Origin: Burkholderiales bacterium
GTDB lineage: Bacteria > Pseudomonadota > Gammaproteobacteria > Burkholderiales > SG8-39
Assembly: GCA_014860355.1 (NCBI GenBank)
Contig: JACZJV010000148.1
Span: 2,867-66,866 of the forward strand
DNA length: 64,000 nucleotides
Reading direction: 5' to 3'
Part shown: positions 1 through 64,000 of the stretch, piece after piece
How positions within the stretch are numbered: the first letter of the stretch is position 1
How the letters are laid out: each line of letters opens with the position of its first letter
Translations under genes and position numbers: made by a program
Notes under the pieces: model-generated
The model's database searches: none
Told to the model about the DNA's origin: nothing
Seen by the model: only the letters and a program-made list of their open reading frames with translations

Positions 1-377
1 AGCCCCGGCCACAGCCACAACTCGATCTCGTTCTTATCGTTCAGCTGGTAGCCGATCCGGCGCGCGGTGTCGATGCCCTCGGTGGAGGCGAAGCGGCTGA
101 ATTCAAGGCTGGCCGTAGCGGTCGCGGCCGGCACGCCCCGCCATGCGGGTGCGGGGCCGTCCGCGGTTCGCACCGAGCGCGGCGCCGCGAGTTCGACATC
201 GCGTTCGAAGCGCGCGAAGAACGCCGCCACGCGCCGCCATTTATCGGTCTCGTACTTTACGTGCTCGCGCGCATCGAGCACCGCAGACAGCCCGCGGTAG
301 GACATCAGCGCGAGCAGCGACAGGATCAGCAACGCGGTCATGACTTCGATCAGGGTGAAGCCGCGCGTGCGCTTCAT
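1..377 (-). CDS. gspJ: Type II secretion minor pseudopilin GspJ (5' part only; runs off the left edge)
   Basis: Reverse-strand ATG at 377 (ATGA overlap with the gspI stop) reads MKRTRGFTLIEVMTALLILSLLALMSYRGL..., a prepilin-type GFTLIE N-terminal motif. It follows gspG-H-I in the same orientation. It is absent from the ORF track because it is open at position 1. Confidence 0.75.
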   Translation of the reverse strand, partial: MKRTRGFTLIEVMTALLILSLLALMSYRGLSAVLDAREHVKYETDKWRRVAAFFARFERDVELAAPRSVRTADGPAPAWRGVPAATATASLEFSRFASTEGIDTARRIGYQLNDKNEIELWLWPG

Positions 378-757
378 CTTCGCGGCCCCGGCGCATTGAC
401 GATAAATCCGGCGAGGTGGGCCAGCGAATGCGTCTCTTCGGCGGCGGCGAAAACCCGTACATCGACGCGGCGGAATGCGACGTTCGGCGTGGCGATGACC
501 TCCTCGCGCCAGGCGAAGTCCAGGCCCCCTTCGCGCGCCGTGCCGCGCTGTATGCCCAGCGGCAGCCAGTCCGCGCGCGCGCGATGCTCGGCCAGCAGAT
601 TTTCCGCAACCCAGCCCGCGAGCAGGCGCGAGCGCAGTTCGCCCACGTTGTTCGTGCCCTGGCCGGCCGCGCGCAGCGCCGACAGCAGCGCGATCGAAAC
701 GATCGCCAGTGCGACCAGCACCTCGACCAGCGTAAAGCCTTTGCGCCCGGTTCTCAT
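374..757 (-). CDS. gspI: Type II secretion minor pseudopilin GspI
   Basis: 127 aa. N-terminus MRTGRKGFTLVEVLVALAIVSIALL is a prepilin leader plus hydrophobic helix. Its size and its position between gspH and gspJ fit GspI. Confidence 0.8.
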   Translation of the reverse strand: MRTGRKGFTLVEVLVALAIVSIALLSALRAAGQGTNNVGELRSRLLAGWVAENLLAEHRARADWLPLGIQRGTAREGGLDFAWREEVIATPNVAFRRVDVRVFAAAEETHSLAHLAGFIVNAPGPRR

Positions 758-815
758 TTGAAAATGAGAGGACAGGTCCCCTCATTCCCTCCCGGATAGA
801 GCGTTGCAAAATTCA

Positions 816-1352
816 TCATTCCGCGGCTTCTTGTCGCATTGCCACTGCGTCATCGAATCTTCCGTCCCCCGGCATCACGCGCACCTCCCCGACCGGGGAT
901 CCGGTGACCGCGTAGCGCTCCGGCCCGATCGAGATGCCGATGGTGAAAGCCAGAGACGAGCCCTGCGGGGTGAACTCCAGGCGCATGGGGCCTTGCGGCC
1001 GCATGTTTTCGACGCGAAAGCCGGAAATGGCCACGCCTTGCGGCAGGGTACGCGCGCGCAGCAGTTCGCCGTCGCGGATCTCCGACCAGGCAGCATCGTC
1101 GCCATAGCGCCAGAAGCGGTAGCTCGATTCGTCTGCGGTCCAGGCTATGGACCTTCCGCTCAGCCGCGCTTCGGTGGCGGCGAAGTCCAGGAGTTGCGAC
1201 AGGCGCTCGGCTTCCAGCCTGAGCACGGCGCGATCGTCGGGCCGCGTGATGGTGCTGACCAGTCCGATAAACAGGCCCATGATCATCAGCACCACGAGCA
1301 TTTCGATGAGCGTGAAGCCCCGGTTTGGCTCCGAAATGATCACGCTCTTCAT
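816..1352 (-). CDS. gspH: Type II secretion minor pseudopilin GspH
   Basis: 178 aa. Contains the prepilin motif NRGFTLIEMLVVLMIMGL. Its position directly after gspG is typical of GspH. Confidence 0.8.
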   Translation of the reverse strand: MKSVIISEPNRGFTLIEMLVVLMIMGLFIGLVSTITRPDDRAVLRLEAERLSQLLDFAATEARLSGRSIAWTADESSYRFWRYGDDAAWSEIRDGELLRARTLPQGVAISGFRVENMRPQGPMRLEFTPQGSSLAFTIGISIGPERYAVTGSPVGEVRVMPGDGRFDDAVAMRQEAAE

Positions 1353-1419
1353 GGTCTTGTTGCCGCCTTAGAGTTCATTTCGAAATGGGCACAATCCCCT
1401 CATGCTCCCCCAAATCAGC

Positions 1420-1446
1420 GGCCATTTCGGCAATTCTGAAATGGCC
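1420..1446 (-). promoter_or_regulatory. Intercistronic stem-loop 3 nt downstream of the gspG stop (9-bp stem GGCCATTTC/GAAATGGCC, 9-nt loop)
   Basis: Perfect 9-bp inverted repeat read directly from the sequence. A related 12-nt palindrome CATTTCGAAATG lies at 1376-1387, just before the gspH start. The position after a major pseudopilin gene suggests an attenuator or stabiliser. Confidence 0.35.
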
Positions 1447-1448
1447 TC

Positions 1449-1883
1449 TCAGAGATTCCAGGAGCCGATGTCGGCATCGTTGCCCTCGCCGCCAGGGGTG
1501 CCGTCGCCGCCGTAGCTGAAAACATCGATCTCGGCCTGCACTCCCGGGTTCAGGTACTGATAGGGATTGCCCCAGGGATCCCTGGGCAGCCGCTCGACGT
1601 AGCCGCCCTGCTTCCAGTTGGGCGGAATCGGCGTGGTGGTCGGCTTTACGACCAGCGCCTGCAGTCCCTGCTCGGTGGTCGGATAGCGCTGATTGTCCAG
1701 GCGGTAGAGCTTGAGTGCCTGCATCAGGCTCGCGATGTCCTGTTTCGCCGCAATCACCCGCGCCTCGTCCGGGCGGCTGATGATCTTCGGCACCACCAGG
1801 GCGGCGAGTATGCCGAGTATGACGACGACTACCATTACTTCGAGCAAGGTGAATCCACGTTGCCCGCGAACCCCGATCAGCAT
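1449..1883 (-). CDS. gspG: Type II secretion major pseudopilin GspG
   Basis: The ORF 1449..2021 is trimmed to the internal ATG at 1883. This gives [34 protein letters not shown]... and the conserved GspG C-terminal half (DPWGNPYQY). Confidence 0.9.
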
Positions 1884-1936
1884 CGCCAATTCATCCTTGT
1901 CAAAATTTGCTGCGCCCGCGTCTCGGAAGCCGGCGC

Positions 1937-2016
1937 TTCCACTATATAATGCCGCAAGCCAGGCACCAGACGATGCATCCGAGCGGCGTGCTTGCGACGG
2001 TTCCATTATATAATGC
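1937..2016. promoter_or_regulatory. Two copies of an AT-rich box, TTCCA(C/T)TATATAATGC, 64 bp apart in the gspG/gspC divergent region
   Basis: Copies at 1937-1952 and 2001-2016 are identical at 15 of 16 positions. Each contains TATAAT. They sit in an otherwise GC-rich 210-bp divergent intergenic region. Confidence 0.35.
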
Positions 2017-2093
2017 TTCACCCGATGTATCCGGCCGATTACTGCGCCCGGCCCAGACTATTTTTTCAGTGCGCGAATGGCGATTGACTAAGA

Positions 2094-2657
2094 ATGCAGG
2101 CGCTTTCGTTTGCTCGATCCGGTCTTGCGCAGTCGGCCCTGATATCCTTGCTCACCCTGGTCACGGTAGCGCTGCTCGGCGCAGTGCTGGCGTACTGGAC
2201 CTGGGTGTGGTTTGCGCCGCGCGCCGAGCAGCGCATCGAGCCCGCCGCGGCGCAAAGCGGCAACGTGGCTTCCGCCGGAGCGGTTTTCGGCACCGTGCCG
2301 CGCACCCAGGCGGTCGCCGCACCTACCGGGATTGCGATCAAACTTCTCGGCGTCGTGGCGGCCACGGCCGGGCGGCGCGGCTACGCGGTGGTGCAGCTCG
2401 AGGCAAAGCAGATCCTGGCGGTCCAGGAGGGCGAGGACGTGGCCCCCGGCATCCGCCTCGCCGAGGTCCATGCCGATCACGTCATCCTGGAACGCCGCGG
2501 CGTGCGCGAATCCCTCGCATGGCCGCAAAGGACGGGAACCGCGCCCGTTGCTGCGCAAACCGCTCGACCCACCGCCGCAAACGCTGCGGCATCCGCGGCC
2601 GCACAACAGGCTGCTTCGCGAGGCGGAAAGGCCGCGCGGCGCGGTGACAATGACTAG
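2094..2657 (+). CDS. GspC-like type II secretion inner-membrane protein (single TM plus HR-like domain, no PDZ seen)
   Basis: 187 aa. TM helix ALISLLTLVTVALLGAVLAYWTWVWF, then IKLLGVVA...GYAVVQLE...GEDVAPGIRLAEVHADHVILERRG, which is typical of the GspC secretin-interacting region. Lies immediately upstream of gspD. Confidence 0.55.
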   Translation: MQALSFARSGLAQSALISLLTLVTVALLGAVLAYWTWVWFAPRAEQRIEPAAAQSGNVASAGAVFGTVPRTQAVAAPTGIAIKLLGVVAATAGRRGYAVVQLEAKQILAVQEGEDVAPGIRLAEVHADHVILERRGVRESLAWPQRTGTAPVAAQTARPTAANAAASAAAQQAASRGGKAARRGDND

Positions 2658-2716
2658 AACCCGTGGTTTCGAATGATATCGCCATCGTATATTCGGGGCG
2701 CTGCCGAGGATTACCT

Positions 2717-4801
2717 ATGAAGAATTGCTGGTTGCGAACCGGAATTGTGTGGGCGGCCGTGCTCGCTTGCGCCGGACAGGCGTGGTCCGCGGATACGGAC
2801 GCAAGTGCAAGCGCCGCTGCCAAGGCGGCTGTCCGCCCGAGCGGGCCCGATGTCGTCACGCTCAACTTCGTCAACGCCGACATCGAAGGCGTGGTGAAGG
2901 CGGTGAGCGAGATCACCGGAAAGAATTTCATTCTCGACCCGCGCGTCAAGGGCACGGTCAATATCGTCTCCGCCAAACCGATGTCCAGGTCGCTGGTCTA
3001 TCAGGTGTTCCTGTCGGCCATGCGCCTGCAGGGCTTTGCCGCGGTCGAGGAGAAGGGCATGGTCATGATCGTCCCGGAGATCGAGGCCAAAATGCATCGC
3101 AGCCCCACTTCCGGGCCGCAGCAGCGGCCGCGCGCAGGCGGGGATACCGTCCAGACACAGGTGTTCAGGCTGCAACACGAGTCGGCGGCGCAGCTGATGC
3201 CGGTGCTGCGCCCGCTGATCAGCCCCAATAACAGCGTCACCGCCTACCCGGGCAACAATACGCTGGTGGTGACCGATTACGCGAGCAATCTGCAGCGCAT
3301 CGAAAAAATCATCGAGGCGGTCGATCAGCCTACCGATGGCGATTCGGTCGTCGTCAAGCTTCAGTACGCCTCGGCTATCGACGTGGCGCAGACCATTACC
3401 CGCCTGCTCACCGAGCCGGCGCAGGCGGCCGATCCGACCAGCCGGTTCACGATAGCCGCGGATGCGCGTTCCAACAGCGTGCTCGCGCGTGCCGGCGATC
3501 CGGCGAAACTGCAGCGGGTGCGCCAGTTGGCGGCGATGCTCGATTCGCCCACCAGCGCCGGCGGCAATATTCACGTCATCTACCTGAAAAACGCGGAGGC
3601 GGTGAAGCTGGCGGAGGTCCTGCGCGCGATCTACAGCGGGGAATCCTCCTCGGGGCAGACGCGTACGGCCGCCCAGCCTCTGAGTGCGACGCCGCTGGGA
3701 CAGGGGACGCAACAGGCGCCGGCGCAGGCGAGTGCGTCGACGCCCGGCATCATCCAGGCCGATGCCGCCACCAACGCGATCATCATCACTGCGCCCGACG
3801 CGGTCTACAACAATCTGCGCGCGGTGGTGGAGAAGCTCGACGTGCGCCGCGCGCAGGTGTATGTCGAAGCGCTGATCGCCGAGCTCACCGCCGACAAGGC
3901 TGCGGAATTCGGCGTCCAGTGGCAGGACCTCACCGGCTATGGCCAGTCGGGCACGCAGGTGGTCGGCGGCACCAATTTCGGCGGCGCCGGCACCAACATA
4001 ATCGGGATTGCGGGGAACCCGACCACGGTAGGCCGCGGCCTGAACGTAGGCGTGATCAAGGGCACGATCAAGCTCCCCGGAATCGGCGGCGCCGAGATCG
4101 TCAACATCGGCATGCTGGTGCGCGCGCTGGAAACCGACGCCAACGCCAACATCCTGTCCACGCCCACGCTGCTGACCCTGGACAACGAGGAGGCGAAAAT
4201 CGTGATCGGTCAGAACGTTCCCTTCCTCACCGGCTCCTACGCCGTTTCGGCCGCGGCCACCACGCCGACGCCGTTTCAGACCGTGGAGCGCAAGGACGTG
4301 GGACTCACGCTGCGCATCAAGCCGCAGATCTCCGAAGGCGGCGCGGTGCGCCTGCAGATCTACCAGGAGGTATCCAGCGTCCAGGACAATACCAATCCCG
4401 CCGGTGTGATCACCAACAAGCGCGCCGTCGAATCGACGGTACTGGTCGATGACGGCCAGATCGTGGTGATAGGCGGCCTGATTCAGGACTCGGTCAAGGA
4501 CGGCGTCGAAAAAATTCCGGGGCTCGGGGATCTGCCGCTGATCGGCGGGCTGTTCAGGTACAACACGCGCTCGCGCAACAAGACCAACCTGATGGTATTC
4601 CTGCGCCCGACGCTGCTGCGCGATCCGCAGAAGGCCAACGCGCTGTCGAACAACCGCTATGACTACATTCTCGGCGAGCAGATCAAATCGAAACTCCCGC
4701 CGATCATCGCGATTCCCGATCTCGGAGTACCCAGCCTGCCGCCGCGCGAGACCGCGGCGCCGGGGATGCCGGAAACGCCCGGAATAGACCCGCCGAAATG
4801 A
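2717..4801 (+). CDS. gspD: Type II secretion secretin GspD
   Basis: ORF 2663..4801. The start is moved to ATG 2717 (GAGGA RBS; signal peptide MKNCWLRTGIVWAAVLACAGQAWS). Secretin C-domain hallmarks are present: VPFLTGS, GGLI...KIPGLGDLPLIGGLF. Confidence 0.9.
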   Translation: MKNCWLRTGIVWAAVLACAGQAWSADTDASASAAAKAAVRPSGPDVVTLNFVNADIEGVVKAVSEITGKNFILDPRVKGTVNIVSAKPMSRSLVYQVFLSAMRLQGFAAVEEKGMVMIVPEIEAKMHRSPTSGPQQRPRAGGDTVQTQVFRLQHESAAQLMPVLRPLISPNNSVTAYPGNNTLVVTDYASNLQRIEKIIEAVDQPTDGDSVVVKLQYASAIDVAQTITRLLTEPAQAADPTSRFTIAADARSNSVLARAGDPAKLQRVRQLAAMLDSPTSAGGNIHVIYLKNAEAVKLAEVLRAIYSGESSSGQTRTAAQPLSATPLGQGTQQAPAQASASTPGIIQADAATNAIIITAPDAVYNNLRAVVEKLDVRRAQVYVEALIAELTADKAAEFGVQWQDLTGYGQSGTQVVGGTNFGGAGTNIIGIAGNPTTVGRGLNVGVIKGTIKLPGIGGAEIVNIGMLVRALETDANANILSTPTLLTLDNEEAKIVIGQNVPFLTGSYAVSAAATTPTPFQTVERKDVGLTLRIKPQISEGGAVRLQIYQEVSSVQDNTNPAGVITNKRAVESTVLVDDGQIVVIGGLIQDSVKDGVEKIPGLGDLPLIGGLFRYNTRSRNKTNLMVFLRPTLLRDPQKANALSNNRYDYILGEQIKSKLPPIIAIPDLGVPSLPPRETAAPGMPETPGIDPPK

Positions 4802-6270
4802 GTTCCAGACCGGTTGTTCCCTACGCCTTCGCCAAATCCAAAGGCGTAGTCGTCACCGATCTGGCCGACGGCCTGGCGCAGGTGGCGGTGCGCAGCGGCG
4901 CCCAGGCGGGCGCGCTGGCCGAAGTGCGCCGCGCGCTGGGCGTGCCCTTGCAGGCGAGGCGCATCGGTGCCGAGGAGTTCGACGAGCTCATTTCCAGCCT
5001 CTATAACGCTGCCGACGCCGGTGCGGCCGCCCTGGCTGACGACCTGGCGCAGGACCTGGATCTGTCCAGGCTGCTGCAGGACATCCCCAGGGTCGAGGAT
5101 CTGCTCGAAAGCCAGAACGACGCGCCGCTGATCCGTTTGATCAACGCCTTGTTTACCCAGGCGCTGCGCGAAGGCGCCTCCGACATCCACGTCGAGCCTT
5201 TCGAAACGCGCTCGGTGGTGCGCCTGCGCATAGACGGCACCCTGCGCGACCTGATCGAACCGGCGCGTGCGCTGCACGGCGCCATCGTGTCGCGCATCAA
5301 GATCATGGCGCAGCTCGACATCGCCGAGAAGCGCCTGCCGCAGGACGGGCGCATAACCCTCAGGGTGGCGGGCAAACCGATCGATGTCAGGGTGTCGACG
5401 ATCCCGACGGGGCACGGCGAGCGCGTGGTGCTGCGCCTGCTCGACAAGCAGGCCGGAAGGCTGGATCTCACCAAGCTGGGCATGGACAGCCCTACGCTCG
5501 CGTACATGGACAAGCTCATCCGCGAGCCGCACGGCATCATACTCGTCACCGGCCCGACCGGATCGGGCAAGACCACGACGCTCTATGCCTCGCTCTCGCG
5601 GCTGGATCCCAAGGCGCTCAACATCATGACGGTGGAGGACCCGATCGAGTACGACCTCGACGGCATCAGCCAGACCCAGATCAACACCCGCATCGAAATG
5701 AGTTTCGCGCGCGCGCTGCGCACCATTTTGCGCCAGGACCCGGACGTAGTCATGATCGGCGAGATCCGCGATCTGGAAACGGCGCAGATTGCGGTGCAGG
5801 CGAGCCTGACCGGACATCTGGTGTTCGCCACCCTGCACACCAACGATTCGGTGAGCGCCGTCACGCGGCTGGTCGACATGGGGGTGGAGCCCTTCCTGCT
5901 CGCCACCAGCCTGATCGGGGTGGTCGCGCAGCGGCTGGTGCGCCGGCTTTGCCTCGAATGCCGCAAGCCGTTTTCCGCAGACGGATCGCAGTTGCAGGCG
6001 CTGGGGTTCGAGCCGCGGGCGGGAAGTTTTTACACCGCGCAGGGTTGCCCCGCCTGCAACCACTCGGGCTATCGCGGCCGCACCGGGATCTATGAACTGC
6101 TGAGCGTCGACGACGGGCTGCGCCGCCTGGTTCACGACCGTGCATCCGAGCAGGTGTTGCGCGATCATGCCCTTGCGCAGGGCATGCGCTCGCTGCGCGA
6201 AGACGGCATGCGCTGGGCCGCCGAGGGCGCGATCAGCCTCGAAGAGGTGGTGCGCGTGACGCGCGAATAG
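4798..6270 (+). CDS. gspE: Type II secretion ATPase GspE
   Basis: 490 aa. Walker A GPTGSGKTTT, MTVEDPIEY, RQDPDVVMIGEIRD, and a tetracysteine motif (CLEC...CPAC). ATGA overlap with the gspD stop. Confidence 0.92.
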   Translation: MSSRPVVPYAFAKSKGVVVTDLADGLAQVAVRSGAQAGALAEVRRALGVPLQARRIGAEEFDELISSLYNAADAGAAALADDLAQDLDLSRLLQDIPRVEDLLESQNDAPLIRLINALFTQALREGASDIHVEPFETRSVVRLRIDGTLRDLIEPARALHGAIVSRIKIMAQLDIAEKRLPQDGRITLRVAGKPIDVRVSTIPTGHGERVVLRLLDKQAGRLDLTKLGMDSPTLAYMDKLIREPHGIILVTGPTGSGKTTTLYASLSRLDPKALNIMTVEDPIEYDLDGISQTQINTRIEMSFARALRTILRQDPDVVMIGEIRDLETAQIAVQASLTGHLVFATLHTNDSVSAVTRLVDMGVEPFLLATSLIGVVAQRLVRRLCLECRKPFSADGSQLQALGFEPRAGSFYTAQGCPACNHSGYRGRTGIYELLSVDDGLRRLVHDRASEQVLRDHALAQGMRSLREDGMRWAAEGAISLEEVVRVTRE

Positions 6271-6274
6271 CGCC

Positions 6275-7480
6275 ATGGAATCCTTCCACTACGAGGCGCT
6301 GGATGCGGCCGGGCGCACGGTATCGGGGGTGGTGCAGGCCGACACGCCGCGCCAGGCGCGTACGCAGTTGCGCGCGCAGGGACTGCTGCCCTCCGTGGTC
6401 GACCTGGTGCGTGCGCGCGAACGCGCGCGCCAGCCCTGGGCGCGCGGCATCTCCTCGGACGAGCTGAGCCTGGTGACCAGGCAGCTGGCGACTTTGCTCG
6501 CCTCCGGCCTGACCATGGAGCAGTCCTTCAGCGCGCTGATCGAGGAGAGCTCCGAGCCGATGACGCGCGAGGTCCTCGGCGGCGTCAAATCCGAAATCAA
6601 CGCCGGACTCTCCCTCGCCGGCGCCCTGGGCAGCTACGACAAAAGTTTTCCCGATTTCTACCGCGCGCTGGTGCACGGCGGCGAGGAATCGGGGGCCTTG
6701 CCGACCGTGCTGCAGCACCTGGCCGACTACCTCGATGCGCGCCAGGCGATGAAGCAGAAGACCGGACTTGCGCTGCTCTATCCCATCCTGGTTTCGCTGG
6801 TCGCGGTCAGTATCGTAACCGGCCTCCTGGTGTTCGTCGTGCCGCAGATAGTGCAGGTGTTTCAGCAATCGCGGCAGAGCCTGCCGGTGCTCACGCGCGC
6901 GCTTATCTGGCTATCGGATTTCCTGCGCGCGGCCTGGCCTTATATTGCGGTCGCCCTCATCGGTACTGTCGCAGCGCTGCGCCTCGCGCTGCGCCGCGAC
7001 GCGCCCCGGCGCAGCTGGGACGCCGCGCTCTTAGGCATGCCCTGGCTGGGGTCGCTGATACGCAGCGTCAACACCTCGCGTTTCGCCAGCACGCTCGCCA
7101 TCCTCGTGGGCGGCGGCGTGCCGCTGCTCTCGGCGCTCAATTCGGGCGCGCGCGTGATGACCAACACGGTGATGCGCGCTGCCATCGAAGGCGCGATCGA
7201 GCGCGTGCGCGAAGGCGAGAGCCTGGCGCGCGCGCTCGGCGCGACGAAAGTATTTCCGCCGCTGATGGTGCATCTGGTCGCGAGCGGGGAAGTGAGCGGC
7301 AAGCTGGAGCAGATGCTGCAGCGCGCCGCACAGCTCGAAACCCAGTCGCTGGAGCGGCGCCTGGCGGTGTTCCTGACCCTGCTCGAGCCGATTATGATTC
7401 TGGTGATGGGCGGGGTAGTGCTGCTGATCGTGCTCGCCATCCTGCTGCCCATCATCGAAATCAATCAGCTGGTGCATTGA
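6275..7480 (+). CDS. gspF: Type II secretion platform protein GspF
   Basis: 401 aa polytopic protein with the duplicated GspF-type domain (GLSLAGAL.., GESLARAL..). Position after gspE. Confidence 0.9.
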   Translation: MESFHYEALDAAGRTVSGVVQADTPRQARTQLRAQGLLPSVVDLVRARERARQPWARGISSDELSLVTRQLATLLASGLTMEQSFSALIEESSEPMTREVLGGVKSEINAGLSLAGALGSYDKSFPDFYRALVHGGEESGALPTVLQHLADYLDARQAMKQKTGLALLYPILVSLVAVSIVTGLLVFVVPQIVQVFQQSRQSLPVLTRALIWLSDFLRAAWPYIAVALIGTVAALRLALRRDAPRRSWDAALLGMPWLGSLIRSVNTSRFASTLAILVGGGVPLLSALNSGARVMTNTVMRAAIEGAIERVREGESLARALGATKVFPPLMVHLVASGEVSGKLEQMLQRAAQLETQSLERRLAVFLTLLEPIMILVMGGVVLLIVLAILLPIIEINQLVH

Positions 7481-7509
7481 GCGCCGGCTGCGCCGGAGGA
7501 ATGTCAGCT

Positions 7510-8328
7510 ATGGCCCGGGGTATCCTTGTACTTGCGCTAGGCCTGAGCATTGCCGCGGGGCTGGGCGGCTGCCAGACGACCACTACGGGCGGCGTGGTCG
7601 GCGCAGAGCGCAAGCAGTTGCTGCTGGTTTCGTCGCAGGAACTCGACCAGATGGCCTCGCAGAGCTATTCCAAGCTGCTGTCGGAATCGGCCAAGAAGAA
7701 AACGCTGAACCTGGATGCCGCGATGCTTGCGCGCGTGCGCGCGGTGGCCGCGCGCATCGAGCCGCAGACCGCGGTGTTCCGTCGCGACGCCCCGGGCTGG
7801 AAGTGGGAGGTCAACGTGATCAGCAGCAAGGAACTCAACGCGTTCTGCATGCCCGGGGGCAAGATCATGTTTTATTCGGGCCTGATCCAGCAGCTCGGAT
7901 TGAACGACGGCGAGATCGCGGTCGTGATGGGGCACGAGGTCGCGCACGCGCTGCGCGAGCATTCGCGCGAGCAGGTTTCGCAGGCGCTCGCGGCGCAGAC
8001 GGCGATCGGCATCGGCGCGGCGCTGCTGGGCCTGGGGCAGAGTTCGGCGGACCTCGCGGGCGTCGCCTATCAGGCCCTGATCGCGACCCGCTTCAGCCGC
8101 GCCGACGAGCGCGAGGCCGACCGCATCGGCCTGGAACTCAGCGCGCGCGCCGGCTACGATCCGGGCGCCGGCGTGTCGCTGTGGCAGAAGATGATGAAAG
8201 CCAACAGCGGCGGGGGTACCCCCGAGTTTCTGAGCAGCCACCCGGCCGAATCGAACCGCGTGCAGGAGATCCAGGCGCTGTTGCCCAGCGTGATGCCGCT
8301 CTACGAAGCCGCGCGCCGGGCGCGCTGA
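7510..8328 (+). CDS. M48-family zinc metallopeptidase lipoprotein (LoiP/YcaL-like)
   Basis: HEVAHAL zinc motif and a later ESNR-type segment. Lipobox LGGC in MARGILVLALGLSIAAGLGGCQ. ATG 7510 is preferred (GGAGGA 9 nt upstream) over the TTG at 7477. Confidence 0.75.
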   Translation: MARGILVLALGLSIAAGLGGCQTTTTGGVVGAERKQLLLVSSQELDQMASQSYSKLLSESAKKKTLNLDAAMLARVRAVAARIEPQTAVFRRDAPGWKWEVNVISSKELNAFCMPGGKIMFYSGLIQQLGLNDGEIAVVMGHEVAHALREHSREQVSQALAAQTAIGIGAALLGLGQSSADLAGVAYQALIATRFSRADEREADRIGLELSARAGYDPGAGVSLWQKMMKANSGGGTPEFLSSHPAESNRVQEIQALLPSVMPLYEAARRAR

Positions 8329-8364
8329 GGCGCGACCGCAAGGCAATGCCCGGGGGCGCCGGGT

Positions 8365-9027
8365 TCAGGCGAGCACGCGCCTGAGCCAGCTGCCGATGTC
8401 GGCGATTTCCTGCGGGCATACCGCATGCTGCATCCGGTACTCGTGCCATTCGAGCGTATAGCCTTGCTGCAGCAGCAAGTCGCGCGATTCCCGGGCGCGG
8501 GCAAACGCTATCATCGGATCGGCCGTGCCGTGCGCCATGAAAATCGATACCTCGCGGTTCGCCGGGCTCGCCTCGGCCGCGAGCTTTTCCGCCAGCGGCA
8601 CATAGGTCGAGAGGGCCATAATCCCCGCCAGGCGCTCGGCGTGCCTGAGCCCCGTCTGCAGCGCGATTGCCCCACCCTGGGAGAAGCCGGCGAGCACGAT
8701 GCGGTTGGCGCCGACGCCGCGGGATTTTTCCCGCGCGAGCAAGGCTTCCACGCGCTGTTGCGAGTCGCGCACGCCGTCCTCGTCCTCGCGCCGTATGGCG
8801 GCATCGCTGATGTCGTACCAGGCGCGCATTACATAGCCGCCGTTGATGCTCACCGGCATCATCGGAGCATGCGGGAAGATGTAGCGCACGGCAAGGGGCA
8901 GTTCGATTTCATCGGCCAGGGGCGCGAAGTCGTTGCCGTCGGCCCCGAGGCCGTGCAGCCAGATGATGCTGGCGCCGGGATTGGGCGCGGTCTCGATTTC
9001 CAGGGTTTCCAGCTGATCTGCGTTCAA
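8365..9027 (-). CDS. Phospholipase/carboxylesterase-family alpha/beta hydrolase
   Basis: 220 aa. WLHGLGADG, nucleophile elbow GFSQGG, late HG..D and H residues. This is the typical carboxylesterase-2 layout. Confidence 0.8.
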   Translation of the reverse strand: MNADQLETLEIETAPNPGASIIWLHGLGADGNDFAPLADEIELPLAVRYIFPHAPMMPVSINGGYVMRAWYDISDAAIRREDEDGVRDSQQRVEALLAREKSRGVGANRIVLAGFSQGGAIALQTGLRHAERLAGIMALSTYVPLAEKLAAEASPANREVSIFMAHGTADPMIAFARARESRDLLLQQGYTLEWHEYRMQHAVCPQEIADIGSWLRRVLA

Positions 9028-9114
9028 AGCGGTTTGTCCTTAGAGCCCGTAACAAAAGTCATTTTGGTACGGGCCGATTTAGGGGAGCACGAGGGGAGGT
9101 ATCCCCTCGTTTTG

Positions 9115-9747
9115 TTACAGATTCTTGTTCGCACGGATTGCGGATTTCGGGCGGAACGCCTTGATCACCTCCTCGCGGGTCTCGATGTACGGTCCGCCGA
9201 TGAGGTCGATGCAATAGGGAACTGCGGCGAATATCCCCGGGACGATCTGCCTGCCTTCCTTGTCCTTGAGCCCTTCCAGGGTTTCCCTGATCGACTTGGG
9301 CTGGCCCGGCAGGTTGATGATGAGACAGCCTGCAGCGGGTACGCCGGCTGCGCGGCGGTAGCGGATCACCGCGACCTGGCGCGACAGTATCGCGGTCGGT
9401 ACGAACTCCAGGCTGATCCTGCGCATCTGCTCGCCGAAGCCGGGCATGAGCTTGTGCGCAACGGCGAGCGTGGCCTCGGGCGTGACGTCGCGCTCTGCCG
9501 GGCCGGTGCCGCCCGTCGTGAGTACGAGCTGACAGCCTGCCTCATCGACGAGTTCGGTCAGCGCGTTCTCGATCAGCGCCTGCTCGTCCGGGATCAGGCG
9601 TGTTTCCACGCGCCAGGACGGACTGGCGATGGCCTTGCCGAACCAGTCTTCGAGCGCTGGAATACCCTCGTCCCTGTACACGCCGGCCGAGGCGCGGTCG
9701 CTGATGGAAACCAGGCCGATCAACAGTGTGTCCGGATTGCTTTGCAT
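9115..9747 (-). CDS. mog: Molybdopterin adenylyltransferase (MogA family)
   Basis: The start is trimmed to ATG 9747 (MQSNPDTLLIGLVSISDRAS...). Conserved LVLTTGGTGPAERDVTPEAT. Confidence 0.8.
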   Translation of the reverse strand: MQSNPDTLLIGLVSISDRASAGVYRDEGIPALEDWFGKAIASPSWRVETRLIPDEQALIENALTELVDEAGCQLVLTTGGTGPAERDVTPEATLAVAHKLMPGFGEQMRRISLEFVPTAILSRQVAVIRYRRAAGVPAAGCLIINLPGQPKSIRETLEGLKDKEGRQIVPGIFAAVPYCIDLIGGPYIETREEVIKAFRPKSAIRANKNL

Positions 9748-9814
9748 ATGTTCAGTCTGGCTGCCGGCGCGCTGAATCGGGGGCGTTGCGGACATTGCGC
9801 AACGCACTCCGGGA

Positions 9815-10315
9815 TCAGCTGTCGGCCACCGGCTCCTTTGCAGTCATTTCGCGCAGTGCGCGGAACAGTTCGCGATAGCTCCTGGGCGGCAGGCCTGCGC
9901 CTTGTTCGCGCCGCGCGTTGCGGATCAGGGTGCGCAGCTTCTGGCTGTCCGCACCGGGGTATTCGCGCAGGAACTGCTCCAGGGCGGGGTCGCCGGCGAG
10001 GAGTTCCTCGCGCCAGCGCTCCAGCGCGTGCAACTGCGCCGTGTGCTCGCGGCCCTGCCCCTGCCACTGCTCCAGCCTGTCGCGCAGGGGTGCGGCGTCG
10101 ATCTCGCGCATCAGGCGGCCGATATATTGCATCTGCCGCCGTCGCGCCTCGTGTTTGCTGAGGCGCCTGGCCTCCTGCACTGCTTCCAGCAGGGATTGCG
10201 GCAGTTGCATGGTCTCGAGTTGCTGTTCGTTCAGCCCGACCAGCTGCTCACCCAGCTCCTGCAGCGCGAGCATGTCCTTTTTCCTGCGTGTCTTGCTGGC
10301 GGGTTCGTCTTGCAT
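9815..10315 (-). CDS. yjgA: YjgA/DarP (DUF615) ribosome-associated protein
   Basis: 166 aa, charged and helical. The SKTRRKKDMLALQELGEQLV start is typical of YjgA. It is divergent from pmbA, as in enterobacteria. Confidence 0.75.
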   Translation of the reverse strand: MQDEPASKTRRKKDMLALQELGEQLVGLNEQQLETMQLPQSLLEAVQEARRLSKHEARRRQMQYIGRLMREIDAAPLRDRLEQWQGQGREHTAQLHALERWREELLAGDPALEQFLREYPGADSQKLRTLIRNARREQGAGLPPRSYRELFRALREMTAKEPVADS

Positions 10316-10393
10316 GGGGCCGGGTGCGGTAGGTTCGACCTGCTATGATAATGGTTTTTACGGATCGCACGACTACACTATGGCCATGGTTCT

Positions 10394-11761
10394 ATGAAAA
10401 CAGGTTCAAACACGAAGGCGAGGACGACGGCGCGCTTCACCTATGCGCCCGCCACGCTCAGGCAGGTCGCCGCGGACTTGTTGCATCAGGCCGCCACACA
10501 GGGGGCAAGCGCATGTGAATGCGATGTGTCCGAAGGCTACGGGCAGACGGCGGTGGTGCGCAAGGGCGAGGTCGAGACCATCGAATACAACCGCAACAAG
10601 AGCATAGGCGTAACCGCCTACCTGGGCCAGCGCAAGGGCTTTGCCAGCACCTCGGATTTCTCGCCCAGGGCGCTCAGGGATACCGTGGCGGCCGCAGTCA
10701 GCATCGCGCGATTTACCGCGAGCGACGACTGCGCCGGCCTGGCCGAACCCGAGCTGATGGCGCGCGAAATCCACGACCTCGACCTGTTCCATCCCTGGGA
10801 CCTGCCCGTGGACGAGGCGATAGAACGCGCGCGCGCCTGCGAGGCCGCGGCCTTCGCCCTCGACCGGCGCATAGTCAATTCCGAAGGCGCGGGCGTCTCG
10901 ACCCAGCACCACCAGTTCATGGTCGCCAACTCCAACGGCTTTGCCGCAGGCTATCCGACTACACGCCATTACCTGTCCTGCGCGGTGATCGCCGAGCAGG
11001 CGGGGTCGATGCAGCGCGACGACTGGTACGCCGAAGCGCGCGACGCGCGCGATCTGCCCGCCGGCGATGCAATCGGGCGCTATGCCGGGCAGCGCGCCCT
11101 GGCGCGCCTCGGCAGCCGCAAGCTCAAGACGATGAAAGTGCCGGTGCTGTTCGAAGCGCCCGTGGCGAGCGGCCTGCTGGCAAACTTTGTCGGCGCGGTG
11201 AGCGGCGGCAGCCTCTATCGCAAGACCTCTTTCCTGCTCGACAGCCTGGGCCGGCAGGTGTTCTCGCCGCTGGTGCAGATCAAGGAGAGGCCGCATCTGA
11301 AAAAGGGCCTGGCTAGCGGCTACTTCGACGACGACGGCGTCGCCACGCGCGCGCGCGACGTGGTGAAGGACGGCATGCTGCAGGGCTATTTCCTCGGCAC
11401 CTATTCGGCGCGCAAGCTCGGCATGAAGAGCACCGGCAACGCCGGCGGCAATCACAACCTGATACTGCAAAGCGGGGATCTCGATCTGCCCGGACTGCTG
11501 AAGAAAATGGGCCGCGGACTGTTTGTCACCGACCTGATGGGGCAGGGCATCAACATGGTCACGGGCGACTATTCGCGCGGCGCTGCGGGCTATTGGGTGG
11601 AAGGCGGGGTGATCCGCTACCCGGTGGAAGAGATCACCATCGCCGGCAATCTGCGCGACATGTTCAAGGGCATCGCGGCAGTGGGCAAGGACGAACTGAC
11701 GCGCGGTTCGCGCCGCTGCGGCTCCATCCTGATCGAGCGCATGACCATCGCCGGCAACTGA
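10394..11761 (+). CDS. pmbA: PmbA/TldE metalloprotease subunit
   Basis: 455 aa. PmbA_TldD family features are present (GYGQTAVVRKGEVETIEYN..., C-terminal GSILIERMTIAG). The yjgA neighbourhood is conserved. Confidence 0.85.
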   Translation: MKTGSNTKARTTARFTYAPATLRQVAADLLHQAATQGASACECDVSEGYGQTAVVRKGEVETIEYNRNKSIGVTAYLGQRKGFASTSDFSPRALRDTVAAAVSIARFTASDDCAGLAEPELMAREIHDLDLFHPWDLPVDEAIERARACEAAAFALDRRIVNSEGAGVSTQHHQFMVANSNGFAAGYPTTRHYLSCAVIAEQAGSMQRDDWYAEARDARDLPAGDAIGRYAGQRALARLGSRKLKTMKVPVLFEAPVASGLLANFVGAVSGGSLYRKTSFLLDSLGRQVFSPLVQIKERPHLKKGLASGYFDDDGVATRARDVVKDGMLQGYFLGTYSARKLGMKSTGNAGGNHNLILQSGDLDLPGLLKKMGRGLFVTDLMGQGINMVTGDYSRGAAGYWVEGGVIRYPVEEITIAGNLRDMFKGIAAVGKDELTRGSRRCGSILIERMTIAGN

Positions 11762-12027
11762 GCGCTGCGCCGCAGAGTAAGGGCGCGGCGTGCCGGCCTT
11801 TGCATTCACCCCGCGCACCGGACCGACAGGCAGTTCAATTCACCGTAGGCAGCAGGGCGATATCCCATATAATCCCCCCGGCGAGGCCGGTCGGTCCGGG
11901 GCGCAGACACCGCAGTCAGGTTTTGTCGTTTAGAAGAAGAGCGCCCAGGGAAATTGCCTACAGGCCGCCGAATCAAAGGTGCGGGGAGGCGTGACTCCTC
12001 GTCTTGTTACCCAGCAAGAGAGGTAAA

Positions 12028-12618
12028 GTGAAAATTCTTCTCAGAATATCCGGCCTTATCGACGGCCTGAACGAGCGTGTCGGCCACCTGAGCTACTGGC
12101 TGATACTGGTCGCGGTGCTGGTCAGCGCCGGCAACGCGACCATGCGCTACGCCTTCGACAGGAGCTCGAACGCCTGGCTGGAAATCCAGTGGTACCTGTT
12201 TTCCGCGGTGTTTCTGTTTTGCGCGGGCTATACGCTGCTGCACAACCAGCATGTGCGCATCGACGTAATCAGTTCGCACCTGTCCAAGCGCGGGCGCGCC
12301 TGGATCGACATTCTGGGGACGCTGCTTTTCCTCTTGCCGATGGCGATCGCCATCATGTGGATGTCCTGGCCGGTGTTTGTCCAGGCCTGGGAACTGAACG
12401 AGGTTTCGAGCAACGCCGGCGGCCTCACCGTGTGGCCGGCACGTCTGATGCTCCCGGTCGGATTCTTTCTGCTGATCCTGCAGGGGTTCTCGGAGCTGAT
12501 CAAGCGCATCGCATTTCTGCGCGGCCTGATTCCGGACCCGACCGACAAGGACGAAGGCCCGAGCCTCGAAGAGCAGCTGGCGGAGGCGCTGCGCAAAGAG
12601 CGGGGTGAAACCGCATGA
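12028..12618 (+). CDS. dctQ: TRAP transporter small permease (DctQ family)
   Basis: Four predicted TM helices, upstream of and overlapping the large permease gene. GTG 12028 is preferred (GAGAGG RBS). The ORF track starts it at TTG 12004. Confidence 0.75.
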   Translation: MKILLRISGLIDGLNERVGHLSYWLILVAVLVSAGNATMRYAFDRSSNAWLEIQWYLFSAVFLFCAGYTLLHNQHVRIDVISSHLSKRGRAWIDILGTLLFLLPMAIAIMWMSWPVFVQAWELNEVSSNAGGLTVWPARLMLPVGFFLLILQGFSELIKRIAFLRGLIPDPTDKDEGPSLEEQLAEALRKERGETA

Positions 12619-14429
12619 TCGAACTATTGACGAACAACATGGCGCCGCTGATGTTCGGGGCGCTGGTGGTGTTTCTGCTGCTCGGCTATCCGGTCGCTTT
12701 CGCGCTGGCAGCCAACGGGGTCCTGTTCGGCCTCATCGGCGTCGAACTGGGATTGCTGCATCCCTCGCTGTTCCAAGCGCTGCCGCAGCGCATCTGGGCG
12801 GTGATGTCCTACGATACCCTGCTCGCGGTGCCGTTCTTCACCTTCATGGGCCTGGTACTGGAGCGCAGCGGCATGGCCGAAGACCTGCTCGACACCATCG
12901 GCCAGCTGTTCGGCCCCATGCGCGGCGGCCTCGCTTTCGCGGTGGTTTTGGTGGGTGCGCTGCTTGCCGCGACCACCGGCGTGGTGGCCGCCTCGGTGAT
13001 TTCGATGGGACTGATTTCGCTGCCCATCATGCTGCGCTACGGCTACGACCGGCGCCTGGCCTGCGGCGCAATCGCGGCGTCCGGGACGCTGGCGCAGATC
13101 ATCCCGCCCTCGCTGGTGCTGATCGTCATGGCGGACCAGCTGGGCAAATCCGTGGGCGATATGTACGCCGGCGCTTTTCTGCCGGGGATGGTGCTCACCG
13201 GCCTGTACGTCTCCTATGTCGCGGGCATCGCCCTGTTCAAACCCGCATGGGCGCCGGCCCTGCCCAAGGCGGCACGCACCTTTACCGAGCCCGATGGCAG
13301 CAGCGGCGTGCCCTCGCTGGTCGTGCTCCTGATTGTTGCAGTGGTCGTTTCGGTGGCGTTTTCCAAGTACCATTACCCGCCCGATGCGCCCCTGGACGAA
13401 GTGCTGGTGGTGTCGACTGCCGTCGGCGTCGCAGTCGCCTTTTTCGCCGCCGTGGTCAACCATGTGCTCAAGCTGGGCCTGCTGTCGAAGATCGCAGCGC
13501 GCGTGACCTTCGTCCTGATTCCGCCGCTGGGGCTGATTTTTCTCGTGCTGGGTACGATCTTCCTCGGCGTGGCGACACCCACCGAGGGCGGGGCGATGGG
13601 CGCTACCGGCGCGCTCGCCATGGCGCTGGCGCGCCGGCGCCTTTCGTTTCCGCTGTTGCGCCAGGCGATGGATGCGACGGCGAAGCTGACCTCCTTCGTC
13701 GTGTTCATCCTGGTCGGCGCGCGTGTGTTCAGCCTGACCTTCTATGGCGTGGACGGCCACATTTGGGTGGAGCACCTGCTGCTCGGGCTTCCGGGCGGCC
13801 AGCTCGGCTTCCTCATCGTGGTGAACATCCTGGTGTTCGTGCTGGCGTTCTTCCTCGATTTTTTCGAGCTGGCGTTCATCATCATCCCCCTGCTCGGACC
13901 GGTGGCGGAGAAGCTCGGAATCGACCTCATCTGGTTCGGCGTGCTGCTGGCGATCAATATGCAGACCTCGTTCATGCATCCGCCTTTCGGCTTCTCCCTG
14001 TTCTATCTGCGCAGCGTGGCCCCGGCCAAGGACTACGTCGACCGGCTCAGCGGCAAGGTGATTGCCAAAGTGACCACGATGCAGATCTACTGGGGCGCAG
14101 TGCCCTTCGTACTGATCCAGGTGCTGATGGTCGGGCTGGTAATTGCGGTGCCCGATATCGTCGGCGGCGGCATGGTGAAGAAGGCGGCGATAGACACTGA
14201 CAGGCTGGAAATCATGGTGCCCGATGCGAGTTTTGGGCCGGCCGCCACAGGTCAGGACGCCTTGGAAAACGCGCTTGAAAACGCGTTGGGCAATGATGCC
14301 GAGGCTGAGCGGCCGTCCGATGCGCAGGACGCAGCCCCGGCCGATGCAGATGCGAAGGGCGCTGTCGGCGCAGGCATGAAGGACGCAGTCGAGGGCGACG
14401 CCGCAAAGAGAGCGCCCGGCGGGAAATAG
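12615..14429 (+). CDS. dctM: TRAP transporter large permease (DctM family), long form with an inserted TM pair and a ~76-aa low-complexity C-terminal tail
   Basis: 604 aa polytopic membrane protein with DctM-like repeats. 4-nt overlap with dctQ. The tail DALENALENALGNDAEAERPSDAQDAAPADADAKG is acidic and Ala-rich. Confidence 0.8.
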   Translation: MIELLTNNMAPLMFGALVVFLLLGYPVAFALAANGVLFGLIGVELGLLHPSLFQALPQRIWAVMSYDTLLAVPFFTFMGLVLERSGMAEDLLDTIGQLFGPMRGGLAFAVVLVGALLAATTGVVAASVISMGLISLPIMLRYGYDRRLACGAIAASGTLAQIIPPSLVLIVMADQLGKSVGDMYAGAFLPGMVLTGLYVSYVAGIALFKPAWAPALPKAARTFTEPDGSSGVPSLVVLLIVAVVVSVAFSKYHYPPDAPLDEVLVVSTAVGVAVAFFAAVVNHVLKLGLLSKIAARVTFVLIPPLGLIFLVLGTIFLGVATPTEGGAMGATGALAMALARRRLSFPLLRQAMDATAKLTSFVVFILVGARVFSLTFYGVDGHIWVEHLLLGLPGGQLGFLIVVNILVFVLAFFLDFFELAFIIIPLLGPVAEKLGIDLIWFGVLLAINMQTSFMHPPFGFSLFYLRSVAPAKDYVDRLSGKVIAKVTTMQIYWGAVPFVLIQVLMVGLVIAVPDIVGGGMVKKAAIDTDRLEIMVPDASFGPAATGQDALENALENALGNDAEAERPSDAQDAAPADADAKGAVGAGMKDAVEGDAAKRAPGGK

Positions 14430-14483
14430 AACCAGGGCGTCTGCTGGCGAAGTTGGCCGGGGTGCGCCGATCTTTCAATCGGG

Positions 14484-14516
14484 CAAAAAAACCCCGCGCA
14501 GGCGGGGTTTCTTCTG
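14484..14516. terminator. Bidirectional rho-independent terminator between convergent dctM and the TRAP binding-protein gene
   Basis: AAAAAAA-ACCCCGC-GCAG-GCGGGGT-TTCTTCT: an 8-bp GC stem with a 4-nt loop, an A-run upstream and a T-rich run downstream. Confidence 0.75.
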
Positions 14517-14563
14517 TACAGGCAGGGACGAAGCCCGGTCCAGGCTTCGCCCCCCCCACATCA

Positions 14564-15760
<1,197 letters not shown>

Positions 15761-15875
15761 TTACGGCGCGTACGGCCATAGCCATCGCTATTTGGGCGGG
15801 CGCGACCGGCAGCTTGGCGAATTCTTGGGCGAAGTTGCATAATGCCCGGCATTGCAAACCAAAACAGGAGCCAGC

Positions 15876-16982
15876 ATGGGACGCAAGGCAAGAGCCGTGA
15901 TCTGCCGCGAGAACAATGTTCCGGTCGTGGTCGAAGAGATCGAAGTCGATTCGCCGCAACGCGGCGAGGTGATGATCAGGCTGGGCGCCTGCGGCGTATG
16001 TCATAGCGACCTGTCCGCCATCAATGGCACCATCGGCATGCCGCTGCCGCTGATCCTCGGCCACGAGGGCGCGGGCACCGTGGTCGAAGTCGGCGAAGGC
16101 GTGACAGAGTTCGCCCTGGGAGACACGGCGATCAGTTCTTTCGTCAACATGTGCGGCAAATGCCGCTACTGCGTTACCGGCCGTCCGCACCTGTGCGATG
16201 TCGGCGCGAAGGCGATCATCTCCCTGCCCGACGGCAGCCTGCGCACGCGCGACGCCGCGGGCAAGCCGCTCAACATCTTTTCCGCCTGCGGGGTGATGGC
16301 CGAATACGCCACCCTGCACGTGAACAACTTGGTGAAAATCGCGCCCGGCATGCCACTCCCGCAGGCGGCGCTGATCAGCTGCGGCGTGATGACCGGCGTG
16401 GGCGCGGTATTCAATACTGCCAAGGTGGAGCCGGGGTCCAGCGTGCTGGTGATCGGCGCGGGCGGGGTCGGCCTCAACGTGATCCAGGGCTGCGCCATCG
16501 CCGGCGCCGGCGTCATCATCGCCGTGGACATGGCGGACAACAAACTGGAACTGGCCAGGCAGTTCGGTGCCACGCATACGCTCAACGCCGGCAAGGAGGA
16601 AAATCTGGTCAAGGCGGTGAAAAAACTGACCGGCGGAGGCGCCGATTACGCCTTCGAGTGCATAGGCCTGGGCAAGATGGTGGAACAGGCGTTCCGCGCA
16701 GTGCGCAAGGGCGGCACCGCGCTGGTGGTGGGGGTGGCGCGCGGCGAGGACAACACCTCGCTGAAGACGGCCTCGATCACTTTCGAGGAGAAAACCCTGA
16801 CCGGCAGCTATTACGGCTCGGCGCGGCCGCGCGAGGATTTCCCGCGGCTGATTGCGCTGTACCAGGCGAAGAAACTCAAACTCGACGAACTCATCACGCG
16901 CACCTACCGCATCGACGAGGCGGCGCAGGCGTTTGCCGACCTCGAGGCCGGTCGCAATGCGCGCGGAGTAATCGTGTTCTAG
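15876..16982 (+). CDS. Zinc-dependent alcohol dehydrogenase (MDR family)
   Basis: The start is trimmed to ATG 15876 (CAGGAG RBS). GVCHSD, GHEGAG and a GAGGVGL Rossmann motif are present. Confidence 0.85.
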   Translation: MGRKARAVICRENNVPVVVEEIEVDSPQRGEVMIRLGACGVCHSDLSAINGTIGMPLPLILGHEGAGTVVEVGEGVTEFALGDTAISSFVNMCGKCRYCVTGRPHLCDVGAKAIISLPDGSLRTRDAAGKPLNIFSACGVMAEYATLHVNNLVKIAPGMPLPQAALISCGVMTGVGAVFNTAKVEPGSSVLVIGAGGVGLNVIQGCAIAGAGVIIAVDMADNKLELARQFGATHTLNAGKEENLVKAVKKLTGGGADYAFECIGLGKMVEQAFRAVRKGGTALVVGVARGEDNTSLKTASITFEEKTLTGSYYGSARPREDFPRLIALYQAKKLKLDELITRTYRIDEAAQAFADLEAGRNARGVIVF

Positions 16983-17088
16983 GGACCGGGGGATGCTTTT
17001 TCTCTGGCAGGAGTCGATGGCGTCCGCGCGCGCGCCTTGCTAATCGTGCGCAACAACGGGGGTACCGCCGAAACAGGAAGGAGGGAAA

Positions 17089-17562
17089 ATGATATCGCTG
17101 AGCATCAATGGCAAGAAGATCAAAGTCAAGGACAGTCCGGACAAGCCGCTCTTGTGGGTGCTGCGCGACACGCTAGGCATGACCGGCACCAAATTCGGCT
17201 GTGGCGTGGCGCTGTGTGGTGCCTGCACCGTTCATCTGGACGGCGAGCCGGTGCGTTCCTGCTCGGTCCCTCTGTCCGCGGCAGCGGGAAAAAAGGTGGT
17301 GACCATCGAGGCCATCGCCGCCAATTCCGTGGGCAAGGTGGTGCAGGCCGCCTGGGTCAAGCACGACGTGCCGCAGTGCGGCTACTGCCAGAGCGGCCAG
17401 ATCATGAGCGCGACCGCGCTGCTGGCGAAGAACAAAAAGCCCAGCGACGCGGATATCGATGCGGCGATGAGCGGCAACATCTGCCGCTGCGGCACTTATA
17501 ACCAGATACGCGCGGCGATAAATGACGCGGCGCAGGCGATGAGCAAAGGAGGCCGGACATGA
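17089..17562 (+). CDS. [2Fe-2S] small subunit of a molybdenum hydroxylase (IorA / aldehyde oxidoreductase type)
   Basis: 157 aa. Cys clusters [10 protein letters not shown] and CGYCQSG...CRCGTY. GGAGGG RBS. Overlaps the large-subunit gene. Confidence 0.85.
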
Positions 17563-19694
17563 GCGCAATCTACAATGCATCGCGCCGCGATTTCCTCAAG
17601 ACTTCAGTGTTGGCCGGGGGCGGGCTGATACTCGGCTTCACCCTGCCGGGTGCCGCGCGCTTTGCCGAGGCGGCCAGCGTGTTCAGCCCCAACGCCTATA
17701 TCCGCATTGCATCCAACGGCCGGATCACGGTGGTCTGCGGCCTGTCCGAAATGGGCCAGGGCGTGCACACTGCGATTCCCATGCTGGTGGCGGAGGAACT
17801 CGATGCCGACTGGTCCTCGATCGAAGTGAAGCAGGCGCCGGCCGATCCGGCGTTCAACAACCCGATATTCGGCATGCAAGCGACCGGCGGCTCGACTTCA
17901 GTGCGCGGGCACTGGGAGCCGATGCGCAAAGCCGGGGCTGCTGCGCGCGCGATGCTGGTCGCTGCTGCTGCAGGGAAATGGAAATCCAAGCCTTCGGATT
18001 GCCGCACCGAGAAAGGCATGGTGGTGCATAAGAGCGGCAAGAAGCTCTCCTACGGCCGGCTTGCCCATGCGGCGGCCAAACTGGCCGTTCCCGCCGAGGT
18101 GAAACTGAAGAACGCGAAGGACTTCAGGATTCTGGGCACCAGCATGAAGCGCCTCGATACCCCGGCCAAGGTGAACGGAACGGCAAAGTTCGGGCTGGAC
18201 GTGCGCCTGCCCGGCATGCTCACCGCCGTGATGGCGCGCCCGCCGGTGCCAGGCGGCAAGGTGGTATCCGTGGACGATGCCAAGGCCAAGGCCATCCCGG
18301 GGGTGAGGCAGGTAGTGCAGATTCCGGGCGGCGTTGCCGTGCTCGCCGAGGGTTTCTGGGCTGCCAAGCAGGGACGCGACGCGCTGGAGATCAAATGGGA
18401 CGACGGGCCCAACGCGGCGCTATCCTCGGAAGGCGTATCCAGAATGCTCACGGAGGGGGCTGGCAAGGGCGGGGCGGTGGGCCGCAGCGCAGGCGATGTC
18501 GGCCTGTCGGTGGCGAAACGGCTGCAGGCCGTCTACGAAGCGCCTTATCTCGCCCACGCCTGCATGGAACCGATGAACGCCACGGTATGGGTCAAGCCGG
18601 ACGAAATCGAAGTCTGGGCCGGCACCCAGTCGCAGGGTCCCTCGCAGGGCATACTAGGCAAGGTAGGAGGCATCGCGCCCGGCAAAGTCAAGGTGCACAC
18701 CATGTATCTGGGCGGCGGCTTCGGCCGGCGCTTCGCCCCGGATTTCACCGTGGACGCGACCCTGCTGTCGAAGATCTCGGGCAAGCCGGTGCAGCTGGTC
18801 TACACGCGCGAAGACGACATGAAGGCCTATTTCTACCGCCCGGCCTCGGTCACGCGCTTTGTCGGCGGACTCGATTCCAGGGGCAAGGCGGTTTCCTTAT
18901 CGGCCAGTGTCGCCTCGCCCTCGATCATGGAAGCCTCGGGCTTCATGAAACTGCCGCCCGACGGCGTCGATCAGATGGCGGTCGAAGGCATCAAGGACTG
19001 CCCCTACGATATTCCCAATCTGCGCGTCGAATACGCGCGGCGCGAGCCCGGCGTGCAGGTCTGGTTCTGGCGCTCGGTCGGGCATTCGCAAAACCTCTTT
19101 TTCCTCGAGAGCTTCGTCGACGAGATGGCGGTGGCCGCAGCCATGGACCCGTACGAGTTTCGCCGCGAACTGCTCTCCAAGCAGCCGCGCTACAAGGGGG
19201 TACTCGAGCTCGCCGCGCAAAAAGCGGAATGGGGCAAGCCGCTGCCGGCCGGCGTGCACCGCGGCATCGCCGTGGCGCAATCGTTCGGCAGCTATGTCGC
19301 CGAGGTGGCCGAGGTGTCGGTAGGCAAGGACGGCAAGGTGAAGGTGCATCGCATCGTCGGCGCGGTGGACTGCGGCATGACCGTCAATCCGGAGATCGTG
19401 AGGCGCCAGGTGGAAAGCGCCGTCGTCTACGGCTTGAGCGCCGCGCTCTACGGCAGGATCAGCTTCAAGGACGGCAGGGTCGAGCAGTCGAATTTTCACG
19501 ACTATCCGGTGTTGCGCATCGACGAGATGCCCAGGGTGGAGGTGCATATCGCCGCGAGCACCGAGCTTCCCGGCGGCATGGGCGAGCCGGGCCTGCCGCC
19601 TCTTGCGCCTGCGCTCACCAATGCGATTTTCGCAGCGACCGGCAAGCGCGTGCGCAAACTGCCGATCGACAGCGACCAATTGAAACACGCCTGA
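17559..19694 (+). CDS. Molybdopterin-binding large subunit (IorB / membrane-bound aldehyde dehydrogenase type) with a Tat signal
   Basis: 711 aa. [15 protein letters not shown] twin-arginine signal. GGGFGRR motif. Coupled to the 2Fe-2S subunit. Confidence 0.8.
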
Positions 19695-19789
19695 GCCCTT
19701 GCGGCGGCAGCGCATCGCCGTCGCGCGGCTGCCGCATGTAGCGGGTGGCCGTTTCGGCAATGCCGGAATGGCGTGTGAGATACTCGGCC

Positions 19790-20734
19790 ATGCAGCTGCC
19801 GTACTTTTCAGCCGCGCAGGTTCACGCGGCGCTCGATTACCGACTGCTGGCCGCGGCCCTGCGCGAGGCGTTTCGCGCGGGTTGCGTTGCACCCCTGCGC
19901 CATGTGCACGATGTCACCGGCGCGGGCGACCGGCTGCTGCTGATGCCGGCCTGGCGCCCAGGCGAAGATCTGGGCGTGAAACTGGTTACCGTATTCCCGC
20001 GCAATCGCGAGCGCGGCCTCGCCACGGTATCGGCGCTGTACGTATTGCTCGACGCCGCCACCGGGCATCCGCGTGCGCTCATCGACGGAGAAGCGCTCAC
20101 GCTGCGGCGCACCGCGGCCGCTTCGGCGCTCGCGTCGACTTTTCTGGCACGCAGGGACAGCGCCACGCTGCTGGTCGTGGGTACCGGCGCGCTTGCGCCG
20201 CATATGGCGCAGGCGCACTGCGCGCTGCGGCCGATCGCAAGGCTGATGCTCTGGGGCCGCAGCCACGCGCGCGCGCAGGCGCTCTCGGAGCAATTATGCG
20301 CCGCAGGCCTGCCGGCGCAGGCGCTCACCGATCTGGCTCCGGGGCTGGCGCAGGCCGATATCGTCAGCTGTGCCACCACCGCCACCGATCCCGTGCTTCG
20401 CGGCAGCCTGCTGCGCCCCGGCACGCACGTGGATCTGGTCGGCGGCTACACCCCGCAGATGCGTGAAGCCGACGACGAGCTGATTGCGCGCGCCGAGATA
20501 TTCGTCGATACCTATGCCGGTGCCTTGAAGGAGGCGGGCGATCTGCTGCAGCCGCTGGCGAGCGGCGCGCTCGCACGCGAGGATGTGCGCGCTGAATTGG
20601 CGCAACTAATCGCCGGCGCCCATCCGGGACGGCGCAGCGCGCAGGAGATCACCGTGTTCAAATCGGTCGGTACCGCGCTGGAGGACCTGTGCGCGGCGCG
20701 CCTGTTGCTGGAGCGCTCTCCGGCTCAGCTGTAG
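19790..20734 (+). CDS. Ornithine cyclodeaminase / mu-crystallin family protein
   Basis: Rossmann segment [13 protein letters not shown] and family-typical [10 protein letters not shown] near the C-terminus. The start at ATG 19790 was chosen over the GTG at 19745 and is uncertain. Confidence 0.7.
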
Positions 20735-21273
20735 CGGGCGAGCAGGAACATGATCGCGAGGACGGCGATCACCCACCACAGCGGCGATTTCGCCTGCGTC
20801 CTCCCGGCCGGCGCTAATGCGGCTGCGGGGGCCGCCGCGCCGATCTGCTGGCCGAAGGCGGCGAAGAAGTCATCGGCCATTTTCTTCGCCACACCGTCGA
20901 TCAGGCGCGAGCCGATCTGCGCCAGCTTACCCCCCACCTGGGCCTGCACCGCATAGCGCAAGCGCGTAGCCGCTCCCTCGGCTGCGAGCGACACCCTGGC
21001 CGTGCCTTTGCCGAATCCGGCTGCGCCGCCCTGTCCGTCGAAGGAAAGCGAGTACGAATTCGGCGGGTCGAGGTCGGCAAGCAGCAGCTTGCCGCGAAAC
21101 CTCGCCCTGACCGGACCGATCGCCGCCATGGTCGCCACGGCGTACTCGGTGTCGCTCCGCCGTTCTATCGACTCGCAGCCCGCAATGCAGGATTTCAGCA
21201 CCTCTGGATCGTTCAGGGCGCGCCAGACTTCGGCTTGCGCCGCCGGGATGACTTGTTCGCCCGTCATTTCCAT
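20725..21273 (-). CDS. coxG: CoxG-like SRPBCC protein with a C-terminal membrane anchor
   Basis: The start is trimmed to ATG 21273 (MEMTGEQVIPAAQAEVWRALNDPEVLKSCIAGCE...), the classic CoxG N-terminus. The C-terminal hydrophobic tail is WWVIAVLAIMFLLA. Confidence 0.8.
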   Translation of the reverse strand: MEMTGEQVIPAAQAEVWRALNDPEVLKSCIAGCESIERRSDTEYAVATMAAIGPVRARFRGKLLLADLDPPNSYSLSFDGQGGAAGFGKGTARVSLAAEGAATRLRYAVQAQVGGKLAQIGSRLIDGVAKKMADDFFAAFGQQIGAAAPAAALAPAGRTQAKSPLWWVIAVLAIMFLLARYS

Positions 21274-21292
21274 TCGTTCCGATTCCCGCCAG

Positions 21293-22480
21293 TCAGACCG
21301 CCACTTTGCCGGGATGGCGCTGCCACTTGCCCTGTTCCAGTTCGCGCGCGAGGTCGACCAGGCTCGCGATGTTGTGCACCGGCATGAAGGCATCCACGTG
21401 CGGCAGCATCGCGCGCACCCCGGAGGGCCGCGGCTGGAAGCCCTCGTAGCGCAGCAGCGGGTTGAGCCAGACCAGCTTGCGGCAGGACTTGTGCAGGCGC
21501 TCCATCTCGGCGCCCAGGCCGGCGCCGATGTCGCGGTCCAGGCCGTCCGATATCAACAGCACCACCGCGTTCTGGCCGAGCAGGCGCCGCGACCATTTGC
21601 GGTTGAATTCCTCCAGGCATACGCCGATGCGCGTGCCTCCGGCCCAGTCCTGGATCGCCGCAGCCACGCGGTTCATCGCGATATCCACGTCGCGGTTGCG
21701 CAGGTGGCGGGTGATGTTGGTGAGCCTGGTGCCGAACACGAGCGCGTGCACGCGGTCGCGGTCGTTGGTAATGGCGTGCAGGAAATGCAGGAACATGCGC
21801 GAGTAGCGGCTCATCGAGCCCGAGATGTCGCACAGCACCACCAGCGGCGGATGCCGCGTAATGCGCGAGCGGCGCCTGAGCGCGATGATCTGCGCCCCGC
21901 CCCTGAGGCTCGCGCGCAGCGTCGCGCGCAGGTCGATGCCGGCGCCGCGGGCGTCCGGGCGAAAGCGGCGGGTCTGCGCCTGCGGTATGGGCAGGCGCAG
22001 GCGCGCAATCATTTTTTTCGCCTGCGCGAGTTCGGCACCGCTCATGCTTTCGAAGTCGGCGTGCTGCAGCAGTTCGTTCTGCGTGGAAGCAAGGCCGGCG
22101 TCGATGCCTATGGGCTGCTCCGTGCCCTGCGACTCTCCGCGTTTCGGGCGCAGCGCGTCCGCCAGGCGCTGGCTGGTCTCGGTCTGCCCGGCCTGGCCGG
22201 AGGGGCCGGGGGTCTGCGGCAGCAGCAGGCCCAGGGCGCGCTCGAGCAGCTGCGGGTCGCGCCAGAAAATGTGGAAGGCCTGATCGAACAAGTCCTGCTG
22301 CTCGCGCTTGGACAGGAATACTGCGCACAGCGTCCAGTAGAAATCCTCGCGCCGCGCTATGCCCGCGGTCTGCAGCGCCTGCAGCGCATCGATGACCCGG
22401 TCGGGGCCGATGGGCAAACCCGCCGCGCGCAGCACGCGCGCGAAGTGCATTATGTTTTCCGCCAGTTTGCCCGCAGCCAT
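21293..22480 (-). CDS. coxE: VWA-domain protein (CoxE-like)
   Basis: 395 aa. N-terminus NIMHFARVLRAAGLPIGPDRVIDAL. MIDAS-like VVLCDISGSM. The family normally partners a MoxR ATPase. Confidence 0.8.
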   Translation of the reverse strand: MAAGKLAENIMHFARVLRAAGLPIGPDRVIDALQALQTAGIARREDFYWTLCAVFLSKREQQDLFDQAFHIFWRDPQLLERALGLLLPQTPGPSGQAGQTETSQRLADALRPKRGESQGTEQPIGIDAGLASTQNELLQHADFESMSGAELAQAKKMIARLRLPIPQAQTRRFRPDARGAGIDLRATLRASLRGGAQIIALRRRSRITRHPPLVVLCDISGSMSRYSRMFLHFLHAITNDRDRVHALVFGTRLTNITRHLRNRDVDIAMNRVAAAIQDWAGGTRIGVCLEEFNRKWSRRLLGQNAVVLLISDGLDRDIGAGLGAEMERLHKSCRKLVWLNPLLRYEGFQPRPSGVRAMLPHVDAFMPVHNIASLVDLARELEQGKWQRHPGKVAV

Positions 22481-22514
22481 GTGACGAATTACGGCGGCGG
22501 GGCCGCGCCTGCGC

Positions 22515-23834
22515 TCATTCTCCGCGCCCGGCGCGCTGGCGCGCGAGCAGGCTTGCGCGCGCGAGCAGCGACAGTCCCGGCGAGGCTACGACCAGGTGCT
22601 CTTTCGCATAGGCCTCGTGATTGCGCTCGACATCCTTGAGGCGGTAGACGTAATTGACCATCATGCCGGCCGAGCGCGCCATGCCGGTCCCGGAAGTGTC
22701 GGCGAGCCAGTTGAGGCGTTCCATGCGCGCGCCGTTGCCCAGGTGGAAACGCGCTACCGCATCGACCGGTTCCCCGTGGTGTTTGACCTGCTGCAGGTAA
22801 TACGCGCAAAGCCGCATCAATTCGGTGCGAACACGCGCGCCTGGCGCGGCGGCCTCGTACCAGTCTTCCGCGGCCAATGCGTCGATGAGCTCGGCCAGCC
22901 CGGGGTGCGTGGCGGCGGCGTCGGCGAGCCACCTGCGGAATCCCGGTATCGGCGAGAGCGTGGCGAAAGTCTTGAGGCGCGGGAATTCGCGGCCGAGATC
23001 CTCCGCCACCTGCTTGATCAGAAAATTGCCGAAAGAGATGCCGCGTAGCCCCTCCTGGCAGTTGGTGATGGAATAGAAAATGGCCGTGTCCGCGCTGCCG
23101 GCATCGACTACCGGCGAGCCCGGGTCGAGCAGGGGTTGCACCTGGCCGCTCACGCCCTTGGTCAGCGCGACCTCTATGAAAATAATGGGTTCGTCGGGCA
23201 GGGCGGGGTGGAAAAAAGCGTAGCAGCGGCGGTCGGACTCGAGCCGGCGGCGCAGGTCCTTCCAACCCTGGATCTCGTGCACCGCTTCGTACTGCATGAG
23301 CTTTTCCAGCACCAGCGCCGGCGTGCGCCAGTCGATGCGCTGCAGCGACAGGAATCCGCGGTTGAACCAGGAGCCGAGCAGGTGGGCCAGATCGGCGTCG
23401 ATGCCCGCCCATTGCGGCTGCTCGCGCAGTTCGCGCAACACACGCCGGCGCATTTCGACCAGCGCGGCCGTTCCGCCCGTGGCCTGGTTGAGTCGGCGGA
23501 ACAACTCCTGGCGCGGCGCTTCGATCCCGTGCTGCAGGCGGATCAGATTCGCCTGCGAGGGGTCCTGCCGGTAGGCGCGGGCCGCATCCTCGACGGCGTC
23601 GGGCTCGGGCGAGAATTCCTGCGCGAGGACATCGAAAAACGCCCTCAGCGCCGGGCCCGCGAGCAGGCCGTAGGCCTGGAGCGCCTCACGCGCGAGCGCG
23701 GCGCCGGAGGCCTCGCCGCGTTCGGACAGCAGGGCATGGCACAGGGCCACGGTCTTGCGCGTGTGCCGGTCCGCCTTGCTGTCCGTTGCGGCGGCAGCGC
23801 GGAACAATCGCTTGATGAACGCGGGAGATTCCAT
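22515..23834 (-). CDS. Malonyl-CoA decarboxylase family protein
   Basis: 439 aa. FYSITNCQEGLRGISFGNFLIKQV, FATLSPIPGF and VARFHLGNGA are signature stretches of the MCD family. Confidence 0.85.
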   Translation of the reverse strand: MESPAFIKRLFRAAAATDSKADRHTRKTVALCHALLSERGEASGAALAREALQAYGLLAGPALRAFFDVLAQEFSPEPDAVEDAARAYRQDPSQANLIRLQHGIEAPRQELFRRLNQATGGTAALVEMRRRVLRELREQPQWAGIDADLAHLLGSWFNRGFLSLQRIDWRTPALVLEKLMQYEAVHEIQGWKDLRRRLESDRRCYAFFHPALPDEPIIFIEVALTKGVSGQVQPLLDPGSPVVDAGSADTAIFYSITNCQEGLRGISFGNFLIKQVAEDLGREFPRLKTFATLSPIPGFRRWLADAAATHPGLAELIDALAAEDWYEAAAPGARVRTELMRLCAYYLQQVKHHGEPVDAVARFHLGNGARMERLNWLADTSGTGMARSAGMMVNYVYRLKDVERNHEAYAKEHLVVASPGLSLLARASLLARQRAGRGE

Positions 23835-23855
23835 GACTTTGCGCGCGGCTCCGGC

Positions 23856-24788
23856 TCAGGCGGTCGCCACCTCGGCTTTGACTTCGGACAGCAGGCGCTC
23901 GGCCTCGCTCCCGCGCACGCGGCCGATATCGTCCTGGTACTTGAGCAGGGCGCCGAGGGTGTCGTTGACCGTGTCCGCATCGAGGGCCAGCTTGTCCAGT
24001 GCCATCAGCGCATTGGTCCAGTCTATGGTTTCGGCGACGCCGGGCAGCTTGAACAAATCCTTCTTGCGCAGCCGCTGCACGAACGCGACGATCTCCCGCG
24101 ACAGGCGTTCGGCCGCGCCGGGCACCTTGCGCCGCAGGATGTCCAGCTCGCGCGCCGCATCCGGATAATCCACCCAGTGATACAGGCAGCGGCGCTTGAC
24201 CGCATCGTGGATTTCGCGCGTGCGGTTGGAGGTGATGATCACGATGGGCGGCTTGACCGCCTTGATCGTGCCCAGCTCCGGAATGCTCACCTGGTAGTCG
24301 GACAACACTTCCAGCAGATAGGCCTCGAACGGCTCGTCGGTACGGTCGAGCTCGTCGATCAGCAGTACCGGGGCCGCGCCCTCGCTCGCTTCGAGTGCCT
24401 GCAGCAAGGGCCGCTTGATCAGGAATTGTTCGGAAAAGATATCCTGGCTGAGTTTCCTGCGCTCGGCCTGGCTCGAGGCCTGGTGCACTTTTGCGCTGGC
24501 CTCGGCGAGGCGGATTTCTATCATCTGCCGCGGGTAGTTCCATTCATACACGGCAGAGGAGATGTCCAGTCCTTCGTAGCACTGCAGCCGCACCAGTCGG
24601 CGCTCTAGGGTGCTCGCGAGCACCTTGGCGATTTCGGTCTTGCCCACGCCCGCTTCGCCTTCGAGAAACAGCGGACGTTCCATCTTCAAGGCAAGGAACA
24701 GGGCGGTGGCGAGGCTGCGCTCGGCCACGTAGTCGGCGCGTGCCAGCAGCGCGGCGGTTTCGTCGATCGACTTCGGCAGTTTGACCAT
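23856..24788 (-). CDS. coxD: MoxR-family AAA+ ATPase (CoxD-like)
   Basis: 310 aa. Walker A GEAGVGKT, Walker B LLIDELD, and the short single-AAA layout typical of MoxR. Confidence 0.85.
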   Translation of the reverse strand: MVKLPKSIDETAALLARADYVAERSLATALFLALKMERPLFLEGEAGVGKTEIAKVLASTLERRLVRLQCYEGLDISSAVYEWNYPRQMIEIRLAEASAKVHQASSQAERRKLSQDIFSEQFLIKRPLLQALEASEGAAPVLLIDELDRTDEPFEAYLLEVLSDYQVSIPELGTIKAVKPPIVIITSNRTREIHDAVKRRCLYHWVDYPDAARELDILRRKVPGAAERLSREIVAFVQRLRKKDLFKLPGVAETIDWTNALMALDKLALDADTVNDTLGALLKYQDDIGRVRGSEAERLLSEVKAEVATA

Positions 24789-25046
24789 GTCTCTGGGTGC
24801 GCAGGACGTTTCGGTACGGATCGGCAGGATTTTATACCATAGGACATCCCGCGTTCATCGCCATTTTGGCGCGCCCGTACCATTGCTGCGCGGCGAATTC
24901 CCCGGTTTATGCAGTACACCGCGCATTGAACTGCGGCCCCAAGCGGCGTATTCTGGCGACTACAGCGCGCGGGGCGCGCCGGCGCCGAAACCGAAGCGGA
25001 GGCGGCGCTCGATTTACTTATCGTTTATTCACGCGGAGAACCCCAG

Positions 25047-25760
25047 ATGGACAACGACATCCCCGGCTACGAAACCCCGGGCTGCGCCTATTGCCCGAGC
25101 ACGGTGCGCGCATGCCGTCAGGGGGAGGGCGAGGCACGCGGTCCGGCATACTGCCCGTCGAAGGTGGATCCCGAGGGCGTCGCCGCCGCGTGGGAGCCGT
25201 ATCTGGATCCGTACACCCAGCGTATCGCGCACACCGCGGCGGTGGTCGAGAGCGAAGGCTACTGCAAGTGGACGCGGGTGGAGGAAATCTGCCAGTTTGC
25301 GAAGAAAATGGGATTCACCAAGGTGGGCATCGCCATGTGCATCAGCTTTGTCGATCTTGCCCGCGTGTTCAGCGCCATACTCGAGAGCCACGGCCTGGAG
25401 GTGAGCTCGGTGGCCTGCAAGAACGGCGGCGTGCCGAAGGAGGACATAGGCCTCGCGGATGCCGAGAAAATCCGTCCGGGAAACTTCGAGCCCATGTGCA
25501 ACCCGGTGTCTCAGGCGGAACTGCTCAACCGCGCGGGCTGCGAGCTGAACGTCATAATGGGACTGTGCGTGGGGCATGACAGCCTGTTCATCCGCCAGTC
25601 CCAGGGGCTGGTCACCACCCTGGTGACCAAGGACCGGGTGCTCGCGCACAATCCGGTAGGCGCATTGCAGCTGGCCGATACCTACTACAGCCGCGTCTGG
25701 GGTCCGCACAAGCCGGCCAAGCTGCCGAGCAAGCCGGCGCGGCGAAAAAGCAAGGTTTAA
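25047..25760 (+). CDS. DUF1847-family Cys-rich metal-binding protein
   Basis: 237 aa. N-terminal Cys cluster (CAYCPSTVRAC...YCPSK). The later MGLCVGHDSLF motif is characteristic of DUF1847. Confidence 0.65.
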   Translation: MDNDIPGYETPGCAYCPSTVRACRQGEGEARGPAYCPSKVDPEGVAAAWEPYLDPYTQRIAHTAAVVESEGYCKWTRVEEICQFAKKMGFTKVGIAMCISFVDLARVFSAILESHGLEVSSVACKNGGVPKEDIGLADAEKIRPGNFEPMCNPVSQAELLNRAGCELNVIMGLCVGHDSLFIRQSQGLVTTLVTKDRVLAHNPVGALQLADTYYSRVWGPHKPAKLPSKPARRKSKV

Positions 25761-25866
25761 CTCCGAAATATCCCTGAACGGTTGTTCTTGAGACGGGAGG
25801 TCGAAGAATCCGCGTCCATATACGTGTCGGGGTAAGCAAAGAGCGGATTTGCGCGCTGCGCGCGCC

Positions 25867-25917
25867 AACCGTGTTCTCCAAACGGATGAATAGCGCATCC
25901 GTTTGGAGAACACGGTT
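25867..25917. repeat. Perfect 22-bp stem / 7-nt loop hairpin (hairpin 1)
   Basis: AACCGTGTTCTCCAAACGGATG-AATAGCG-CATCCGTTTGGAGAACACGGTT, read directly. Lies between the convergent DUF1847 and STK genes. Confidence 0.9.
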
Positions 25918-25954
25918 CCGGTTAACACCAAACCGGGATTGGGGTTTGATACAA

Positions 25955-26005
25955 GATCGTTGATTGCGCACGGATGCGCTTTTCATCCGTGCGCAATCAA
26001 CGATC
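25955..26005. repeat. Perfect 22-bp stem / 7-nt loop hairpin (hairpin 2) with the same apical module inverted
   Basis: GATCGTTGATTGCGCACGGATG-CGCTTTT-CATCCGTGCGCAATCAACGATC. The reverse complement of the apical 21 nt (ACGGATGAAAAGCGCATCCGT) matches hairpin 1 (ACGGATGAATAGCGCATCCGT) at 20 of 21 positions. Confidence 0.9.
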
Positions 26006-26006
26006 C

Positions 26007-26030
26007 GCGCGGACGGGACGCCGTCCGCGC
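26007..26030. repeat. GC-rich 10-bp stem / 4-nt loop hairpin abutting hairpin 2
   Basis: GCGCGGACGG-GACG-CCGTCCGCGC, read directly. Confidence 0.8.
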
Positions 26031-26108
26031 AAGCGTGCACGAGTTTTCGCCCGCGCAACATCGTGTCTGTGCAATAGGGCGGGGCGCGGTTCGAGCCGTC
26101 ACATATCG

Positions 26109-28013
26109 CTACTGCTTCCTGCCCGCACCGAACCAGCGGCCGCGCAGTTGTGCAAGGCTGGCGAGTATCGTCTTGCCGACCGAGGAGTCGCGCACCTCGG
26201 CCGACTCCTGTACCCGATGCTGCTGCAATAGTTGCGGCGTTTGCCGGAACTCGAGATAGCGCAGCAGCGCCGACTCGACGTGCTGCTTGAGCTGTTTTAC
26301 GTTCACCGGCTTGTTGAGGAAGCGGAAGATCTGCGCCTCGTTGATGAGGCGGATCACCAGATTGGCGTCCGAAGCGTCGGTAATCACGATGCTCAGGATC
26401 TGCGGATTCACCTGCTTCATCAGCTTCAGCATCCCGGTGAGGTCCTCGCTGCCGGCCTCGACATCAGCCACCACCAGCGCAACCTCCTGCGCCTGCATCG
26501 CACTGAGCGCGGAATCGACTCCGTTCGCGTATAGGACCGGGCAGCGGCCGCCGACCAGTTCCTTGGTGAAGCGGAAGATTTCCTGGTCATTGCCGATCAC
26601 CAATACGCCCGCGTCCATATTCTGCGGCAGATCCACCGCAGCGGATTTGGCCTCGGCAAGCTCGAGCCCGATAGTCACCGCTTCGGCCACGGTTTGCTGC
26701 AGTTCCTCGTTGTTCCAGGGTTTGCTGACGAAGCGGTAGACCTGGCCGTCGTTGACCGAGCCGACGATGGACGCGAGGTCGGAGTAGCCGGTGAGCAGGA
26801 TGCGCACGCTGGCAGGCGAAATCTCGCTCGCCCGGCGCAGCAGTTCGGCGCCGGGCATGATCGGCATGCGCTGGTCGCTGACGACCACGTGCATGTGGTA
26901 TTTCTTCATGAATTCGAGCGCCTTGTTGCCGTCCGTGGTGGCGAACACGTGGTAGCGCGCGCGGAACATCGATTTCAGCGCCGACAGAATCCGCTCTTCG
27001 TCGTCCACCACCAGCATGCGCGCCTTGCGCACGCTGCTGTCGAGGCTGACCGCGCTGGCGGCGGCCTCCGCGGGGGCATTCGTCTCCCGCGATGCCGCCG
27101 GTGCCCCGGCGTTGCTCCTGATCAGCTGCGCGGCATTGAGCAGGCCAGCTCCCAGAGGCCTGATGACAGTCGGCGGCGGCTCCTGCGCGAGGCTGTCCTC
27201 TATTGAAAGTTGGAACGCCACGGCGAATTCGCGCGCGCTCTGGTACCGGTCTTCGGGCTTCTTCGACAGCGCCCGCTGCAATACCTGGTCCACCAGCGGC
27301 GTCAGCGCGGGATTGAGTGTGGAGGGGTCCGTGGCGCGCTGGTTAAGCGCTTGCTGCATCACGACCGCGGGGGTGCCCACGAACGGTTTGGCGCCCGTCA
27401 GCAGGTTGTAGGCGATCACGCCGACCGCGTACAGGTCGGCGGGTATGCCGATGGGCAGACCGAGAAACTGTTCCGGCGCCATGTAGTGCGGCGTGCCCAG
27501 CACGTCGCCGTGCTGCGTCAGATCCGAGGCTTCGGTATGCGCAATGCCGAAGTCGCTGATCTTGATCTGGCCGTCGCTGTTCAGCATGATGTTGGCCGGC
27601 TTCATGTCCCGGTGCACCACGCCCGCCGCGTGCGCGTGACCCAGCCCGTCTAGCACCTGGTGGATGATTTCGCCGATTTCGCGCAGGTCGTAATTCGCGT
27701 GCTGCTGCAGGTGCTGGTGCAGGGTCTTGCCGTGTACCAGCTCCATCACGATGTAGGCATGCTCCTCATCCTCGCCGTAGTCGTAGATCTGCACGATGCG
27801 CGGATGGGCAAGCCGGCCCACCGCCTGCGCTTCATGGCGGAAGCGCGCAAGAAGATGCTGCAGTTCGTCGTCGTGGAGCGAGGACTTGGCGATCGTCTTG
27901 ACCGCGACCGCGCGCGAGATCGCCGGGTCGAAACCCTTGTAGACCGCGCCCATGGCGCCGCGCCCGAGCACGCCCTGAATCTCGTATTTGCCAATTTTGT
28001 GCGGATGCGTCAC
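26109..28013 (-). CDS. Hanks-type Ser/Thr protein kinase fused to two C-terminal receiver (REC) domains
   Basis: 634 aa. Kinase motifs GRGAMGAVYKG, VAVK, HRDMKPANIM, DFG, GTPHYMAPE. REC1 (aa ~331-448) has VVDDEE, VVVSDQRMP, LLTGY, SKPW. REC2 (aa ~468-585) has VIGNDQE, VVADVEAG, VITDAS, NKPV. The GTG start lies 6 nt after the HK stop. Confidence 0.85.
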   Translation of the reverse strand: MTHPHKIGKYEIQGVLGRGAMGAVYKGFDPAISRAVAVKTIAKSSLHDDELQHLLARFRHEAQAVGRLAHPRIVQIYDYGEDEEHAYIVMELVHGKTLHQHLQQHANYDLREIGEIIHQVLDGLGHAHAAGVVHRDMKPANIMLNSDGQIKISDFGIAHTEASDLTQHGDVLGTPHYMAPEQFLGLPIGIPADLYAVGVIAYNLLTGAKPFVGTPAVVMQQALNQRATDPSTLNPALTPLVDQVLQRALSKKPEDRYQSAREFAVAFQLSIEDSLAQEPPPTVIRPLGAGLLNAAQLIRSNAGAPAASRETNAPAEAAASAVSLDSSVRKARMLVVDDEERILSALKSMFRARYHVFATTDGNKALEFMKKYHMHVVVSDQRMPIMPGAELLRRASEISPASVRILLTGYSDLASIVGSVNDGQVYRFVSKPWNNEELQQTVAEAVTIGLELAEAKSAAVDLPQNMDAGVLVIGNDQEIFRFTKELVGGRCPVLYANGVDSALSAMQAQEVALVVADVEAGSEDLTGMLKLMKQVNPQILSIVITDASDANLVIRLINEAQIFRFLNKPVNVKQLKQHVESALLRYLEFRQTPQLLQQHRVQESAEVRDSSVGKTILASLAQLRGRWFGAGRKQ

Positions 28014-28019
28014 GAAGTA

Positions 28020-29774
28020 TCAGACCAGTGGTTCGGTTTCCGCCGGAGGCTTGAGCGGCAGCCACACGGTGAACCTGGTGCTTTTGCCGACTTCGGAGGC
28101 GACATCGATGCGGCCGCCGTGCTGCTTCACGATCTTATAGGAAATCGACAGTCCGAGACCGGTGCCTTTGCCGGCTTCCTTGGTGGTGAAAAAGGGATCG
28201 AAAATCTTCGGCAGGATCTCGGGGTCTATCCCTTTGCCGTTGTCCGCGATCTCGACCGCGACGCCCTCGCCGTCGGCGCGGCTGGTGAGCGTGATTTCGC
28301 CGTTTGTCGGCGCCAGCGCCTGCGCCGCATTGGTGATCAGGTTCAGAAATACCTGGTTGATCTGCGACGGCGCGCAAACGATCTCCGGTATCTCGCCGAA
28401 GCGCCTGCTCACATTGATCGACCTGAGCATGTGACGCGCCAGTCCGAGCGAGCTCGCAAGGCCGTCGTTGAGGTTGAAGCTGGTCACCTTGCTGCGATCG
28501 AGGCGGCTGAAATCCTTGAGATTGCCGACGATCTCGGCCATCTCGCCGGTGCCGAAGAGCCCGTCCTTGACCAGCCCGGTGAGCTCGGTCAGCACGCGCC
28601 GCTGTTTGAGCCTGCCCAGCAGCGCAGTGGTGCGCGAATACTGCCGGTTCAACGCATCGGGGTCGACCTTGCCCGCGCCGAGCAGCGCCAGCAGCCGCTC
28701 GCAATCCATGATCGTGGCATTGATCTGCGGCAGGCGGTCGTCGACGATGCTCAGGCTGTTCTGCACGTAGGCGAGCGGCGTATTGATCTCATGGGCGACG
28801 CCGGCGACCATCTGACCCAGCGAGGACATTTTCTCCGACTGGATCAGCTGCGCCTCGGATTCCTTCAGGTGGCGCAGCGCCTCCGACAGCTCGCGCGTGC
28901 GTTCGATCACGCGCTGCTCCAGGCTCTCGTTCGCCGCCTTGAGCCGCACGCCCAGATAGCCGACGCCGATCAGGAGCGCCGCGGCGTACGCCAGCAGGTA
29001 CACGCGAAACAGTTCCTTTTCCTGCATCGTCGCCTCTAGTTCGCGGTTGAACGAAAAGCTCATCTTGTCCAGGCGCGGGCCGGAGGAGAGCGCCGCGACC
29101 TTGGCGTACAGTTCCTGCTCCGCCGGTTTGTGCTTGAGCAGCGCCTGCACCGCGCCCTCGATTGCGTTCGCCTGTTCGCGTTCGGGCTCACCGGCCGCCA
29201 GTTCGCGTACGGCGCCCGCGGCCACTGCCAGGTTCACGGGCGCGGCCGTTCTGCCCAGCCAGTAATACTGCAGCGCCGCCGCCGCGAGCTCGCGCGCCGC
29301 CTGCTCGAGCCCCCTTTGCCGCGGGTCGCCGCTATGCGGCGCGCCTGCCTGGCCGCCGAGCGCAGCCGCAGCCGAGAGCGCCGCTTGCAGCGCGATCTTG
29401 GTGCTCGCGCTCTCGCTCTTGTGCTTTTCCACGAGGACGGCCTTTTCCAGCACTGCCTTGCTGAGTTCGGCCAGACCCTCCCGCAAGGCAGCGCTGTCGG
29501 CTTGCGGCGCGATGGCGCCCAGGCTGGCCAGCGCCTTTCTCGCCGTTGCCGTGCGATCGGGCGCCGCCAGCAGGTTCGGGTCCAGCTCGCTGCGCTCGCG
29601 CAGAACGTCTATATCCCAGCGTGCGTCGATGTCGCGCAGGGTGTCGAGCAGCGCGGCTATGTCGTTGCGTACTCGCAGGTCGACCGCTTGCGTCTTGTCG
29701 TAAAGAAAGGCCAGCGTGGCGATCAGTGCGCCGGCGACGATCGCGGCCAGCAAATGGCGGAGCTTATTCATCAT
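28020..29774 (-). CDS. Membrane sensor histidine kinase (two TM helices flanking a ~230-aa helical extracytoplasmic domain; HisKA plus HATPase_c)
   Basis: 584 aa. H-box [12 protein letters not shown]-box [15 protein letters not shown], and G-boxes [11 protein letters not shown] helices near aa 10-30 and 255-280. Confidence 0.85.
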
Positions 29775-29874
29775 GGCCTATAAAGTGTGCGACCTGCGCA
29801 TTCGCCGGGCGGGCCCGGGCAGGGCTGAGTCCTTGTGCCGGCGCGCGCAACGATTTCGCCGAGCGCCGATTGCG

Positions 29875-30465
29875 CTAGGCGCCGTAGTGCTGCAACCGTT
29901 CAATATAGCGCGCGATCAGGTCCACCTCGAGGTTGACACGGCTGCCGGCTGCGAGCCTGTTCAGGTTGGTCACCGCCATGGTGTGCGGGATCAGGTTGAT
30001 TTCAAAGTCGGTGCCATCCACGCGGTTGACCGTGAGGCTGACGCCGTTTACGGTGATCGAGCCCTTGCGCGCGATGTACTTGGCCAGCTCCTGCGGTGCG
30101 CGTATGGCGAGCAGGAAGCTCTCACCCGCGGCCTCGAAGCGCGCAACCTCGCCCACGCCGTCGACATGGCCGGACATCAGGTGGCCGCCCAGGCGGTCGG
30201 AGAGGCGCAGCGATTTCTCCAGATTCACTTCGTTGGGCCCGTCCAGCCCGACGGTGCAGTTGATGGTCTCCTGCGACACGTCCACTTCGAATCGGTCATC
30301 GTGCAAGGCGATGACGGTGAGGCAAACGCCGTTTACGGCGATGCTGTCGCCCACGCTCACGTCCGAAAGATCGAGCATGCCCGCGTCTATGGCCAGACGC
30401 AGTCCCTGATCGCGCGGCGCGGCCCTGGTGATTTTTCCGATGGAGGTGACGATGCCGGTAAACAT
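29875..30465 (-). CDS. ribE: Riboflavin synthase
   Basis: 196 aa. MFTGIVTSIGKI start and a duplicated lumazine-binding repeat (GDSIAVNGVCLTV / GSITVNGVSLTV). Confidence 0.92.
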   Translation of the reverse strand: MFTGIVTSIGKITRAAPRDQGLRLAIDAGMLDLSDVSVGDSIAVNGVCLTVIALHDDRFEVDVSQETINCTVGLDGPNEVNLEKSLRLSDRLGGHLMSGHVDGVGEVARFEAAGESFLLAIRAPQELAKYIARKGSITVNGVSLTVNRVDGTDFEINLIPHTMAVTNLNRLAAGSRVNLEVDLIARYIERLQHYGA

Positions 30466-30467
30466 GG

Positions 30468-31556
30468 TTAGTTCAGCACCCGCGCGAGTATGCGTAGGTC
30501 GCCGCCTATGGTCTGCACATCGGTGAATTGTACCAGCCGCCTGTGCGCAAGGTCCGCCAGCGCAGGGAGGCTGAACATGCCGCGTGCGCCATCGCCGAGT
30601 ATGCCGGGCGCCAGATAGAGCAGCAGTTCATCGGCCAGTCCTGCGCCGAGCAGGGAGCCGTTCAGCTTGAATCCGGCCTCGACATGCACTTCGTTGATTT
30701 CGCGGCGCGCGAGTTCGCGCATGAGTTCGGTCAATTCCACCTTGCCGCGCGCATTCGGCAGCACCACCACCTCGGCGCCCTGCTCCTGCAGGGCGGCGAT
30801 GCCGGCGTCGTCGCGTACGGCGGCGGCGACAAGCACCTTGCCGCTGCCGAGCAGCTTCGCCGACAGCGGCAATTCCATGCGGCTGTCCACCACCACCTTG
30901 AGCGGCTGGCGCGGGGTTTGGACATCGCGCACGTTCAACTGCGGGTCGTCGTCCCTGACCGTGCCGATGCCGGTGAGCACGGCGCAGGCGCGCGCGCGCC
31001 AGGCGTGGCCGTCGCGGCGCGCTTGCGGCCCGGTGATCCACTGGCTCTGGCCGTTGGCGAGCGCGGTCCTGCCATCGAGGCTCGCCGCGATTTTCAGGCG
31101 CACCCATGGCCGGCCGCGGCTCATGCGCGCGATGAAGCCTGGGTTGAGCGCCTGCGCTTCATCCTGCATCAGGCCGGACTCGACCTGGATACCCGCGGCG
31201 CGCAAGGCGGCGTAGCCGCTGCCGGCAACGCTCGGGTTCGGATCCTGCATCGCCGCGACCACGCGCGCGACCCCGGCTGCGATCAGCGCATCGACGCAGG
31301 GCGGCGTGCGTCCGTGGTGGCTGCAGGGTTCCAGCGAGACGTAGGCGGTGGCGCCGCGCGCAGCTGCGCCTGCTGCGCGCAGCGCCAGAATTTCCGCGTG
31401 CGGACCTCCGGTCTTTTCATGCCATCCGGCACCTACCGCCTGGCCTTCGCGCACGATCACGCAGCCGACGCGCGGATTGGGCGTCGCGGTGTACAGCCCC
31501 TTTTCCGCCAGGCGCAGCGCTTCGGCCATGTGCTGCTGATCGACGGGGCTGAACAT
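30468..31556 (-). CDS. ribD: Bifunctional riboflavin biosynthesis deaminase/reductase RibD
   Basis: 362 aa. Deaminase zinc motif HAE...PCSHHGRTPPC, followed by the reductase domain. Confidence 0.92.
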   Translation of the reverse strand: MFSPVDQQHMAEALRLAEKGLYTATPNPRVGCVIVREGQAVGAGWHEKTGGPHAEILALRAAGAAARGATAYVSLEPCSHHGRTPPCVDALIAAGVARVVAAMQDPNPSVAGSGYAALRAAGIQVESGLMQDEAQALNPGFIARMSRGRPWVRLKIAASLDGRTALANGQSQWITGPQARRDGHAWRARACAVLTGIGTVRDDDPQLNVRDVQTPRQPLKVVVDSRMELPLSAKLLGSGKVLVAAAVRDDAGIAALQEQGAEVVVLPNARGKVELTELMRELARREINEVHVEAGFKLNGSLLGAGLADELLLYLAPGILGDGARGMFSLPALADLAHRRLVQFTDVQTIGGDLRILARVLN

Positions 31557-31602
31557 GCAGGCAGCGCGTCAGGGGCAAAAGTCGCCGGGGCCCGGGGCGG
31601 CC

Positions 31603-32073
31603 CTAGCGCCGGGCTTTGCGGCCCGGGCGCTTGACCTGCAAAATGGCGTCGCGGAAATCGTCGACGCGCTGAAAGTCCTCGTATACCGAGGCGAAACGGA
31701 TGTAGGCGACGTCGTCCATTTTTTTGAGTTCGCGCATAACCAGCTCGCCGATGGTGCGCGACTTGATCTCGCGCTCGCCCAGGGCGAGGATGCGCGCCTC
31801 GACGCGGTTGATCGCGTCGTCGACGTTGTCGGTCGGCACCGGGCGCTTGTGCAGCGCGCGCATGAAGCCGGTGCGGATCTTCTCGCGATCATAGGCGGTA
31901 CGGTAGCCGTTCGACTTGATCACCGTGGGCATGGCGAGTTCCACCCGTTCGTAGGTGGTGAAGCGTTTGCCGCAGTCCTTGCACTGGCGCCGGCGGCGCA
32001 CGCTGGCGGCGTCCTCGGACAAACGCGAGTCGATGACCGCGGTATCCTCGGCTTTGCAGAAAGGGCATTTCAC
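31603..32073 (-). CDS. nrdR: Transcriptional repressor NrdR
   Basis: 156 aa. Zinc ribbon MKCPFC...[12 protein letters not shown] followed by an ATP-cone. Confidence 0.93.
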
Positions 32074-33365
32074 GATGTTGCGGCGACACTAGGCGCGGCG
32101 TCCGGGCTGGCGGCCTTCCCGTCGCCATAAACGGGAAACCGCCGGCACAGCTCCCGGGTCTGCGCGAGCACGCGCTGTTGCACCGCTACGCTTTGCGGCG
32201 CCTCGAGCACATCGGCGATCAGCTTGGCGAGCTGTTCGGATTCCGCGATGCCGAAACCGCGCGTGGTGATCGCGGGGCTGCCGATGCGAATGCCGCTGGT
32301 CACGGTGGGCTTTTCCGGATCGTTCGGAATCGCGTTCTTGTTGACGGTCATGTGCGCGCGTCCGAGAGCGTCCTCGGCGTCACGGCCGGTGATGTTCTTC
32401 GCGCGCAGGTCCACCAGGAACATATGGCAATCGGTGCCGCCGGAGACGATGCGCACGCCGCGCTCCTGCAGCACGCGCGCCATGGCCCGGGCGTTGGCGA
32501 TGACCTGCGCCTGGTAGCTCTTGAACTCCGGGGCCAGCGCCTCCTTGAAAGCGACTGCCTTGGCCGCGATGACGTGCATCAGCGGTCCGCCCTGCAGTCC
32601 CGGGAACACGGCCGAGTTGATCGCCTTCTCCTGCTCGGCGCCGGCGAGTATCAGGCCGCCGCGCGGTCCGCGCAGCGTCTTGTGCGTGGTGCTGGTGACG
32701 AAATCGGCGATGCCGATCGGGCTCGGGTACAGGCCGGTGGCGATGAGCCCGGCGTAGTGCGCCACGTCCGCCATCAGCACGGCGCCGACCTCGTCGGCGA
32801 TGGCGCGGAAGCGCTTCCAGTCGATCGCGCGCGAATAGGCGGAGGCGCCGGTGACGATCATGCGCGGCTTGTGCTCGCGCGCAAGACGCGCGACCTCGTC
32901 GAAGTCGATCACTTCCTTCGCGTCCAGACCGTAGGAAACCACGCGATAGAGCTTGCCCGAGAGATTGACCGGCGAGCCGTGGGTAAGATGGCCGCCGTGG
33001 GCGAGCGACATGCCGAGGATGGTGTCCCCGGGCTTGAGCGCCGCGATATACACCGCCTGGTTCGCCTGCGAGCCCGAGTGCGGCTGCACGTTGGCATATT
33101 CAGCGCCGAACAGCTGCTTCGCGCGCGCTATCGCCAGATTTTCCGCGACGTCCACCTGGGCGCAGCCGCCGTAGTAGCGCTTGCCCGGATAGCCTTCCGC
33201 GTACTTGTTGGTGAGCTGCGAGCCCTGCGCCTGGAGCACGGCGCGGCTGACGTAGTTCTCCGAGGCGATCAGCTCGATATGCTGTTCCTGGCGCTGGTTC
33301 TCCGCCTGGATCGCCTGCCACATTTCGCTGTCGGTGCCGGCCAGATCATTGTTGAGCGAGGACAT
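32070..33365 (-). CDS. glyA: Serine hydroxymethyltransferase
   Basis: The start is trimmed to ATG 33365 ([16 protein letters not shown]...). ELIASENY and the [15 protein letters not shown]-lysine motif are present. The gene order glyA-nrdR-ribD-ribE is a conserved arrangement. Confidence 0.93.
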
Positions 33366-33508
33366 GGGGCTAAGCTTGCGCAATGGAGGAAGCGCGATTT
33401 TACCATGTGCAATCGCGCTTGCCGGAAACCGCATACGCGAATCAGATAAATCCGGCAACCGTATGTATCAAAACGACATAATACGGTGCAGCCCGAGCCG
33501 CGCCAGCA

Positions 33509-34930
33509 TCAGGTGATGCGCTTGAGCAGGGCCAGCATGCGCTCGAAGGTCTTGCCGAAAGGCGGGTACATCAGGAACATGCCGTTGAGCCGCGGCTGGA
33601 TGAACACCGGTTTTTCCTTGCTGAAGGTGCGAAAACCCCATTCTCCATGGTAGGAACCCATGCCGCTGGGGCCGACTCCGCCGAAGGGCTGGTCCTCTTG
33701 CGCGATGTGCCAGATGCAGTCGTTGAGCGTGACCCCGCCGGATATCGTCTGCTCTAGCACCTTGTCGCGGCTCGCGCCGTCGGTGCCGAACCAGTACAGG
33801 GCCAGCGGCCGGTCGTGGCGATTGACGTAGGCGATGGCTTCGTCGATCCGGTCGTAGCCCAGCACCGGCAGGATGGGACCGAAAATCTCTTCCTGCATCA
33901 GCTTCATTTCCGGCTTCACGTCGAGCACCAGCACCGGCGGCTGCTTGCGGCGGGCCGGATCGAAGGACTCGCCGGCGGGGTTGATCGCGACGATGCGCGC
34001 GCCCTTGGCCCTGGCATCTTCGAGCAAGCCCTGCAGGCGGGCGAAATGCCGCTCGTTGACGATGCTGGTGTAGTCCGGATTGGCGGCAAGGCGCGGGTAC
34101 ATCTGCGCGACTGCGCGCTGCATCAGTTCGACGAAGGCGTCGATGCGCTCGTTCGGGACGAAGGCGTAGTCGGGTGCGATGCAGGTCTGGCCGGCGTTGA
34201 GCAGCTTGCCGAATGCGAGGCGCGGCACCGCGACGGCAAGATCGCTGGAAGGATCGAGTATGGCCGGCGACTTGCCGCCCAGTTCCAGCGTAACGGGGGT
34301 GAGGTTTTTCGCCGCGGCCTGCGCCACCAGCTTTCCGACGGCAGTGGAACCGGTAAAGAACAGATGGTCGAAGGGCAGCTCGGTAAAGCTTTTCCCGGTC
34401 TGCGCGTCGCCGGTCACCACGGCCATCTCGTCCGCGGCGAAGAACTCGCCCACGATGCGCTGCAGCAGTGCGCAAAAGCCCGGAACCAGCTCGGAGGGCT
34501 TGATCATGACCCGGTTGCCGGCAGCGAGGGCCGCGACCGCGGGCCCGAGCGCGAGCAGATAGGGATAATTCCATGGCGCCACGATGCCGACCACACCCAG
34601 CGGCTGGCGCAGCAGGCGGTTGCTCCCCGGGCGGTAGTGCAGGGCCGTGGGTACGCGCCGCGTCTTCATCCAGGTTTTGAGGTGGCTCTGCGCGTGACGG
34701 ACCGATGCGCCCACCACCAGCAGTTCGGCCATCTGCGTTTCGTGGGCGGAGCGGTGGCCGAAGTCGGCGCTGATCGCTTCGGCAATCTGCGCGGCGTGCT
34801 TTTCACCCATGGCCGCGAGCCGCGCGAGGCGGTCCCGGCGCACTGCGATGTCCGGATTCATCTGTACGGCAAAGGCCGACCGTTGGCGTTCCAGGGTGGC
34901 GTACAACTTCGCGGTGGGTGAATTCTCCAT
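33509..34930 (-). CDS. NAD(P)-dependent aldehyde dehydrogenase (coniferyl-aldehyde dehydrogenase-like subfamily)
   Basis: 473 aa. ELGGKSP and the catalytic-Cys context NAGQTCIAPDY. The N-terminal RRDRLARL pattern is typical of this subfamily. Confidence 0.8.
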   Translation of the reverse strand: MENSPTAKLYATLERQRSAFAVQMNPDIAVRRDRLARLAAMGEKHAAQIAEAISADFGHRSAHETQMAELLVVGASVRHAQSHLKTWMKTRRVPTALHYRPGSNRLLRQPLGVVGIVAPWNYPYLLALGPAVAALAAGNRVMIKPSELVPGFCALLQRIVGEFFAADEMAVVTGDAQTGKSFTELPFDHLFFTGSTAVGKLVAQAAAKNLTPVTLELGGKSPAILDPSSDLAVAVPRLAFGKLLNAGQTCIAPDYAFVPNERIDAFVELMQRAVAQMYPRLAANPDYTSIVNERHFARLQGLLEDARAKGARIVAINPAGESFDPARRKQPPVLVLDVKPEMKLMQEEIFGPILPVLGYDRIDEAIAYVNRHDRPLALYWFGTDGASRDKVLEQTISGGVTLNDCIWHIAQEDQPFGGVGPSGMGSYHGEWGFRTFSKEKPVFIQPRLNGMFLMYPPFGKTFERMLALLKRIT

Positions 34931-35125
34931 GGCGCCTCCTGCAAGCTATATTTGCGAGAATACACCGGTTTGCGTTGTGCGTAGCGCGCATGGCGGCTAA
35001 CGTATGGCGCGGGCCGAGGTTTCGCTGCGCCGGTGTCCGGTCCTTGCGTAACTTCGGTTACATACGCGGCTGCGCCGCCCGGCTAGAATTGCGGTCTGAT
35101 TGATTCAACCAATGAGGAGGGATAC

Positions 35126-35332
35126 ATGAAAGCAAATGTAGGCGGCGTGGACAAGGTTTTGCGCATCGTTGCCGGATTGGGCTTGCTCAGCCTGATCCTG
35201 ATTCTGGAAGGCAATGCCCGCTGGTGGGGGCTGGTCGGCCTGGTGCCGCTTTTGACCGGCGTGGTCAATTTCTGCCCGCTTTACGCCTTGATCGGCGTCA
35301 ATACCTGCCCGTTGAAAGGCAAGGGCGCCTGA
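35126..35332 (+). CDS. DUF2892 (YgaP C-terminal-like) small membrane protein
   Basis: 68 aa. NVGGVDKVLRIVAGLGLL...FCPLYALIGVNTCP is the canonical DUF2892 pattern. AGGAGG RBS. Confidence 0.75.
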   Translation: MKANVGGVDKVLRIVAGLGLLSLILILEGNARWWGLVGLVPLLTGVVNFCPLYALIGVNTCPLKGKGA

Positions 35333-36103
35333 TCAGCGTCCGCCGGAATTCGCGGCGGCTGGTGCGGCCCGGTCCAGCAGCCGTCGCAGCCGCGCGTAGT
35401 GGCTGCCTTCCCAGTAGATGCGCTGGCAGCCCGAGCAAAGCTGGAAGCGCGCATAGACGCCGCGCACTTTCTCCGGCAGGCGCTCCAGCACCTCGGCCTT
35501 GGGCACATCCTGCAACTCCGTATTGCATTCGCGGCAGCGCGTGAACGGGCGCAAGCGCGGCTGCAACTGCAGCGCGCGCACCACCTCGCACAATTGCGCC
35601 TCCGAACCGGTTTCGCGCACGAAGTAGCCGTGCGTGACCAGGCGCTGCTTGAGCAGGCCCTTGTCGCGCGTGAGGATGATGCGGTGCTCGGCCACAGACG
35701 CAGTGATGAGTTCGCTGTCGCGGTAGTCGTTGCGGTAGAGGCAGTCGAAGCCCGCCATGCGCAGGTGCCGGGCGAGCTTGCCCAGATGCGCATCGAGCAC
35801 GAAGCGCGGTTCGCGCAGCGGCTGCGCTCGCAGGTGCTCTAGCGGCGCAATGTCCAGCAGTTCGAACACCGGATACACGGCTACGCGCTCGCCGCCGCGC
35901 AGCACGCGCTCGAAGCCCACGGACCGGCCGTCGACCAGGATCAGGTCGACTTCGGTATGCGGCACGCCGATCGACTCGATCGCATCCTTGACCGAACGCG
36001 TCCCGGCAACGCTGTAATCGAAGCCGGCGTGGCGCCGCCCGGGCGGCAGGAAATCATTCAGTTCCGCGTAGAAGCGGAATTCGGCCGTGGCTGCGGAGGG
36101 CAT
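35333..36103 (-). CDS. Mut7-C RNase-domain protein (ubiquitin-like N-terminus, PIN-like core, C-terminal zinc ribbon)
   Basis: 256 aa. FRFYAELNDFLP start, FVLDAHLGKLARHLRMAGFD, CRECN...CSGCQRIYWEGSH. Confidence 0.7.
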   Translation of the reverse strand: MPSAATAEFRFYAELNDFLPPGRRHAGFDYSVAGTRSVKDAIESIGVPHTEVDLILVDGRSVGFERVLRGGERVAVYPVFELLDIAPLEHLRAQPLREPRFVLDAHLGKLARHLRMAGFDCLYRNDYRDSELITASVAEHRIILTRDKGLLKQRLVTHGYFVRETGSEAQLCEVVRALQLQPRLRPFTRCRECNTELQDVPKAEVLERLPEKVRGVYARFQLCSGCQRIYWEGSHYARLRRLLDRAAPAAANSGGR

Positions 36104-36122
36104 CGTTCCCGGCCCTGTACAG

Positions 36123-37112
36123 CTAGATCAGGCGGCAGAGCGCCTTGATGTCGGCGTTGCCGCCGGAGATGACCACGCCCACGCGCCGGCCGCGCAGATC
36201 ATGCCGGCCCTCGAGCCGGCCCTCGAGCAGGGCTGCAGCGGCGAGGGCGCCGGTGGGCTCGATCACGATTTTCATGCGCTCCCAGATCCAGAACATGCTG
36301 CGCAGCAGCCCGGCATCGCTCACCGTGACCATGTCGTGCACGTAATGCAGCACCAGCGGGTAGGTGATGCTGCCTAGCGAGGGCGTGCGCGCGCCGTCGG
36401 CGATGGTGTCGGGGTTGTGGCAGGTCTGCAGCGTCTTCGAGTGGAACGAGCGCGTGGCATCGTCGCCCGCCTCGGGTTCGACGCCGATCACCTTGCAGCC
36501 CGGCGACCAGTGGCTGGCGGCTACGGCGCAGCCCGAGAGCAAGCCGCCGCCGCCGCAGGGTGCAAGCAGATAGTCCAGCGGACCTGATTCCTCGATCAAT
36601 TCCTTTGCCGCCGTTCCCTGACCGGCGACGACCTGCGCATGATTGTAGGGGGGGATGACTGCCATGCCGCGCTCCCGTGCGATGCTCGCCGCCAGTTCTT
36701 CGCGGCTTGCGGTCTTCGGGTCATAGGTGATGACTTCGGCGCCGTAGCTGCGCGTGGCCTCGAGCTTCACTTGCGGCGCATCCAGCGGCATGACGATCAC
36801 GGTCTTGACGCCGAGCAGCGATCCGGCCAGCGCCACCGCCTGGGCGTGATTGCCCGAGGAGTAGGCGAGCACGCCGCCGCGCTTTTGTTCCGGCGTCAGC
36901 TGCGCCAGCGCGTTGTAGGCGCCGCGGAACTTGAACGCGCCCATGCGCTGGAAATTTTCGCATTTGAAATACACCCGGGCGCCGGTGCGCGCGTCCACTG
37001 TGCGCGAAGTCATCACCGGCGTGCGCAGCGCCTGTCCCTGCAGGCGGGCGGCGGCGGCGGCGATGTCGGCGTGGCCGACGGGCAATGTGGATTCAGCGGT
37101 TTCGGCGTTCAT
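36123..37112 (-). CDS. PLP-dependent threonine/serine dehydratase family protein (serine racemase / 3-hydroxyaspartate ammonia-lyase-like)
   Basis: 329 aa. FKCENFQRMGAFKFRGA (PLP lysine), SSGNHAQ, GGGGL. Confidence 0.8.
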   Translation of the reverse strand: MNAETAESTLPVGHADIAAAAARLQGQALRTPVMTSRTVDARTGARVYFKCENFQRMGAFKFRGAYNALAQLTPEQKRGGVLAYSSGNHAQAVALAGSLLGVKTVIVMPLDAPQVKLEATRSYGAEVITYDPKTASREELAASIARERGMAVIPPYNHAQVVAGQGTAAKELIEESGPLDYLLAPCGGGGLLSGCAVAASHWSPGCKVIGVEPEAGDDATRSFHSKTLQTCHNPDTIADGARTPSLGSITYPLVLHYVHDMVTVSDAGLLRSMFWIWERMKIVIEPTGALAAAALLEGRLEGRHDLRGRRVGVVISGGNADIKALCRLI

Positions 37113-37139
37113 GTCGGTTCCTGTTGGGGTGGCGTGTCT

Positions 37140-38489
37140 TCAACGTATGGTAAGGGTCAGGCGCGAGTCTCCGCGCAGCAGCAGGATGCGCATCGGTCTG
37201 TCGGCCTTGGTCAATGCGGCGAGCAGTTCCGCCACCGAGCGCACCCTGCGGCGGTTGACGGCGTAGAGCACGTCGCCCGGACGCAAGCCCGTCTTCGCAC
37301 CCGGCGAGCCGGCTTCGATGCGCGTGACGATGGCGCCTTGCACCTCGCCATACGCAGGCATCCCCGGCTCGATGTTGGACACGCGCACGCCGGCGAGCTG
37401 CGGCACCGCCTCGCCCGGAATCTCGGTCATGGTATGGAGTTCCCCGATGCGCAGGCGCAGCGGGAGCGCGCGCGCGCCCCGCTGTACGCGCAGATCCACC
37501 GTTTCGCCCACGGGGACGAGCCCCATGCGGTTGCGCAAATCGGCCGAACCGCGCACCGGTCTGCCATTGACTTCGGTCACGATATCGCGCGGCCTCAGGC
37601 CGGCCTGTTCCGCGGGCGAGCCCGGCTCGACCTTGACTACCACGGCGCCCTCGGCCGATTTCGCGGCCAGCGACTGCGCCAGCTCGTGCGTCATGTCCTG
37701 GGTGACCACGCCGACGCGGCCGCGGCGCACTTCGCCGAAACGGATGATCTGGGCCATCACGCTGCGCACCATGTTCGAAGGCACGGCGAAGCCTATGCCG
37801 ACGCTGCTCCCTGAAGGGCCGAGGATGGCGGTATTGATGCCGACCAGTTCGCCCGCGAGGTTCACCAGCGCCCCGCCCGAGTTGCCCGGATTGATCGAGG
37901 CGTCGGTCTGGATGAAATCCTCGTAGCCTTCTATGCCCAGGCCGGTGCGTCCGAGCGCGCTGACGATGCCCGAGGTGACCGTCTGGCCGATGCCGAAGGG
38001 ATTGCCGATGGCGACGACGAAGTCGCCCACGTTCATGGCGTCGGAATCGCCGAATTTGAGCTCGGCCAGATCGCGCGCGTCGATTTTGAGCACGGCGATG
38101 TCGGTGCCCGGGTCGGTGCCGACCAGCTCCGCCTTGAGCGTGCGCCTGTCCTTGAGCGTCACCACCACTTCCTGCGCATTGTCAATCACGTGATTGTTGG
38201 TGAGCACATAGCCGCGCGCGCGGTCGACGATCACCCCGGAGCCGGCGCTTTGCTCCGCGCGCGACGGGCGGTCCGGAATGTTGAAGAATCGCCGGAACAG
38301 GGGGTCGCGAAACAGCGGGTTGTCCTCCATTGGCGCGCGCGTGACCACCGAGATATTGACCACGGCCGGCGTGACCTGCGCCAGCATCGGCGCAAGCGTG
38401 GGCGCGCCCCTTACATCGAGCGGCATGGCCGCCGGGGCGCAATGTGCCGCAATCAGCATGGTCACGGCGGCGGCAACGCGCAGCTGCAT
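37140..38489 (-). CDS. Periplasmic serine endoprotease DegP/DegQ family (protease domain plus two PDZ domains)
   Basis: The start is trimmed to ATG 38489 (signal MQLRVAAAVTMLIAAHCAPA). Catalytic motifs TNNHV, D..IAVLK, GNSGGAL. Two PDZ-like segments. Confidence 0.88.
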   Translation of the reverse strand: MQLRVAAAVTMLIAAHCAPAAMPLDVRGAPTLAPMLAQVTPAVVNISVVTRAPMEDNPLFRDPLFRRFFNIPDRPSRAEQSAGSGVIVDRARGYVLTNNHVIDNAQEVVVTLKDRRTLKAELVGTDPGTDIAVLKIDARDLAELKFGDSDAMNVGDFVVAIGNPFGIGQTVTSGIVSALGRTGLGIEGYEDFIQTDASINPGNSGGALVNLAGELVGINTAILGPSGSSVGIGFAVPSNMVRSVMAQIIRFGEVRRGRVGVVTQDMTHELAQSLAAKSAEGAVVVKVEPGSPAEQAGLRPRDIVTEVNGRPVRGSADLRNRMGLVPVGETVDLRVQRGARALPLRLRIGELHTMTEIPGEAVPQLAGVRVSNIEPGMPAYGEVQGAIVTRIEAGSPGAKTGLRPGDVLYAVNRRRVRSVAELLAALTKADRPMRILLLRGDSRLTLTIR

Positions 38490-38614
38490 GGTCTCGAGCT
38501 CCGGAAAATCGGTTCGAATTGGTTCCTGACAGTATAAGCGGTGATGTGCACCCGCGCTTTCGAAGCTGGGGTATATTGCCATGCTCTGCCACCACACCGC
38601 CTGGGGAGAAAGTC

Positions 38615-39952
38615 ATGACAAACCTGCTGCGACGCGCCCGTGCGCTGCCCATAGTGCTGTTGCTGGCGGCCTGCGCCGCGATCCGGCCGGCTGACCTGGC
38701 CCCGCCCGTCGTATTCGTACACGGCAACGGCGATACCGCGGCGCTGTGGCACACCACCCTGTGGCGCTTCGAATCGAATGGCTATGAGCGCAAGCTGCTG
38801 CACGCGGTCGATCTTTCGTATCCGCTGGCGCGCAGCGTGGACTCCAAGGCGCAGGCGTTTCGATCCTCCGCGGCCGAGCAGATGGCGGAACTCGCGCGCG
38901 CAGTGGCGCAGGTGCGCAAGCGCAGCGGCCGCGACAAGGTGGTGCTCATCGGCAGTTCGCGCGGCGGCAACGCGATACGCAATTACCTCAAGAACGGCGG
39001 CGGCGCGCCCTACGTATCGCACGCCATCCTCGGCGGCACGCCCAACCACGGCGTATCCGACTGGCAGGAAACCCGCGACAGCGAATTCAACGGCAAGGGC
39101 GCGTTCCTGACGCAGCTCAACGCGGGACCCGACGAGGTGGTCGCCGGCGTGCGCTTCATGACCATACGCAGCGACAACAACGACAAGTACGCGCAGCCCG
39201 ATGGCGCGTTTCTGGGCAAGCCCGGCCGCGCCACCGGCGTCGGCTACGACGGCCCCGAGCTCAAGGGCGCGGAAAACGTGGTGATCCCCGGCATCGACCA
39301 TCGCGAGACCGCTTTCAGCGCCCCCGCGTTCGCCCAGATGTATCGCTTCATCACCGGCCATACGCCGGCGCGCACGGACATCGTGCCCGAAGCCGAGGTA
39401 GTGCTGAACGGCAAGGTGAACGTCATGCAGGGCAGCGTACCCACCAACCTGCCCGCGACCGGTGCCAGAGTGGAGATTTATGAAGTCTCGGCTGCGACCG
39501 GCGTGCGCAGCGGGGCCGCCGTGCATGGCAGAACCACGGCAGCCGACGGACTGTGGGGCCCGTTCAAGGCGAAGCCGGGCGCCTACTATGAATTCGTGGT
39601 TCAGGCGCCTGGCCATGCGCCTACCCATATCTACCGCTCGCCGTTTCCGCGCTCCAGCGATATCGTGCACCTGCGGCCGGCAGACTTTGCCAAAGGCGAC
39701 GCGAATGCGGGCAGCGTGGTCGTGATGAGCCGGCCGCGAGGCTATTTCGGCCATGGCCGCGACACCTTCCTGCTCGACGGGCAGGTGCCGCCCGGGATCA
39801 ACAAAGGCGTACCCGGCGGCTCAAGCGGCAAACTGCTGCTGCCCGCAGGGCCGCTGCGCCCGGTGCCCGCGCGCTTCAACGACGAAACGATCACCGTGCA
39901 GAACTGGCCGGCGAAGGACAAGCATCTGGTCATCGCCGAGTTCCATTATTAG
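38615..39952 (+). CDS. Lipoprotein alpha/beta hydrolase (lipase-like) with a beta-rich C-terminal domain
   Basis: ATG 38615 with a GGGGAG RBS. Lipobox LLLAAC. VFVHGNGD and a GSSRG nucleophile elbow. Confidence 0.6.
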   Translation: MTNLLRRARALPIVLLLAACAAIRPADLAPPVVFVHGNGDTAALWHTTLWRFESNGYERKLLHAVDLSYPLARSVDSKAQAFRSSAAEQMAELARAVAQVRKRSGRDKVVLIGSSRGGNAIRNYLKNGGGAPYVSHAILGGTPNHGVSDWQETRDSEFNGKGAFLTQLNAGPDEVVAGVRFMTIRSDNNDKYAQPDGAFLGKPGRATGVGYDGPELKGAENVVIPGIDHRETAFSAPAFAQMYRFITGHTPARTDIVPEAEVVLNGKVNVMQGSVPTNLPATGARVEIYEVSAATGVRSGAAVHGRTTAADGLWGPFKAKPGAYYEFVVQAPGHAPTHIYRSPFPRSSDIVHLRPADFAKGDANAGSVVVMSRPRGYFGHGRDTFLLDGQVPPGINKGVPGGSSGKLLLPAGPLRPVPARFNDETITVQNWPAKDKHLVIAEFHY

Positions 39953-40177
39953 GGCCTGATTCGACGACACCGGCGTCGCGAAACAAGGTGGCGCGCAAGC
40001 ACATGGCCGGCGCACCATCGTGGGCGAGCTTGCGCGCGTATGCCAAGCTTCGCGGGCAGGCTCGCTCCAGCGACTTCCTGCGCATGGCCGGAATGCCTCG
40101 AAATCAGCGAGTCGCAATACCGGGACCTTGGCGACGGCAAGCCAGGTGCCTGAAAGACGTTCGGGGCCGGTTCGCGC

Positions 40178-40378
40178 TTACTTCCGGTCGATCTGGATAT
40201 TTTCCTTGATCCCGCTGTTGGCGACCGAGATCATGATGCCCAGGCCGATCAGGATCGCTACGCCGATCACTATCCAGCTTGTCTCTATGTTCTGCAGAAC
40301 GCCGAGTTTCCAGAGCGCGGCGAGAACGCCGCCGATCAGGATGACGAACCCAACAAAATACATTCCCGCCCACTTCAT
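40178..40378 (-). CDS. Small two-TM membrane protein, unknown function
   Basis: 66 aa, MKWAGMYFVGFVILIGGVLAALWKLG...WIVIGVAILIGLGIMISV. Strong AGGAGG RBS 5 nt upstream. Only the 3' third of ORF 40178..40717 looks coding. Confidence 0.55.
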   Translation of the reverse strand: MKWAGMYFVGFVILIGGVLAALWKLGVLQNIETSWIVIGVAILIGLGIMISVANSGIKENIQIDRK

Positions 40379-40822
40379 GACGCACCTCCTGATACGGATA
40401 GATTCCCAGTTCTGAAGAATATGCGTCGATGCGCGTGCAGTCTGTGTGCTGGCGCACCAAGGGATGGGTCGCCGGCCAGGAATTGCAGAGGGACATCGTA
40501 TGGGGCACGCGCTCGATCGGAAAGCAATTGCGCAGGGTGTCCATACCGGGGAGCAGGCGAAGATCCCGCGCCTGCTGAAGCGCGACGAGATGCAGGGCCG
40601 CTTTTCAGCAAACTGCTCTCGGCGCACAAGGTCGAAGTTTTCCTGCGACCAGCCGCTTTGCCTGCCGCTTCTGCGCACTGACAACCCGCCTTGCTCAGAA
40701 AACGCCTGTACGCGCAATGGTCACTGTTCGAACTTCAAGCAATGACGCGAATCTTCCCTCGATTGTCGTCTGCTGGGTTGGTGGATGCGGACAGGCCTGG
40801 CGCGACCGGAAGAAGCGCCCTC

Positions 40823-41401
40823 TTAGCGATCTTGCAGCAAATCGACCGGCGTATCGATGTCGCGGCAGACGCCGGGGTCGTCGACTTCGATCAGCGTGAG
40901 GACGTTCGCATTTTGCCTGAGCAGCTCGCGCGCGCCCTCGTCGCCGCGCAGGGCCTGCAGCTGTGTCCGAAATTGCGCCGACAGTCCCACCGGGTGGCCA
41001 CGCTTGCCGCGGTAGGCGGGGGCGACGATGTTCGCGCCGGCTGCCAGGCTCGCGCCGATTTTGACTATGGTTTCAGGCCGGATGTAGGGCATATCGGCCA
41101 GGGCGACGACCCAGCCGGCGACCTCGCCCGAGGCGCTCACTGCGGTAGCCAGACTGGCGCCCATTCCATCATCGGCATTGGCGCAGAGGATGACCGTCGC
41201 GCCGGCGTCGCTCAACAGGTTCTCCAAAGCGGTCGCGCCCGGACGCACCACAGCGATGACGTGCGGGATGGCTGCGCGCAGCCTGGCGAGCGCGGCCACC
41301 GCGACCGGGGTTTGGCCGGAAAGAGGATGCAGCAGCTTGTCCGAGCCAAAGCGCTTCGACGCCCCGGCGGCAAGCAGAATGCCGCAGATGTTCGCGGCCA
41401 T
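40823..41401 (-). CDS. MobA/MocA-like nucleotidyltransferase (molybdenum cofactor cytidylyltransferase-like)
   Basis: The start is trimmed to ATG 41401 (MAANICGILLAAGASKRFG..DKLL). Lies downstream of xdhC, as in Mo-hydroxylase maturation clusters. Confidence 0.75.
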   Translation of the reverse strand: MAANICGILLAAGASKRFGSDKLLHPLSGQTPVAVAALARLRAAIPHVIAVVRPGATALENLLSDAGATVILCANADDGMGASLATAVSASGEVAGWVVALADMPYIRPETIVKIGASLAAGANIVAPAYRGKRGHPVGLSAQFRTQLQALRGDEGARELLRQNANVLTLIEVDDPGVCRDIDTPVDLLQDR

Positions 41402-41427
41402 CGGCTGGGCGCGGAAAAAGCCCCGGT

Positions 41428-42435
41428 TCAATTCTGCGGCACGCCGCACCCGGCTTCGACCGTGGCTTTGCGCGGCTCGACGCTCTGCGGGACTTGCACG
41501 CCGCGGCGCACTGCCGTCATCTCGGCGAGTATCGCCACTGCGATCTCGGGCGGAGTCCGGCTGCCGATCCTGAGCCCGACCGGGCCGTGCAGGCGCGCGA
41601 TCTCGCCCGCAGAGAGGTCGAATTCGGCCAGACGCTTCCGGCGCTTGTCGTTGTTGGTTTTCGATCCGAGGGCGCCGACGTAGAAGGCGGGGGACTTGAG
41701 CGCCTCGAGCAGCGCGATATCGTCGAGCTTGGGATCGTGGGTGAGGGCGACCACCGCGCTGTGCGCGTCCAGATTCAGCGCCTGCACCACATCATCGGGA
41801 TAGCGCCGATCGATGCGCATGTCGGCGAGGTCCCAGGCGTCGGCATACTCGTCGCGCGGATCGCACACCGTTACCTGGTAGTCCAGGGCCTGCGCCATCT
41901 GCGCCAGGTAACGCGACAGCTGGGCGGCGCCGATGAGCAGCAGGCGCCAGCGCGGGCCGTGTACGGTCTTCAGCACCTTGGCGTCGAATTCGAGCGCGTC
42001 CGACCAGCGCCCGCGCTCCAGGCGCGAGATGCCGGTCTCGAGGTCGAGATAGCGCGCCACCAGTTCGTGGCGCTCGATGATGCCGAGCAGCTCGTCCAGG
42101 CCGGCGCTGGCCTTGACCGGCTCGAGCACCAGTTGCAGCGTGCCGCCGCAGGGCAGGCGGAAGCGATCGGCCTGCTCCTTGCTCACGCCGTAGGTGACGA
42201 CCTCGGGTTTGTCCCCGGCGAGCTGCTGCTTTTGCACGCGCTCGATCAGGTCGTCCTCGACGCAACCGCCCGACACCGAGCCCGACACCTGGCCGTCGTC
42301 GCGGATGGCGAGCATCGCACCCAGCGGGCGCGGCGCCGAACCCCAGGTCTTGACCACGGTGGCCAGAATTACCGCATGGCCGGCCTTGAACCAGGTCGTC
42401 GCGCTGCGCAATACTTCGAGATCTACACTGTCCAT
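41428..42435 (-). CDS. XdhC/CoxI-family Mo-hydroxylase accessory protein
   Basis: 335 aa. N-terminal XdhC_CoxI pattern (ATVVKTWGSAPRPLGAMLAI..GSVSGGCVE) and a C-terminal Rossmann-like half (LLLIGAAQLS). Confidence 0.8.
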   Translation of the reverse strand: MDSVDLEVLRSATTWFKAGHAVILATVVKTWGSAPRPLGAMLAIRDDGQVSGSVSGGCVEDDLIERVQKQQLAGDKPEVVTYGVSKEQADRFRLPCGGTLQLVLEPVKASAGLDELLGIIERHELVARYLDLETGISRLERGRWSDALEFDAKVLKTVHGPRWRLLLIGAAQLSRYLAQMAQALDYQVTVCDPRDEYADAWDLADMRIDRRYPDDVVQALNLDAHSAVVALTHDPKLDDIALLEALKSPAFYVGALGSKTNNDKRRKRLAEFDLSAGEIARLHGPVGLRIGSRTPPEIAVAILAEMTAVRRGVQVPQSVEPRKATVEAGCGVPQN

Positions 42436-42678
42436 TGCACACCTCTGCCGATTTTGACCGCGATTGCCGCGGCAGACGTCAACGCCGCGCTCGGGCCAGG
42501 GCCATCAACCTAAAATGCATCCCCTGCGTACTGCGTCCAAGGTTATTCCTCGTTCCAGCACCGGTCAAGCGAGCGCTTCAGCTGCGAGCGCTTCAGTCGA
42601 TTGCGGTTGATTCAAGGCATCGCATGGTCTAGGATTTCGACCCTGCGCCGGCAGTATGCTTCAGCTCGGGAGGCTTGC

Positions 42679-43155
<477 letters not shown>

Positions 43156-43201
43156 CCGCCGCCGGCTCTGACAGGAAGACCCCAGGGCAGGCCCGAGGAC
43201 A

Positions 43202-44002
43202 TTGAGCGTGCACCCATTCAATTATCGAAATCCGAAGAGCGTAGCCGAGGCTGCGGCGGCGCTGGCCGAAGGCGGCGACGTCAGGCTGCTCGCCGGCGGC
43301 CAGAGCCTGATCGCCGCGATGAAGCTGCGCTTGTCTGCGCCCACCGACCTGATCGATCTCGGCGGCATCGGGGAATTGACCGGCATCCGCGTCGATGGCG
43401 CCGGCATCACCGTCGGCGCGATGACGCGGCACGCCGAAGTCGCCAGATCCAAAGAGGTGCAGGCGAAGATTCCTGCCCTGGCCAGCCTCGCCGGCAGTAT
43501 CGGCGACCGCATGGTGCGCAATATGGGCACCATCGGCGGTTCGCTCGCGCACAACGACCCCGTGGCCGATTATCCGGCCGCGGTGCTGGGCCTGAACGCC
43601 ACCGTCCATACCAACAAGCGCAACATCGCCGCGGACGATTTCTTCACGGGCATGTTCGAAACCGCGCTGCAAACGGGCGAGATCATCGTGTCGGTGAGCT
43701 TTCCCGTCCCCCGGCGCGCTGCCTACGTCAAATTCAGGAACCCGGCCTCGCGCTACGCCATCGTCGGCGTGATGGCCGCCGCAAGCGCAAGCGGCGTGCG
43801 CGTGGCGGTCACCGGCGCTGCATCCTGCGTGTTCCGCGTCGGGGCAATGGAACAGGCGCTGGCCGCGAAATGGTCGCCCGATGCGCTTGCCGGCATCAGC
43901 GTGCCGGCGGATCAGCTAAATTCGGACATGCACGCCAGCGCCGAGTACCGCGCGCACCTGATCACGGTCATGGCGCGTCGCGCGGTGGAGGCGGCGAAGT
44001 AG
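43202..44002 (+). CDS. coxM: FAD-binding medium subunit (CoxM-like)
   Basis: 266 aa. LLAGGQSLI, TIGGSLAHNDP and a C-terminal SAEYRAHL (CO dehydrogenase flavoprotein C-domain). TTG start as given in the track. Confidence 0.85.
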   Translation: MSVHPFNYRNPKSVAEAAAALAEGGDVRLLAGGQSLIAAMKLRLSAPTDLIDLGGIGELTGIRVDGAGITVGAMTRHAEVARSKEVQAKIPALASLAGSIGDRMVRNMGTIGGSLAHNDPVADYPAAVLGLNATVHTNKRNIAADDFFTGMFETALQTGEIIVSVSFPVPRRAAYVKFRNPASRYAIVGVMAAASASGVRVAVTGAASCVFRVGAMEQALAAKWSPDALAGISVPADQLNSDMHASAEYRAHLITVMARRAVEAAK

Positions 44003-44059
44003 CAGGGGCGGACCGGCGTTTGCCGCACAGCCGGCTAGCAGGAAATCAGACGTCCGAAT

Positions 44060-44284
44060 TCAGTCTTCCAGCGGACGCACGCGCGCGATCATTTCATTCC
44101 ACGCCGTAAGGGCTTCGGCGATGGCGCCCGCCTCATCCTTGCCTTCGGCCGCAATTGCGGGGCCGAGCTGCCCGCAGACGGGACAGATCATCCGGTAGAC
44201 GATTTCGTCACGCCCGTCGGCCAGGCGGCGGGTGCCGCGACGCACATCGGCTTCGGCGCCGCAGGTGCACAGTCTCTTTCGCAT
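44060..44284 (-). CDS. Small zinc-ribbon protein, Lar (restriction alleviation)-family-like
   Basis: 74 aa. CTCG...CPVCG...AIAEALTAWNEM matches the CxxC-CxxC-...AWN pattern of Lar-family phage proteins. The call rests on pattern resemblance only. Confidence 0.4.
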   Translation of the reverse strand: MRKRLCTCGAEADVRRGTRRLADGRDEIVYRMICPVCGQLGPAIAAEGKDEAGAIAEALTAWNEMIARVRPLED

Positions 44285-44807
44285 GAGTCAGTATACGCGA
44301 TGTGCCTGCGAATCAGGTGCCGCGGTGCGCAGAACCGTGGTTGATCCGGTGTGGCCCGAGCAATCCGGCGGCGTAACGAACCGATTCGATGAATGGCCTG
44401 TTACGTCGACGCGATCTTCGATCCGATTGCGCTGCGCGCCTAAGCCAGGAAGTTCACGGGCGCGATACACGGAATCCGAAGTCGAACCGCACGCGCCGCG
44501 AGATGCTGTTGCCACGGATTATCGGGAGTTGAAGGCGGCTCGCGCAAGCGCTGGAGAACTTGCCAGTTTTGAACAGTCGATTGGCCGGAATGTCAGGCAG
44601 CACCTGGCTCACGCTGCGTTGATTCTTGAGAAGCTGGCCGTCGCCTTGCGGCGGTAGGGAAGATGCGCAGGCGCCGTCGCGCCGTGCTCCCTGGAGGCGA
44701 AGGGCGGCCTAGGGTGCGGATGATCAATGAGTACAATCGGCCGCGACCTGCCGCTGGCGGATTTGCCTGAAAGCAGCCTGTGAAGCAGTGTGGGTGTATG
44801 CTTGCAT

Positions 44808-44859
44808 CGAATAGGCTTTTATCCGCCGTGCGCCAGCATGGCGGATAAAAGCCTATTCG
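44808..44859. repeat. Perfect 20-bp inverted repeat with a 12-nt spacer, 25 bp upstream of the next gene
   Basis: CGAATAGGCTTTTATCCGCC-GTGCGCCAGCAT-GGCGGATAAAAGCCTATTCG, read directly. Confidence 0.9.
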
Positions 44860-44883
44860 TTAGGCGTCAATAGAAAGGAGGGC

Positions 44884-45552
44884 ATGAAAATGACGCGCGT
44901 CCGAGTTGAGTGCTTTACCATCTCGCTTGACGGATACGGCGCTGGTCCGAATCAGGACATCAGGAATCCGCTCGGCGTGGGCGGGACAGAGTTGCACCAG
45001 TGGTTAGTCCCGACACGTACGCTCCAACGGACCCTATTTGGCGCCGACGGAGGCACAACGGGGATCGATGACGACTTCGCTGCGCGGGGCTTCAAGAATG
45101 TCGGCGCCTGGATTCTCGGAAGAAACATGTTCGGACCGATTCGCGGTTCCTGGCCCGACATGAACTGGAAAGGCTGGTGGGGGGACAGCCCACCCTATCA
45201 CGTTCCAACTTTCATCCTGACTCATCATGCGCGCCCGCCCATCCAGATGGAAGGCGGAACGACATTCTACTTCGTCACGGGCGGTATTCACGAGGCGCTT
45301 GACCGGGCGCGCGACGCAGCCAACGGAATGGATGTGCGCATTGGCGGCGGAACTAACACTATCCAGCAATATCTTCGTACGGGCCTTATCGATGAGCTGC
45401 ACTTCGCTATCTCGCCGGTCCTGCTGGGCGGGGGCGAGCGACTGTTCGAGGGGATTGACGTGCGCGCTCTGGGATACGAATGCGTTCAGTTCGTTGCGTC
45501 GGAGAAAGCCACCCATGTGGTACTCCGGCGCCAAGGGAAAAATGACGCCTAA
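44884..45552 (+). CDS. Dihydrofolate reductase-like protein (RibD C-terminal domain family)
   Basis: 222 aa. ISLDGYGAGPNQ..., ILGRNMF, GGGTNTIQQYLRTGLIDELHFAISPVLLGGGERLF are typical of this family. AAAGGAGGG RBS. Confidence 0.75.
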   Translation: MKMTRVRVECFTISLDGYGAGPNQDIRNPLGVGGTELHQWLVPTRTLQRTLFGADGGTTGIDDDFAARGFKNVGAWILGRNMFGPIRGSWPDMNWKGWWGDSPPYHVPTFILTHHARPPIQMEGGTTFYFVTGGIHEALDRARDAANGMDVRIGGGTNTIQQYLRTGLIDELHFAISPVLLGGGERLFEGIDVRALGYECVQFVASEKATHVVLRRQGKNDA

Positions 45553-45628
45553 CAACGATCGACCAGCGCTTTGCCAAGACCCGCGGGCCCGCAATCCCGC
45601 GCTGCCCTGCGCAGCGGAGCAGGGCAAT

Positions 45629-47299
45629 CTACTCCCAGACTACGCTTTGCCCGGCCGCGTACCAGCCCTGCGCAAATGGCCCGTAGCGCTCCTCGATGCG
45701 CGCGCGGCGCAGTTTCATGGTCGGCGTGAGGAATTCGTTTTCGATCGCCCACACGTCTCTCGCGACGGCGATGAACTGCAGCCGCTCGTGCGATTCGAGT
45801 TTGCGGTTGACTTCATCGAGCAGCGCCTGCAGTTTTTGCGTCAGCTCCGCCTGCTGCACCCGCCCCGCGTCGAGCAGTCCCCGCAGATTCTCCGCGAGCA
45901 CGCCAACCGCATGCGGCTGCGGGAAACCCGACCCCGTCACGCTGCACTGATCGAGCAGGCCGGAACTCAGCAGCTGATTCTCGATCGGCGCAGGGGCGAC
46001 ATAGCGTCCCTTGCTGGTCTTGAACAATTCCTTGATGCGCCCGGTGATGCGCAGCCGCCCTTGCGCGTCAAGTTCGCCGCGATCGCCGGTGCGCAGGAAC
46101 CCGTCCGCCGTTACGACTTCGGCGGTCAGTTCGGGGGCTTTGAAATAGCCCATCATCATCCCGGGGCTTTTCACGAGCACCTCACCGTCCTCGCTCAAGC
46201 GCGTTTCGACACCCGGACGCGACCGACCGACGTAGCCGCTGCGGGCGTCAGCCGACTCCGATGCGTGCGAATAGGAGTGATTTTCCGACATGCCGTAGCC
46301 TTCGAGCAGTTCGAGGCCGAGCCGGCGATACCAGTCGATCACGTCCGGCGCAAGCGGCGCCGCGCCGGAGAAGGCGTACCGGACCTGGTCCAGGCCCAGC
46401 CCCGCGAGGATCTTGCGGCGCACCAGCCGGCTCACGATGGGAATCGACAGCAGTGTCTTCAGCTTCTGCGGCGGCATCTTCGCATGCACGCCCGACTGGA
46501 ATTTCATCCACAAGCGCGGCACCGAACAAAACAGCGTCGGCCGCGCGCGCTGCAGGTCCTGCATGAAGCTCTCTAGCGACTCGGCAAAATACAGGTGCAA
46601 GCCGAAAAAGATGCCGATGCCCTCGCCCGCGTAGCGCTCGTAGCTGTGCGCGAGCGGCAGGTAGGACAGATAGCGGTCGGAGGTCCTGACATCGAGCACG
46701 GTGTCCGCGACCATCGCCGCGACCATCCCGGCGAAACTGAGCATCACGCCCTTGGGACTGCCGGTCGTGCCCGAGGTGTAGATGATCGTGGCGAGTTCGT
46801 CCGGATCGCGCTGCGGGATCTGCGCAAGCGGCGCCGACCGGGCGAGCACGTCCTGCCACTTGAGCGCGCCCGTATCCGGCGCCAGGGGTAGTTCGATCAC
46901 GGGCATCCCGGCAGGAACGCCGGCCTTGATGCCCGGCCAGTCGTCCAGCTTGCCGACGAAGAGCAGACGCGATTCGCTGTGTTCGAGGATGCTACGCGCG
47001 GTTTGCGACGACAAGGTCGCATACAAGGGGACCGAGACGTGCCCCGCCATCCAGATGGCGAGGTCGGCCATGATCCAGTGCGCGCTGTTCTTGCCTACGA
47101 TGGCAATCTGGCTGCGCGGCGGCAGATTCAGGTCTGCAAGGTGGCGCGCCACGCGCCGCACCTGGTCCATGGTCTGGCGCCAGGTGTAATCGGTAGTTTT
47201 GCCGCCGTTGTGCGCTTGCGTGAGAAACACCCTGTCCGGCGCGCTGGTCTCCCAATGGGCGGCACGCGCGAGCAACAGGTCATCGACGGAAATCCTCAT
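45629..47299 (-). CDS. AMP-dependent acyl-CoA synthetase/ligase (long-chain fatty-acid-CoA ligase-like)
   Basis: 556 aa. AMP-binding motif IIYTSGTTGSPKGV, YGMSE, TGD...GRIKELFKTSKGRYVAP. Confidence 0.85.
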   Translation of the reverse strand: MRISVDDLLLARAAHWETSAPDRVFLTQAHNGGKTTDYTWRQTMDQVRRVARHLADLNLPPRSQIAIVGKNSAHWIMADLAIWMAGHVSVPLYATLSSQTARSILEHSESRLLFVGKLDDWPGIKAGVPAGMPVIELPLAPDTGALKWQDVLARSAPLAQIPQRDPDELATIIYTSGTTGSPKGVMLSFAGMVAAMVADTVLDVRTSDRYLSYLPLAHSYERYAGEGIGIFFGLHLYFAESLESFMQDLQRARPTLFCSVPRLWMKFQSGVHAKMPPQKLKTLLSIPIVSRLVRRKILAGLGLDQVRYAFSGAAPLAPDVIDWYRRLGLELLEGYGMSENHSYSHASESADARSGYVGRSRPGVETRLSEDGEVLVKSPGMMMGYFKAPELTAEVVTADGFLRTGDRGELDAQGRLRITGRIKELFKTSKGRYVAPAPIENQLLSSGLLDQCSVTGSGFPQPHAVGVLAENLRGLLDAGRVQQAELTQKLQALLDEVNRKLESHERLQFIAVARDVWAIENEFLTPTMKLRRARIEERYGPFAQGWYAAGQSVVWE

Positions 47300-47703
47300 G
47301 CTGCGCTCCTCCCTGATTGCGCCGGCGCGCTCATCGGCCGGAACGCGACGCTCACTCCTGCAGCCAGAACTTCACCGGCCGGTCGTAGGCCGGGCTCATC
47401 CGCATGGCGGTGCCGAAGGTTCCGGTTTCCACCGGCGTACGAGGCTCGTGCTCCGCAACCGGCGCCCCAGACTTTACGCCGACGCGGCTTTCTTTGGAAG
47501 TGAGCCGGCGACGGATAACAACCCGATCGCCTCGCGAGGGGCAACTCTCGGTCAAACGGTCCGGCTATACACGGCGTGCTATCGACCAGGCCCCGCCGCT
47601 GGGCCGAACGTAACACGACGCCAATGAATTGCCGGCGTACGGCTCATCGCCGACCATCAGAATGAGTTACCTGAAGGCTCTTGATCGGCCATTGCTGTAG
47701 TTG

Positions 47704-47808
47704 ACTCTGAGTGCTACCTGCGGCCGGTGTAGATCCGTCACCGACCCTTGGTCACGAATTTAGGCTGAGCGGCAGCTTTCCGTTCCGACAAATGCGTACT
47801 CCCGACCC
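47704..47808 (-). repeat. Diverged inverted copy of the island repeat family (see 53510 and 55508)
   Basis: The reverse complement reads GGGTCGGGAGTACGCATTTGTCGGAACGGAAAGCTGCCGCTCAGCCTAAATTCG...ACACCGGCC. It shares the blocks GGGTCGGGAGT and GAAAGCTGCCGCT with copy A, at roughly two-thirds identity by eye. Confidence 0.6.
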
Positions 47809-47895
47809 TGACCTGTCACTGGCGAAAATTGGGAGCGGCCCTCCGTGTGGTTTCCAGAAAGCTGCTACTCGGGGCTAAGCTTACCGCTCGGCGGC

Positions 47896-48594
47896 TCAGG
47901 CGTAGTAACGCGCCTTCATCCGCTGGCAATAGGCGTCGAGATTGGGCCGGCCCTGCGCATGGTGCCGGATCGGCGAATCCACAGGCGCCCACAGCAGGTT
48001 GGCCATGAAGGCGTAGGCAGTTGCATCGAGCGAGCTGGGCTGCTCACCGAGCATGTAGGGCTTATCGGCGAGAAAGTCCGCAACCGCCGTGACGTCACGG
48101 CAGCCAATCGCGTGAATCTCCTGCGGGCTGTGGCGGCCCATGCCGTGGCCGTGCATCTCGGATAGCATGCCACGGCGCGCGAGCGGCGGTACAACCCAGC
48201 GCAAAGGAACGGGCAACCCGCCGAAGAAGGCTGACTTGGTCAGCGCCCAGCCGTCTTCCTGCGCCCAGCGTGTGTGCGCGACCGCCCAATAGAGGTTTTC
48301 TTCCAGCAGGCGCTGGAAGGCGGTGGCCAGTGCGCGGTCTGGCGGTGAAAGAGAAGCGTCCAGTGGATCGCCGTACTTGCACTTGAGGTATTCGATAATG
48401 AAGGTAGTGTCGGCCACGACAGCGCCGCCATCGTCGATGTAGGGCAGCTTGCGCTTGGGCGCCTTCATCACGTTGCCACTGTTCACAAGTTCGTACGGTA
48501 GGCCGGCCATGCGCAGGTACGTCTCCATCTTCATGCAGAAGGGACTGGCATTCGCCAATCCGAACGCGGGTGCGAACTGGTAGAGCTTGATCAT
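47896..48594 (-). CDS. Glutathione S-transferase family protein
   Basis: 232 aa. N-terminal thioredoxin-like fold with SPFCMK..ETYLRMAGLPYE, and a C-terminal helical GST domain. Confidence 0.75.
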   Translation of the reverse strand: MIKLYQFAPAFGLANASPFCMKMETYLRMAGLPYELVNSGNVMKAPKRKLPYIDDGGAVVADTTFIIEYLKCKYGDPLDASLSPPDRALATAFQRLLEENLYWAVAHTRWAQEDGWALTKSAFFGGLPVPLRWVVPPLARRGMLSEMHGHGMGRHSPQEIHAIGCRDVTAVADFLADKPYMLGEQPSSLDATAYAFMANLLWAPVDSPIRHHAQGRPNLDAYCQRMKARYYA

Positions 48595-48719
48595 GGTGGA
48601 GCCCTCAGTGTGCGGTTGTACGAAGGCGACAGCTACTTCGATTCTGCCACTATTCGCGCGCGGTATCGATGGCGGCGGCTTGCCGCCAATCTCAAGCCGC
48701 CGGCTCTTACATCCATGAG

Positions 48720-49016
48720 TTACGCTTTTAAATCGATAACGTTCTCATACTCCTTGATGCTGGGAGGCGCGGTCAGCATGCTTCCCATCGTTGACCAGAT
48801 AGCTCGAACGTGGTCGGCCGCGCCTTCCGCTTGCTCCCGGCTCTCGTAGATGGCAACCGTGACACCACTGCCGTCTTCGTTCCAAGCCGAATAGCACGCT
48901 GCTAGCCCCTGCACCTTCTTGAGCTCATTACGCACAGAGTCATTCAATTCCTTTACCGCCGCATCCGTTTTTGATGGATCCGCCTGGGTCGTCGATACAC
49001 GTAGGTACATGTCCAT
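48720..49016 (-). CDS. Small ABM/ferredoxin-like alpha-beta barrel protein, function unknown
   Basis: 98 aa. The length and beta-alpha-beta pattern resemble antibiotic-biosynthesis-monooxygenase-like domains. There is no diagnostic motif. Confidence 0.4.
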   Translation of the reverse strand: MDMYLRVSTTQADPSKTDAAVKELNDSVRNELKKVQGLAACYSAWNEDGSGVTVAIYESREQAEGAADHVRAIWSTMGSMLTAPPSIKEYENVIDLKA

Positions 49017-49514
49017 TCCTCCTTGTCTTGTTACAGATAATCAACCTGTCCTAACAAACCGGACCACCTCAAACCTACGCTTGCCATTTGCAGCTTCAGG
49101 CTGTTTCCGATGTTCATATTGCCTCCAATTAAGCGTGGATAGACAGCACGCGCAGGCGTCTTTTTAAGAGACAAATATGAAACCGCCTCCGCGTGCGGTT
49201 CGTTCGCTGCTTTGCAGGGTGGTACAGATTTGTACCAAGAAGAGTGGGCGCTGCGGCCCGAAATTGTGTTTAGGACTCGGCCCCCCCCCAAGCCGATCCG
49301 TTATTGTTCTTTCTTGTTCCGCAAAACGAGATTACGCTTTCCTGCAAATCTATTCAATACACGAGCTGAGTGGGGTGCTCAATGCAAACAGGAATTGATT
49401 GCGCCGATGGCGCGTTGCTTAGTGCCGAACTATCCATCCTGGGTCCGCTGCACGGTCAACCTTCAACGCAAGAGGACTGTGGTTCCAAGGACCGCTTCAG
49501 CGCGACTACGCTGT

Positions 49515-50383
49515 ATGAATGGCCGGTTCGGAGAAGAATCGCCACCGGCCGGTTGTGGCCGATTGTACGCACTCGGCATGCTGTCCAAAAGCCGCCCTTC
49601 GCCCAGAGGGAGAATAATCAGACTCCGATCAACAACGAAGGAGTCTGGCATGGAATCCTCTTAATTTAGGGAACCCTGGAACAAAGGCAAGCTGGTTGGT
49701 CAAAAGCCGCCCCTCAAACCCAAGGATATCTGGGCCATCCGTATTCACCTCCAAAACGAGGGACTGGTTCGAGATCTGGCGATGTTCAATCTTGCAATCG
49801 ACAGCAAACTACGTGGCTGTGACCTGGTCAACCTGCGCGTTTGCGACATCACGCACGGTAACCAAATACTGGGCCGGGCGATGGTCGTGCAACGAAAAAC
49901 TCAACGACCCGTACAGTTTGAATTGACAGAGCCTACGCGCACCGCTGCCGCCGCATGGATCGAAAAGGCGAGACTGAATCCGGAGCAATGTTTGTTTCCA
50001 AGCCGTCTCGCCGATTCGCCCCATGTCTCTACGCGACAGTACGCCCGTATTGCGCATCAGTGGGTCTCAGCGATCGGCCTGGATTCGACGGTATACGGCA
50101 CCCATACGATGCGTCGGACCAAGGCGACGCTGATCTACAAACGGACGAGGAATCTACCGGCTGTTCAGCTTCTGCTCGGGCACTCGAAGCTGGAAAGCAC
50201 CGTCAGGTATCTCGGGATTGAGGTAGATGACGCCTTGGAGATCGCCGAACAGACCGAAATCTAGCAATCACCCGCCCGGCGGTCGCATAGCTACACCGTG
50301 CGACCGCTTTCTGGCACGGATTTCAATACGTGCTCCCGGCCAGCACCGGCCCTCGGCGATTCTTCCCCAAAGCGGCCGCTTAT
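49515..50383 (+). mobile_element. Candidate 869-bp unit: a small tyrosine-recombinase gene bounded by imperfect ~47-bp inverted repeats
   Basis: The reverse complement of 49515-49561 aligns with 50337-50383 at about 36 of 47 positions by hand. Shared core: CGGCCA..ACCGGCC...GGCGATTCTTC.CC.AA.CGGCC. Confidence 0.35.
49650..50264 (+). pseudogene. Small tyrosine recombinase/integrase with an in-frame TAA at codon 5
   Basis: GAAGGAG RBS, then ATG 49650 GAA TCC TCT TAA(49662), continuing in the same frame as FREPWNKGKLVGQKPPLKPKDIWAIRIHLQ... into ORF 49782..50264. Catalytic set present: R (LRGCDL), HTMRRT, LGHSKLESTVRYLG. Confidence 0.7.
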
Positions 50384-50719
50384 CCAATGGGCGGTTCGGA
50401 CTCCACAGAAGCTGCCGTTGCTCGGCCGCCTAACTAGCCGCAATGATTTTGACAATTATCAATATCTGCCTAGAGGCTTCTGATAAAAGCCAAGTATTCC
50501 CACGTTCTCAAATAAGGGAATGCGCAACTCCTTTCTGCTGACTTAGCGCGGGAAGTTAGACTAGGTTCAAGTTGCATTTTCGGGATACAGAGCCCTCCCT
50601 TACGGTACTTCCTGTACCACTCTGCAAGAAGCAAGAACAACAGTACGCATAGCCGAGTTCGTATCTGCATACTACTGGGCCCACGCGCGCTGTCCTTCGA
50701 CATTGAAACGGAGGCAAAT

Positions 50720-51244
50720 ATGAAATCGCCATTCAATATTAAGCTGGAAATTACCGGGGCAAGCGTTTTGGTCGCATTGGTATCGGTAGGACTGACCGCA
50801 ATCCCAGCGAGCGCGCTCGCGGAGAAGCCGGTGTCCTTCAAGGTTCACTGCATGAATACCGGCAACAGTCCACCAGAGTTGCTTGGTGATCGACAAGGAC
50901 ACTCCATCTCAATAGGCGAATACACCTGCAAAGTAGAAGGTGGCGCGTTAGACGGTGGAGTAATGACTGGTACGCATCTTACGGAATGGGATGGAGTCAA
51001 CGGCGTTGGTAAAGCCGGTTTCGGAGTCACTCGCACAGCTGGTGGAAAAGCCGTTTATGTCAACACCGAAATGAAAACCACCTTGACGATGAAAGATGGA
51101 AAGGTTACCGGCTTTCTTGCCAACGGGCGCGGCTATTACGCAGTAGCCACTGGCGCCGCCGAATCGGTCGCCGGTAAGACCTACAGCTACGTCTCAAAGC
51201 CGAGTGGCCCCCGTCAATTCATCATTGAAACTACCTTGGACTAA
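50720..51244 (+). CDS. Secreted hypothetical protein (signal peptide, beta-rich)
   Basis: 174 aa. GGAGG RBS. Signal ...LVALVSVGLTAIPASALA. No recognisable motif. Confidence 0.6.
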   Translation: MKSPFNIKLEITGASVLVALVSVGLTAIPASALAEKPVSFKVHCMNTGNSPPELLGDRQGHSISIGEYTCKVEGGALDGGVMTGTHLTEWDGVNGVGKAGFGVTRTAGGKAVYVNTEMKTTLTMKDGKVTGFLANGRGYYAVATGAAESVAGKTYSYVSKPSGPRQFIIETTLD

Positions 51245-51250
51245 ACAATC

Positions 51251-51279
51251 AGATCCCCCGCGCTTGGGCGCGGGGATCT
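51251..51279 (+). terminator. Stem-loop immediately after the 50720 gene (12-bp GC-rich stem with one bulge, TTGG loop)
   Basis: AGATCCCCCGCGC-TTGG-GCGCGGGGATCT. There is no clear T-run, so terminator function is uncertain. Confidence 0.45.
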
Positions 51280-51318
51280 AGATTGATGTCTGTGAGCACG
51301 AGTTAAGGGAGAAACCCC

Positions 51319-51792
51319 ATGAGCAATATAGCGTTATTCGTGATTCGCAGTCTGATAGCGATTCCAGTAGTTGTCGTCGCACTGTCACTGTCCTTAGCCA
51401 CCGCTCCTATCCCGGCGACGGCGGCTCCCCCGTCTATGCCAGGGGATGTTCAGATGGTACAGCCCGATCCTTCTCTGCCCAAGGAATTGGCGGCTTTCTC
51501 TGGAAAATGGGAAGGGAGTGGACTCGATACCGCAAAGGGACAGATTCAGTTCTTTCTCATCGTGGAAGAAATTACCAAAGAAATGGCAACCCTTCGTGTT
51601 TGGCATAGCGTTCATGGTTGGTCTCAGCGGGAAGCCGAGGTGGCCAACGAAAGCGGGAAATATAAACTTCGGTATAAAGGACCATTTGGTAAGAATGTGA
51701 TTACGTCAACCGGGGCGGGATTGGTTTTTGATGCACAACATCGTGATGGGAAAGCCTCTTGGTTCACTATTAATCTTAAACGCGCACCTTAA
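51319..51792 (+). CDS. Secreted or membrane-anchored hypothetical protein
   Basis: 157 aa. N-terminal hydrophobic signal SLIAIPVVVVALSLSLATAPIPATA. No recognisable motif. Confidence 0.55.
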   Translation: MSNIALFVIRSLIAIPVVVVALSLSLATAPIPATAAPPSMPGDVQMVQPDPSLPKELAAFSGKWEGSGLDTAKGQIQFFLIVEEITKEMATLRVWHSVHGWSQREAEVANESGKYKLRYKGPFGKNVITSTGAGLVFDAQHRDGKASWFTINLKRAP

Positions 51793-51983
51793 AGAAGCGA
51801 TAACAGAATCAATCCGCCTCGTGGAGCGGCCGCCGCTATCCTACTTGTCAGGAAAAGCATCATTAGCTATCGACCTGAAATGCGGAAACAGAAAAATTGG
51901 TGGGCAGCACCGCACCGTTCATAACGTGAGAATTAATCGGTTGCCAATCAAGAGAGCGCTATCTAATGAAAAAGGAGTGACTC

Positions 51984-52367
51984 ATGACTACGAGCAAGAC
52001 TAAGGTTTTTCGTTTTACTATGCTTGGGTTGATCGCGTTCGGCATGGCCGGCCTCGTGGCCGCTCAAGGCAATTCTCGCTCGTTCGAGGCGTCACCTGAC
52101 GTCTACAAAGTACTCGCGCAGAGCGATCAATATCTCGTAATTGAGATAACTTGGAAGCCGGGTCAGCGTGACCAATTTCATTCACACCCAGCCTCCGGCG
52201 GGTACTACCTCAATGATTGCAAGGTGCGCTGGCATAGGCCAGACGGTAGTTCGCGCGATTTCACGAACCCTGCCGGTCGTGCCTTTGCGTTACCACCCGT
52301 TGAATCACACTCAATGGAGAACATTGGCGACTCCGAATGCCGCGTCATCCAGTTTGAGCCAAAGTAA
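51984..52367 (+). CDS. Cupin-domain protein with an N-terminal signal/anchor
   Basis: 127 aa. AAGGAG RBS. FHSHP...G...H pattern of a cupin metal site. Signal LGLIAFGMAGLVAAQG. Confidence 0.6.
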   Translation: MTTSKTKVFRFTMLGLIAFGMAGLVAAQGNSRSFEASPDVYKVLAQSDQYLVIEITWKPGQRDQFHSHPASGGYYLNDCKVRWHRPDGSSRDFTNPAGRAFALPPVESHSMENIGDSECRVIQFEPK

Positions 52368-52457
52368 GGGCTAAGTTTTCTGGGCATGCGTCGCAAATCG
52401 CATCGGCGCAAAGAAGGATAAAGGGCGGCGCGCTGCTCGACAAAGCCTTAGGGGATC

Positions 52458-53465
52458 ATGATGGCCAAACTTAAAAGACACTTGATACTTGTTGCGTTCT
52501 TTGCCTTGGTTCCGCTCACCCAGCCTGGCACTGCGCCTTCGAACTGGGCCGACGCCGCTGGTGGCCCGAATACTGCGAAACCGGGGAGTACGGGATTTGC
52601 ATCCAAGCTGGGTAACGTCGGTGAAACGCGCACGCTCGAAATACTTCCATTGGTGGATTGGAACACCGCCAGCCTGAAGCTTCGCGGCGAGGCCGGAGTG
52701 TCCTATCTAGTACGCACCGACAAAAGCACTATTTTGTTCGATGTCGGTGGAAATCTTGAAAATAGCGACCCGTCCCCGTTGGTTGCGAACATGCTGCAGC
52801 TGGGAATTAAACTTGCCGACATCGACACCATCGTGATCTCACACAATCACCCGGATCACGTAGGGGGGCAAACTTCGATGTTCTCACGGACGTTTTCGCT
52901 GGATAGTAAGCCCGTCGATCTTCGGGGAAAGCGCGTCTACGTACCCATTCCAATGACGTATCCGGACATTGAGCCGGTTACGGTTCTCGAACCGATGGTC
53001 ATCGCACCTGGTGTTGCCACGATTGGCCCAATTACCGGAAGGATAAACATGGGTCCTGTTGACGAGCAGGCGTTAGCAATCCGGGTGGAGGGCAGGGGCA
53101 TAGTGCTGATCGTAGGCTGCGGACACCAAGGGCTTTCCAATTTGCTCACGCGCAGCACGCTACTCTTCGAGGAGCCGATATACGGCGTTGTCGGTGGATT
53201 GCATTATCCGATACCGCAGGGTCGCGTAATTGTGGCGGGTGTCGATATTCAGCGCTGGGCGACTTACGGGTCTGATAGTGGTCCGACCGCCGATGACGTG
53301 CAGCGCGAGATCGACTTGCTTGCCAGAACGGGGCCACAGTGGGTATCGTTGAGTCCGCACGATAGCAGCGATGAGATGATTGAGGTTTTCCGCGCAAAAT
53401 TCGGGCCGCGTTATCACGACCTGCGAGTGGGAGAGGCGCAACTAATCGCGGGAGTGAAACCTTAG
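52458..53465 (+). CDS. Secreted MBL-fold metallo-hydrolase (COG1237-like)
   Basis: 335 aa. SHNHPDHVGG (HxHxDH). EILPLVDW...GVSYLVRTDKSTILFDVGGN opening. N-terminal signal. Confidence 0.75.
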   Translation: MMAKLKRHLILVAFFALVPLTQPGTAPSNWADAAGGPNTAKPGSTGFASKLGNVGETRTLEILPLVDWNTASLKLRGEAGVSYLVRTDKSTILFDVGGNLENSDPSPLVANMLQLGIKLADIDTIVISHNHPDHVGGQTSMFSRTFSLDSKPVDLRGKRVYVPIPMTYPDIEPVTVLEPMVIAPGVATIGPITGRINMGPVDEQALAIRVEGRGIVLIVGCGHQGLSNLLTRSTLLFEEPIYGVVGGLHYPIPQGRVIVAGVDIQRWATYGSDSGPTADDVQREIDLLARTGPQWVSLSPHDSSDEMIEVFRAKFGPRYHDLRVGEAQLIAGVKP

Positions 53466-53509
53466 CTCGAAACGAGAGACCGCTTTCTAGCAGTACGGGT
53501 GGCCGGAAC

Positions 53510-53598
53510 GGGTCGGGAGTGACGATTCGCGCTTTGGAAAAGCTGCCGCTGGCCGAAATTTCAGCAGGCGACGGATGTCAGAGAGTACAACCGGCCAG
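53510..53598 (+). repeat. Island repeat copy A (89 nt)
   Basis: GGGTCGGGAGTGACGATTCGCGCTTTGGAAAAGCTGCCGCTGGCCGAAATTTCAGCAGGCGACGGATGTCAGAGAGTACAACCGGCCAG. Differs from copy B by 3 substitutions and 1 one-base indel. Confidence 0.9.
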
Positions 53599-53764
53599 TA
53601 GCGGAAGTTGGAGCATAGACCCCAGAGGGGCTGCTTCTGACTTTCAATGGACGCTCAGGTTTTCAGAGGAGCGGGCCGGATCCATTTACGTCCATATCGG
53701 CCTGCTCCCCGATGGCAAAGGGGGTCAATCGCGAATGTAATTATTGGTTGGCATAAAAAGCGGT

Positions 53765-55108
53765 TCAGAAAGAGCAGTTCACGTAGTGACCACTGGAACC
53801 GAAGTATTGGAAATCCGCGCGCACGTTCTGGCCATTCGTGCAGTCGATGTTGCCGTTGATGAATACGCTGCCGTTGTTGCTGATGTCGGCGGCGCTGTCG
53901 TTACTCGGGAACACGTCACCGTTGACGATCACGGCACCGTTACTGCTGCCGAGCAGGCGCACGTTGGAAGTGGGACCGCGAGCCCAGATGTTGCCGTAGA
54001 CGATGACCCTGCGAAGATCGGCGGTTGAGAGGTTGTACGCCTGCACGTTGCCTCGGACAACGGTCACAGAAGCCGGCACGCTCGGGTCAATTCGCAGCGA
54101 CGACACCGACCCGACCTCGAGCGCGCTGCCGGGGCCCGTGTTCGCAATCGTGTTGCCGCTTCCGGACACGCGGGCGGTGGAATTGCGCTGGACCGAAAGG
54201 GTGGCGCAGCTGAAGGTCGCGGCGCCGCTGATCAACGTGTTGCCTTCGTTTAGACTCAGCGCGGATCCGTCCCCGATGAATACCGCGCAGGAACTGTCGC
54301 CGGTCGCAGTGACGCGGGAATTTTCCATCAACACCGACGACGAGCGCAGTGCGCTCACCGCTGTGCGTCCGGCAGATTCGACGGCGCTGTTGGCGAGGTC
54401 TACCGAACCGTTGTCAGACGCCAGCACGGCGACTTCCGCGTTGCCTCTGATCGTCGTCGCGCCCGGCTCGTTCATGAGGTTCTTGCCGATGAGCGCCCGA
54501 GAGCCACGACCGACCACCACGCCGTTCGTACCATTGGAGTCGATGGTGCTGTTGGTGATTTCCGCAATCCCACCGCCCTGCGCGTAGACGCCCGCCTTGA
54601 CGTTGTCGCGCGCGGTGCAGTTGTCGATACGCAGGAGCCCGCCACCGATGAGCGATGCGCCGTTTAACCCGTTATTCTCGAGAATGCAATTTCTGAGTTC
54701 AACTCTGCTGGCGACCACGGCGATACCGCTAGAAGTGCCGCCGGCCAGCGTGATGTTCTCGATTTCGATCCGGCCGGGTGCCTCTACCGTGACGGGACTC
54801 TCATCGTAGCGGTCGGCTTCCTCAACGCCTATGATCTTGCTCGAACCGGGATCATTCCCTCGCAACGTGACGTCACCTCGGTGGATAGTCACGTTCTCGT
54901 GGCAAGTGCCCTCGATCAAGACGATCACGCGGCCCTTGTCGGGTGATGTCTCGATTGCCTTGTTGATGGACTGCGAGGGACAGCGAACCTTGACGATATG
55001 GGTGGTGGTGTCAGCCGTGGCGGCCCCTGAAACGAATGTCATCGACAGGCTCACCGCGGCCAAAATGGATGCCACCTTGCTGAATGGGGTGTATGTTGAA
55101 TGGGTCAT
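53765..55108 (-). CDS. Secreted right-handed parallel beta-helix repeat protein
   Basis: 447 aa. AGGAGC RBS and a signal peptide. Repetitive N/G/S/V-rich turns (NCILENNGLNGASL.., NSTIDSNGTNGVVV..) are typical of pectate-lyase-fold proteins. Confidence 0.7.
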   Translation of the reverse strand: MTHSTYTPFSKVASILAAVSLSMTFVSGAATADTTTHIVKVRCPSQSINKAIETSPDKGRVIVLIEGTCHENVTIHRGDVTLRGNDPGSSKIIGVEEADRYDESPVTVEAPGRIEIENITLAGGTSSGIAVVASRVELRNCILENNGLNGASLIGGGLLRIDNCTARDNVKAGVYAQGGGIAEITNSTIDSNGTNGVVVGRGSRALIGKNLMNEPGATTIRGNAEVAVLASDNGSVDLANSAVESAGRTAVSALRSSSVLMENSRVTATGDSSCAVFIGDGSALSLNEGNTLISGAATFSCATLSVQRNSTARVSGSGNTIANTGPGSALEVGSVSSLRIDPSVPASVTVVRGNVQAYNLSTADLRRVIVYGNIWARGPTSNVRLLGSSNGAVIVNGDVFPSNDSAADISNNGSVFINGNIDCTNGQNVRADFQYFGSSGHYVNCSF

Positions 55109-55507
55109 TTCTTGCTCCTATCCTTTGGACTCAGCACCATGAGGTGGTGCGACGCCTTCTAAACGGGAAGCACAGATGTGCCGATAAAGATGGGGCCCGT
55201 ACGCCCAGAGAAATGAACGAATACTTACCTAGGCCGCTAATTTTTCATTACTTACAGCATAGGCTGCGCGCTACATCGGCTGGGAGTCAATAGACCGAAA
55301 CTAATGAAGCGGTAGGTTTTCGATGGTTTGTTGACTAATGTCAAACGCGCTTGCGGCTTAAGGCAGGCGGCGGCTGGGAATACCATGATTTCGTCACATT
55401 GGCGACGGCCGGCGTTTCGCACGGTGACGAAGCTCAGCCGAGCACAGCCAGTGACCGCAATCGCTGCGTTGCTGCCGTTGAGCCACCAAGCCGTAACTGA
55501 CCGCATT

Positions 55508-55595
55508 GGGTCGGAGTGACGATTCGCGCTTTGGAAAAGCTGCCGCTCGCCGAAATTGCAGCAGGCGACGGGTGTCAGAGAGTACAACCGGCCAG
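55508..55595 (+). repeat. Island repeat copy B (88 nt), a direct repeat of copy A
   Basis: About 95 percent identical to 53510-53598, in the same orientation and 1998 bp downstream. The flanks on both sides are unrelated. Confidence 0.9.
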
Positions 55596-55791
55596 GACCG
55601 GCCGCTCGATGTTTTCCCACATACCGGACTCATGTCGGCTGGAGCCTGCCCGGCGCACTCGCTGTCCCTGGATGCGCTCAGATTAGAGCCCGGCGCAACA
55701 CGTTTGCTGTGTCGCGTACCGCAGGCAATCCGCACCGCAGCAGCCAGCCCATGTGGCAGGGTGGCAGGATAGTTTGTCGGTCGCCGCCGAA

Positions 55792-56607
55792 TTAGCGGCC
55801 TAATTCGAAAGGCGAGGCGATTTCGAAGAAGTCGCCTCGCAACATCGTGGATGGGGGAATGCCGAACATCTGATGAAACGTGCGTGTGACATGCGCCGCA
55901 TCAGCAAAGTCCGCCGCCTGCGCAGCCGCCGTAATGGTGCGTTCGCGCGCGATGGCGAGCGTGGCCCGCGTGAGCTTGCGCCAGAGCATATAGCGCCGAA
56001 ACGGCAGTCCGACCTGCTGCTTGAACAGATGCGCAAAGCGACTGGGCGACAGGTGGACAATTGCCGCCGCGGCTTCCAGCGACATGCGCAGGTCGGCCGA
56101 TTCGCGAATGGCATTCAACACTCTGGTCACCCGGGGATCGCGCTGCCGGGTCGGCGGCTCGCCCGCGCATAATGCTTGAACGCAGTGCCGGATCAGCGCT
56201 GGTACTGCCAAGCTTGCAAACGGCTGCTCGCAAAATTTTCGAAGCTCCGACACGCATGAAGCGAGGACGGCGTCCGGAAGGAGCGTAATTTCCTCCATCA
56301 GCGCGGCGCGCAGCCAGGTCCCTTCGGTCGATTCCGGATCCAGCATCAACATGGCGCCAAGCGAGCCTTGGCCATTGTAGGAATGCCTGGCGTCCGGGCG
56401 CACGATGATGCCGCGTCCGGACCGCCAGTCTCCGCGCGAACCCCGTATGCTCGCCATGCCGTCGATGCTGATGACGATCTGGATGGCGTGATGCGCGTGG
56501 GGCGGAACGACGCCTTTGCTGCGCCCGACGGCGAGATACCCCCCGTCCCACAAGTACCACCGCGGCGCGTCGCGCCCTTCGGGGTACTCGACCGAGTACT
56601 CGGTCAA
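55792..56607 (-). CDS. AraC-family transcriptional regulator
   Basis: 271 aa. C-terminal double HTH (LSPSRFAHLFKQQVGLPFRRYMLWRKL...ADFADAAHVTRTFHQMFGIPPS). TTG start as in the track. Confidence 0.85.
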   Translation of the reverse strand: MTEYSVEYPEGRDAPRWYLWDGGYLAVGRSKGVVPPHAHHAIQIVISIDGMASIRGSRGDWRSGRGIIVRPDARHSYNGQGSLGAMLMLDPESTEGTWLRAALMEEITLLPDAVLASCVSELRKFCEQPFASLAVPALIRHCVQALCAGEPPTRQRDPRVTRVLNAIRESADLRMSLEAAAAIVHLSPSRFAHLFKQQVGLPFRRYMLWRKLTRATLAIARERTITAAAQAADFADAAHVTRTFHQMFGIPPSTMLRGDFFEIASPFELGR

Positions 56608-56757
56608 TTGCGCTCCCGCACCCGGATAGCCGGTTTATTCAAGAACATTAGTGGATTCCTTCAATCCCTGTTACGCGGTGTTCTTTATCTTGTGAGCCAT
56701 CGCGGCGATGGACGACGCGACACATAACGTAAGCACCGAAACTCAAGGAGGATTCAA

Positions 56758-57213
56758 ATGAAAAGTCTACCGTATTACACGGCCGCAGGTTTGGCCATGC
56801 TGGCCATCAGCGTCGCCGGCTGCAGCCACGTGGCGGCGATGGCGTTTGGAACCGGCGCCACGCGTCCGGCAGCCGGTGAATTCGGGGTAGGACCCCGGGT
56901 CTCGGCGGAGCGCCGCTACGTCGCGACCCTGCAGCCGCAACAGGCACTGCGTCCCCGGCAGCTGCAATCGATGCGCGTCTCGATCGTGGACGCCCGCGGG
57001 CAGGCGGTGGACGGCGCAAATATCCTCGTCGATGGCGGCATGCCGCAGCATGGCCACGGCTTGCCGACGAAACCGAGAGTTACCAAGAATCTGGGTGGTG
57101 GTCTGTACGATATCGAGGGCGTGCGTTTCAATATGGGTGGCTGGTGGGAATTCAAACTCGCCATCCGCGGAGTGGCGGGTGCCGACACGGTTACGTTCAA
57201 CCTCGATCTGTGA
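56758..57213 (+). CDS. FixH/YtkA-like Ig-fold lipoprotein
   Basis: 151 aa. Lipobox ISVAGC. MPQHGHG..., and the GGWWEFKLAI pattern seen in this family. AAGGAGG RBS. Confidence 0.55.
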   Translation: MKSLPYYTAAGLAMLAISVAGCSHVAAMAFGTGATRPAAGEFGVGPRVSAERRYVATLQPQQALRPRQLQSMRVSIVDARGQAVDGANILVDGGMPQHGHGLPTKPRVTKNLGGGLYDIEGVRFNMGGWWEFKLAIRGVAGADTVTFNLDL

Positions 57214-57230
57214 CCCGGAGCGACGCAACC

Positions 57231-58502
57231 ATGAAGATCCACTGGACGCAAATCGCAGCAGCTGTTTCGCTGTACCCGTTGTTGACCGCAGTGCATGCGG
57301 ATACGCTACAGCGCGATCTCTGGACTCCCGCCGAAATCGAGCAGATATCGTCGCTTTCGCTGCGCGCGCTGGATGCACTGCCGCCGGACCCGAGCAACCG
57401 TGTGGCGGACGATCCGCGGGCGGTCGCCCTCGGCCAGAGCCTTTTCTTCGACACCCGCCTGAGCTCGAACGGCCGGGTGTCGTGCGCCACCTGTCATCTG
57501 CCGGAGCGCGAATTCCAGGACGGCGCACCGCTGGCCTCCGGCGTCGGCACGACCAGCCGGCGCACCATGACCGTCGCCGCCACGGCGCACAGCCCCTTCC
57601 TGTTCTGGGACGGCCGCAAGGACAGCCAGTGGTCGCAGGCGCTCGGCCCGCTGGAAAGCCCGGTCGAACACGGCGGCACGCGCGCGCAGTACGCCCACGT
57701 AATCGCAGCGAATTACCGCACCGAATACGAAGCGATTTTCGGCGCGATACCGGACCTGAAGCGCATCCCGTCCATCGCCGGTCCGGTACCCGAGGCGGCG
57801 GCCGCCAGGGCCTGGGCCGGGCTGTCGGACGCCCAGCGCGACGCGGTAACCGGAATTTACGTGAATATCGGCAAGGCAATAGCCGCCTATGAGCGACGCA
57901 TCCAGTACCGGGCGTCTCGCTTTGACCGCTACGTTGACGGATTGCGCCAGGCGACAAGTACGCCGCAGAACGCTTTGAGCCCCGACGAAGTCGCCGGCCT
58001 GCGGCTGTTCATCGGCAAGGCGAACTGCACGCAGTGCCACAACGGACCGCTGCTCACGAACAACGAGTTCCACAACACCGGCGTGCCGGTGCGCCCGCGC
58101 CTCCCGGCAGACGCGGGGCGCCTGGCCGGGGCAGATACGGTGCTGCGCGATGAATTCAATTGCCGCAGCCGCTGGAGCGACGCGAACCCTGCGCAGTGCG
58201 CCGAGCTGGAGTACCTGGTGACCGGCGCGCACACGCTGCAACGCGCGTTCAAGGTGCCCTCGCTGCGCAATGTCGCGCAACGCGCGCCCTACATGCACGC
58301 CGGGCAGTTGGCGACGCTGCGCGAGGTGCTCGATCACTACCGTCGCGCGCCCGCGGCGCCGGCCGGCCACAGCGAGCTAAAGCCGCTGCGACTTGCGGCG
58401 AATGAGCTGCAGCAACTGGAGGCCTTTCTGCATACGCTCAGCGGCGGAACGACCGCCCCGCCTATGCCGCAGTCGGTGACCGCGCCGAACCAGAACCGCT
58501 GA
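57231..58502 (+). CDS. Di-haem cytochrome c peroxidase / MauG-family protein
   Basis: The start is trimmed to ATG 57231 (signal MKIHWTQIAAAVSLYPLLTAVHA). Two CxxCH sites (CATCH, CTQCH). PSLRN and PYMHAG motifs. Confidence 0.85.
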   Translation: MKIHWTQIAAAVSLYPLLTAVHADTLQRDLWTPAEIEQISSLSLRALDALPPDPSNRVADDPRAVALGQSLFFDTRLSSNGRVSCATCHLPEREFQDGAPLASGVGTTSRRTMTVAATAHSPFLFWDGRKDSQWSQALGPLESPVEHGGTRAQYAHVIAANYRTEYEAIFGAIPDLKRIPSIAGPVPEAAAARAWAGLSDAQRDAVTGIYVNIGKAIAAYERRIQYRASRFDRYVDGLRQATSTPQNALSPDEVAGLRLFIGKANCTQCHNGPLLTNNEFHNTGVPVRPRLPADAGRLAGADTVLRDEFNCRSRWSDANPAQCAELEYLVTGAHTLQRAFKVPSLRNVAQRAPYMHAGQLATLREVLDHYRRAPAAPAGHSELKPLRLAANELQQLEAFLHTLSGGTTAPPMPQSVTAPNQNR

Positions 58503-58569
58503 ATTGCCCTGCGCTACCGTCCGTGAATCTCACCGAGTCCCTTGCAACCCAACTACATCGAGGCGTCCC

Positions 58570-59523
58570 ATGATGCAGGAACTTGCCGCTCTCATCAGCC
58601 AGTATGGCCTGTTGATCGTATTCGCGTTGGTGCTGCTGGAACAGCTGGGACTGCCCCTGCCGGCGATGCCCGCCCTCATCATTGCAGGAGCGATCGCCGC
58701 GCGTGGCGAGCTCTCGCTACCGGCGCTTTTCGGATCCGCCGTGCTCGCTTGCCTCATCGGGGACGCAGCCTGGTACGCCGCGGGGCGGAGCTACGGCAAT
58801 CGGGTTCTGAAGACGCTTTGCCGTGTCTCGCTTTCGCCTGACATTTGCGTGAACCAGGCCCACGCGAATTTTGACCGCTGGGGCATGGGTCTGCTGGTCA
58901 TTGCAAAGTACGTACCGGGGCTATCGACGGTGGCGCCGCCGCTCGCCGGCACAATGCGCGTCGGGTGGCGCGCCTTCATGCTGTTCGACGGGATCGGCAC
59001 CATGCTCTGGTCGGCTACCGGCCTGGGCGCGGGCTATCTGATGCACACCCAGATTGCGGTATTGCTGGCGCAGGCTGAGCGCCTGGGAACGGGTGTGCTG
59101 GTACTCGTCGCGGCGATCGCGGCCGGCTACGTGGCGACGAAATGGTGGAAGCGCCGGCGCCTGCTTGCCATGGTTCGTTCTGCGCGCATCGACGTCGACG
59201 AGCTGCACACCCTGATGAGTTCTGGAGCCCAACCGTTGATCGTCGACCTGCGACCCACCACCGCCCGCAGATTTGATCCCAGGACCATCCCGGGAGCAGT
59301 GCCCGTGGAGTTGCGCGCAATCCCGCGGAATTTCAGGCCCGCGCCGTCGCCAGACCAGGACATAATCATTTTTTGCACCTGCCCCAATGAAGCGGGGGCC
59401 GCTCGGGCCGCACGCTTGCTGATGGAACGCGGTTATGCACGCGTGCGGACCCTGCAGGGCGGCTTCGACGCCTGGATCGCGGCTGGCCACGGCACGCAGA
59501 CTTTTTCTGCTGCCGTTGCGTAG
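58570..59523 (+). CDS. DedA (VTT/SNARE-associated) membrane domain fused to a C-terminal rhodanese domain
   Basis: ATG 58570. DedA-type LEQLGLPLPAMPALIIAG... with several TM helices, then a rhodanese-like tail (LIVDLRP...IIIFCTCPNEAGAARAARLL...GGFDAW). Confidence 0.7.
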   Translation: MMQELAALISQYGLLIVFALVLLEQLGLPLPAMPALIIAGAIAARGELSLPALFGSAVLACLIGDAAWYAAGRSYGNRVLKTLCRVSLSPDICVNQAHANFDRWGMGLLVIAKYVPGLSTVAPPLAGTMRVGWRAFMLFDGIGTMLWSATGLGAGYLMHTQIAVLLAQAERLGTGVLVLVAAIAAGYVATKWWKRRRLLAMVRSARIDVDELHTLMSSGAQPLIVDLRPTTARRFDPRTIPGAVPVELRAIPRNFRPAPSPDQDIIIFCTCPNEAGAARAARLLMERGYARVRTLQGGFDAWIAAGHGTQTFSAAVA

Positions 59524-59741
59524 AGGGAGTTCCAGATCGCGGCAACGGCATCACGAGCGATCGCTCTCGAAATTCGCCAGAGACGGCTCCGGGTCGTGAC
59601 TGTGGATTCGCGTCCTCGAATGGCGGACCCCGAGCTCTGGTTGAGGAAGCAATGGCTTGGGCGTAATCTGACCACGCCAAGCCCCACTTGTGGGAGCGAC
59701 TTCGTTATTCGGCGGGTAAGTAGAAGCGGGGGACGGATCAG

Positions 59742-60439
<698 letters not shown>

Positions 60440-60726
60440 TCGCGTTCAGCACTATTGGTGTCCGCGAAATTCACGCGTCGAGTGGCCGCTTTTCAAAGCG
60501 GTCTACTTCCGTTTCGGGTCGATAGGGCGAGTAGCGATTTTCGATAAGCAGCGAAAGGTGCGACTCGCGTAGCGTAACTCTCGGCCATCGAGAGACGCCG
60601 GCGAGACATGGAAGTTGCCGCTCCAGGCGTCCGGTCCACACTCGACAGCCGACCTTCATGGATCTCGAGCGGCACTATTTTTTTGAAACGCCGCGCGCGG
60701 GTGGCGTTCTGGAACGTTCCCCTGGG

Positions 60727-61698
60727 CTAAGGCTGCAGGATCACCGAGCCGGTGGTCTTGCGCGATTCCAGGTCGCGGTGCGCCTGCGCGGCGTCGGCGA
60801 GCTTGTAGCGGGCCGTGGTCTCGATCTTCACCTTGCCGGACAGCACCGCGTCGAACAGCGCGTTTGAACGCTCGACGAGTTCGGCACGGGTGGCGATATG
60901 CGTGGCGAGCGTAGGGCGCGTGACATAGAGCGAGCCCTTGGCCGAGAGTATTCCCAGGTTCACCGGCGCCACCGGGCCCGAGGCGTTGCCGAAGCTCACC
61001 ATCAGCCCGCGCGGACGCAGGCAATCGAGCGATCCCTCCCAGGTCGACTTGCCGACACCGTCGTACACCACCGGCACGCCCTTGCCGTCGGTGATCGCCC
61101 TGACTTTCTCGACGAAATTTTCCGTGCTGTAGTTGATCACGTGATCGGCGCCGTGCGCCTTGGCGAGCGCCATTTTCTCCGGTGAGCCCGCCGTCGCGAT
61201 GGTGGTGACGCCGAGCGCTTTCAGCCATTGGCAGGCAATCAGGCCGACACCGCCCGCGGCCGCGTGCCACAGCACCGTGTCGCCCTTCTTCACCTGGTAG
61301 GTGCTGAAAATGAGGTAGTGGACCGTAAGCCCCTTGAGCAGCATCGAGGCCGCCTGATCGTCGGTGATGCCTTGCGGCAGCTTCACCATGCGATCGGCCG
61401 GCACCAGGCGCTGCTCGCAGTAGGAGCCCGCCAGGCCGGTGTAGGTCACCCGGTCGCCCAGTTTCAGATCCGTCACGCCCGGCCCCACCGCCTCGACTAC
61501 GCCCGCGCCCTCGTTGCCTCCGGTCTGCGGCAGTTGCATCGGGTACAGCCCGGAGCGCTGGTAGGTATCGACGAAATTGACGCCTATTGCAGTATGCCGG
61601 ATGCGCACCTGCCCCTTGGCCGGATCCCCAACCTCCACGTCGTCCAACTGCAAAACCTCTGGACCGCCCTGTTTGTGGTACCGGATTGCTTTTGCCAT
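60727..61698 (-). CDS. qor: NADPH:quinone oxidoreductase (zeta-crystallin-like MDR)
   Basis: 323 aa. MAKAIRYHKQGGPEVL..., AAAGGVG Rossmann motif, no structural zinc ligands. Confidence 0.85.
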   Translation of the reverse strand: MAKAIRYHKQGGPEVLQLDDVEVGDPAKGQVRIRHTAIGVNFVDTYQRSGLYPMQLPQTGGNEGAGVVEAVGPGVTDLKLGDRVTYTGLAGSYCEQRLVPADRMVKLPQGITDDQAASMLLKGLTVHYLIFSTYQVKKGDTVLWHAAAGGVGLIACQWLKALGVTTIATAGSPEKMALAKAHGADHVINYSTENFVEKVRAITDGKGVPVVYDGVGKSTWEGSLDCLRPRGLMVSFGNASGPVAPVNLGILSAKGSLYVTRPTLATHIATRAELVERSNALFDAVLSGKVKIETTARYKLADAAQAHRDLESRKTTGSVILQP

Positions 61699-61982
61699 CT
61701 GTCCGTCTCCTGGTTAAGTTTCATTGCCCTCGCCGTCCTGCGTAGCGAAAGATTTTATTTAGGGCCGCGTGGGTCAGCCGCCGATGACCTTCCCAACCAA
61801 CGAAGGCGAGCGGAAGATGAACCCGGCAGCCCGCAGGACTCAAGATAACGCATCTGGGCCGCTGTTGGCTAATCTGAGACGCAAGCGCCCGGATCGGTAT
61901 GATCGAGCGACGGCCGCCCCGGACGCCGCTGGTCCTGGATTGCGGGCATTCCTGCGCGGGTGCCATCGCCAGAGCAGGTAGA

Positions 61983-64000
61983 ATGCGCGGGGTGAAGCCG
62001 GAGCAAACCAACAGCAGGCGCGGGAATCCGCAGCAACGCCGATACTCCGCCGCCGAACTCGAGCAGCGCCGCGCTGCGCTGCCGAAGATCGAGTACCCGG
62101 AAGAACTGCCGGTCAGCGCCCGGCGCGCTGACATCGCGCGCGCGATCGGCGAACACCAGGTGCTCATCGTCTGCGGCGAGACCGGATCGGGCAAGACCAC
62201 GCAGCTGCCCAAGATCCTGCTCGAACTCGGGCGCGGGATAAACGGCCTGATCGGCCACACCCAGCCGCGGCGCATCGCCGCGCGCGCCACCGCGGCGCGC
62301 ATCGCGCTGGAACTCAGGACCGAACTCGGCAGCGTAGTCGGCTACAAGATCCGCTTCAACGACAAGACCGGCCCGCGCTCCTGCATCAAGCTCATGACCG
62401 ACGGCATACTGCTCGCCGAGACGCAGGGCGACCGCGAACTGCGCCAGTACGACGCGATCATCATCGACGAGGCGCACGAGCGCAGCCTGAACATCGATTT
62501 CCTGCTCGGCTACCTCAGGCAGCTGCTGGCGCGCCGGCCCGATCTCAAGCTCGTCGTCACCTCGGCAACCATAGATGCAGAGCGCTTCTCCAGGCATTTC
62601 GGCGGGGCGCCCGTGATCGAGGTATCGGGGAGGTTGTACCCGGTGGAGATACGCTACCGGCCGCTCGCGGTGGCGAAGCCGGTAAGCGCCGGGGCGCCGC
62701 GCCCCGGGACGGCGGCGCCGCGCCCGGGAACGAACGACGCGCCGGATCTGGCCGATGCCATCGTCGACGCCGTGGATGAAGTCTCGCGCTGCGGAACCGG
62801 CGACGTGCTGGTGTTCCTGCCGGGCGAGCGCGAGATCCGCGAGACGGCCGAGGCGCTGAGAAAGCACCATCCGCCGACCCATAGGGAAACGCGGGAAATC
62901 CTGCCGCTGTACGCGCGGCTGTCGGCAGCGGAGCAGGAGCGCGTGTTCAAGCCGCACACGGGCCGGCGCATCGTGCTCGCCACCAACGTCGCCGAGACTT
63001 CGCTCACCGTGCCGGGCATACGCTACGTGGTCGATCCGGGCGAGGCGCGCATCAAGCGCTACAGCTACCGCAGCAAGGTCGAACAGCTGCAGGTGGAGAA
63101 GATCTCCCAGGCGAGCGCCAACCAGCGCGCCGGGCGCTGCGGCCGCGTGGCGAGCGGCGTGTGCATACGCCTGTACGACGAGGACGGGTTCAAGGCGCGC
63201 CCGGCCTACACCGAGCCCGAACTCCTGCGCTCTTCGCTTGCGGGCGTGATCCTGCGCATGAAGTACCTGGGACTGGGCGAGGTCGGGGATTTTCCGTTTC
63301 TCGATCCACCGCTGCCCAAAGCGGTCAGCGACGGCTATGGGCTGCTCACCGAACTCGGCGCGGTGGACGAGGCGTACGAGTTGACCGAGATCGGGCGAGA
63401 GCTCGCGCGGCTGCCGCTGGACCCCTGCATAGCGCGCATGATCCTGGCTGCCCGGACGGAGAACAGTCTGGCCGAGGTACTGATCATCGCTGCCGCGCTC
63501 TCGTCGCAGGACCCGCGCGAGCGTCCGCTGGAGCGGCAGGGCGCAGCCGACGCGGCGCAACTCAAATTCGACGATGAAAAATCCGATTTCCTCTCCTTTC
63601 TCAAGCTGTGGAAGTTCTACCAGGAGGCGGTGGCGCACAAGAAATCCAGGCGCAAGCTGGCCGATTTGTGCCGCGAGCATTTTCTCTCCTACAAGCGCAT
63701 GCGCGAGTGGCTGGACATCCACAGCCAGTTGCATACCTTTGTCGCCGAACTCGGCTGGAAGCCGTCGGGCAAGGAGGCGAGCTATGCGCAGATCCACCGC
63801 GCCCTGCTCGCCGGACTGCTGGGCAATATAGGCTGCAAGTCGGAGGACAGCGAGCATTACCTCGGCGCGCGCGGCATCAAGTTCCTGATCCATCCCGGTT
63901 CGGGCGTGGGCAGGAAAGCCGGACGCTGGATCATGGCGGCGGAGATCACCGAAACCACGCGCCTGTATGCGCGCTGCGTCGCCCGCATCGAGCCCGAGTG
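61983..64000 (+). CDS. hrpA: ATP-dependent RNA helicase HrpA (5' part; runs off the right edge)
   Basis: Translation by hand gives ...LPVSARRADIARAIGEHQVLIVCGETGSGKTTQLPKILLELGRG...IIIDEAHERSLNIDFLLGYL..., i.e. the DEAH-box motifs. An alternative in-frame ATG lies at 61899. Absent from the ORF track because it is open at 64000. Confidence 0.88.
   Translation, partial: MRGVKPEQTNSRRGNPQQRRYSAAELEQRRAALPKIEYPEELPVSARRADIARAIGEHQVLIVCGETGSGKTTQLPKILLELGRGINGLIGHTQPRRIAARATAARIALELRTELGSVVGYKIRFNDKTGPRSCIKLMTDGILLAETQGDRELRQYDAIIIDEAHERSLNIDFLLGYLRQLLARRPDLKLVVTSATIDAERFSRHFGGAPVIEVSGRLYPVEIRYRPLAVAKPVSAGAPRPGTAAPRPGTNDAPDLADAIVDAVDEVSRCGTGDVLVFLPGEREIRETAEALRKHHPPTHRETREILPLYARLSAAEQERVFKPHTGRRIVLATNVAETSLTVPGIRYVVDPGEARIKRYSYRSKVEQLQVEKISQASANQRAGRCGRVASGVCIRLYDEDGFKARPAYTEPELLRSSLAGVILRMKYLGLGEVGDFPFLDPPLPKAVSDGYGLLTELGAVDEAYELTEIGRELARLPLDPCIARMILAARTENSLAEVLIIAAALSSQDPRERPLERQGAADAAQLKFDDEKSDFLSFLKLWKFYQEAVAHKKSRRKLADLCREHFLSYKRMREWLDIHSQLHTFVAELGWKPSGKEASYAQIHRALLAGLLGNIGCKSEDSEHYLGARGIKFLIHPGSGVGRKAGRWIMAAEITETTRLYARCVARIEPE

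Follow-up and report, generated by a model that had tools for sequence, protein, structure and literature searches.

Short repeated sites around a small tyrosine recombinase gene in a Burkholderiales genome

The short repeated blocks found between 44.7 and 55.6 kb of the window (the whole 64-kb stretch of Burkholderiales DNA analysed here) are real, belong to one family, and are not confined to the host genome. They are probably the recombination sites of widespread small mobile units with a tyrosine recombinase. The window contains a decayed island of this small-recombinase family. A literature search found no description of the family, and the mobile units are apparently undescribed.

Two types of sites in the window

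The site family is conserved across genomes. The T1 profile (62 nt) was built from 52 recombinase-flanking sites of other genomes only, and the T2 profile from 25 copies, none of them from the window. The seven best T1 matches in the window are all within 44.7-55.6 kb, and all T1 matches outside this region have E > 1. In the flanks, the T2 profile finds only insignificant T2-like remnants, at 59572-59612 and 60500-60552 (E 0.5-0.9). The first-pass annotation, which reported no blocks in the flanks, was thus essentially right. It had also proposed one site family tied to the recombinase, and the profiles indeed find the same sites beside recombinase homologues in dozens of genomes. At 10 bits or more the T1 profile marks 119 places in the real loci versus 3 in reversed sequence; at 12 bits or more the T2 profile marks 75 versus 0.

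The blocks correspond to parts of these sites. The block GAGTACAAYCGGCC is the T1 core. With up to two mismatches it has four matches, at 44729(+), 49557(-), 53583(+), and 55580(+), where 0.8 is expected by chance, and all four are inside the region. The block GGGTCGGGAGT is the variant core ACTCCCGACCC read on the opposite strand; alone it has two matches versus 1.15 expected, not above chance. The third block, GCTGCCGYT, is the inner-arm box. The 10-mer GCTGCCGYTG, to which the annotation had drawn attention, is non-specific, as four of its eight matches are in the flanks.

The T1 site is ~100 nt long and centred on an invariant CGGCCA. Its order is the inner arm, GTRCnnY, CGGCCA, and the outer arm with AGCGGYC boxes. 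Sites E and F are the ends of the recombinase unit (Table 1). Their arms at 49512-49561 and 50337-50386 are inverted repeats around the recombinase, 76% identical to each other. The GCGGCCGCTTTC box is kept across 80 downstream flanks. Site D is 74% complementary to site E over 73 nt. The match at site G, absent from the earlier list, is suggestive of a T1 copy.

Table 1. Features of the island, by position in the window.
Feature	Position	Strand	Parts and contents	Evidence
Site D, full T1	44700-44757	+	inner arm 44700-44730; core GTACAATCGGCCG 44731-44743; outer arm rightward	T1 profile E 6e-5, profile positions 2-59
Site G, candidate T1, weak and partial	47574-47602	+	core GTGCTATCGACCA 47576-47588	E 0.15, positions 31-59
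Element C, full-length T2, left boundary of local island	47684-47826	-	ATCGGCCA 47684-47691; degenerate core 47721-47733(-); variant core GTACTCCCGACCC 47796-47808(+)	T2 profile E 4e-17, positions 3-145
Left gene segment	47896-49016	-	GST-like gene 47896-48594; 98-aa gene 48720-49016; transcribed away from recombinase	
Inverted homology	49077-49266 (left arm); 50575-50766 (right arm)			66.5% identity over 200 nt, E 1e-13
Site E, T1, left end of recombinase unit	49512-49599	-	outer arm 49512-49555; core GTACAATCGGCCA 49556-49568(-); inner arm to 49599	T1 profile 49599-49541(-), E 1e-11
Hairpin over recombinase ribosome-binding site	49619-49647	+	CAGACTCC-N13-GGAGTCTG	
Tyrosine recombinase gene, 204 aa	49650-50264	+	catalytic domain only	translation; Pfam Phage_integrase
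Terminator-like hairpin, 3' of recombinase gene	50281-50312	+	GGTCGCA...TGCGACC, then GCTTTCT	read from sequence
Site F, T1, right end of recombinase unit	50299-50386	+	inner arm 50299-50329; core GTGCTCCCGGCCA 50330-50342; outer arm to 50386	T1 profile 50299-50354, E 8e-10
Right gene segment	50720-53465	+	174-aa and 157-aa secreted-looking proteins, 127-aa cupin, 335-aa MBL-fold hydrolase; G+C 0.51-0.57; transcribed away from recombinase	ORFs, Pfam
Element A, miniature unit	53500-53610	+	variant core GTCACTCCCGACCC 53510-53523(-); ~60 nt inner-arm sequence; T1 core GTACAACCGGCCA 53585-53597	T2 profile E 3e-6, positions 11-74; T1 profile 53576-53610, E 1.4e-3
Beta-helix gene, 447 aa, between elements A and B	53765-55108	-		Pfam Beta_helix
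Element B, miniature unit, right boundary of local island	55492-55609	+	variant core 55508-55520(-); T1 core 55582-55594(+)	T2 profile E 5e-8; T1 profile 55573-55609, E 7.5e-5

The T2 element is a composite of ~145 nt. It packs three related cores closely together: first a miniature unit, then a short outer segment ending in GGCCGA. Element C is also matched by the T1 profile, at 47768-47823(+) with E 0.012. Within it, 47722-47819 is an inverted copy of the A/B repeat with ~70% identity, in agreement with the inverted copy placed earlier at 47704-47808. Elements A and B are 90% identical over 105 nt (53500-53604 and 55498-55601, E 6e-30), and the identity ends at the outer edges of both cores. 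Gene-less miniature units are 88-115 nt long and keep their ends. The T2 hairpins of the window copy are degraded; its T2 copies fold no better than shuffled sequence. In the family, 78% pairing is seen in the central inverted repeat of T2, with modest covariation (16 cells changed on both sides, a value reached in 4 of 500 shuffles). Both fit a duplex inverted repeat as well as a site folded as a single strand.

Three sites of the annotation did not hold. Tandem Repeats Finder finds no tandem units at 55424-55595, where copy B is located. Neither profile detects a site at 47851-47885, and 49240-49280 is part of the separate 200-nt inverted homology (Table 1). That the sites fall at junctions between functionally unrelated genes, as also claimed, is confirmed by Pfam matches and T1-profile positions, and these genes differ in G+C.

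The recombinase and its discrete unit

The recombinase matches Pfam PF00589 at residues 32-183 (E 1.8e-17; 64 bits, cut-off 27), leaving only ~31 residues ahead of the catalytic-domain match. XerA, XerC, and XerD are its best profile and PDB matches. The catalytic pentad R-K-H-R-H/W and the tyrosine nucleophile are present: R55, K83, H152, R155, H178, and Y187, all retained in the window copy, align with XerD R148, K172, H244, R247, H270, and Y279. The predicted structure (mean pLDDT 52) is too poor for use. Simple tyrosine recombinases consist of a core-binding and a catalytic domain, and the section on subgroups gives no subgroup with the catalytic domain only (Smyshlyaev et al. 2021, PMC8138268). 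As the class is defined there, the 204-aa protein falls outside it for want of the core-binding domain.

The window gene is probably a pseudogene. It has TAA at codon 5 (49662-49664), where homologues read MESPQFREPWNKGKL, and four changes (R65C, V135A, R170P, and S199A) at sites invariant in 10 close homologues. The window copy is a fossil, with a broken recombinase gene and degraded T2 copies. Present activity of the island would need an intact recombinase copy elsewhere in the genome. The hairpin upstream of the gene is predicted to sequester its ribosome-binding site. Of 77 distinct upstream regions, 60 have the Shine-Dalgarno GGAG base-paired, and the stem sequences vary by subfamily, for example GTCCTCC/GGAGGAC in Pseudomonas. 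The terminator-like hairpin overlaps the inner-arm box of site F.

The recombinase matches over 8000 protein clusters; the best 120 are 85-95% identical and nearly all 204 aa long. The gene is present in at least 573 genome loci and at least 450 plasmid records, and the carriers are mostly Betaproteobacteria and Pseudomonas. The recombinases show ~87% protein identity versus only ~75% DNA identity, indicating purifying selection. Copies sharing a genome or locus show 57-80% protein identity. Many homologues are on contigs of 1-2 kb.

The basic unit is ~790 bp and contains the RBS-masking hairpin, the 204-aa recombinase gene, and the terminator-like hairpin. In the window it is 787 bp (49556-50342), between inverted T1 sites. 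Three loci (L021, L113, and L114) are 91-93% identical to the window, and the similarity is limited to this interval, beginning at 49556 and ending at 50342/50343. One contig of 797 nt (L023) starts with TGGCCGATTGTAC and ends with GTACAATCGGCCA. Among 699 alignment endpoints between loci, 120 are within 15 nt of a site mark, versus 6 expected; 112 are at T1 edges and 8 at T2 marks. Homology between genomes breaks exactly at the cores. Three loci (L047, L054, and L069) match the IncP-1 plasmid pRSB223 edge to edge. Loci L098 and L099 share 99.6% identity, over no more than 743 nt. In two Vogesella species, the unit is 99.7% identical and the common flanks are 80-87% identical. A 1.86-kb version with two extra genes occurs on a Dechloromonas contig and on an Azonexus plasmid; the two copies are 94.5% identical, and their flanks are unrelated.

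Architecture of the island and alternative explanations

T2 elements usually bracket the recombinase as an inverted pair, around outward-pointing accessory genes. On the left of the recombinase 25 are minus and 10 plus; on the right 29 are plus and 9 minus. The profile scan near recombinase homologues, proposed in the annotation, gave 75 T2 matches over 894 kb of sequence lying no more than 8 kb from the gene, and none over the 149 kb at distances of 8-10 kb. One Azonexus replicon, scanned over 200 kb, has no strong T2 copies other than those bracketing the recombinase. T2 is tied to the recombinase by position and orientation. The T2 copies of one locus pair up, with 92.8% identity in L017 and 78.9% in L054. 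Identity of recombinase units shows no correlation with that of T2 (rho 0.08, a value reached in 408 of 2000 permutations), and tight pairing of enzyme and site is therefore not demonstrated. Between the unit and T2, ~78% of the ORF length faces outward.

In the window, the GST-like gene has Pfam GST_N_4 and GST_C_6, and the 98-aa protein has no Pfam family. A 27-codon remnant ORF (ATG 49117, minus) in the left arm of the inverted homology is similar to the 5' end of the 174-aa gene at 50720. The pair of cupin and MBL genes recurs beside rpoD and dnaG in L111, with 75% identity over 1426 nt. Homologues of the beta-helix gene are rare and confined to contigs of 1-3 kb. Neither their contexts nor those of the MBL homologues are informative on gene-segment movement. 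In the related organism of L113, the unit is near the same helicase-like gene, and the intervening genes are entirely different.

We favor, as the likelier explanation, a two-site-type island system, in which a T1-bounded recombinase unit lies amid T2-ended accessory genes and conservative exchange occurs at the cores. The unit is normally central in a small island, with outward-facing accessory genes to its left and right and a T2 end on each side. The small recombinase would act on T1 and T2 sites and perform conservative strand exchange at the CGGCCA cores, where the strands would be cut. Any segment between two cores could be inverted, excised, or swapped with a segment of another replicon. 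Some exchangeable segments, either gene-bearing or miniature, would have no recombinase gene. Segments of accessory genes may move in this way; the evidence for movement is limited to the recombinase unit itself. Points against this system are that the contigs compared show no recombination product, that the recombinase of the window is a pseudogene, and that inverted bounding sites would normally give inversion, not excision, whereas the unit is found in different contexts. The cassette array suggested in the annotation was overstated: arrays have one or two elements per side, site orientation alternates, and there are sites to the left and right of the recombinase.

Alternatively, the 787-bp unit may be an autonomous IS-like element, with the core and the inner arm as its terminal inverted repeats, which we consider possible but unlikely. 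Elements A, B, C, and the T2 centre would then be internal-deletion derivatives (MITEs) and the genes between them passive, not moving as modules; the conservation of the outer arms would come from a preferred quasi-palindromic target. Inverted repeats bound the unit, its ends are sharp in unrelated contexts, and the presence of many homologues on 1-2 kb contigs is repeat-like. Sites E and F bound the gene, while A, B, C, and the T2 centre have no gene; miniature units retain both cores and inner arms, and A and B are alike no further than the outer edges of their cores. Outer arms are alike within a locus, as with a palindromic target (E and F, and also L001), and no sign of gene-segment movement was seen. 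However, no insertion-sequence family is known to be driven by a tyrosine recombinase, and our searches turned up none either. Copies within a genome are divergent (70-80% at the amino acid level), unlike the near-identical copies of active IS elements. Conservation across genera extends to the outer arms and to all 145 nt of T2, ending at the core, which is beyond what a preferred target would call for. The restriction of T2 to within 8 kb of the gene, its orientation bias, and the absence of target-site duplications at A and B also argue against an IS.

It is quite improbable that the unit is an invertible toggle, flipping between the inverted T1 sites and directing transcription left or right, with T2 hairpins as terminators. 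The inverted repeats at the ends of the unit, and the outward-facing genes to its left and right, are consistent with it. So is the contig L023, bounded exactly by 13-bp inverted repeats, the assembler output expected for an invertible segment. The recombinase is similar in size to FimB/FimE, and the 5' regions in the two flanks of the unit in the window are related, each having a ribosome-binding site and a start codon. This left/right homology is not general, however; in other loci such homologies are mostly T2 pairs. Contigs sharing flanks have one orientation per set, although the samples are small, and 8 + 8 + 4 contigs with three recombinase variants share one orientation. No circle junction, empty site, or orientation polymorphism was seen in the contigs compared. 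The two hairpins of the unit argue against read-through control, and inversion alone does not account for identical units in unrelated contexts and plasmids. Chance similarity or a genome-specific decaying repeat, with only the A/B duplicate real, is scarcely credible. It draws on the two blocks that individually are not above chance or not specific, on the poor folding of the window copies, and on the pseudogene. The local copy is indeed decaying, as the annotation had considered (codon-5 stop and degraded hairpins), but the family is not genome-specific. Profiles free of window sequences still find the window copies, at E values as low as 1e-11 (T1) and 4e-17 (T2); there is nothing comparable elsewhere in the 64 kb; and reversed-sequence controls give 0-3 matches against 75-119. 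These scans and controls refute it.

Comparison with known systems

The mechanism proposed for the two-site-type island system would, by analogy, resemble pdif modules, shufflons, or a two-armed integron. Integrons also have a tyrosine recombinase beside short arrays of accessory genes, each array ending 3' of the genes in an imperfect palindromic element (~60-145 nt), and the gene content of one locus varies between related genomes. The annotation was correct that the recombinase is unlike IntI and the sites unlike attC. Against the integron integrase model TIGR02249 the recombinase scores 20.4 bits (cut-off 265), over residues 120-183 only, and with 204 aa it is too short for the IntI-specific insertion. 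Integron cassettes all point the same way and lie to one side of the integrase, each with an attC at its end, whereas T2 elements are on both sides, inverted, one or two per side. The attC sites recombine as folded single strands; in T2, which is unlike attC in sequence, no such folding signal stands out beyond the inverted repeat. Membership in integrons was rejected on the integrase and on the one-sided, same-orientation cassettes.

IS elements and their MITEs share with the unit a length of ~790 bp, inverted ends, a single enzyme gene, and gene-less versions of 88-115 nt. Several IS elements also mask the ribosome-binding site by a hairpin. Their enzymes are DDE, HUH, or serine transposases, in contrast to the tyrosine recombinase here. 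The island differs also in having no target duplications at A or B, conservation extending beyond the ends, and divergent copies within a genome. FimB and FimE are tyrosine recombinases of ~200 aa acting on inverted repeats around a short segment. They are encoded outside the 314-bp switch with its 9-bp inverted repeats, whereas the recombinase gene here is part of the segment itself and its sites are much larger. The NCBIfam matches of the recombinase include neither a FimB nor a FimE model.

Shufflons (Rci and sfx repeats, IncI plasmids) similarly have segments, alternating short sites, and an adjoining tyrosine recombinase, and allow multiple inversions. Rci is 384 aa long. In a shufflon the segments provide one gene with alternative 3' ends, whereas the segments here are whole unrelated genes, the recombinase unit itself occurs in unrelated contexts, and no inversion variants were seen. 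In the pdif modules of Acinetobacter plasmids, unrelated gene segments are between inversely oriented sites for a Xer-type recombinase. Site orientation alternates, homology between replicons breaks at the sites, and both plasmids and chromosomes are involved, as here. Inversely oriented bounding sites with breakpoints at them were found here for the recombinase unit only, and the sites show no similarity to the dif consensus. The pdif modules use the host XerC/XerD at 28-bp XerC-spacer-XerD sites. Here, a single 204-aa recombinase without the core-binding domain is encoded inside one module, and the sites are complex, ~100-145 nt long, around GTRCnnYCGGCCA.

Repeated blocks and the recombinase gene in the window

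The G+C content of the window falls from ~0.65 to 0.51-0.57 at 49-54 kb, and the region is distinct by composition. The first-pass annotation had described three short blocks recurring at gene junctions between 44729 and 55595. The block GAGTACAAYCGGCC has four matches with up to two mismatches, all within this region, versus 0.8 expected. Taken singly, the other two blocks do not stand: GGGTCGGGAGT has two matches against 1.15 expected, which is not above chance, and four of the eight matches to GCTGCCGYTG lie in the flanks. The tandem units proposed at 55424-55595 were not found. Sensitive self-comparison of the window indicated that the blocks are parts of longer similarities. The sequences at 53500-53604 and 55498-55601 are 90% identical, and an inverted copy of this repeat, with ~70% identity, is present at 47722-47819. 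The pair 44687-44759 and 49540-49612 is 74% complementary, and the pair 49512-49561 and 50337-50386, with the recombinase gene between them, is 76% complementary.

The similarity of the ORF at 49650-50264 to tyrosine recombinases is limited to their catalytic domain. The best curated matches of the ORF are Xer families, all far under their cut-offs, and it scores 20 bits against the integron-integrase model, whose cut-off is 265. The catalytic residues align with XerD. They belong to a domain preceded by ~31 residues, with a basic N-terminal tail of 30 residues (PWNKGKLVGQKPPLKPK), and there is therefore no room for a core-binding domain. In the published classification of tyrosine recombinases, even "simple" members consist of a core-binding and a catalytic domain, and its subgroup section contains no catalytic-domain-only subgroup (PMC8138268). 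The structure predicted from a shallow alignment had a mean pLDDT of 52. Codon 5 of the window gene is TAA (MESS*FREPWNKGKL in the window versus MESPQFREPWNKGKL in homologues), and the substitutions R65C, V135A, R170P and S199A affect four positions that are invariant in ten homologues. Because of this stop codon and these four changes, the window copy is probably a pseudogene.

In a hairpin at 49619-49647, the Shine-Dalgarno sequence upstream of the recombinase gene is base-paired. Sixty of 77 distinct upstream regions retain this hairpin, with stem sequences that vary by subfamily. It looks like a guard against translation from read-in transcripts, and a hairpin masking the Shine-Dalgarno sequence is a feature shared with several insertion sequences. 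Another hairpin, terminator-like and overlapping the inner-arm box of the neighboring site, lies 3' of the gene.

Some other structures were observed in this part of the window. An Rfam scan of 44-60.5 kb yielded only two miRNA matches, both spurious. The mir-600 match originates from a near-perfect palindrome at 44798-44873 with a ~30-bp stem (AATAGGCTTTTATCCGCC...GGCGGATAAAAGCCTATT), a short distance 5' of the RibD_C (DHFR-like) gene. A run of nine C is present at 49281-49289, to the left of the recombinase unit, and a comparison locus, L009, has a run of seven G similarly far outside its right site; the C run could be a slippage-prone tract. On the minus strand at 49034-49117, a 27-codon remnant ORF resembles the start of the 174-aa gene (50720-50800; ribosome-binding site, ATG and signal-peptide region). 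This remnant falls within a 200-nt inverted homology of the left and right flanks. Inverted flank duplication as a general trait of the family was rejected, as the strong cases are T2 pairs (see below) except in the locus L075.

T1 sites and the recombinase unit

More than 8000 protein clusters match the recombinase. The best 120 of them are 85-95% identical, and the length is 204 aa in almost all of these. The recombinase is present in at least 573 genome loci, mainly from Rhodocyclales, Nitrosomonadales (Thiobacillus), Burkholderiales and Pseudomonas, and in 450 plasmid records, including the IncP-1 plasmid pRSB223. Plasmids of 0.4-0.5 Mb from Pseudomonas aeruginosa also carry it. Intact copies are present, for instance, in Thauera, Zoogloea, Dechloromonas and Stutzerimonas chloritidismutans AW-1, and WP_168941937 of Azonexus is an intact family member. 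Protein identity of ~87% goes with DNA identity of ~75%. Six loci (L025, L037, L065, L088, L093 and L099) contain two recombinase units less than 10 kb apart with 57-80% protein identity, and in several genomes, such as Thiobacillus denitrificans DSM 12475 and Rubrivivax albus, units are observed on separate contigs.

The T1 site, a putative recombination site of ~100 nt, was defined from the aligned flanks of ~80 recombinase homologues. It is present on both sides of the gene in inverted orientation and at fixed spacing, with ~81 nt to the ATG on one side and ~65 nt from the stop codon on the other. It is composed of an inner arm (GGCCGCTTTCnGGCAnGATGCnGAATGC), a core of GTRCnnY followed by the invariant CGGCCA, and an outer arm (gaAGCGGYCnnTC); a second AAGCGGnCATTC is often seen ~30 nt further out. 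A 62-nt profile was built from 52 recombinase-flanking sites, window sequences excluded. All of its seven best window matches lie between 44.7 and 55.6 kb, and at 10 bits or more it matches 119 places in the full locus set versus three in reversed sequence. Dyad symmetry around the core, compared between copies, is inconsistent. Pairing of the inner and outer boxes as a hairpin within one site was unsupported on inspection; the motif itself is near-palindromic.

Homology between units stops at the cores. Between the window and the loci L021, L113 and L114, 91-93% identity is limited to 49556-50342, exactly core to core, and a 797-nt contig of Candidatus Propionivibrio aalborgensis starts with TGGCCGATTGTAC and ends with GTACAATCGGCCA. 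Of the 699 endpoints of alignments among all loci, 120 are no more than 15 nt from a site mark, where six are expected, and T1 edges account for 112 of these 120. The matches of chromosomal units to pRSB223 extend from one edge to the other. One contig of Pseudomonas and one of Stutzerimonas have 743 nt in common at 99.6% identity and no other similarity, and the unit is 99.7% identical between two Vogesella species whose syntenic flanks are 80-87% identical. A 1.86-kb version of the unit with two extra genes is present in Dechloromonas and on an Azonexus plasmid; the two copies are 94.5% identical, and their flanks are unrelated. Thus, the unit moves or is exchanged as a block that ends at the CGGCCA cores; the invariance of CGGCCA means that the crossover point within it is not resolvable.

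In four loci (L009-L012, 1250-3815), an IS91-family Y2 transposase gene and a 291-aa integrase gene form an insertion directly at a weak T1 site (minus strand) beside the recombinase. The otherwise identical loci L013-L016 do not contain this insertion.

T2 elements and the accessory genes around the recombinase

The window elements A, B and C are inverted end pairs without a gene. Each comprises a variant core GTCACTCCCGACCC, which is the reverse complement of the block GGGTCGGGAGT, an inner-arm stretch of ~60 nt and another core, and the identity between A and B ends at the outer edges of the cores. A profile of these three copies gave unexpected matches at many other loci, by which a second putative recombination site, T2, was recognised. 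T2 is a conserved composite of ~145 nt: GGGTCGGnAGTnCGCATTCGCCGGAtnGGAAAGCTGCCGTTCG, a loop, CGAACGGCAGGTnACC..CACATTGCTGACCGA, ~25 nt and GCCAnCGGCnGCTnnGGCCGA. Its left part is homologous to the T1 core and inner arm, its center is an inverted repeat (78% of cells paired, with modest covariation), and its end is made up of an outer arm and one half of a T1 core. With a T2 profile free of window sequence, C is matched over its full length (E 4e-17) and B and A over their left halves (E 5e-8 and 3e-6, respectively). At 12 bits or more, 75 copies are found in the full locus set versus none in reversed sequence. T2 of other genomes folds better than shuffled sequence (z -1.6 to -3), and the window copies fold no better than shuffled sequence. 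GGGTCGG was considered as a Tn3-family end and rejected, as there is no match past 6 nt and the orientation is wrong.

T2 is tied to the recombinase gene by position and orientation. Up to 8 kb from the gene there are ~0.8 T2 copies per 10 kb, and no copy is present in the 149 kb at 8-10 kb. Left of the gene 25 copies are on the minus strand and 10 on the plus strand; right of it 29 are on the plus and 9 on the minus strand. The GGCCGA end points away from the gene. Matched T2 pairs within a locus are 92.8% identical in L017 and 78.9% in L054. In the 200 kb scanned of a 319-kb Azonexus hydrophilus replicon, the sole strong T2 copies (93 bits each) lie on either side of the recombinase, inverted and 18 kb apart, with a few weaker T1 sites elsewhere. 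About 78% of the ORF length between unit and T2 faces outward, and the genes there have miscellaneous accessory functions, such as a TIR-Mrr protein, an autotransporter and a lactonase. The segment at 5048-6895 of L054, beside the unit, codes for a protein with an Mrr-type nuclease and a TIR domain, which looks like a defence gene.

The corresponding arrangement of the window is listed below.

Plan of the window region, from the sites left of C to element B
Feature	Position	Orientation	Remark
T1 site D	44700-44757		further left than C; full site
T1 site G	47574-47602		further left than C; weak partial site
T2 element C	47684-47826	-	leftmost part of the island plan
GST gene and 98-aa gene	right of C	-
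T1 site E, recombinase gene, T1 site F	right of the 98-aa gene	E -, F +
Four genes	right of F	+
Element A, beta-helix gene, element B	right of the four genes, in that order

Core orientation alternates along the region, and every gene segment therefore faces outer arms. The accessory genes are those for GST, cupin, an MBL-fold hydrolase and a beta-helix protein. The hydrolase (52458-53465) has a precomputed Pfam match to PF23023 (Anti-Pycsar Apyc1). In L113, from a related organism, a helicase-like protein is 88% identical to that at 61972-64000 of the window, and the unit is 3.4 kb from its gene. Comparison by tblastn of called proteins indicated that the intervening genes are entirely different from those of the window; a difference in content between related genomes, which the first-pass annotation had proposed to look for, was thus seen. 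Homologues of the beta-helix gene are rare, and in a search for movement of gene segments, a 97%-identical contig ended inside the segment. The pair of cupin and MBL genes adjoins rpoD and dnaG in L111 without significant sites. In L110, a miniature pair of T1 sites (minus and plus, 652-788) lies 6 kb from an MBL homologue, and the 15 kb covered there contain no recombinase homologue; miniature units without a gene can therefore be located apart from the recombinase gene.

The stretch at 47.7-55.6 kb is a decayed island of the family and not a functioning system; perhaps it starts at 44.7 kb. T2-like remnants with insignificant scores (E 0.5-0.9) are seen at 59507-59625 and 60500-60552, in the right flank formerly regarded as core-like; a hairpin (GCCGTTGCG...CGCGGCAACGGC) and GGGTCGTGACTGTGGATTCGCG are among them. 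In the past, the island may have extended further to the right.

Possible mechanism and comparison with known systems

A conserved site family flanking a conserved tyrosine recombinase, homology breakpoints at an invariant core, and a second related element tied to the gene by position and orientation are established. The recombinase would catalyze conservative exchange at the CGGCCA cores, by which segments between cores would be inverted, excised or swapped between replicons. Because of the alternating arrangement, neighboring sites are inverted, and recombination between them would give a harmless inversion. Sites separated by one other site are direct repeats, and recombination between these would lead to excision. 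A plasmid-chromosome cointegrate, resolved at a second pair of sites, would result in exchange. Such exchange would account for the occurrence of identical units on plasmids and in contexts that are otherwise unrelated, and for the Vogesella case too. Neither recombination products nor orientation variants were seen in the contigs examined, and T2 identity does not co-vary with the identity of the recombinase unit.

That the blocks are chance similarities or a repeat specific to this genome is refuted by the window matches of profiles built without window sequence and by the counts in real versus reversed sequence. The leading alternative is a selfish element of the IS type that has MITE derivatives and a structured target. 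Insertion sequences with MITEs are the closest known systems by anatomy. The family lacks the target duplications and near-identical copies typical of active insertion sequences. A toggle switch that works by inversion is a less likely alternative. It is a real possibility, though less likely than not, that the family represents a new class of gene-exchange platform, self-encoded and two-armed. Its minimal, catalytic-domain-only tyrosine recombinase would act on complex sites of 100-145 nt and move the 790-bp unit and neighboring accessory-gene segments between chromosomes and plasmids via the CGGCCA cores in Betaproteobacteria and Pseudomonas, in parallel to integrons and pdif modules in function and with an independent origin.

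If exchange at the cores takes place as proposed, thousands of genes annotated as "tyrosine-type recombinase/integrase" represent a distinct and widespread route of accessory-gene transfer in environmental Betaproteobacteria and plasmids. The recombinase would rank among the smallest self-sufficient tyrosine recombinases, and its lack of a core-binding domain raises the question of how sites of at least 100 nt are recognised. The T1 and T2 profiles mark out small genomic islands overlooked by current annotation. The window instance is a fossil, and the interest lies in the family it revealed. Full-text searches of the literature found no description of the recombinase family, its sites or the pRSB223 integrase.

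By operation, the closest known systems are the pdif modules of Acinetobacter, shufflons and integrons. The family departs from integrons in lacking an IntI-type integrase, attC-like site sequences and one-sided arrays, and it does not have the 28-bp dif-like site of pdif modules, which is used by host Xer proteins. The family is best placed among the site-specific recombination elements driven by tyrosine recombinases.

Follow-up and report, generated by a model that had tools for sequence, protein, structure and literature searches.

In integrons, a tyrosine recombinase gene lies beside an array of genes with similar, directly oriented sites between them, and the units excise as circles carrying one site each; the IntI-type integrase is a protein of about 320 amino acids with an additional domain. 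In the pdif modules of Acinetobacter plasmids and in IMEX, XerC/XerD sites bracket single genes or small sets of genes and split accessory regions into modules. RAYT genes encode HUH (IS200/IS605-like) transposases and are flanked by REP hairpins, inverted copies of a related sequence, and small recombinases of the FimB/FimE type are associated with inverted sites around a segment, as in invertible switches. Simple tyrosine integrases without an arm-binding domain, including Brujita Int and XerT, have been grouped as 'simple YRs' (Smyshlyaev et al. 2021, PMC8138268).

The locus described here lies in a 64-kb stretch of DNA from a Burkholderiales bacterium, the whole of which was analysed and is referred to as the window, and it features two direct repeats that bracket a gene for a secreted beta-helix protein (Table 1). 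The main reading, to which we assign a probability of roughly 55%, is that this gene belongs to a site-bounded module of 2.0 kb (about 53592-55588) that was acquired by site-specific recombination through a tyrosine recombinase, with the repeats as the module ends. The locus resembles an integron in that site C and the two repeats of the window, like the sites of the groundwater contig L065, form a direct-orientation array next to a recombinase gene, and in its variable cargo of largely unassigned function. However, the window recombinase has only 204 amino acids and consists of the catalytic domain only, scoring 20.4 bits against the NCBIfam integron-integrase model TIGR02249, for which the cut-off is 265, and its gene is itself located between inverted sites. 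The sites lack the R''/L''-L'/R' palindrome of attC, with z values of -1.2 to +0.5 for single-strand DNA folds, and the modules can contain several genes, may lie in either orientation and have their own upstream regions. An assignment as attC was rejected, given that no GTTRRRY/RYYYAAC is seen by eye at the ends, no hairpin is formed and the recombinase is not IntI.

As in the pdif modules and IMEX, short sites bracket genes and the catalytic domain of the recombinase is Xer-like, but no 28-bp site of the XerC-6 bp-XerD type (11-6-11) is visible by eye in the window sites, which are 65-140 nt long, carry another motif and do not strictly alternate in orientation. There is also a dedicated small recombinase gene in place of host XerC/XerD. 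With MITEs the locus shares a non-coding element of about 100-140 nt that occurs in many contexts (it has three copies in the window and was detected in 18 metagenome contigs), and with REP/RAYT systems it shares a presumed enzyme gene between inverted related sequences. In contrast to both, the enzyme is a tyrosine recombinase of the phage integrase family and not an HUH or DDE transposase, and the window copies are clustered and not genome-wide; nor do the repeats form stable REP-like hairpins. The small recombinase, without an arm-binding domain and tied to mobile DNA, recalls the 'simple YRs', and the inverted sites around a segment at the recombinase locus recall FimB/FimE. Unlike these, the 204-aa family also lacks a recognisable core-binding domain in alignment to XerD, and its composite sites are much longer. 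The arrangement differs, finally, from an integrated element between attL and attR in that the integrase gene is not inside the bracket and the beta-helix gene is the sole content.

Table 1. Position, strand and supporting evidence of the features of the window, from left to right
Feature	Position	Strand	Evidence
Solitary canonical site A	44696..44760	+	HMM E 0.0024 (plasmid-only), 7e-10 (full model); 73-nt inverted match to site B
Weak, degenerate canonical site E, beside copy D	47534..47604	+	HMM E 0.012-0.035, marginal
Third, diverged, full-length (~139 nt) D-type copy (copy D), left module towards recombinase	47682..47820	-	Alignment, two-block pattern, HMM
Canonical recombinase site B, upstream of recombinase gene	49538..49603	-	Plasmid-only site HMM E 7e-10; inverted partner of site C
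Tyrosine recombinase pseudogene, 204-aa catalytic-domain-only family	49651..50264	+	Translation, Pfam Phage_integrase
Canonical recombinase site C, downstream of recombinase gene	50295..50360	+	Plasmid-only site HMM E 2e-7; same orientation as repeats 1 and 2
Preceding module of four co-oriented genes: 174 aa, 157 aa, 127-aa cupin, 335-aa MBL-fold hydrolase	50720..53465	+	ORFs, Pfam
Repeat 1 (L88-type site element, complete form)	53499..53620	+	Sequence, alignment, family HMM
Bracketed gene, 447 aa, signal-peptide-like N-terminus and right-handed beta-helix	53765..55108	-	ORF list, Pfam PF13229 E 7e-14
Repeat 2	55497..55612	+	Sequence, alignment, family HMM; left part and junction as in repeat 1
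AraC-family regulator, first gene of conserved backbone	55792..56607	-	Pfam; relatives L014-L017

Global alignment bears out the description of 53510-53598 and 55508-55595, in a first-pass annotation, as direct repeats with three substitutions and one indel. The substitutions are at 53551 (G in repeat 1, C in repeat 2), 53561 (T, G) and 53575 (A, G), and the 1-nt indel distinguishes GGGTCGGGAGT from GGGTCGGAGT; a repeat search returned an ungapped direct pair, 53516-53604 and 55513-55601, spaced 1997 apart. Of two probes taken from the repeat, a 35-mer and a 38-mer, each has exactly two occurrences in the window, where shuffled sequences give an expectation of 0. The flanks, originally described as unrelated immediately outside the copies, are not fully so. 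At the level of the element family the start is at 53499/55497, about 11 nt to the left of the edges first noted (TGGCCGGAAC and TGACCGCATT), and at the right the motif CGGCCAGnAnCGG runs 6-8 nt beyond the ends of the repeats as first drawn.

Repeat 1 contains a left module, GGGTCGGGAGT-N18-AAAGCTGCCGCT, and a junction that reads GAGTACAAC/CGGCCAG, the slash marking the junction itself. This junction falls between 53591 and 53592 in repeat 1, where it is followed by an arm proper to that copy, AGTAGCGGAAGTTGGAGCATAG, and between 55588 and 55589 in repeat 2, where the right arm, AGGACCGGCCGCTCG, belongs to the conserved backbone that lies downstream of the AraC gene. The 88-nt direct repeats share the junction and then diverge from each other there, as do attL and attR ends that share a crossover region. 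No tRNA, tmRNA or known RNA family was found as an integration target, and the 20-mer TTCGCGCTTTGGAAAAGCTG gave four chance matches only in a genome collection from which the source species is absent.

The two repeats are not alone, and are members of a larger element family that includes the third, diverged and inverted copy in the window at 47682-47820. This D-type copy matches a strict two-block pattern and is 83% identical to the metagenome copy L026; its HMM expectation value is 3e-35 in a model whose training set contains the copy itself. The invariant blocks, GGGTCGGGAGT and AAAGCTGCCGCT, keep a fixed 18-nt spacing. With the strict 22-base form of the pattern, the same element was detected in 18 metagenome contigs, most of them short and all without a recombinase, and in eight metagenome contigs it is a discrete version of about 139 nt with unrelated flanks. 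A family HMM whose training set left out both repeats finds repeat 1 at 53499-53597 (E 1e-8) and repeat 2 at 55497-55560 (E 2e-7). The 139-nt element had no match in the plasmid collection, and the two-block pattern had none in viral contigs. In L042, two direct copies surround about 650 nt that hold only short, overlapping ORFs. A symmetric core of two inverted arms, typical of tyrosine recombinases, is visible in the D-type copies (GGCCGGTG-9 nt-CACCGGCC) and also in distant relatives (CGCTT..GCCGGC..AAGCG). This core is degenerate in repeats 1 and 2, a point against the main reading, and the crossover point given below is therefore an inferred one and not a fixed one. Sites of about 100-140 bp constitute a widespread family, apparently undescribed, that accompanies a very small tyrosine recombinase; literature searches found nothing relevant on either the recombinase family or the element.

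The first-pass annotation had set its integration reading against the possibility that the repeat is part of a known IS or MITE with its own ends, and this is partly the case, in that the repeat belongs to a family that is dispersed and whose ends are defined. The main rival explanation, if a rather unlikely one, is therefore that a non-autonomous, MITE-like element inserted independently on either side of the beta-helix gene; the bracket would then be incidental, and the gene would not be mobilised as a unit. Such insertions would account for the finding, in many metagenome contigs, of a discrete element of about 139 nt between unrelated flanks, for the occurrence of window copies in both orientations, for the two adjacent copies in L028, which are only 73 nt apart, and for the high identity of the two local copies, which is typical of a recently active family. 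The element also resembles a recombinase unit that lacks the gene and has only its two ends, with a minus site-like part followed by a plus junction. It is more difficult to reconcile with independent insertion that both copies part from each other at the same internal junction, that the right arm of repeat 2 is already backbone in a relative without the left part of the element, and that the right arm of repeat 1 is as in L065, which repeats the same ordered architecture. The element ends are conservation breaks in several comparisons, and neither clear inverted repeats between the ends nor target-site duplications flanking the aligned copies were seen in about ten copies inspected by eye.

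The fixed 18-nt spacing of the two invariant blocks suggests sequence-specific recognition, and the blocks pair weakly with each other, both of which would suit a functional RNA, a regulatory element or a coding repeat that was duplicated with its neighboring DNA, apart from recombination. We consider this very improbable. There is no Rfam match at gathering or E<=1 thresholds, the fold energies are not better than those of shuffles (z -1.2 to +0.5), the consensus fold (-9.4 kcal/mol) has almost no covariation, and the orientation relative to neighboring genes is inconsistent. The coding reading, in a GTG-initiated frame, is excluded by homologues that read GTG TGA, with a stop at codon 2, and by copies with indels.

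The recombinase gene that had been placed 3.2 kb to the left of the repeats is indeed there and lies outside the bracket, but it is a pseudogene with a premature stop. At codon 5, TAA replaces the Gln of intact homologues (Q5*), and the N-terminus reads MESS*FREPW, compared with MESPQFREPW in the intact P0135, to which the window sequence is 95% identical. The protein aligns to the catalytic domain of XerD only (residues 129-281), and 37 residues precede this domain. Members of the 204-aa family are strongly conserved and very numerous (thousands of near-identical copies), and the carriers of the family include environmental Betaproteobacteria, wastewater organisms (Accumulibacter, Thiobacillus) and plasmids of Pseudomonas, Achromobacter and Burkholderia. 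An arrangement of minus-strand site, gene and plus-strand site is present at the recombinase loci of the window, of plasmids L018, L019 and L023, and of 25 further metagenome or genome loci; the plasmid loci L020-L022, L024 and L025 are without a clear site pair.

These inverted flanking sites are about 65 nt long, and the repeats carry the junction motif of these sites at the 3' end (GAGTACAAC/CGGCCAG). A relationship between the 3' ends of the repeats and the inverted repeats around the recombinase gene, first proposed on resemblance, is upheld by a common 12-mer, GTRCWAYCGGCC, and by a profile built solely from sites that flank homologous plasmid recombinases, which finds both repeats. The 12-mer, which was derived from those same sites, occurs four times in the window against 0.11 expected: in both repeats, in the site upstream of the recombinase and in the solitary site at 44731. 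With the plasmid-only profile, repeat 2 (E 0.016) and repeat 1 (E 0.16) rank fifth and sixth window-wide, after sites B and C, site A and the weak site at 47534-47604. The link covers about 30 nt, and its significance in this independent model is marginal. Full elements occur at most 6 kb from intact recombinases in three independent contexts (L054-L063, L064 and L065-L068); near several plasmid recombinase loci and in the Accumulibacter set, no D-type element was found.

The seven sites of the window all lie between 44.7 and 55.6 kb, in the 10.9 kb around the recombinase, and none is found in the other 53 kb. Downstream of the recombinase, the plus strand carries site C and both repeats, and the four-gene module occupies the space between site C and repeat 1.

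Comparisons with related sequences reveal breaks in homology at these sites. Between the window and the related genome L014, homology from the AraC side stops exactly at the repeat 2 junction, 55589. The DNA downstream of the AraC gene differs in every relative examined (L014-L017), and in the relatives a HicAB toxin-antitoxin pair or a GmrSD defense gene occupies this spot; in the orthologous AraC loci L016 and L017, the element is present in the same position and orientation. When L055 is compared with L054, L057 and L059, the break coincides with the outer limit of the left element, beyond which there are three different contexts, and in pRSB223 there are two 103-nt mini-units that both begin at CGGCC.

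The layout of the window recurs, with other cargo, on the groundwater contig represented by L065-L068, which has an intact recombinase 91% identical to the window copy and the same order of recombinase, site, four genes, repeat, opposite-strand genes and repeat. There, two direct L88-type copies that follow the four-gene module bracket two opposite-strand integrase genes. Repeat 1 of the window (53510-53618) is 77% identical to L065 13957-14065 over 109 nt and keeps the right arm seen in L065, and repeat 2 carries the backbone arm, which is the pattern expected for one native and one hybrid site.

In the window, L065 and L064, elements stand on both sides of the recombinase region, their left modules facing inward, and the segment that L055 shares with L054 and L057 is limited by the outer end of the upstream element. 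Both observations would fit a transposon-like element with imperfect terminal inverted repeats of about 100 nt (copy D, 47682-47820, and repeat 1, 53499-53620) around the recombinase; repeat 2 would then be the spare right end of a neighboring or earlier element, and the beta-helix gene would be trapped between two right ends. We regard this as unlikely. The downstream element is oriented the other way in the P0205 loci, and no transposase is present besides the tyrosine recombinase. L065 likewise has a module between two successive right ends, an arrangement that therefore appears to be a regular feature and not an accident.

The interval between the repeats holds a single long ORF in the ORF list, at 53765-55108 on the minus strand (447 aa), in agreement with the original description. 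The N-terminus of the protein reads by eye as signal-peptide-like, and the Beta_helix domain is assigned by Pfam. Its closest relative, P0001, is 96% identical and is encoded on a 1.7-kb contig, and the next, P0002, is 57% identical. The sole near-identical gene copy elsewhere (L007) stops about 50-110 nt before the elements, depending on the boundary chosen, and on the contig of the 57%-identical homologue (L008) there is no such element in flanks of 1052 nt and 373 nt. Given that the homologues are all found on short contigs without a flanking repeat, their contexts are uninformative. An interpretation of the short contigs as assemblies broken by repeats was rejected because one identical low-coverage sequence is found in many samples. 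The 2.3-kb unit has no match in the plasmid collection. Logan contigs of the region break inside the repeats, including L001, which is identical to 48431-53545 and ends inside repeat 1, and these contigs yielded no empty site, circular junction or excision product for the 2-kb unit and no presence/absence polymorphism.

Given that the repeats are real and belong to a recombinase-linked site family, the beta-helix gene is probably located in an exchangeable module. The original suggestion of site-specific integration gains from the kinship between repeats and recombinase sites, from the L014 break and from the recurring layout, and loses from the dispersed nature of the element family and from the stop in the local recombinase gene. 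If the module was acquired by site-specific recombination, the region of 44.7-55.6 kb downstream of the AraC gene would be a patchwork of gene modules split by the seven sites. The resident site would already have consisted of the 88-nt left part and the backbone arm, and a circle that carried a complete site of this subtype as well as the beta-helix gene would have recombined into it at GAGTACAAC/CGGCCAG. The outcome would be a complete site (repeat 1) and a hybrid site (repeat 2) in direct orientation, and recombination between repeat 1 and repeat 2 would release the module again as a circle. Membership of the repeats in the family, their tie to the recombinase sites, the clustering of sites, the synteny breaks at the junction and the recurring layout are observed; we infer that the recombinase acts on the sites, that the crossover lies at this junction and that the beta-helix module has moved. 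With an early stop codon in the local recombinase gene, any movement today would depend on a recombinase from another source.

It is possible, although we would put it forward only tentatively and at less than even odds, that these loci represent an undescribed integron-like platform for gene capture and module shuffling that is widespread among Betaproteobacteria and the plasmids they carry. In such a platform, a 204-aa recombinase with little beyond its catalytic domain, encoded by a gene between inverted sites, would act on composite sites of 65-140 bp with the junction GTRCAAY/CGGCC, which would delimit single-gene or multi-gene modules. A tyrosine recombinase that consists only of the catalytic domain and is associated with long composite sites would be of mechanistic interest. 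If the element is only a MITE, it would be a routine repeat family. If module exchange does take place, it would constitute a second cassette system beside the integrons and mechanistically distinct from them, it would account for variable hot spots, the DNA downstream of the AraC gene being one example, and it would provide annotators with a sequence signature of module borders.

The repeat pair reported by the first-pass annotation is confirmed, as is the single gene that it encloses. A global alignment of the two copies gives 3 substitutions and one 1-nt indel, and a repeat search of the window returns an ungapped direct repeat (53516-53604 and 55513-55601, 1997 nt apart), of which 35-nt and 38-nt substrings occur twice each, with 0 expected in shuffles. 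The product of the one long ORF between the copies has 447 aa, a right-handed beta-helix domain (Pfam) and an N-terminus that, by eye, resembles a signal peptide; the gene is 62-65% GC, in contrast to the non-coding DNA around it. The repeats are located at the right end of a lower-GC stretch (47-58% G+C versus 62-70% outside). The flanks, described as unrelated, are so only approximately, since at the family level the element starts ~11 nt further left (53499/55497), and a common motif, CGGCCAGnAnCGG, overruns the right end by a few bases.

Features of the window around the repeat pair
Feature	Position	Orientation	Placement	Basis
Site A (~65-nt type, solitary)	44696-44760			
Palindrome, 30-bp stem	44798-44873		between site A and RibD_C gene	
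Weak site E (~65-nt type)	47534-47604			
Copy D	47682-47820	inverted		short-word BLAST, alignment
Lower-GC stretch	~48.6-55.4 kb			
Site B (~65-nt type)	49538-49603			
Tyrosine recombinase gene	49651-50264		left of four-gene module	ORFs + Pfam
Site C (~65-nt type)	50295-50360			
MBL-fold hydrolase gene	52458-53465		last of four co-oriented genes left of repeat 1	ORFs + Pfam
Repeat 1	53510-53598	direct		global alignment
Beta-helix ORF	53765-55108	minus	between repeats	
Repeat 2	55508-55595	direct		global alignment
AraC regulator, di-haem peroxidase, VTT/rhodanese genes			right of repeats	Pfam

Two stretches, 48431-53545 and 55518-57208, are matched at 100% identity by Logan contigs of run SRR12686320, and each contig ends inside one repeat, as expected of a repeat in de Bruijn assembly. 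The left end of the first (L001), at 48431, lies within a GST gene near the GC boundary; either strain heterogeneity where the variable region begins on the left or simply low coverage may explain it. For the MBL-fold hydrolase (4028-5035 in L001), the Logan record lists a precomputed Pfam match to Anti-Pycsar_Apyc1 (PF23023), and our own Pfam scan returned Lactamase_B-type families only; the protein may be a cyclic-nucleotide phosphodiesterase.

The window contains more than this pair: a third, diverged and inverted copy (copy D) shares with repeat 1 two identical blocks, GGGTCGGGAGT and AAAGCTGCCGCT, spaced by 18 nt. This two-block pattern (22 specified bases) matched 18 JGI metagenome contigs. 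A discrete ~139-nt element, running from TGACCGSAAC-GGGTCGGGAGT to GGCGGCAATGGCCGA and set in flanks that are unrelated between contigs, is present in eight of them, and the remainder have only the first ~60 nt in common. A family profile trained without repeats 1 and 2 recovers both (53499-53597, E 1e-8; 55497-55560, E 2e-7), which equates the 88-nt repeat with approximately the first 100 positions of the element. Paired copies also occur elsewhere: in metagenome contig L042 two direct copies enclose ~650 nt with only short, overlapping ORFs, and in L028 two copies lie 73 nt apart. A second subfamily (L031, L041 and L043) matches the element over its first ~55 nt only (GGGTCGGnAGT...AAAGCTGCCGCT) and continues with a different ~80-nt sequence conserved among these three contigs; in L034 and L038 the two blocks are embedded in a perfect hairpin. 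That the element is an RNA, regulatory or coding feature is very improbable: no Rfam family matches it, its copies fold no better than shuffled sequence, and the consensus fold is weak with covariation almost absent. A coding repeat in the GTG frame was rejected, because in homologues the second codon is a stop (GTG TGA) and indels distinguish the copies.

The neighboring recombinase belongs to a very large family, with more than 8000 matching database proteins; among the best 120, nearly every protein has 204 aa, with identities of 85-95%. Accumulibacter and Thiobacillus are among the sources, and by tblastn the family also occurs on plasmids of Azonexus, Burkholderia, Pseudomonas aeruginosa, Achromobacter, Polaromonas and Thauera. 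The protein aligns to the catalytic domain of XerD only (residues 129-281), preceded by 37 residues, and reaches no NCBIfam cut-off. In the window its 204-aa frame is intact apart from Gln5-to-stop (CAA to TAA), the sole inactivating change, giving MESS*FREPW versus MESPQFREPW in intact homologues; the rest is 95% identical to the intact homologue P0135. This suggests a pseudogene of very recent origin; alternatively, a sequencing error could account for the stop.

In every close-family recombinase locus examined (the window, plasmid loci L018, L019 and L023, and 25 metagenome or genome loci), a ~65-nt site lies in minus orientation upstream of the gene and in plus orientation downstream; no clear pair was found at the more distant plasmid loci L020-L022, L024 and L025. 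The sites share a left arm (GGCGGCCGCTTTCTGGCA), ~20 nt ending GTRCAAY, and a right arm, CGGCCAGGACCGGCC. The proposed kinship of the repeats' 3' ends with these sites is supported. In both repeats the 3' end is the junction of these sites, GAGTACAAC|CGGCCAG, and with a profile built from five plasmid sites only, as an independent test, the six best window matches are the recombinase's own two sites, site A, weak site E, and repeats 2 and 1, although the E values of the repeats (0.016 and 0.16, respectively) are marginal taken alone. The 12-mer GTRCWAYCGGCC occurs 4 times in the window versus 0.11 expected, a count that is not independent, as these same sites supplied the motif. The seven sites of the window, both types counted, all fall within 44.7-55.6 kb, with 0 in the other 53 kb, and three independent contexts (L054-63, L064 and L065-68) have full elements of the copy D or repeat type <=6 kb from an intact recombinase. 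However, many element copies are on contigs without a recombinase, a weakness of reading the repeats as recombination sites, and a discrete element with unrelated flanks could also be MITE-like and inserted twice here. This main rival is less likely given the shared junction and the position of the conservation breaks.

Several further observations concern these loci. On the IncP-1 plasmid pRSB223 (L018, 3573-4785), the recombinase unit has 112-nt outer inverted repeats, 91% complementary. Presence/absence polymorphism between a 187-aa gene and the recombinase separates L054, L056, L058 and L061 from L055, L057, L059 and L060; the ~2.4-kb insert carries an IS91-family Y2 transposase, a 291-aa integrase and a 78-aa ORF. 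The palindrome beside site A (ATCGAATAGGCTTTTATCCGCC...GGCGGATAAAAGCCTATTCG) is near-perfect and produces a spurious mir-600 match (E 0.0045).

Conservation breaks fall at the site junctions. The alignment with L014, a Burkholderiales MAG contig that is the closest AraC relative on a long contig (88% protein identity), runs from the AraC side to 55589, the junction inside repeat 2, and stops; L014 keeps a similar right arm (CGGCCATAACCTGCCGCC) with different DNA beyond, and this variable spot (4549-5087) holds a HicA/HicB-like pair. Downstream genes differ in every AraC relative examined (L014-L017). L016 and L017 have an element of the copy D type just downstream of AraC, oriented as repeat 2, and in L015 (11217-14035) a GmrSD-family (PF03235) gene is bracketed by a ~65-nt site and a partial element of this type. 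In loci with an identical recombinase (P0205), the outer (GGCCGA) end of the upstream element is the precise point where common sequence begins; three different sequences lie beyond it. On one side of the pRSB223 unit, precisely at the CGGCC junction, two inserted tandem 103-nt units that both start at CGGCC separate the recombinase-proximal half-site from the outer inverted repeat.

The same architecture recurs in contigs of four groundwater or sediment samples (L065-L068), with an intact recombinase 91% identical to that of the window. The order is a copy D-type element (minus), one gene, site (minus), recombinase, site (plus), four plus-strand genes, a short repeat-type copy (plus), two minus-strand integrase genes and a full repeat-type copy (plus). 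This layout is that of the window with entirely different cargo. The bracketed module (L065 11586-13908, also in L066-L068) consists of adjacent, overlapping Phage_int_M/Phage_integrase genes (378 and 399 aa), so that a pair of larger tyrosine recombinases is carried as cargo. Over 109 nt, of which ~20 nt lie past the 88-nt end, the last copy in L065 and repeat 1 are 77% identical, which indicates that repeat 1 retains its native right arm and is complete as an element; in repeat 2, the same left part is joined to an arm of the conserved AraC-side backbone. Copy D and repeat 1, inverted relative to each other, might instead be the imperfectly matched terminal inverted repeats that bound a 5.9-kb unit; repeat 2 would then be a spare right end. 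This reading is improbable.

The closest systems by function are integron cassette arrays and XerC/XerD-bounded pdif modules. The window system lacks the defining features of both: its recombinase is not IntI, its sites lack attC structure, and dif-like sites are absent. In REP/RAYT systems a dispersed repeat flanks the enzyme gene in inverted copies; the window recombinase gene likewise lies between inverted site copies, but the enzyme is a phage-integrase-family recombinase. Full-text literature searches returned no description of the recombinase family or the element, which is weak evidence of novelty.

A site-bearing circle integrating into a resident site would leave a native and a hybrid site in direct orientation. 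The first-pass proposal of such an integration is partly supported, by the link to the recombinase sites and by the junction at a conservation break; against it, no empty site or excised circle was found for the beta-helix module, the Logan contigs terminating inside the repeats. Repeats 1 and 2 also have no clear symmetric core, and the pseudogene state of the local recombinase is a further weakness. We infer that the recombinase acts at these sites, where exactly crossover occurs, and that this module is mobile. With a probability of roughly 0.55, the repeats serve this small recombinase family as recombination sites, in which case the beta-helix gene would be one of the site-bounded modules that form a patchwork downstream of AraC.
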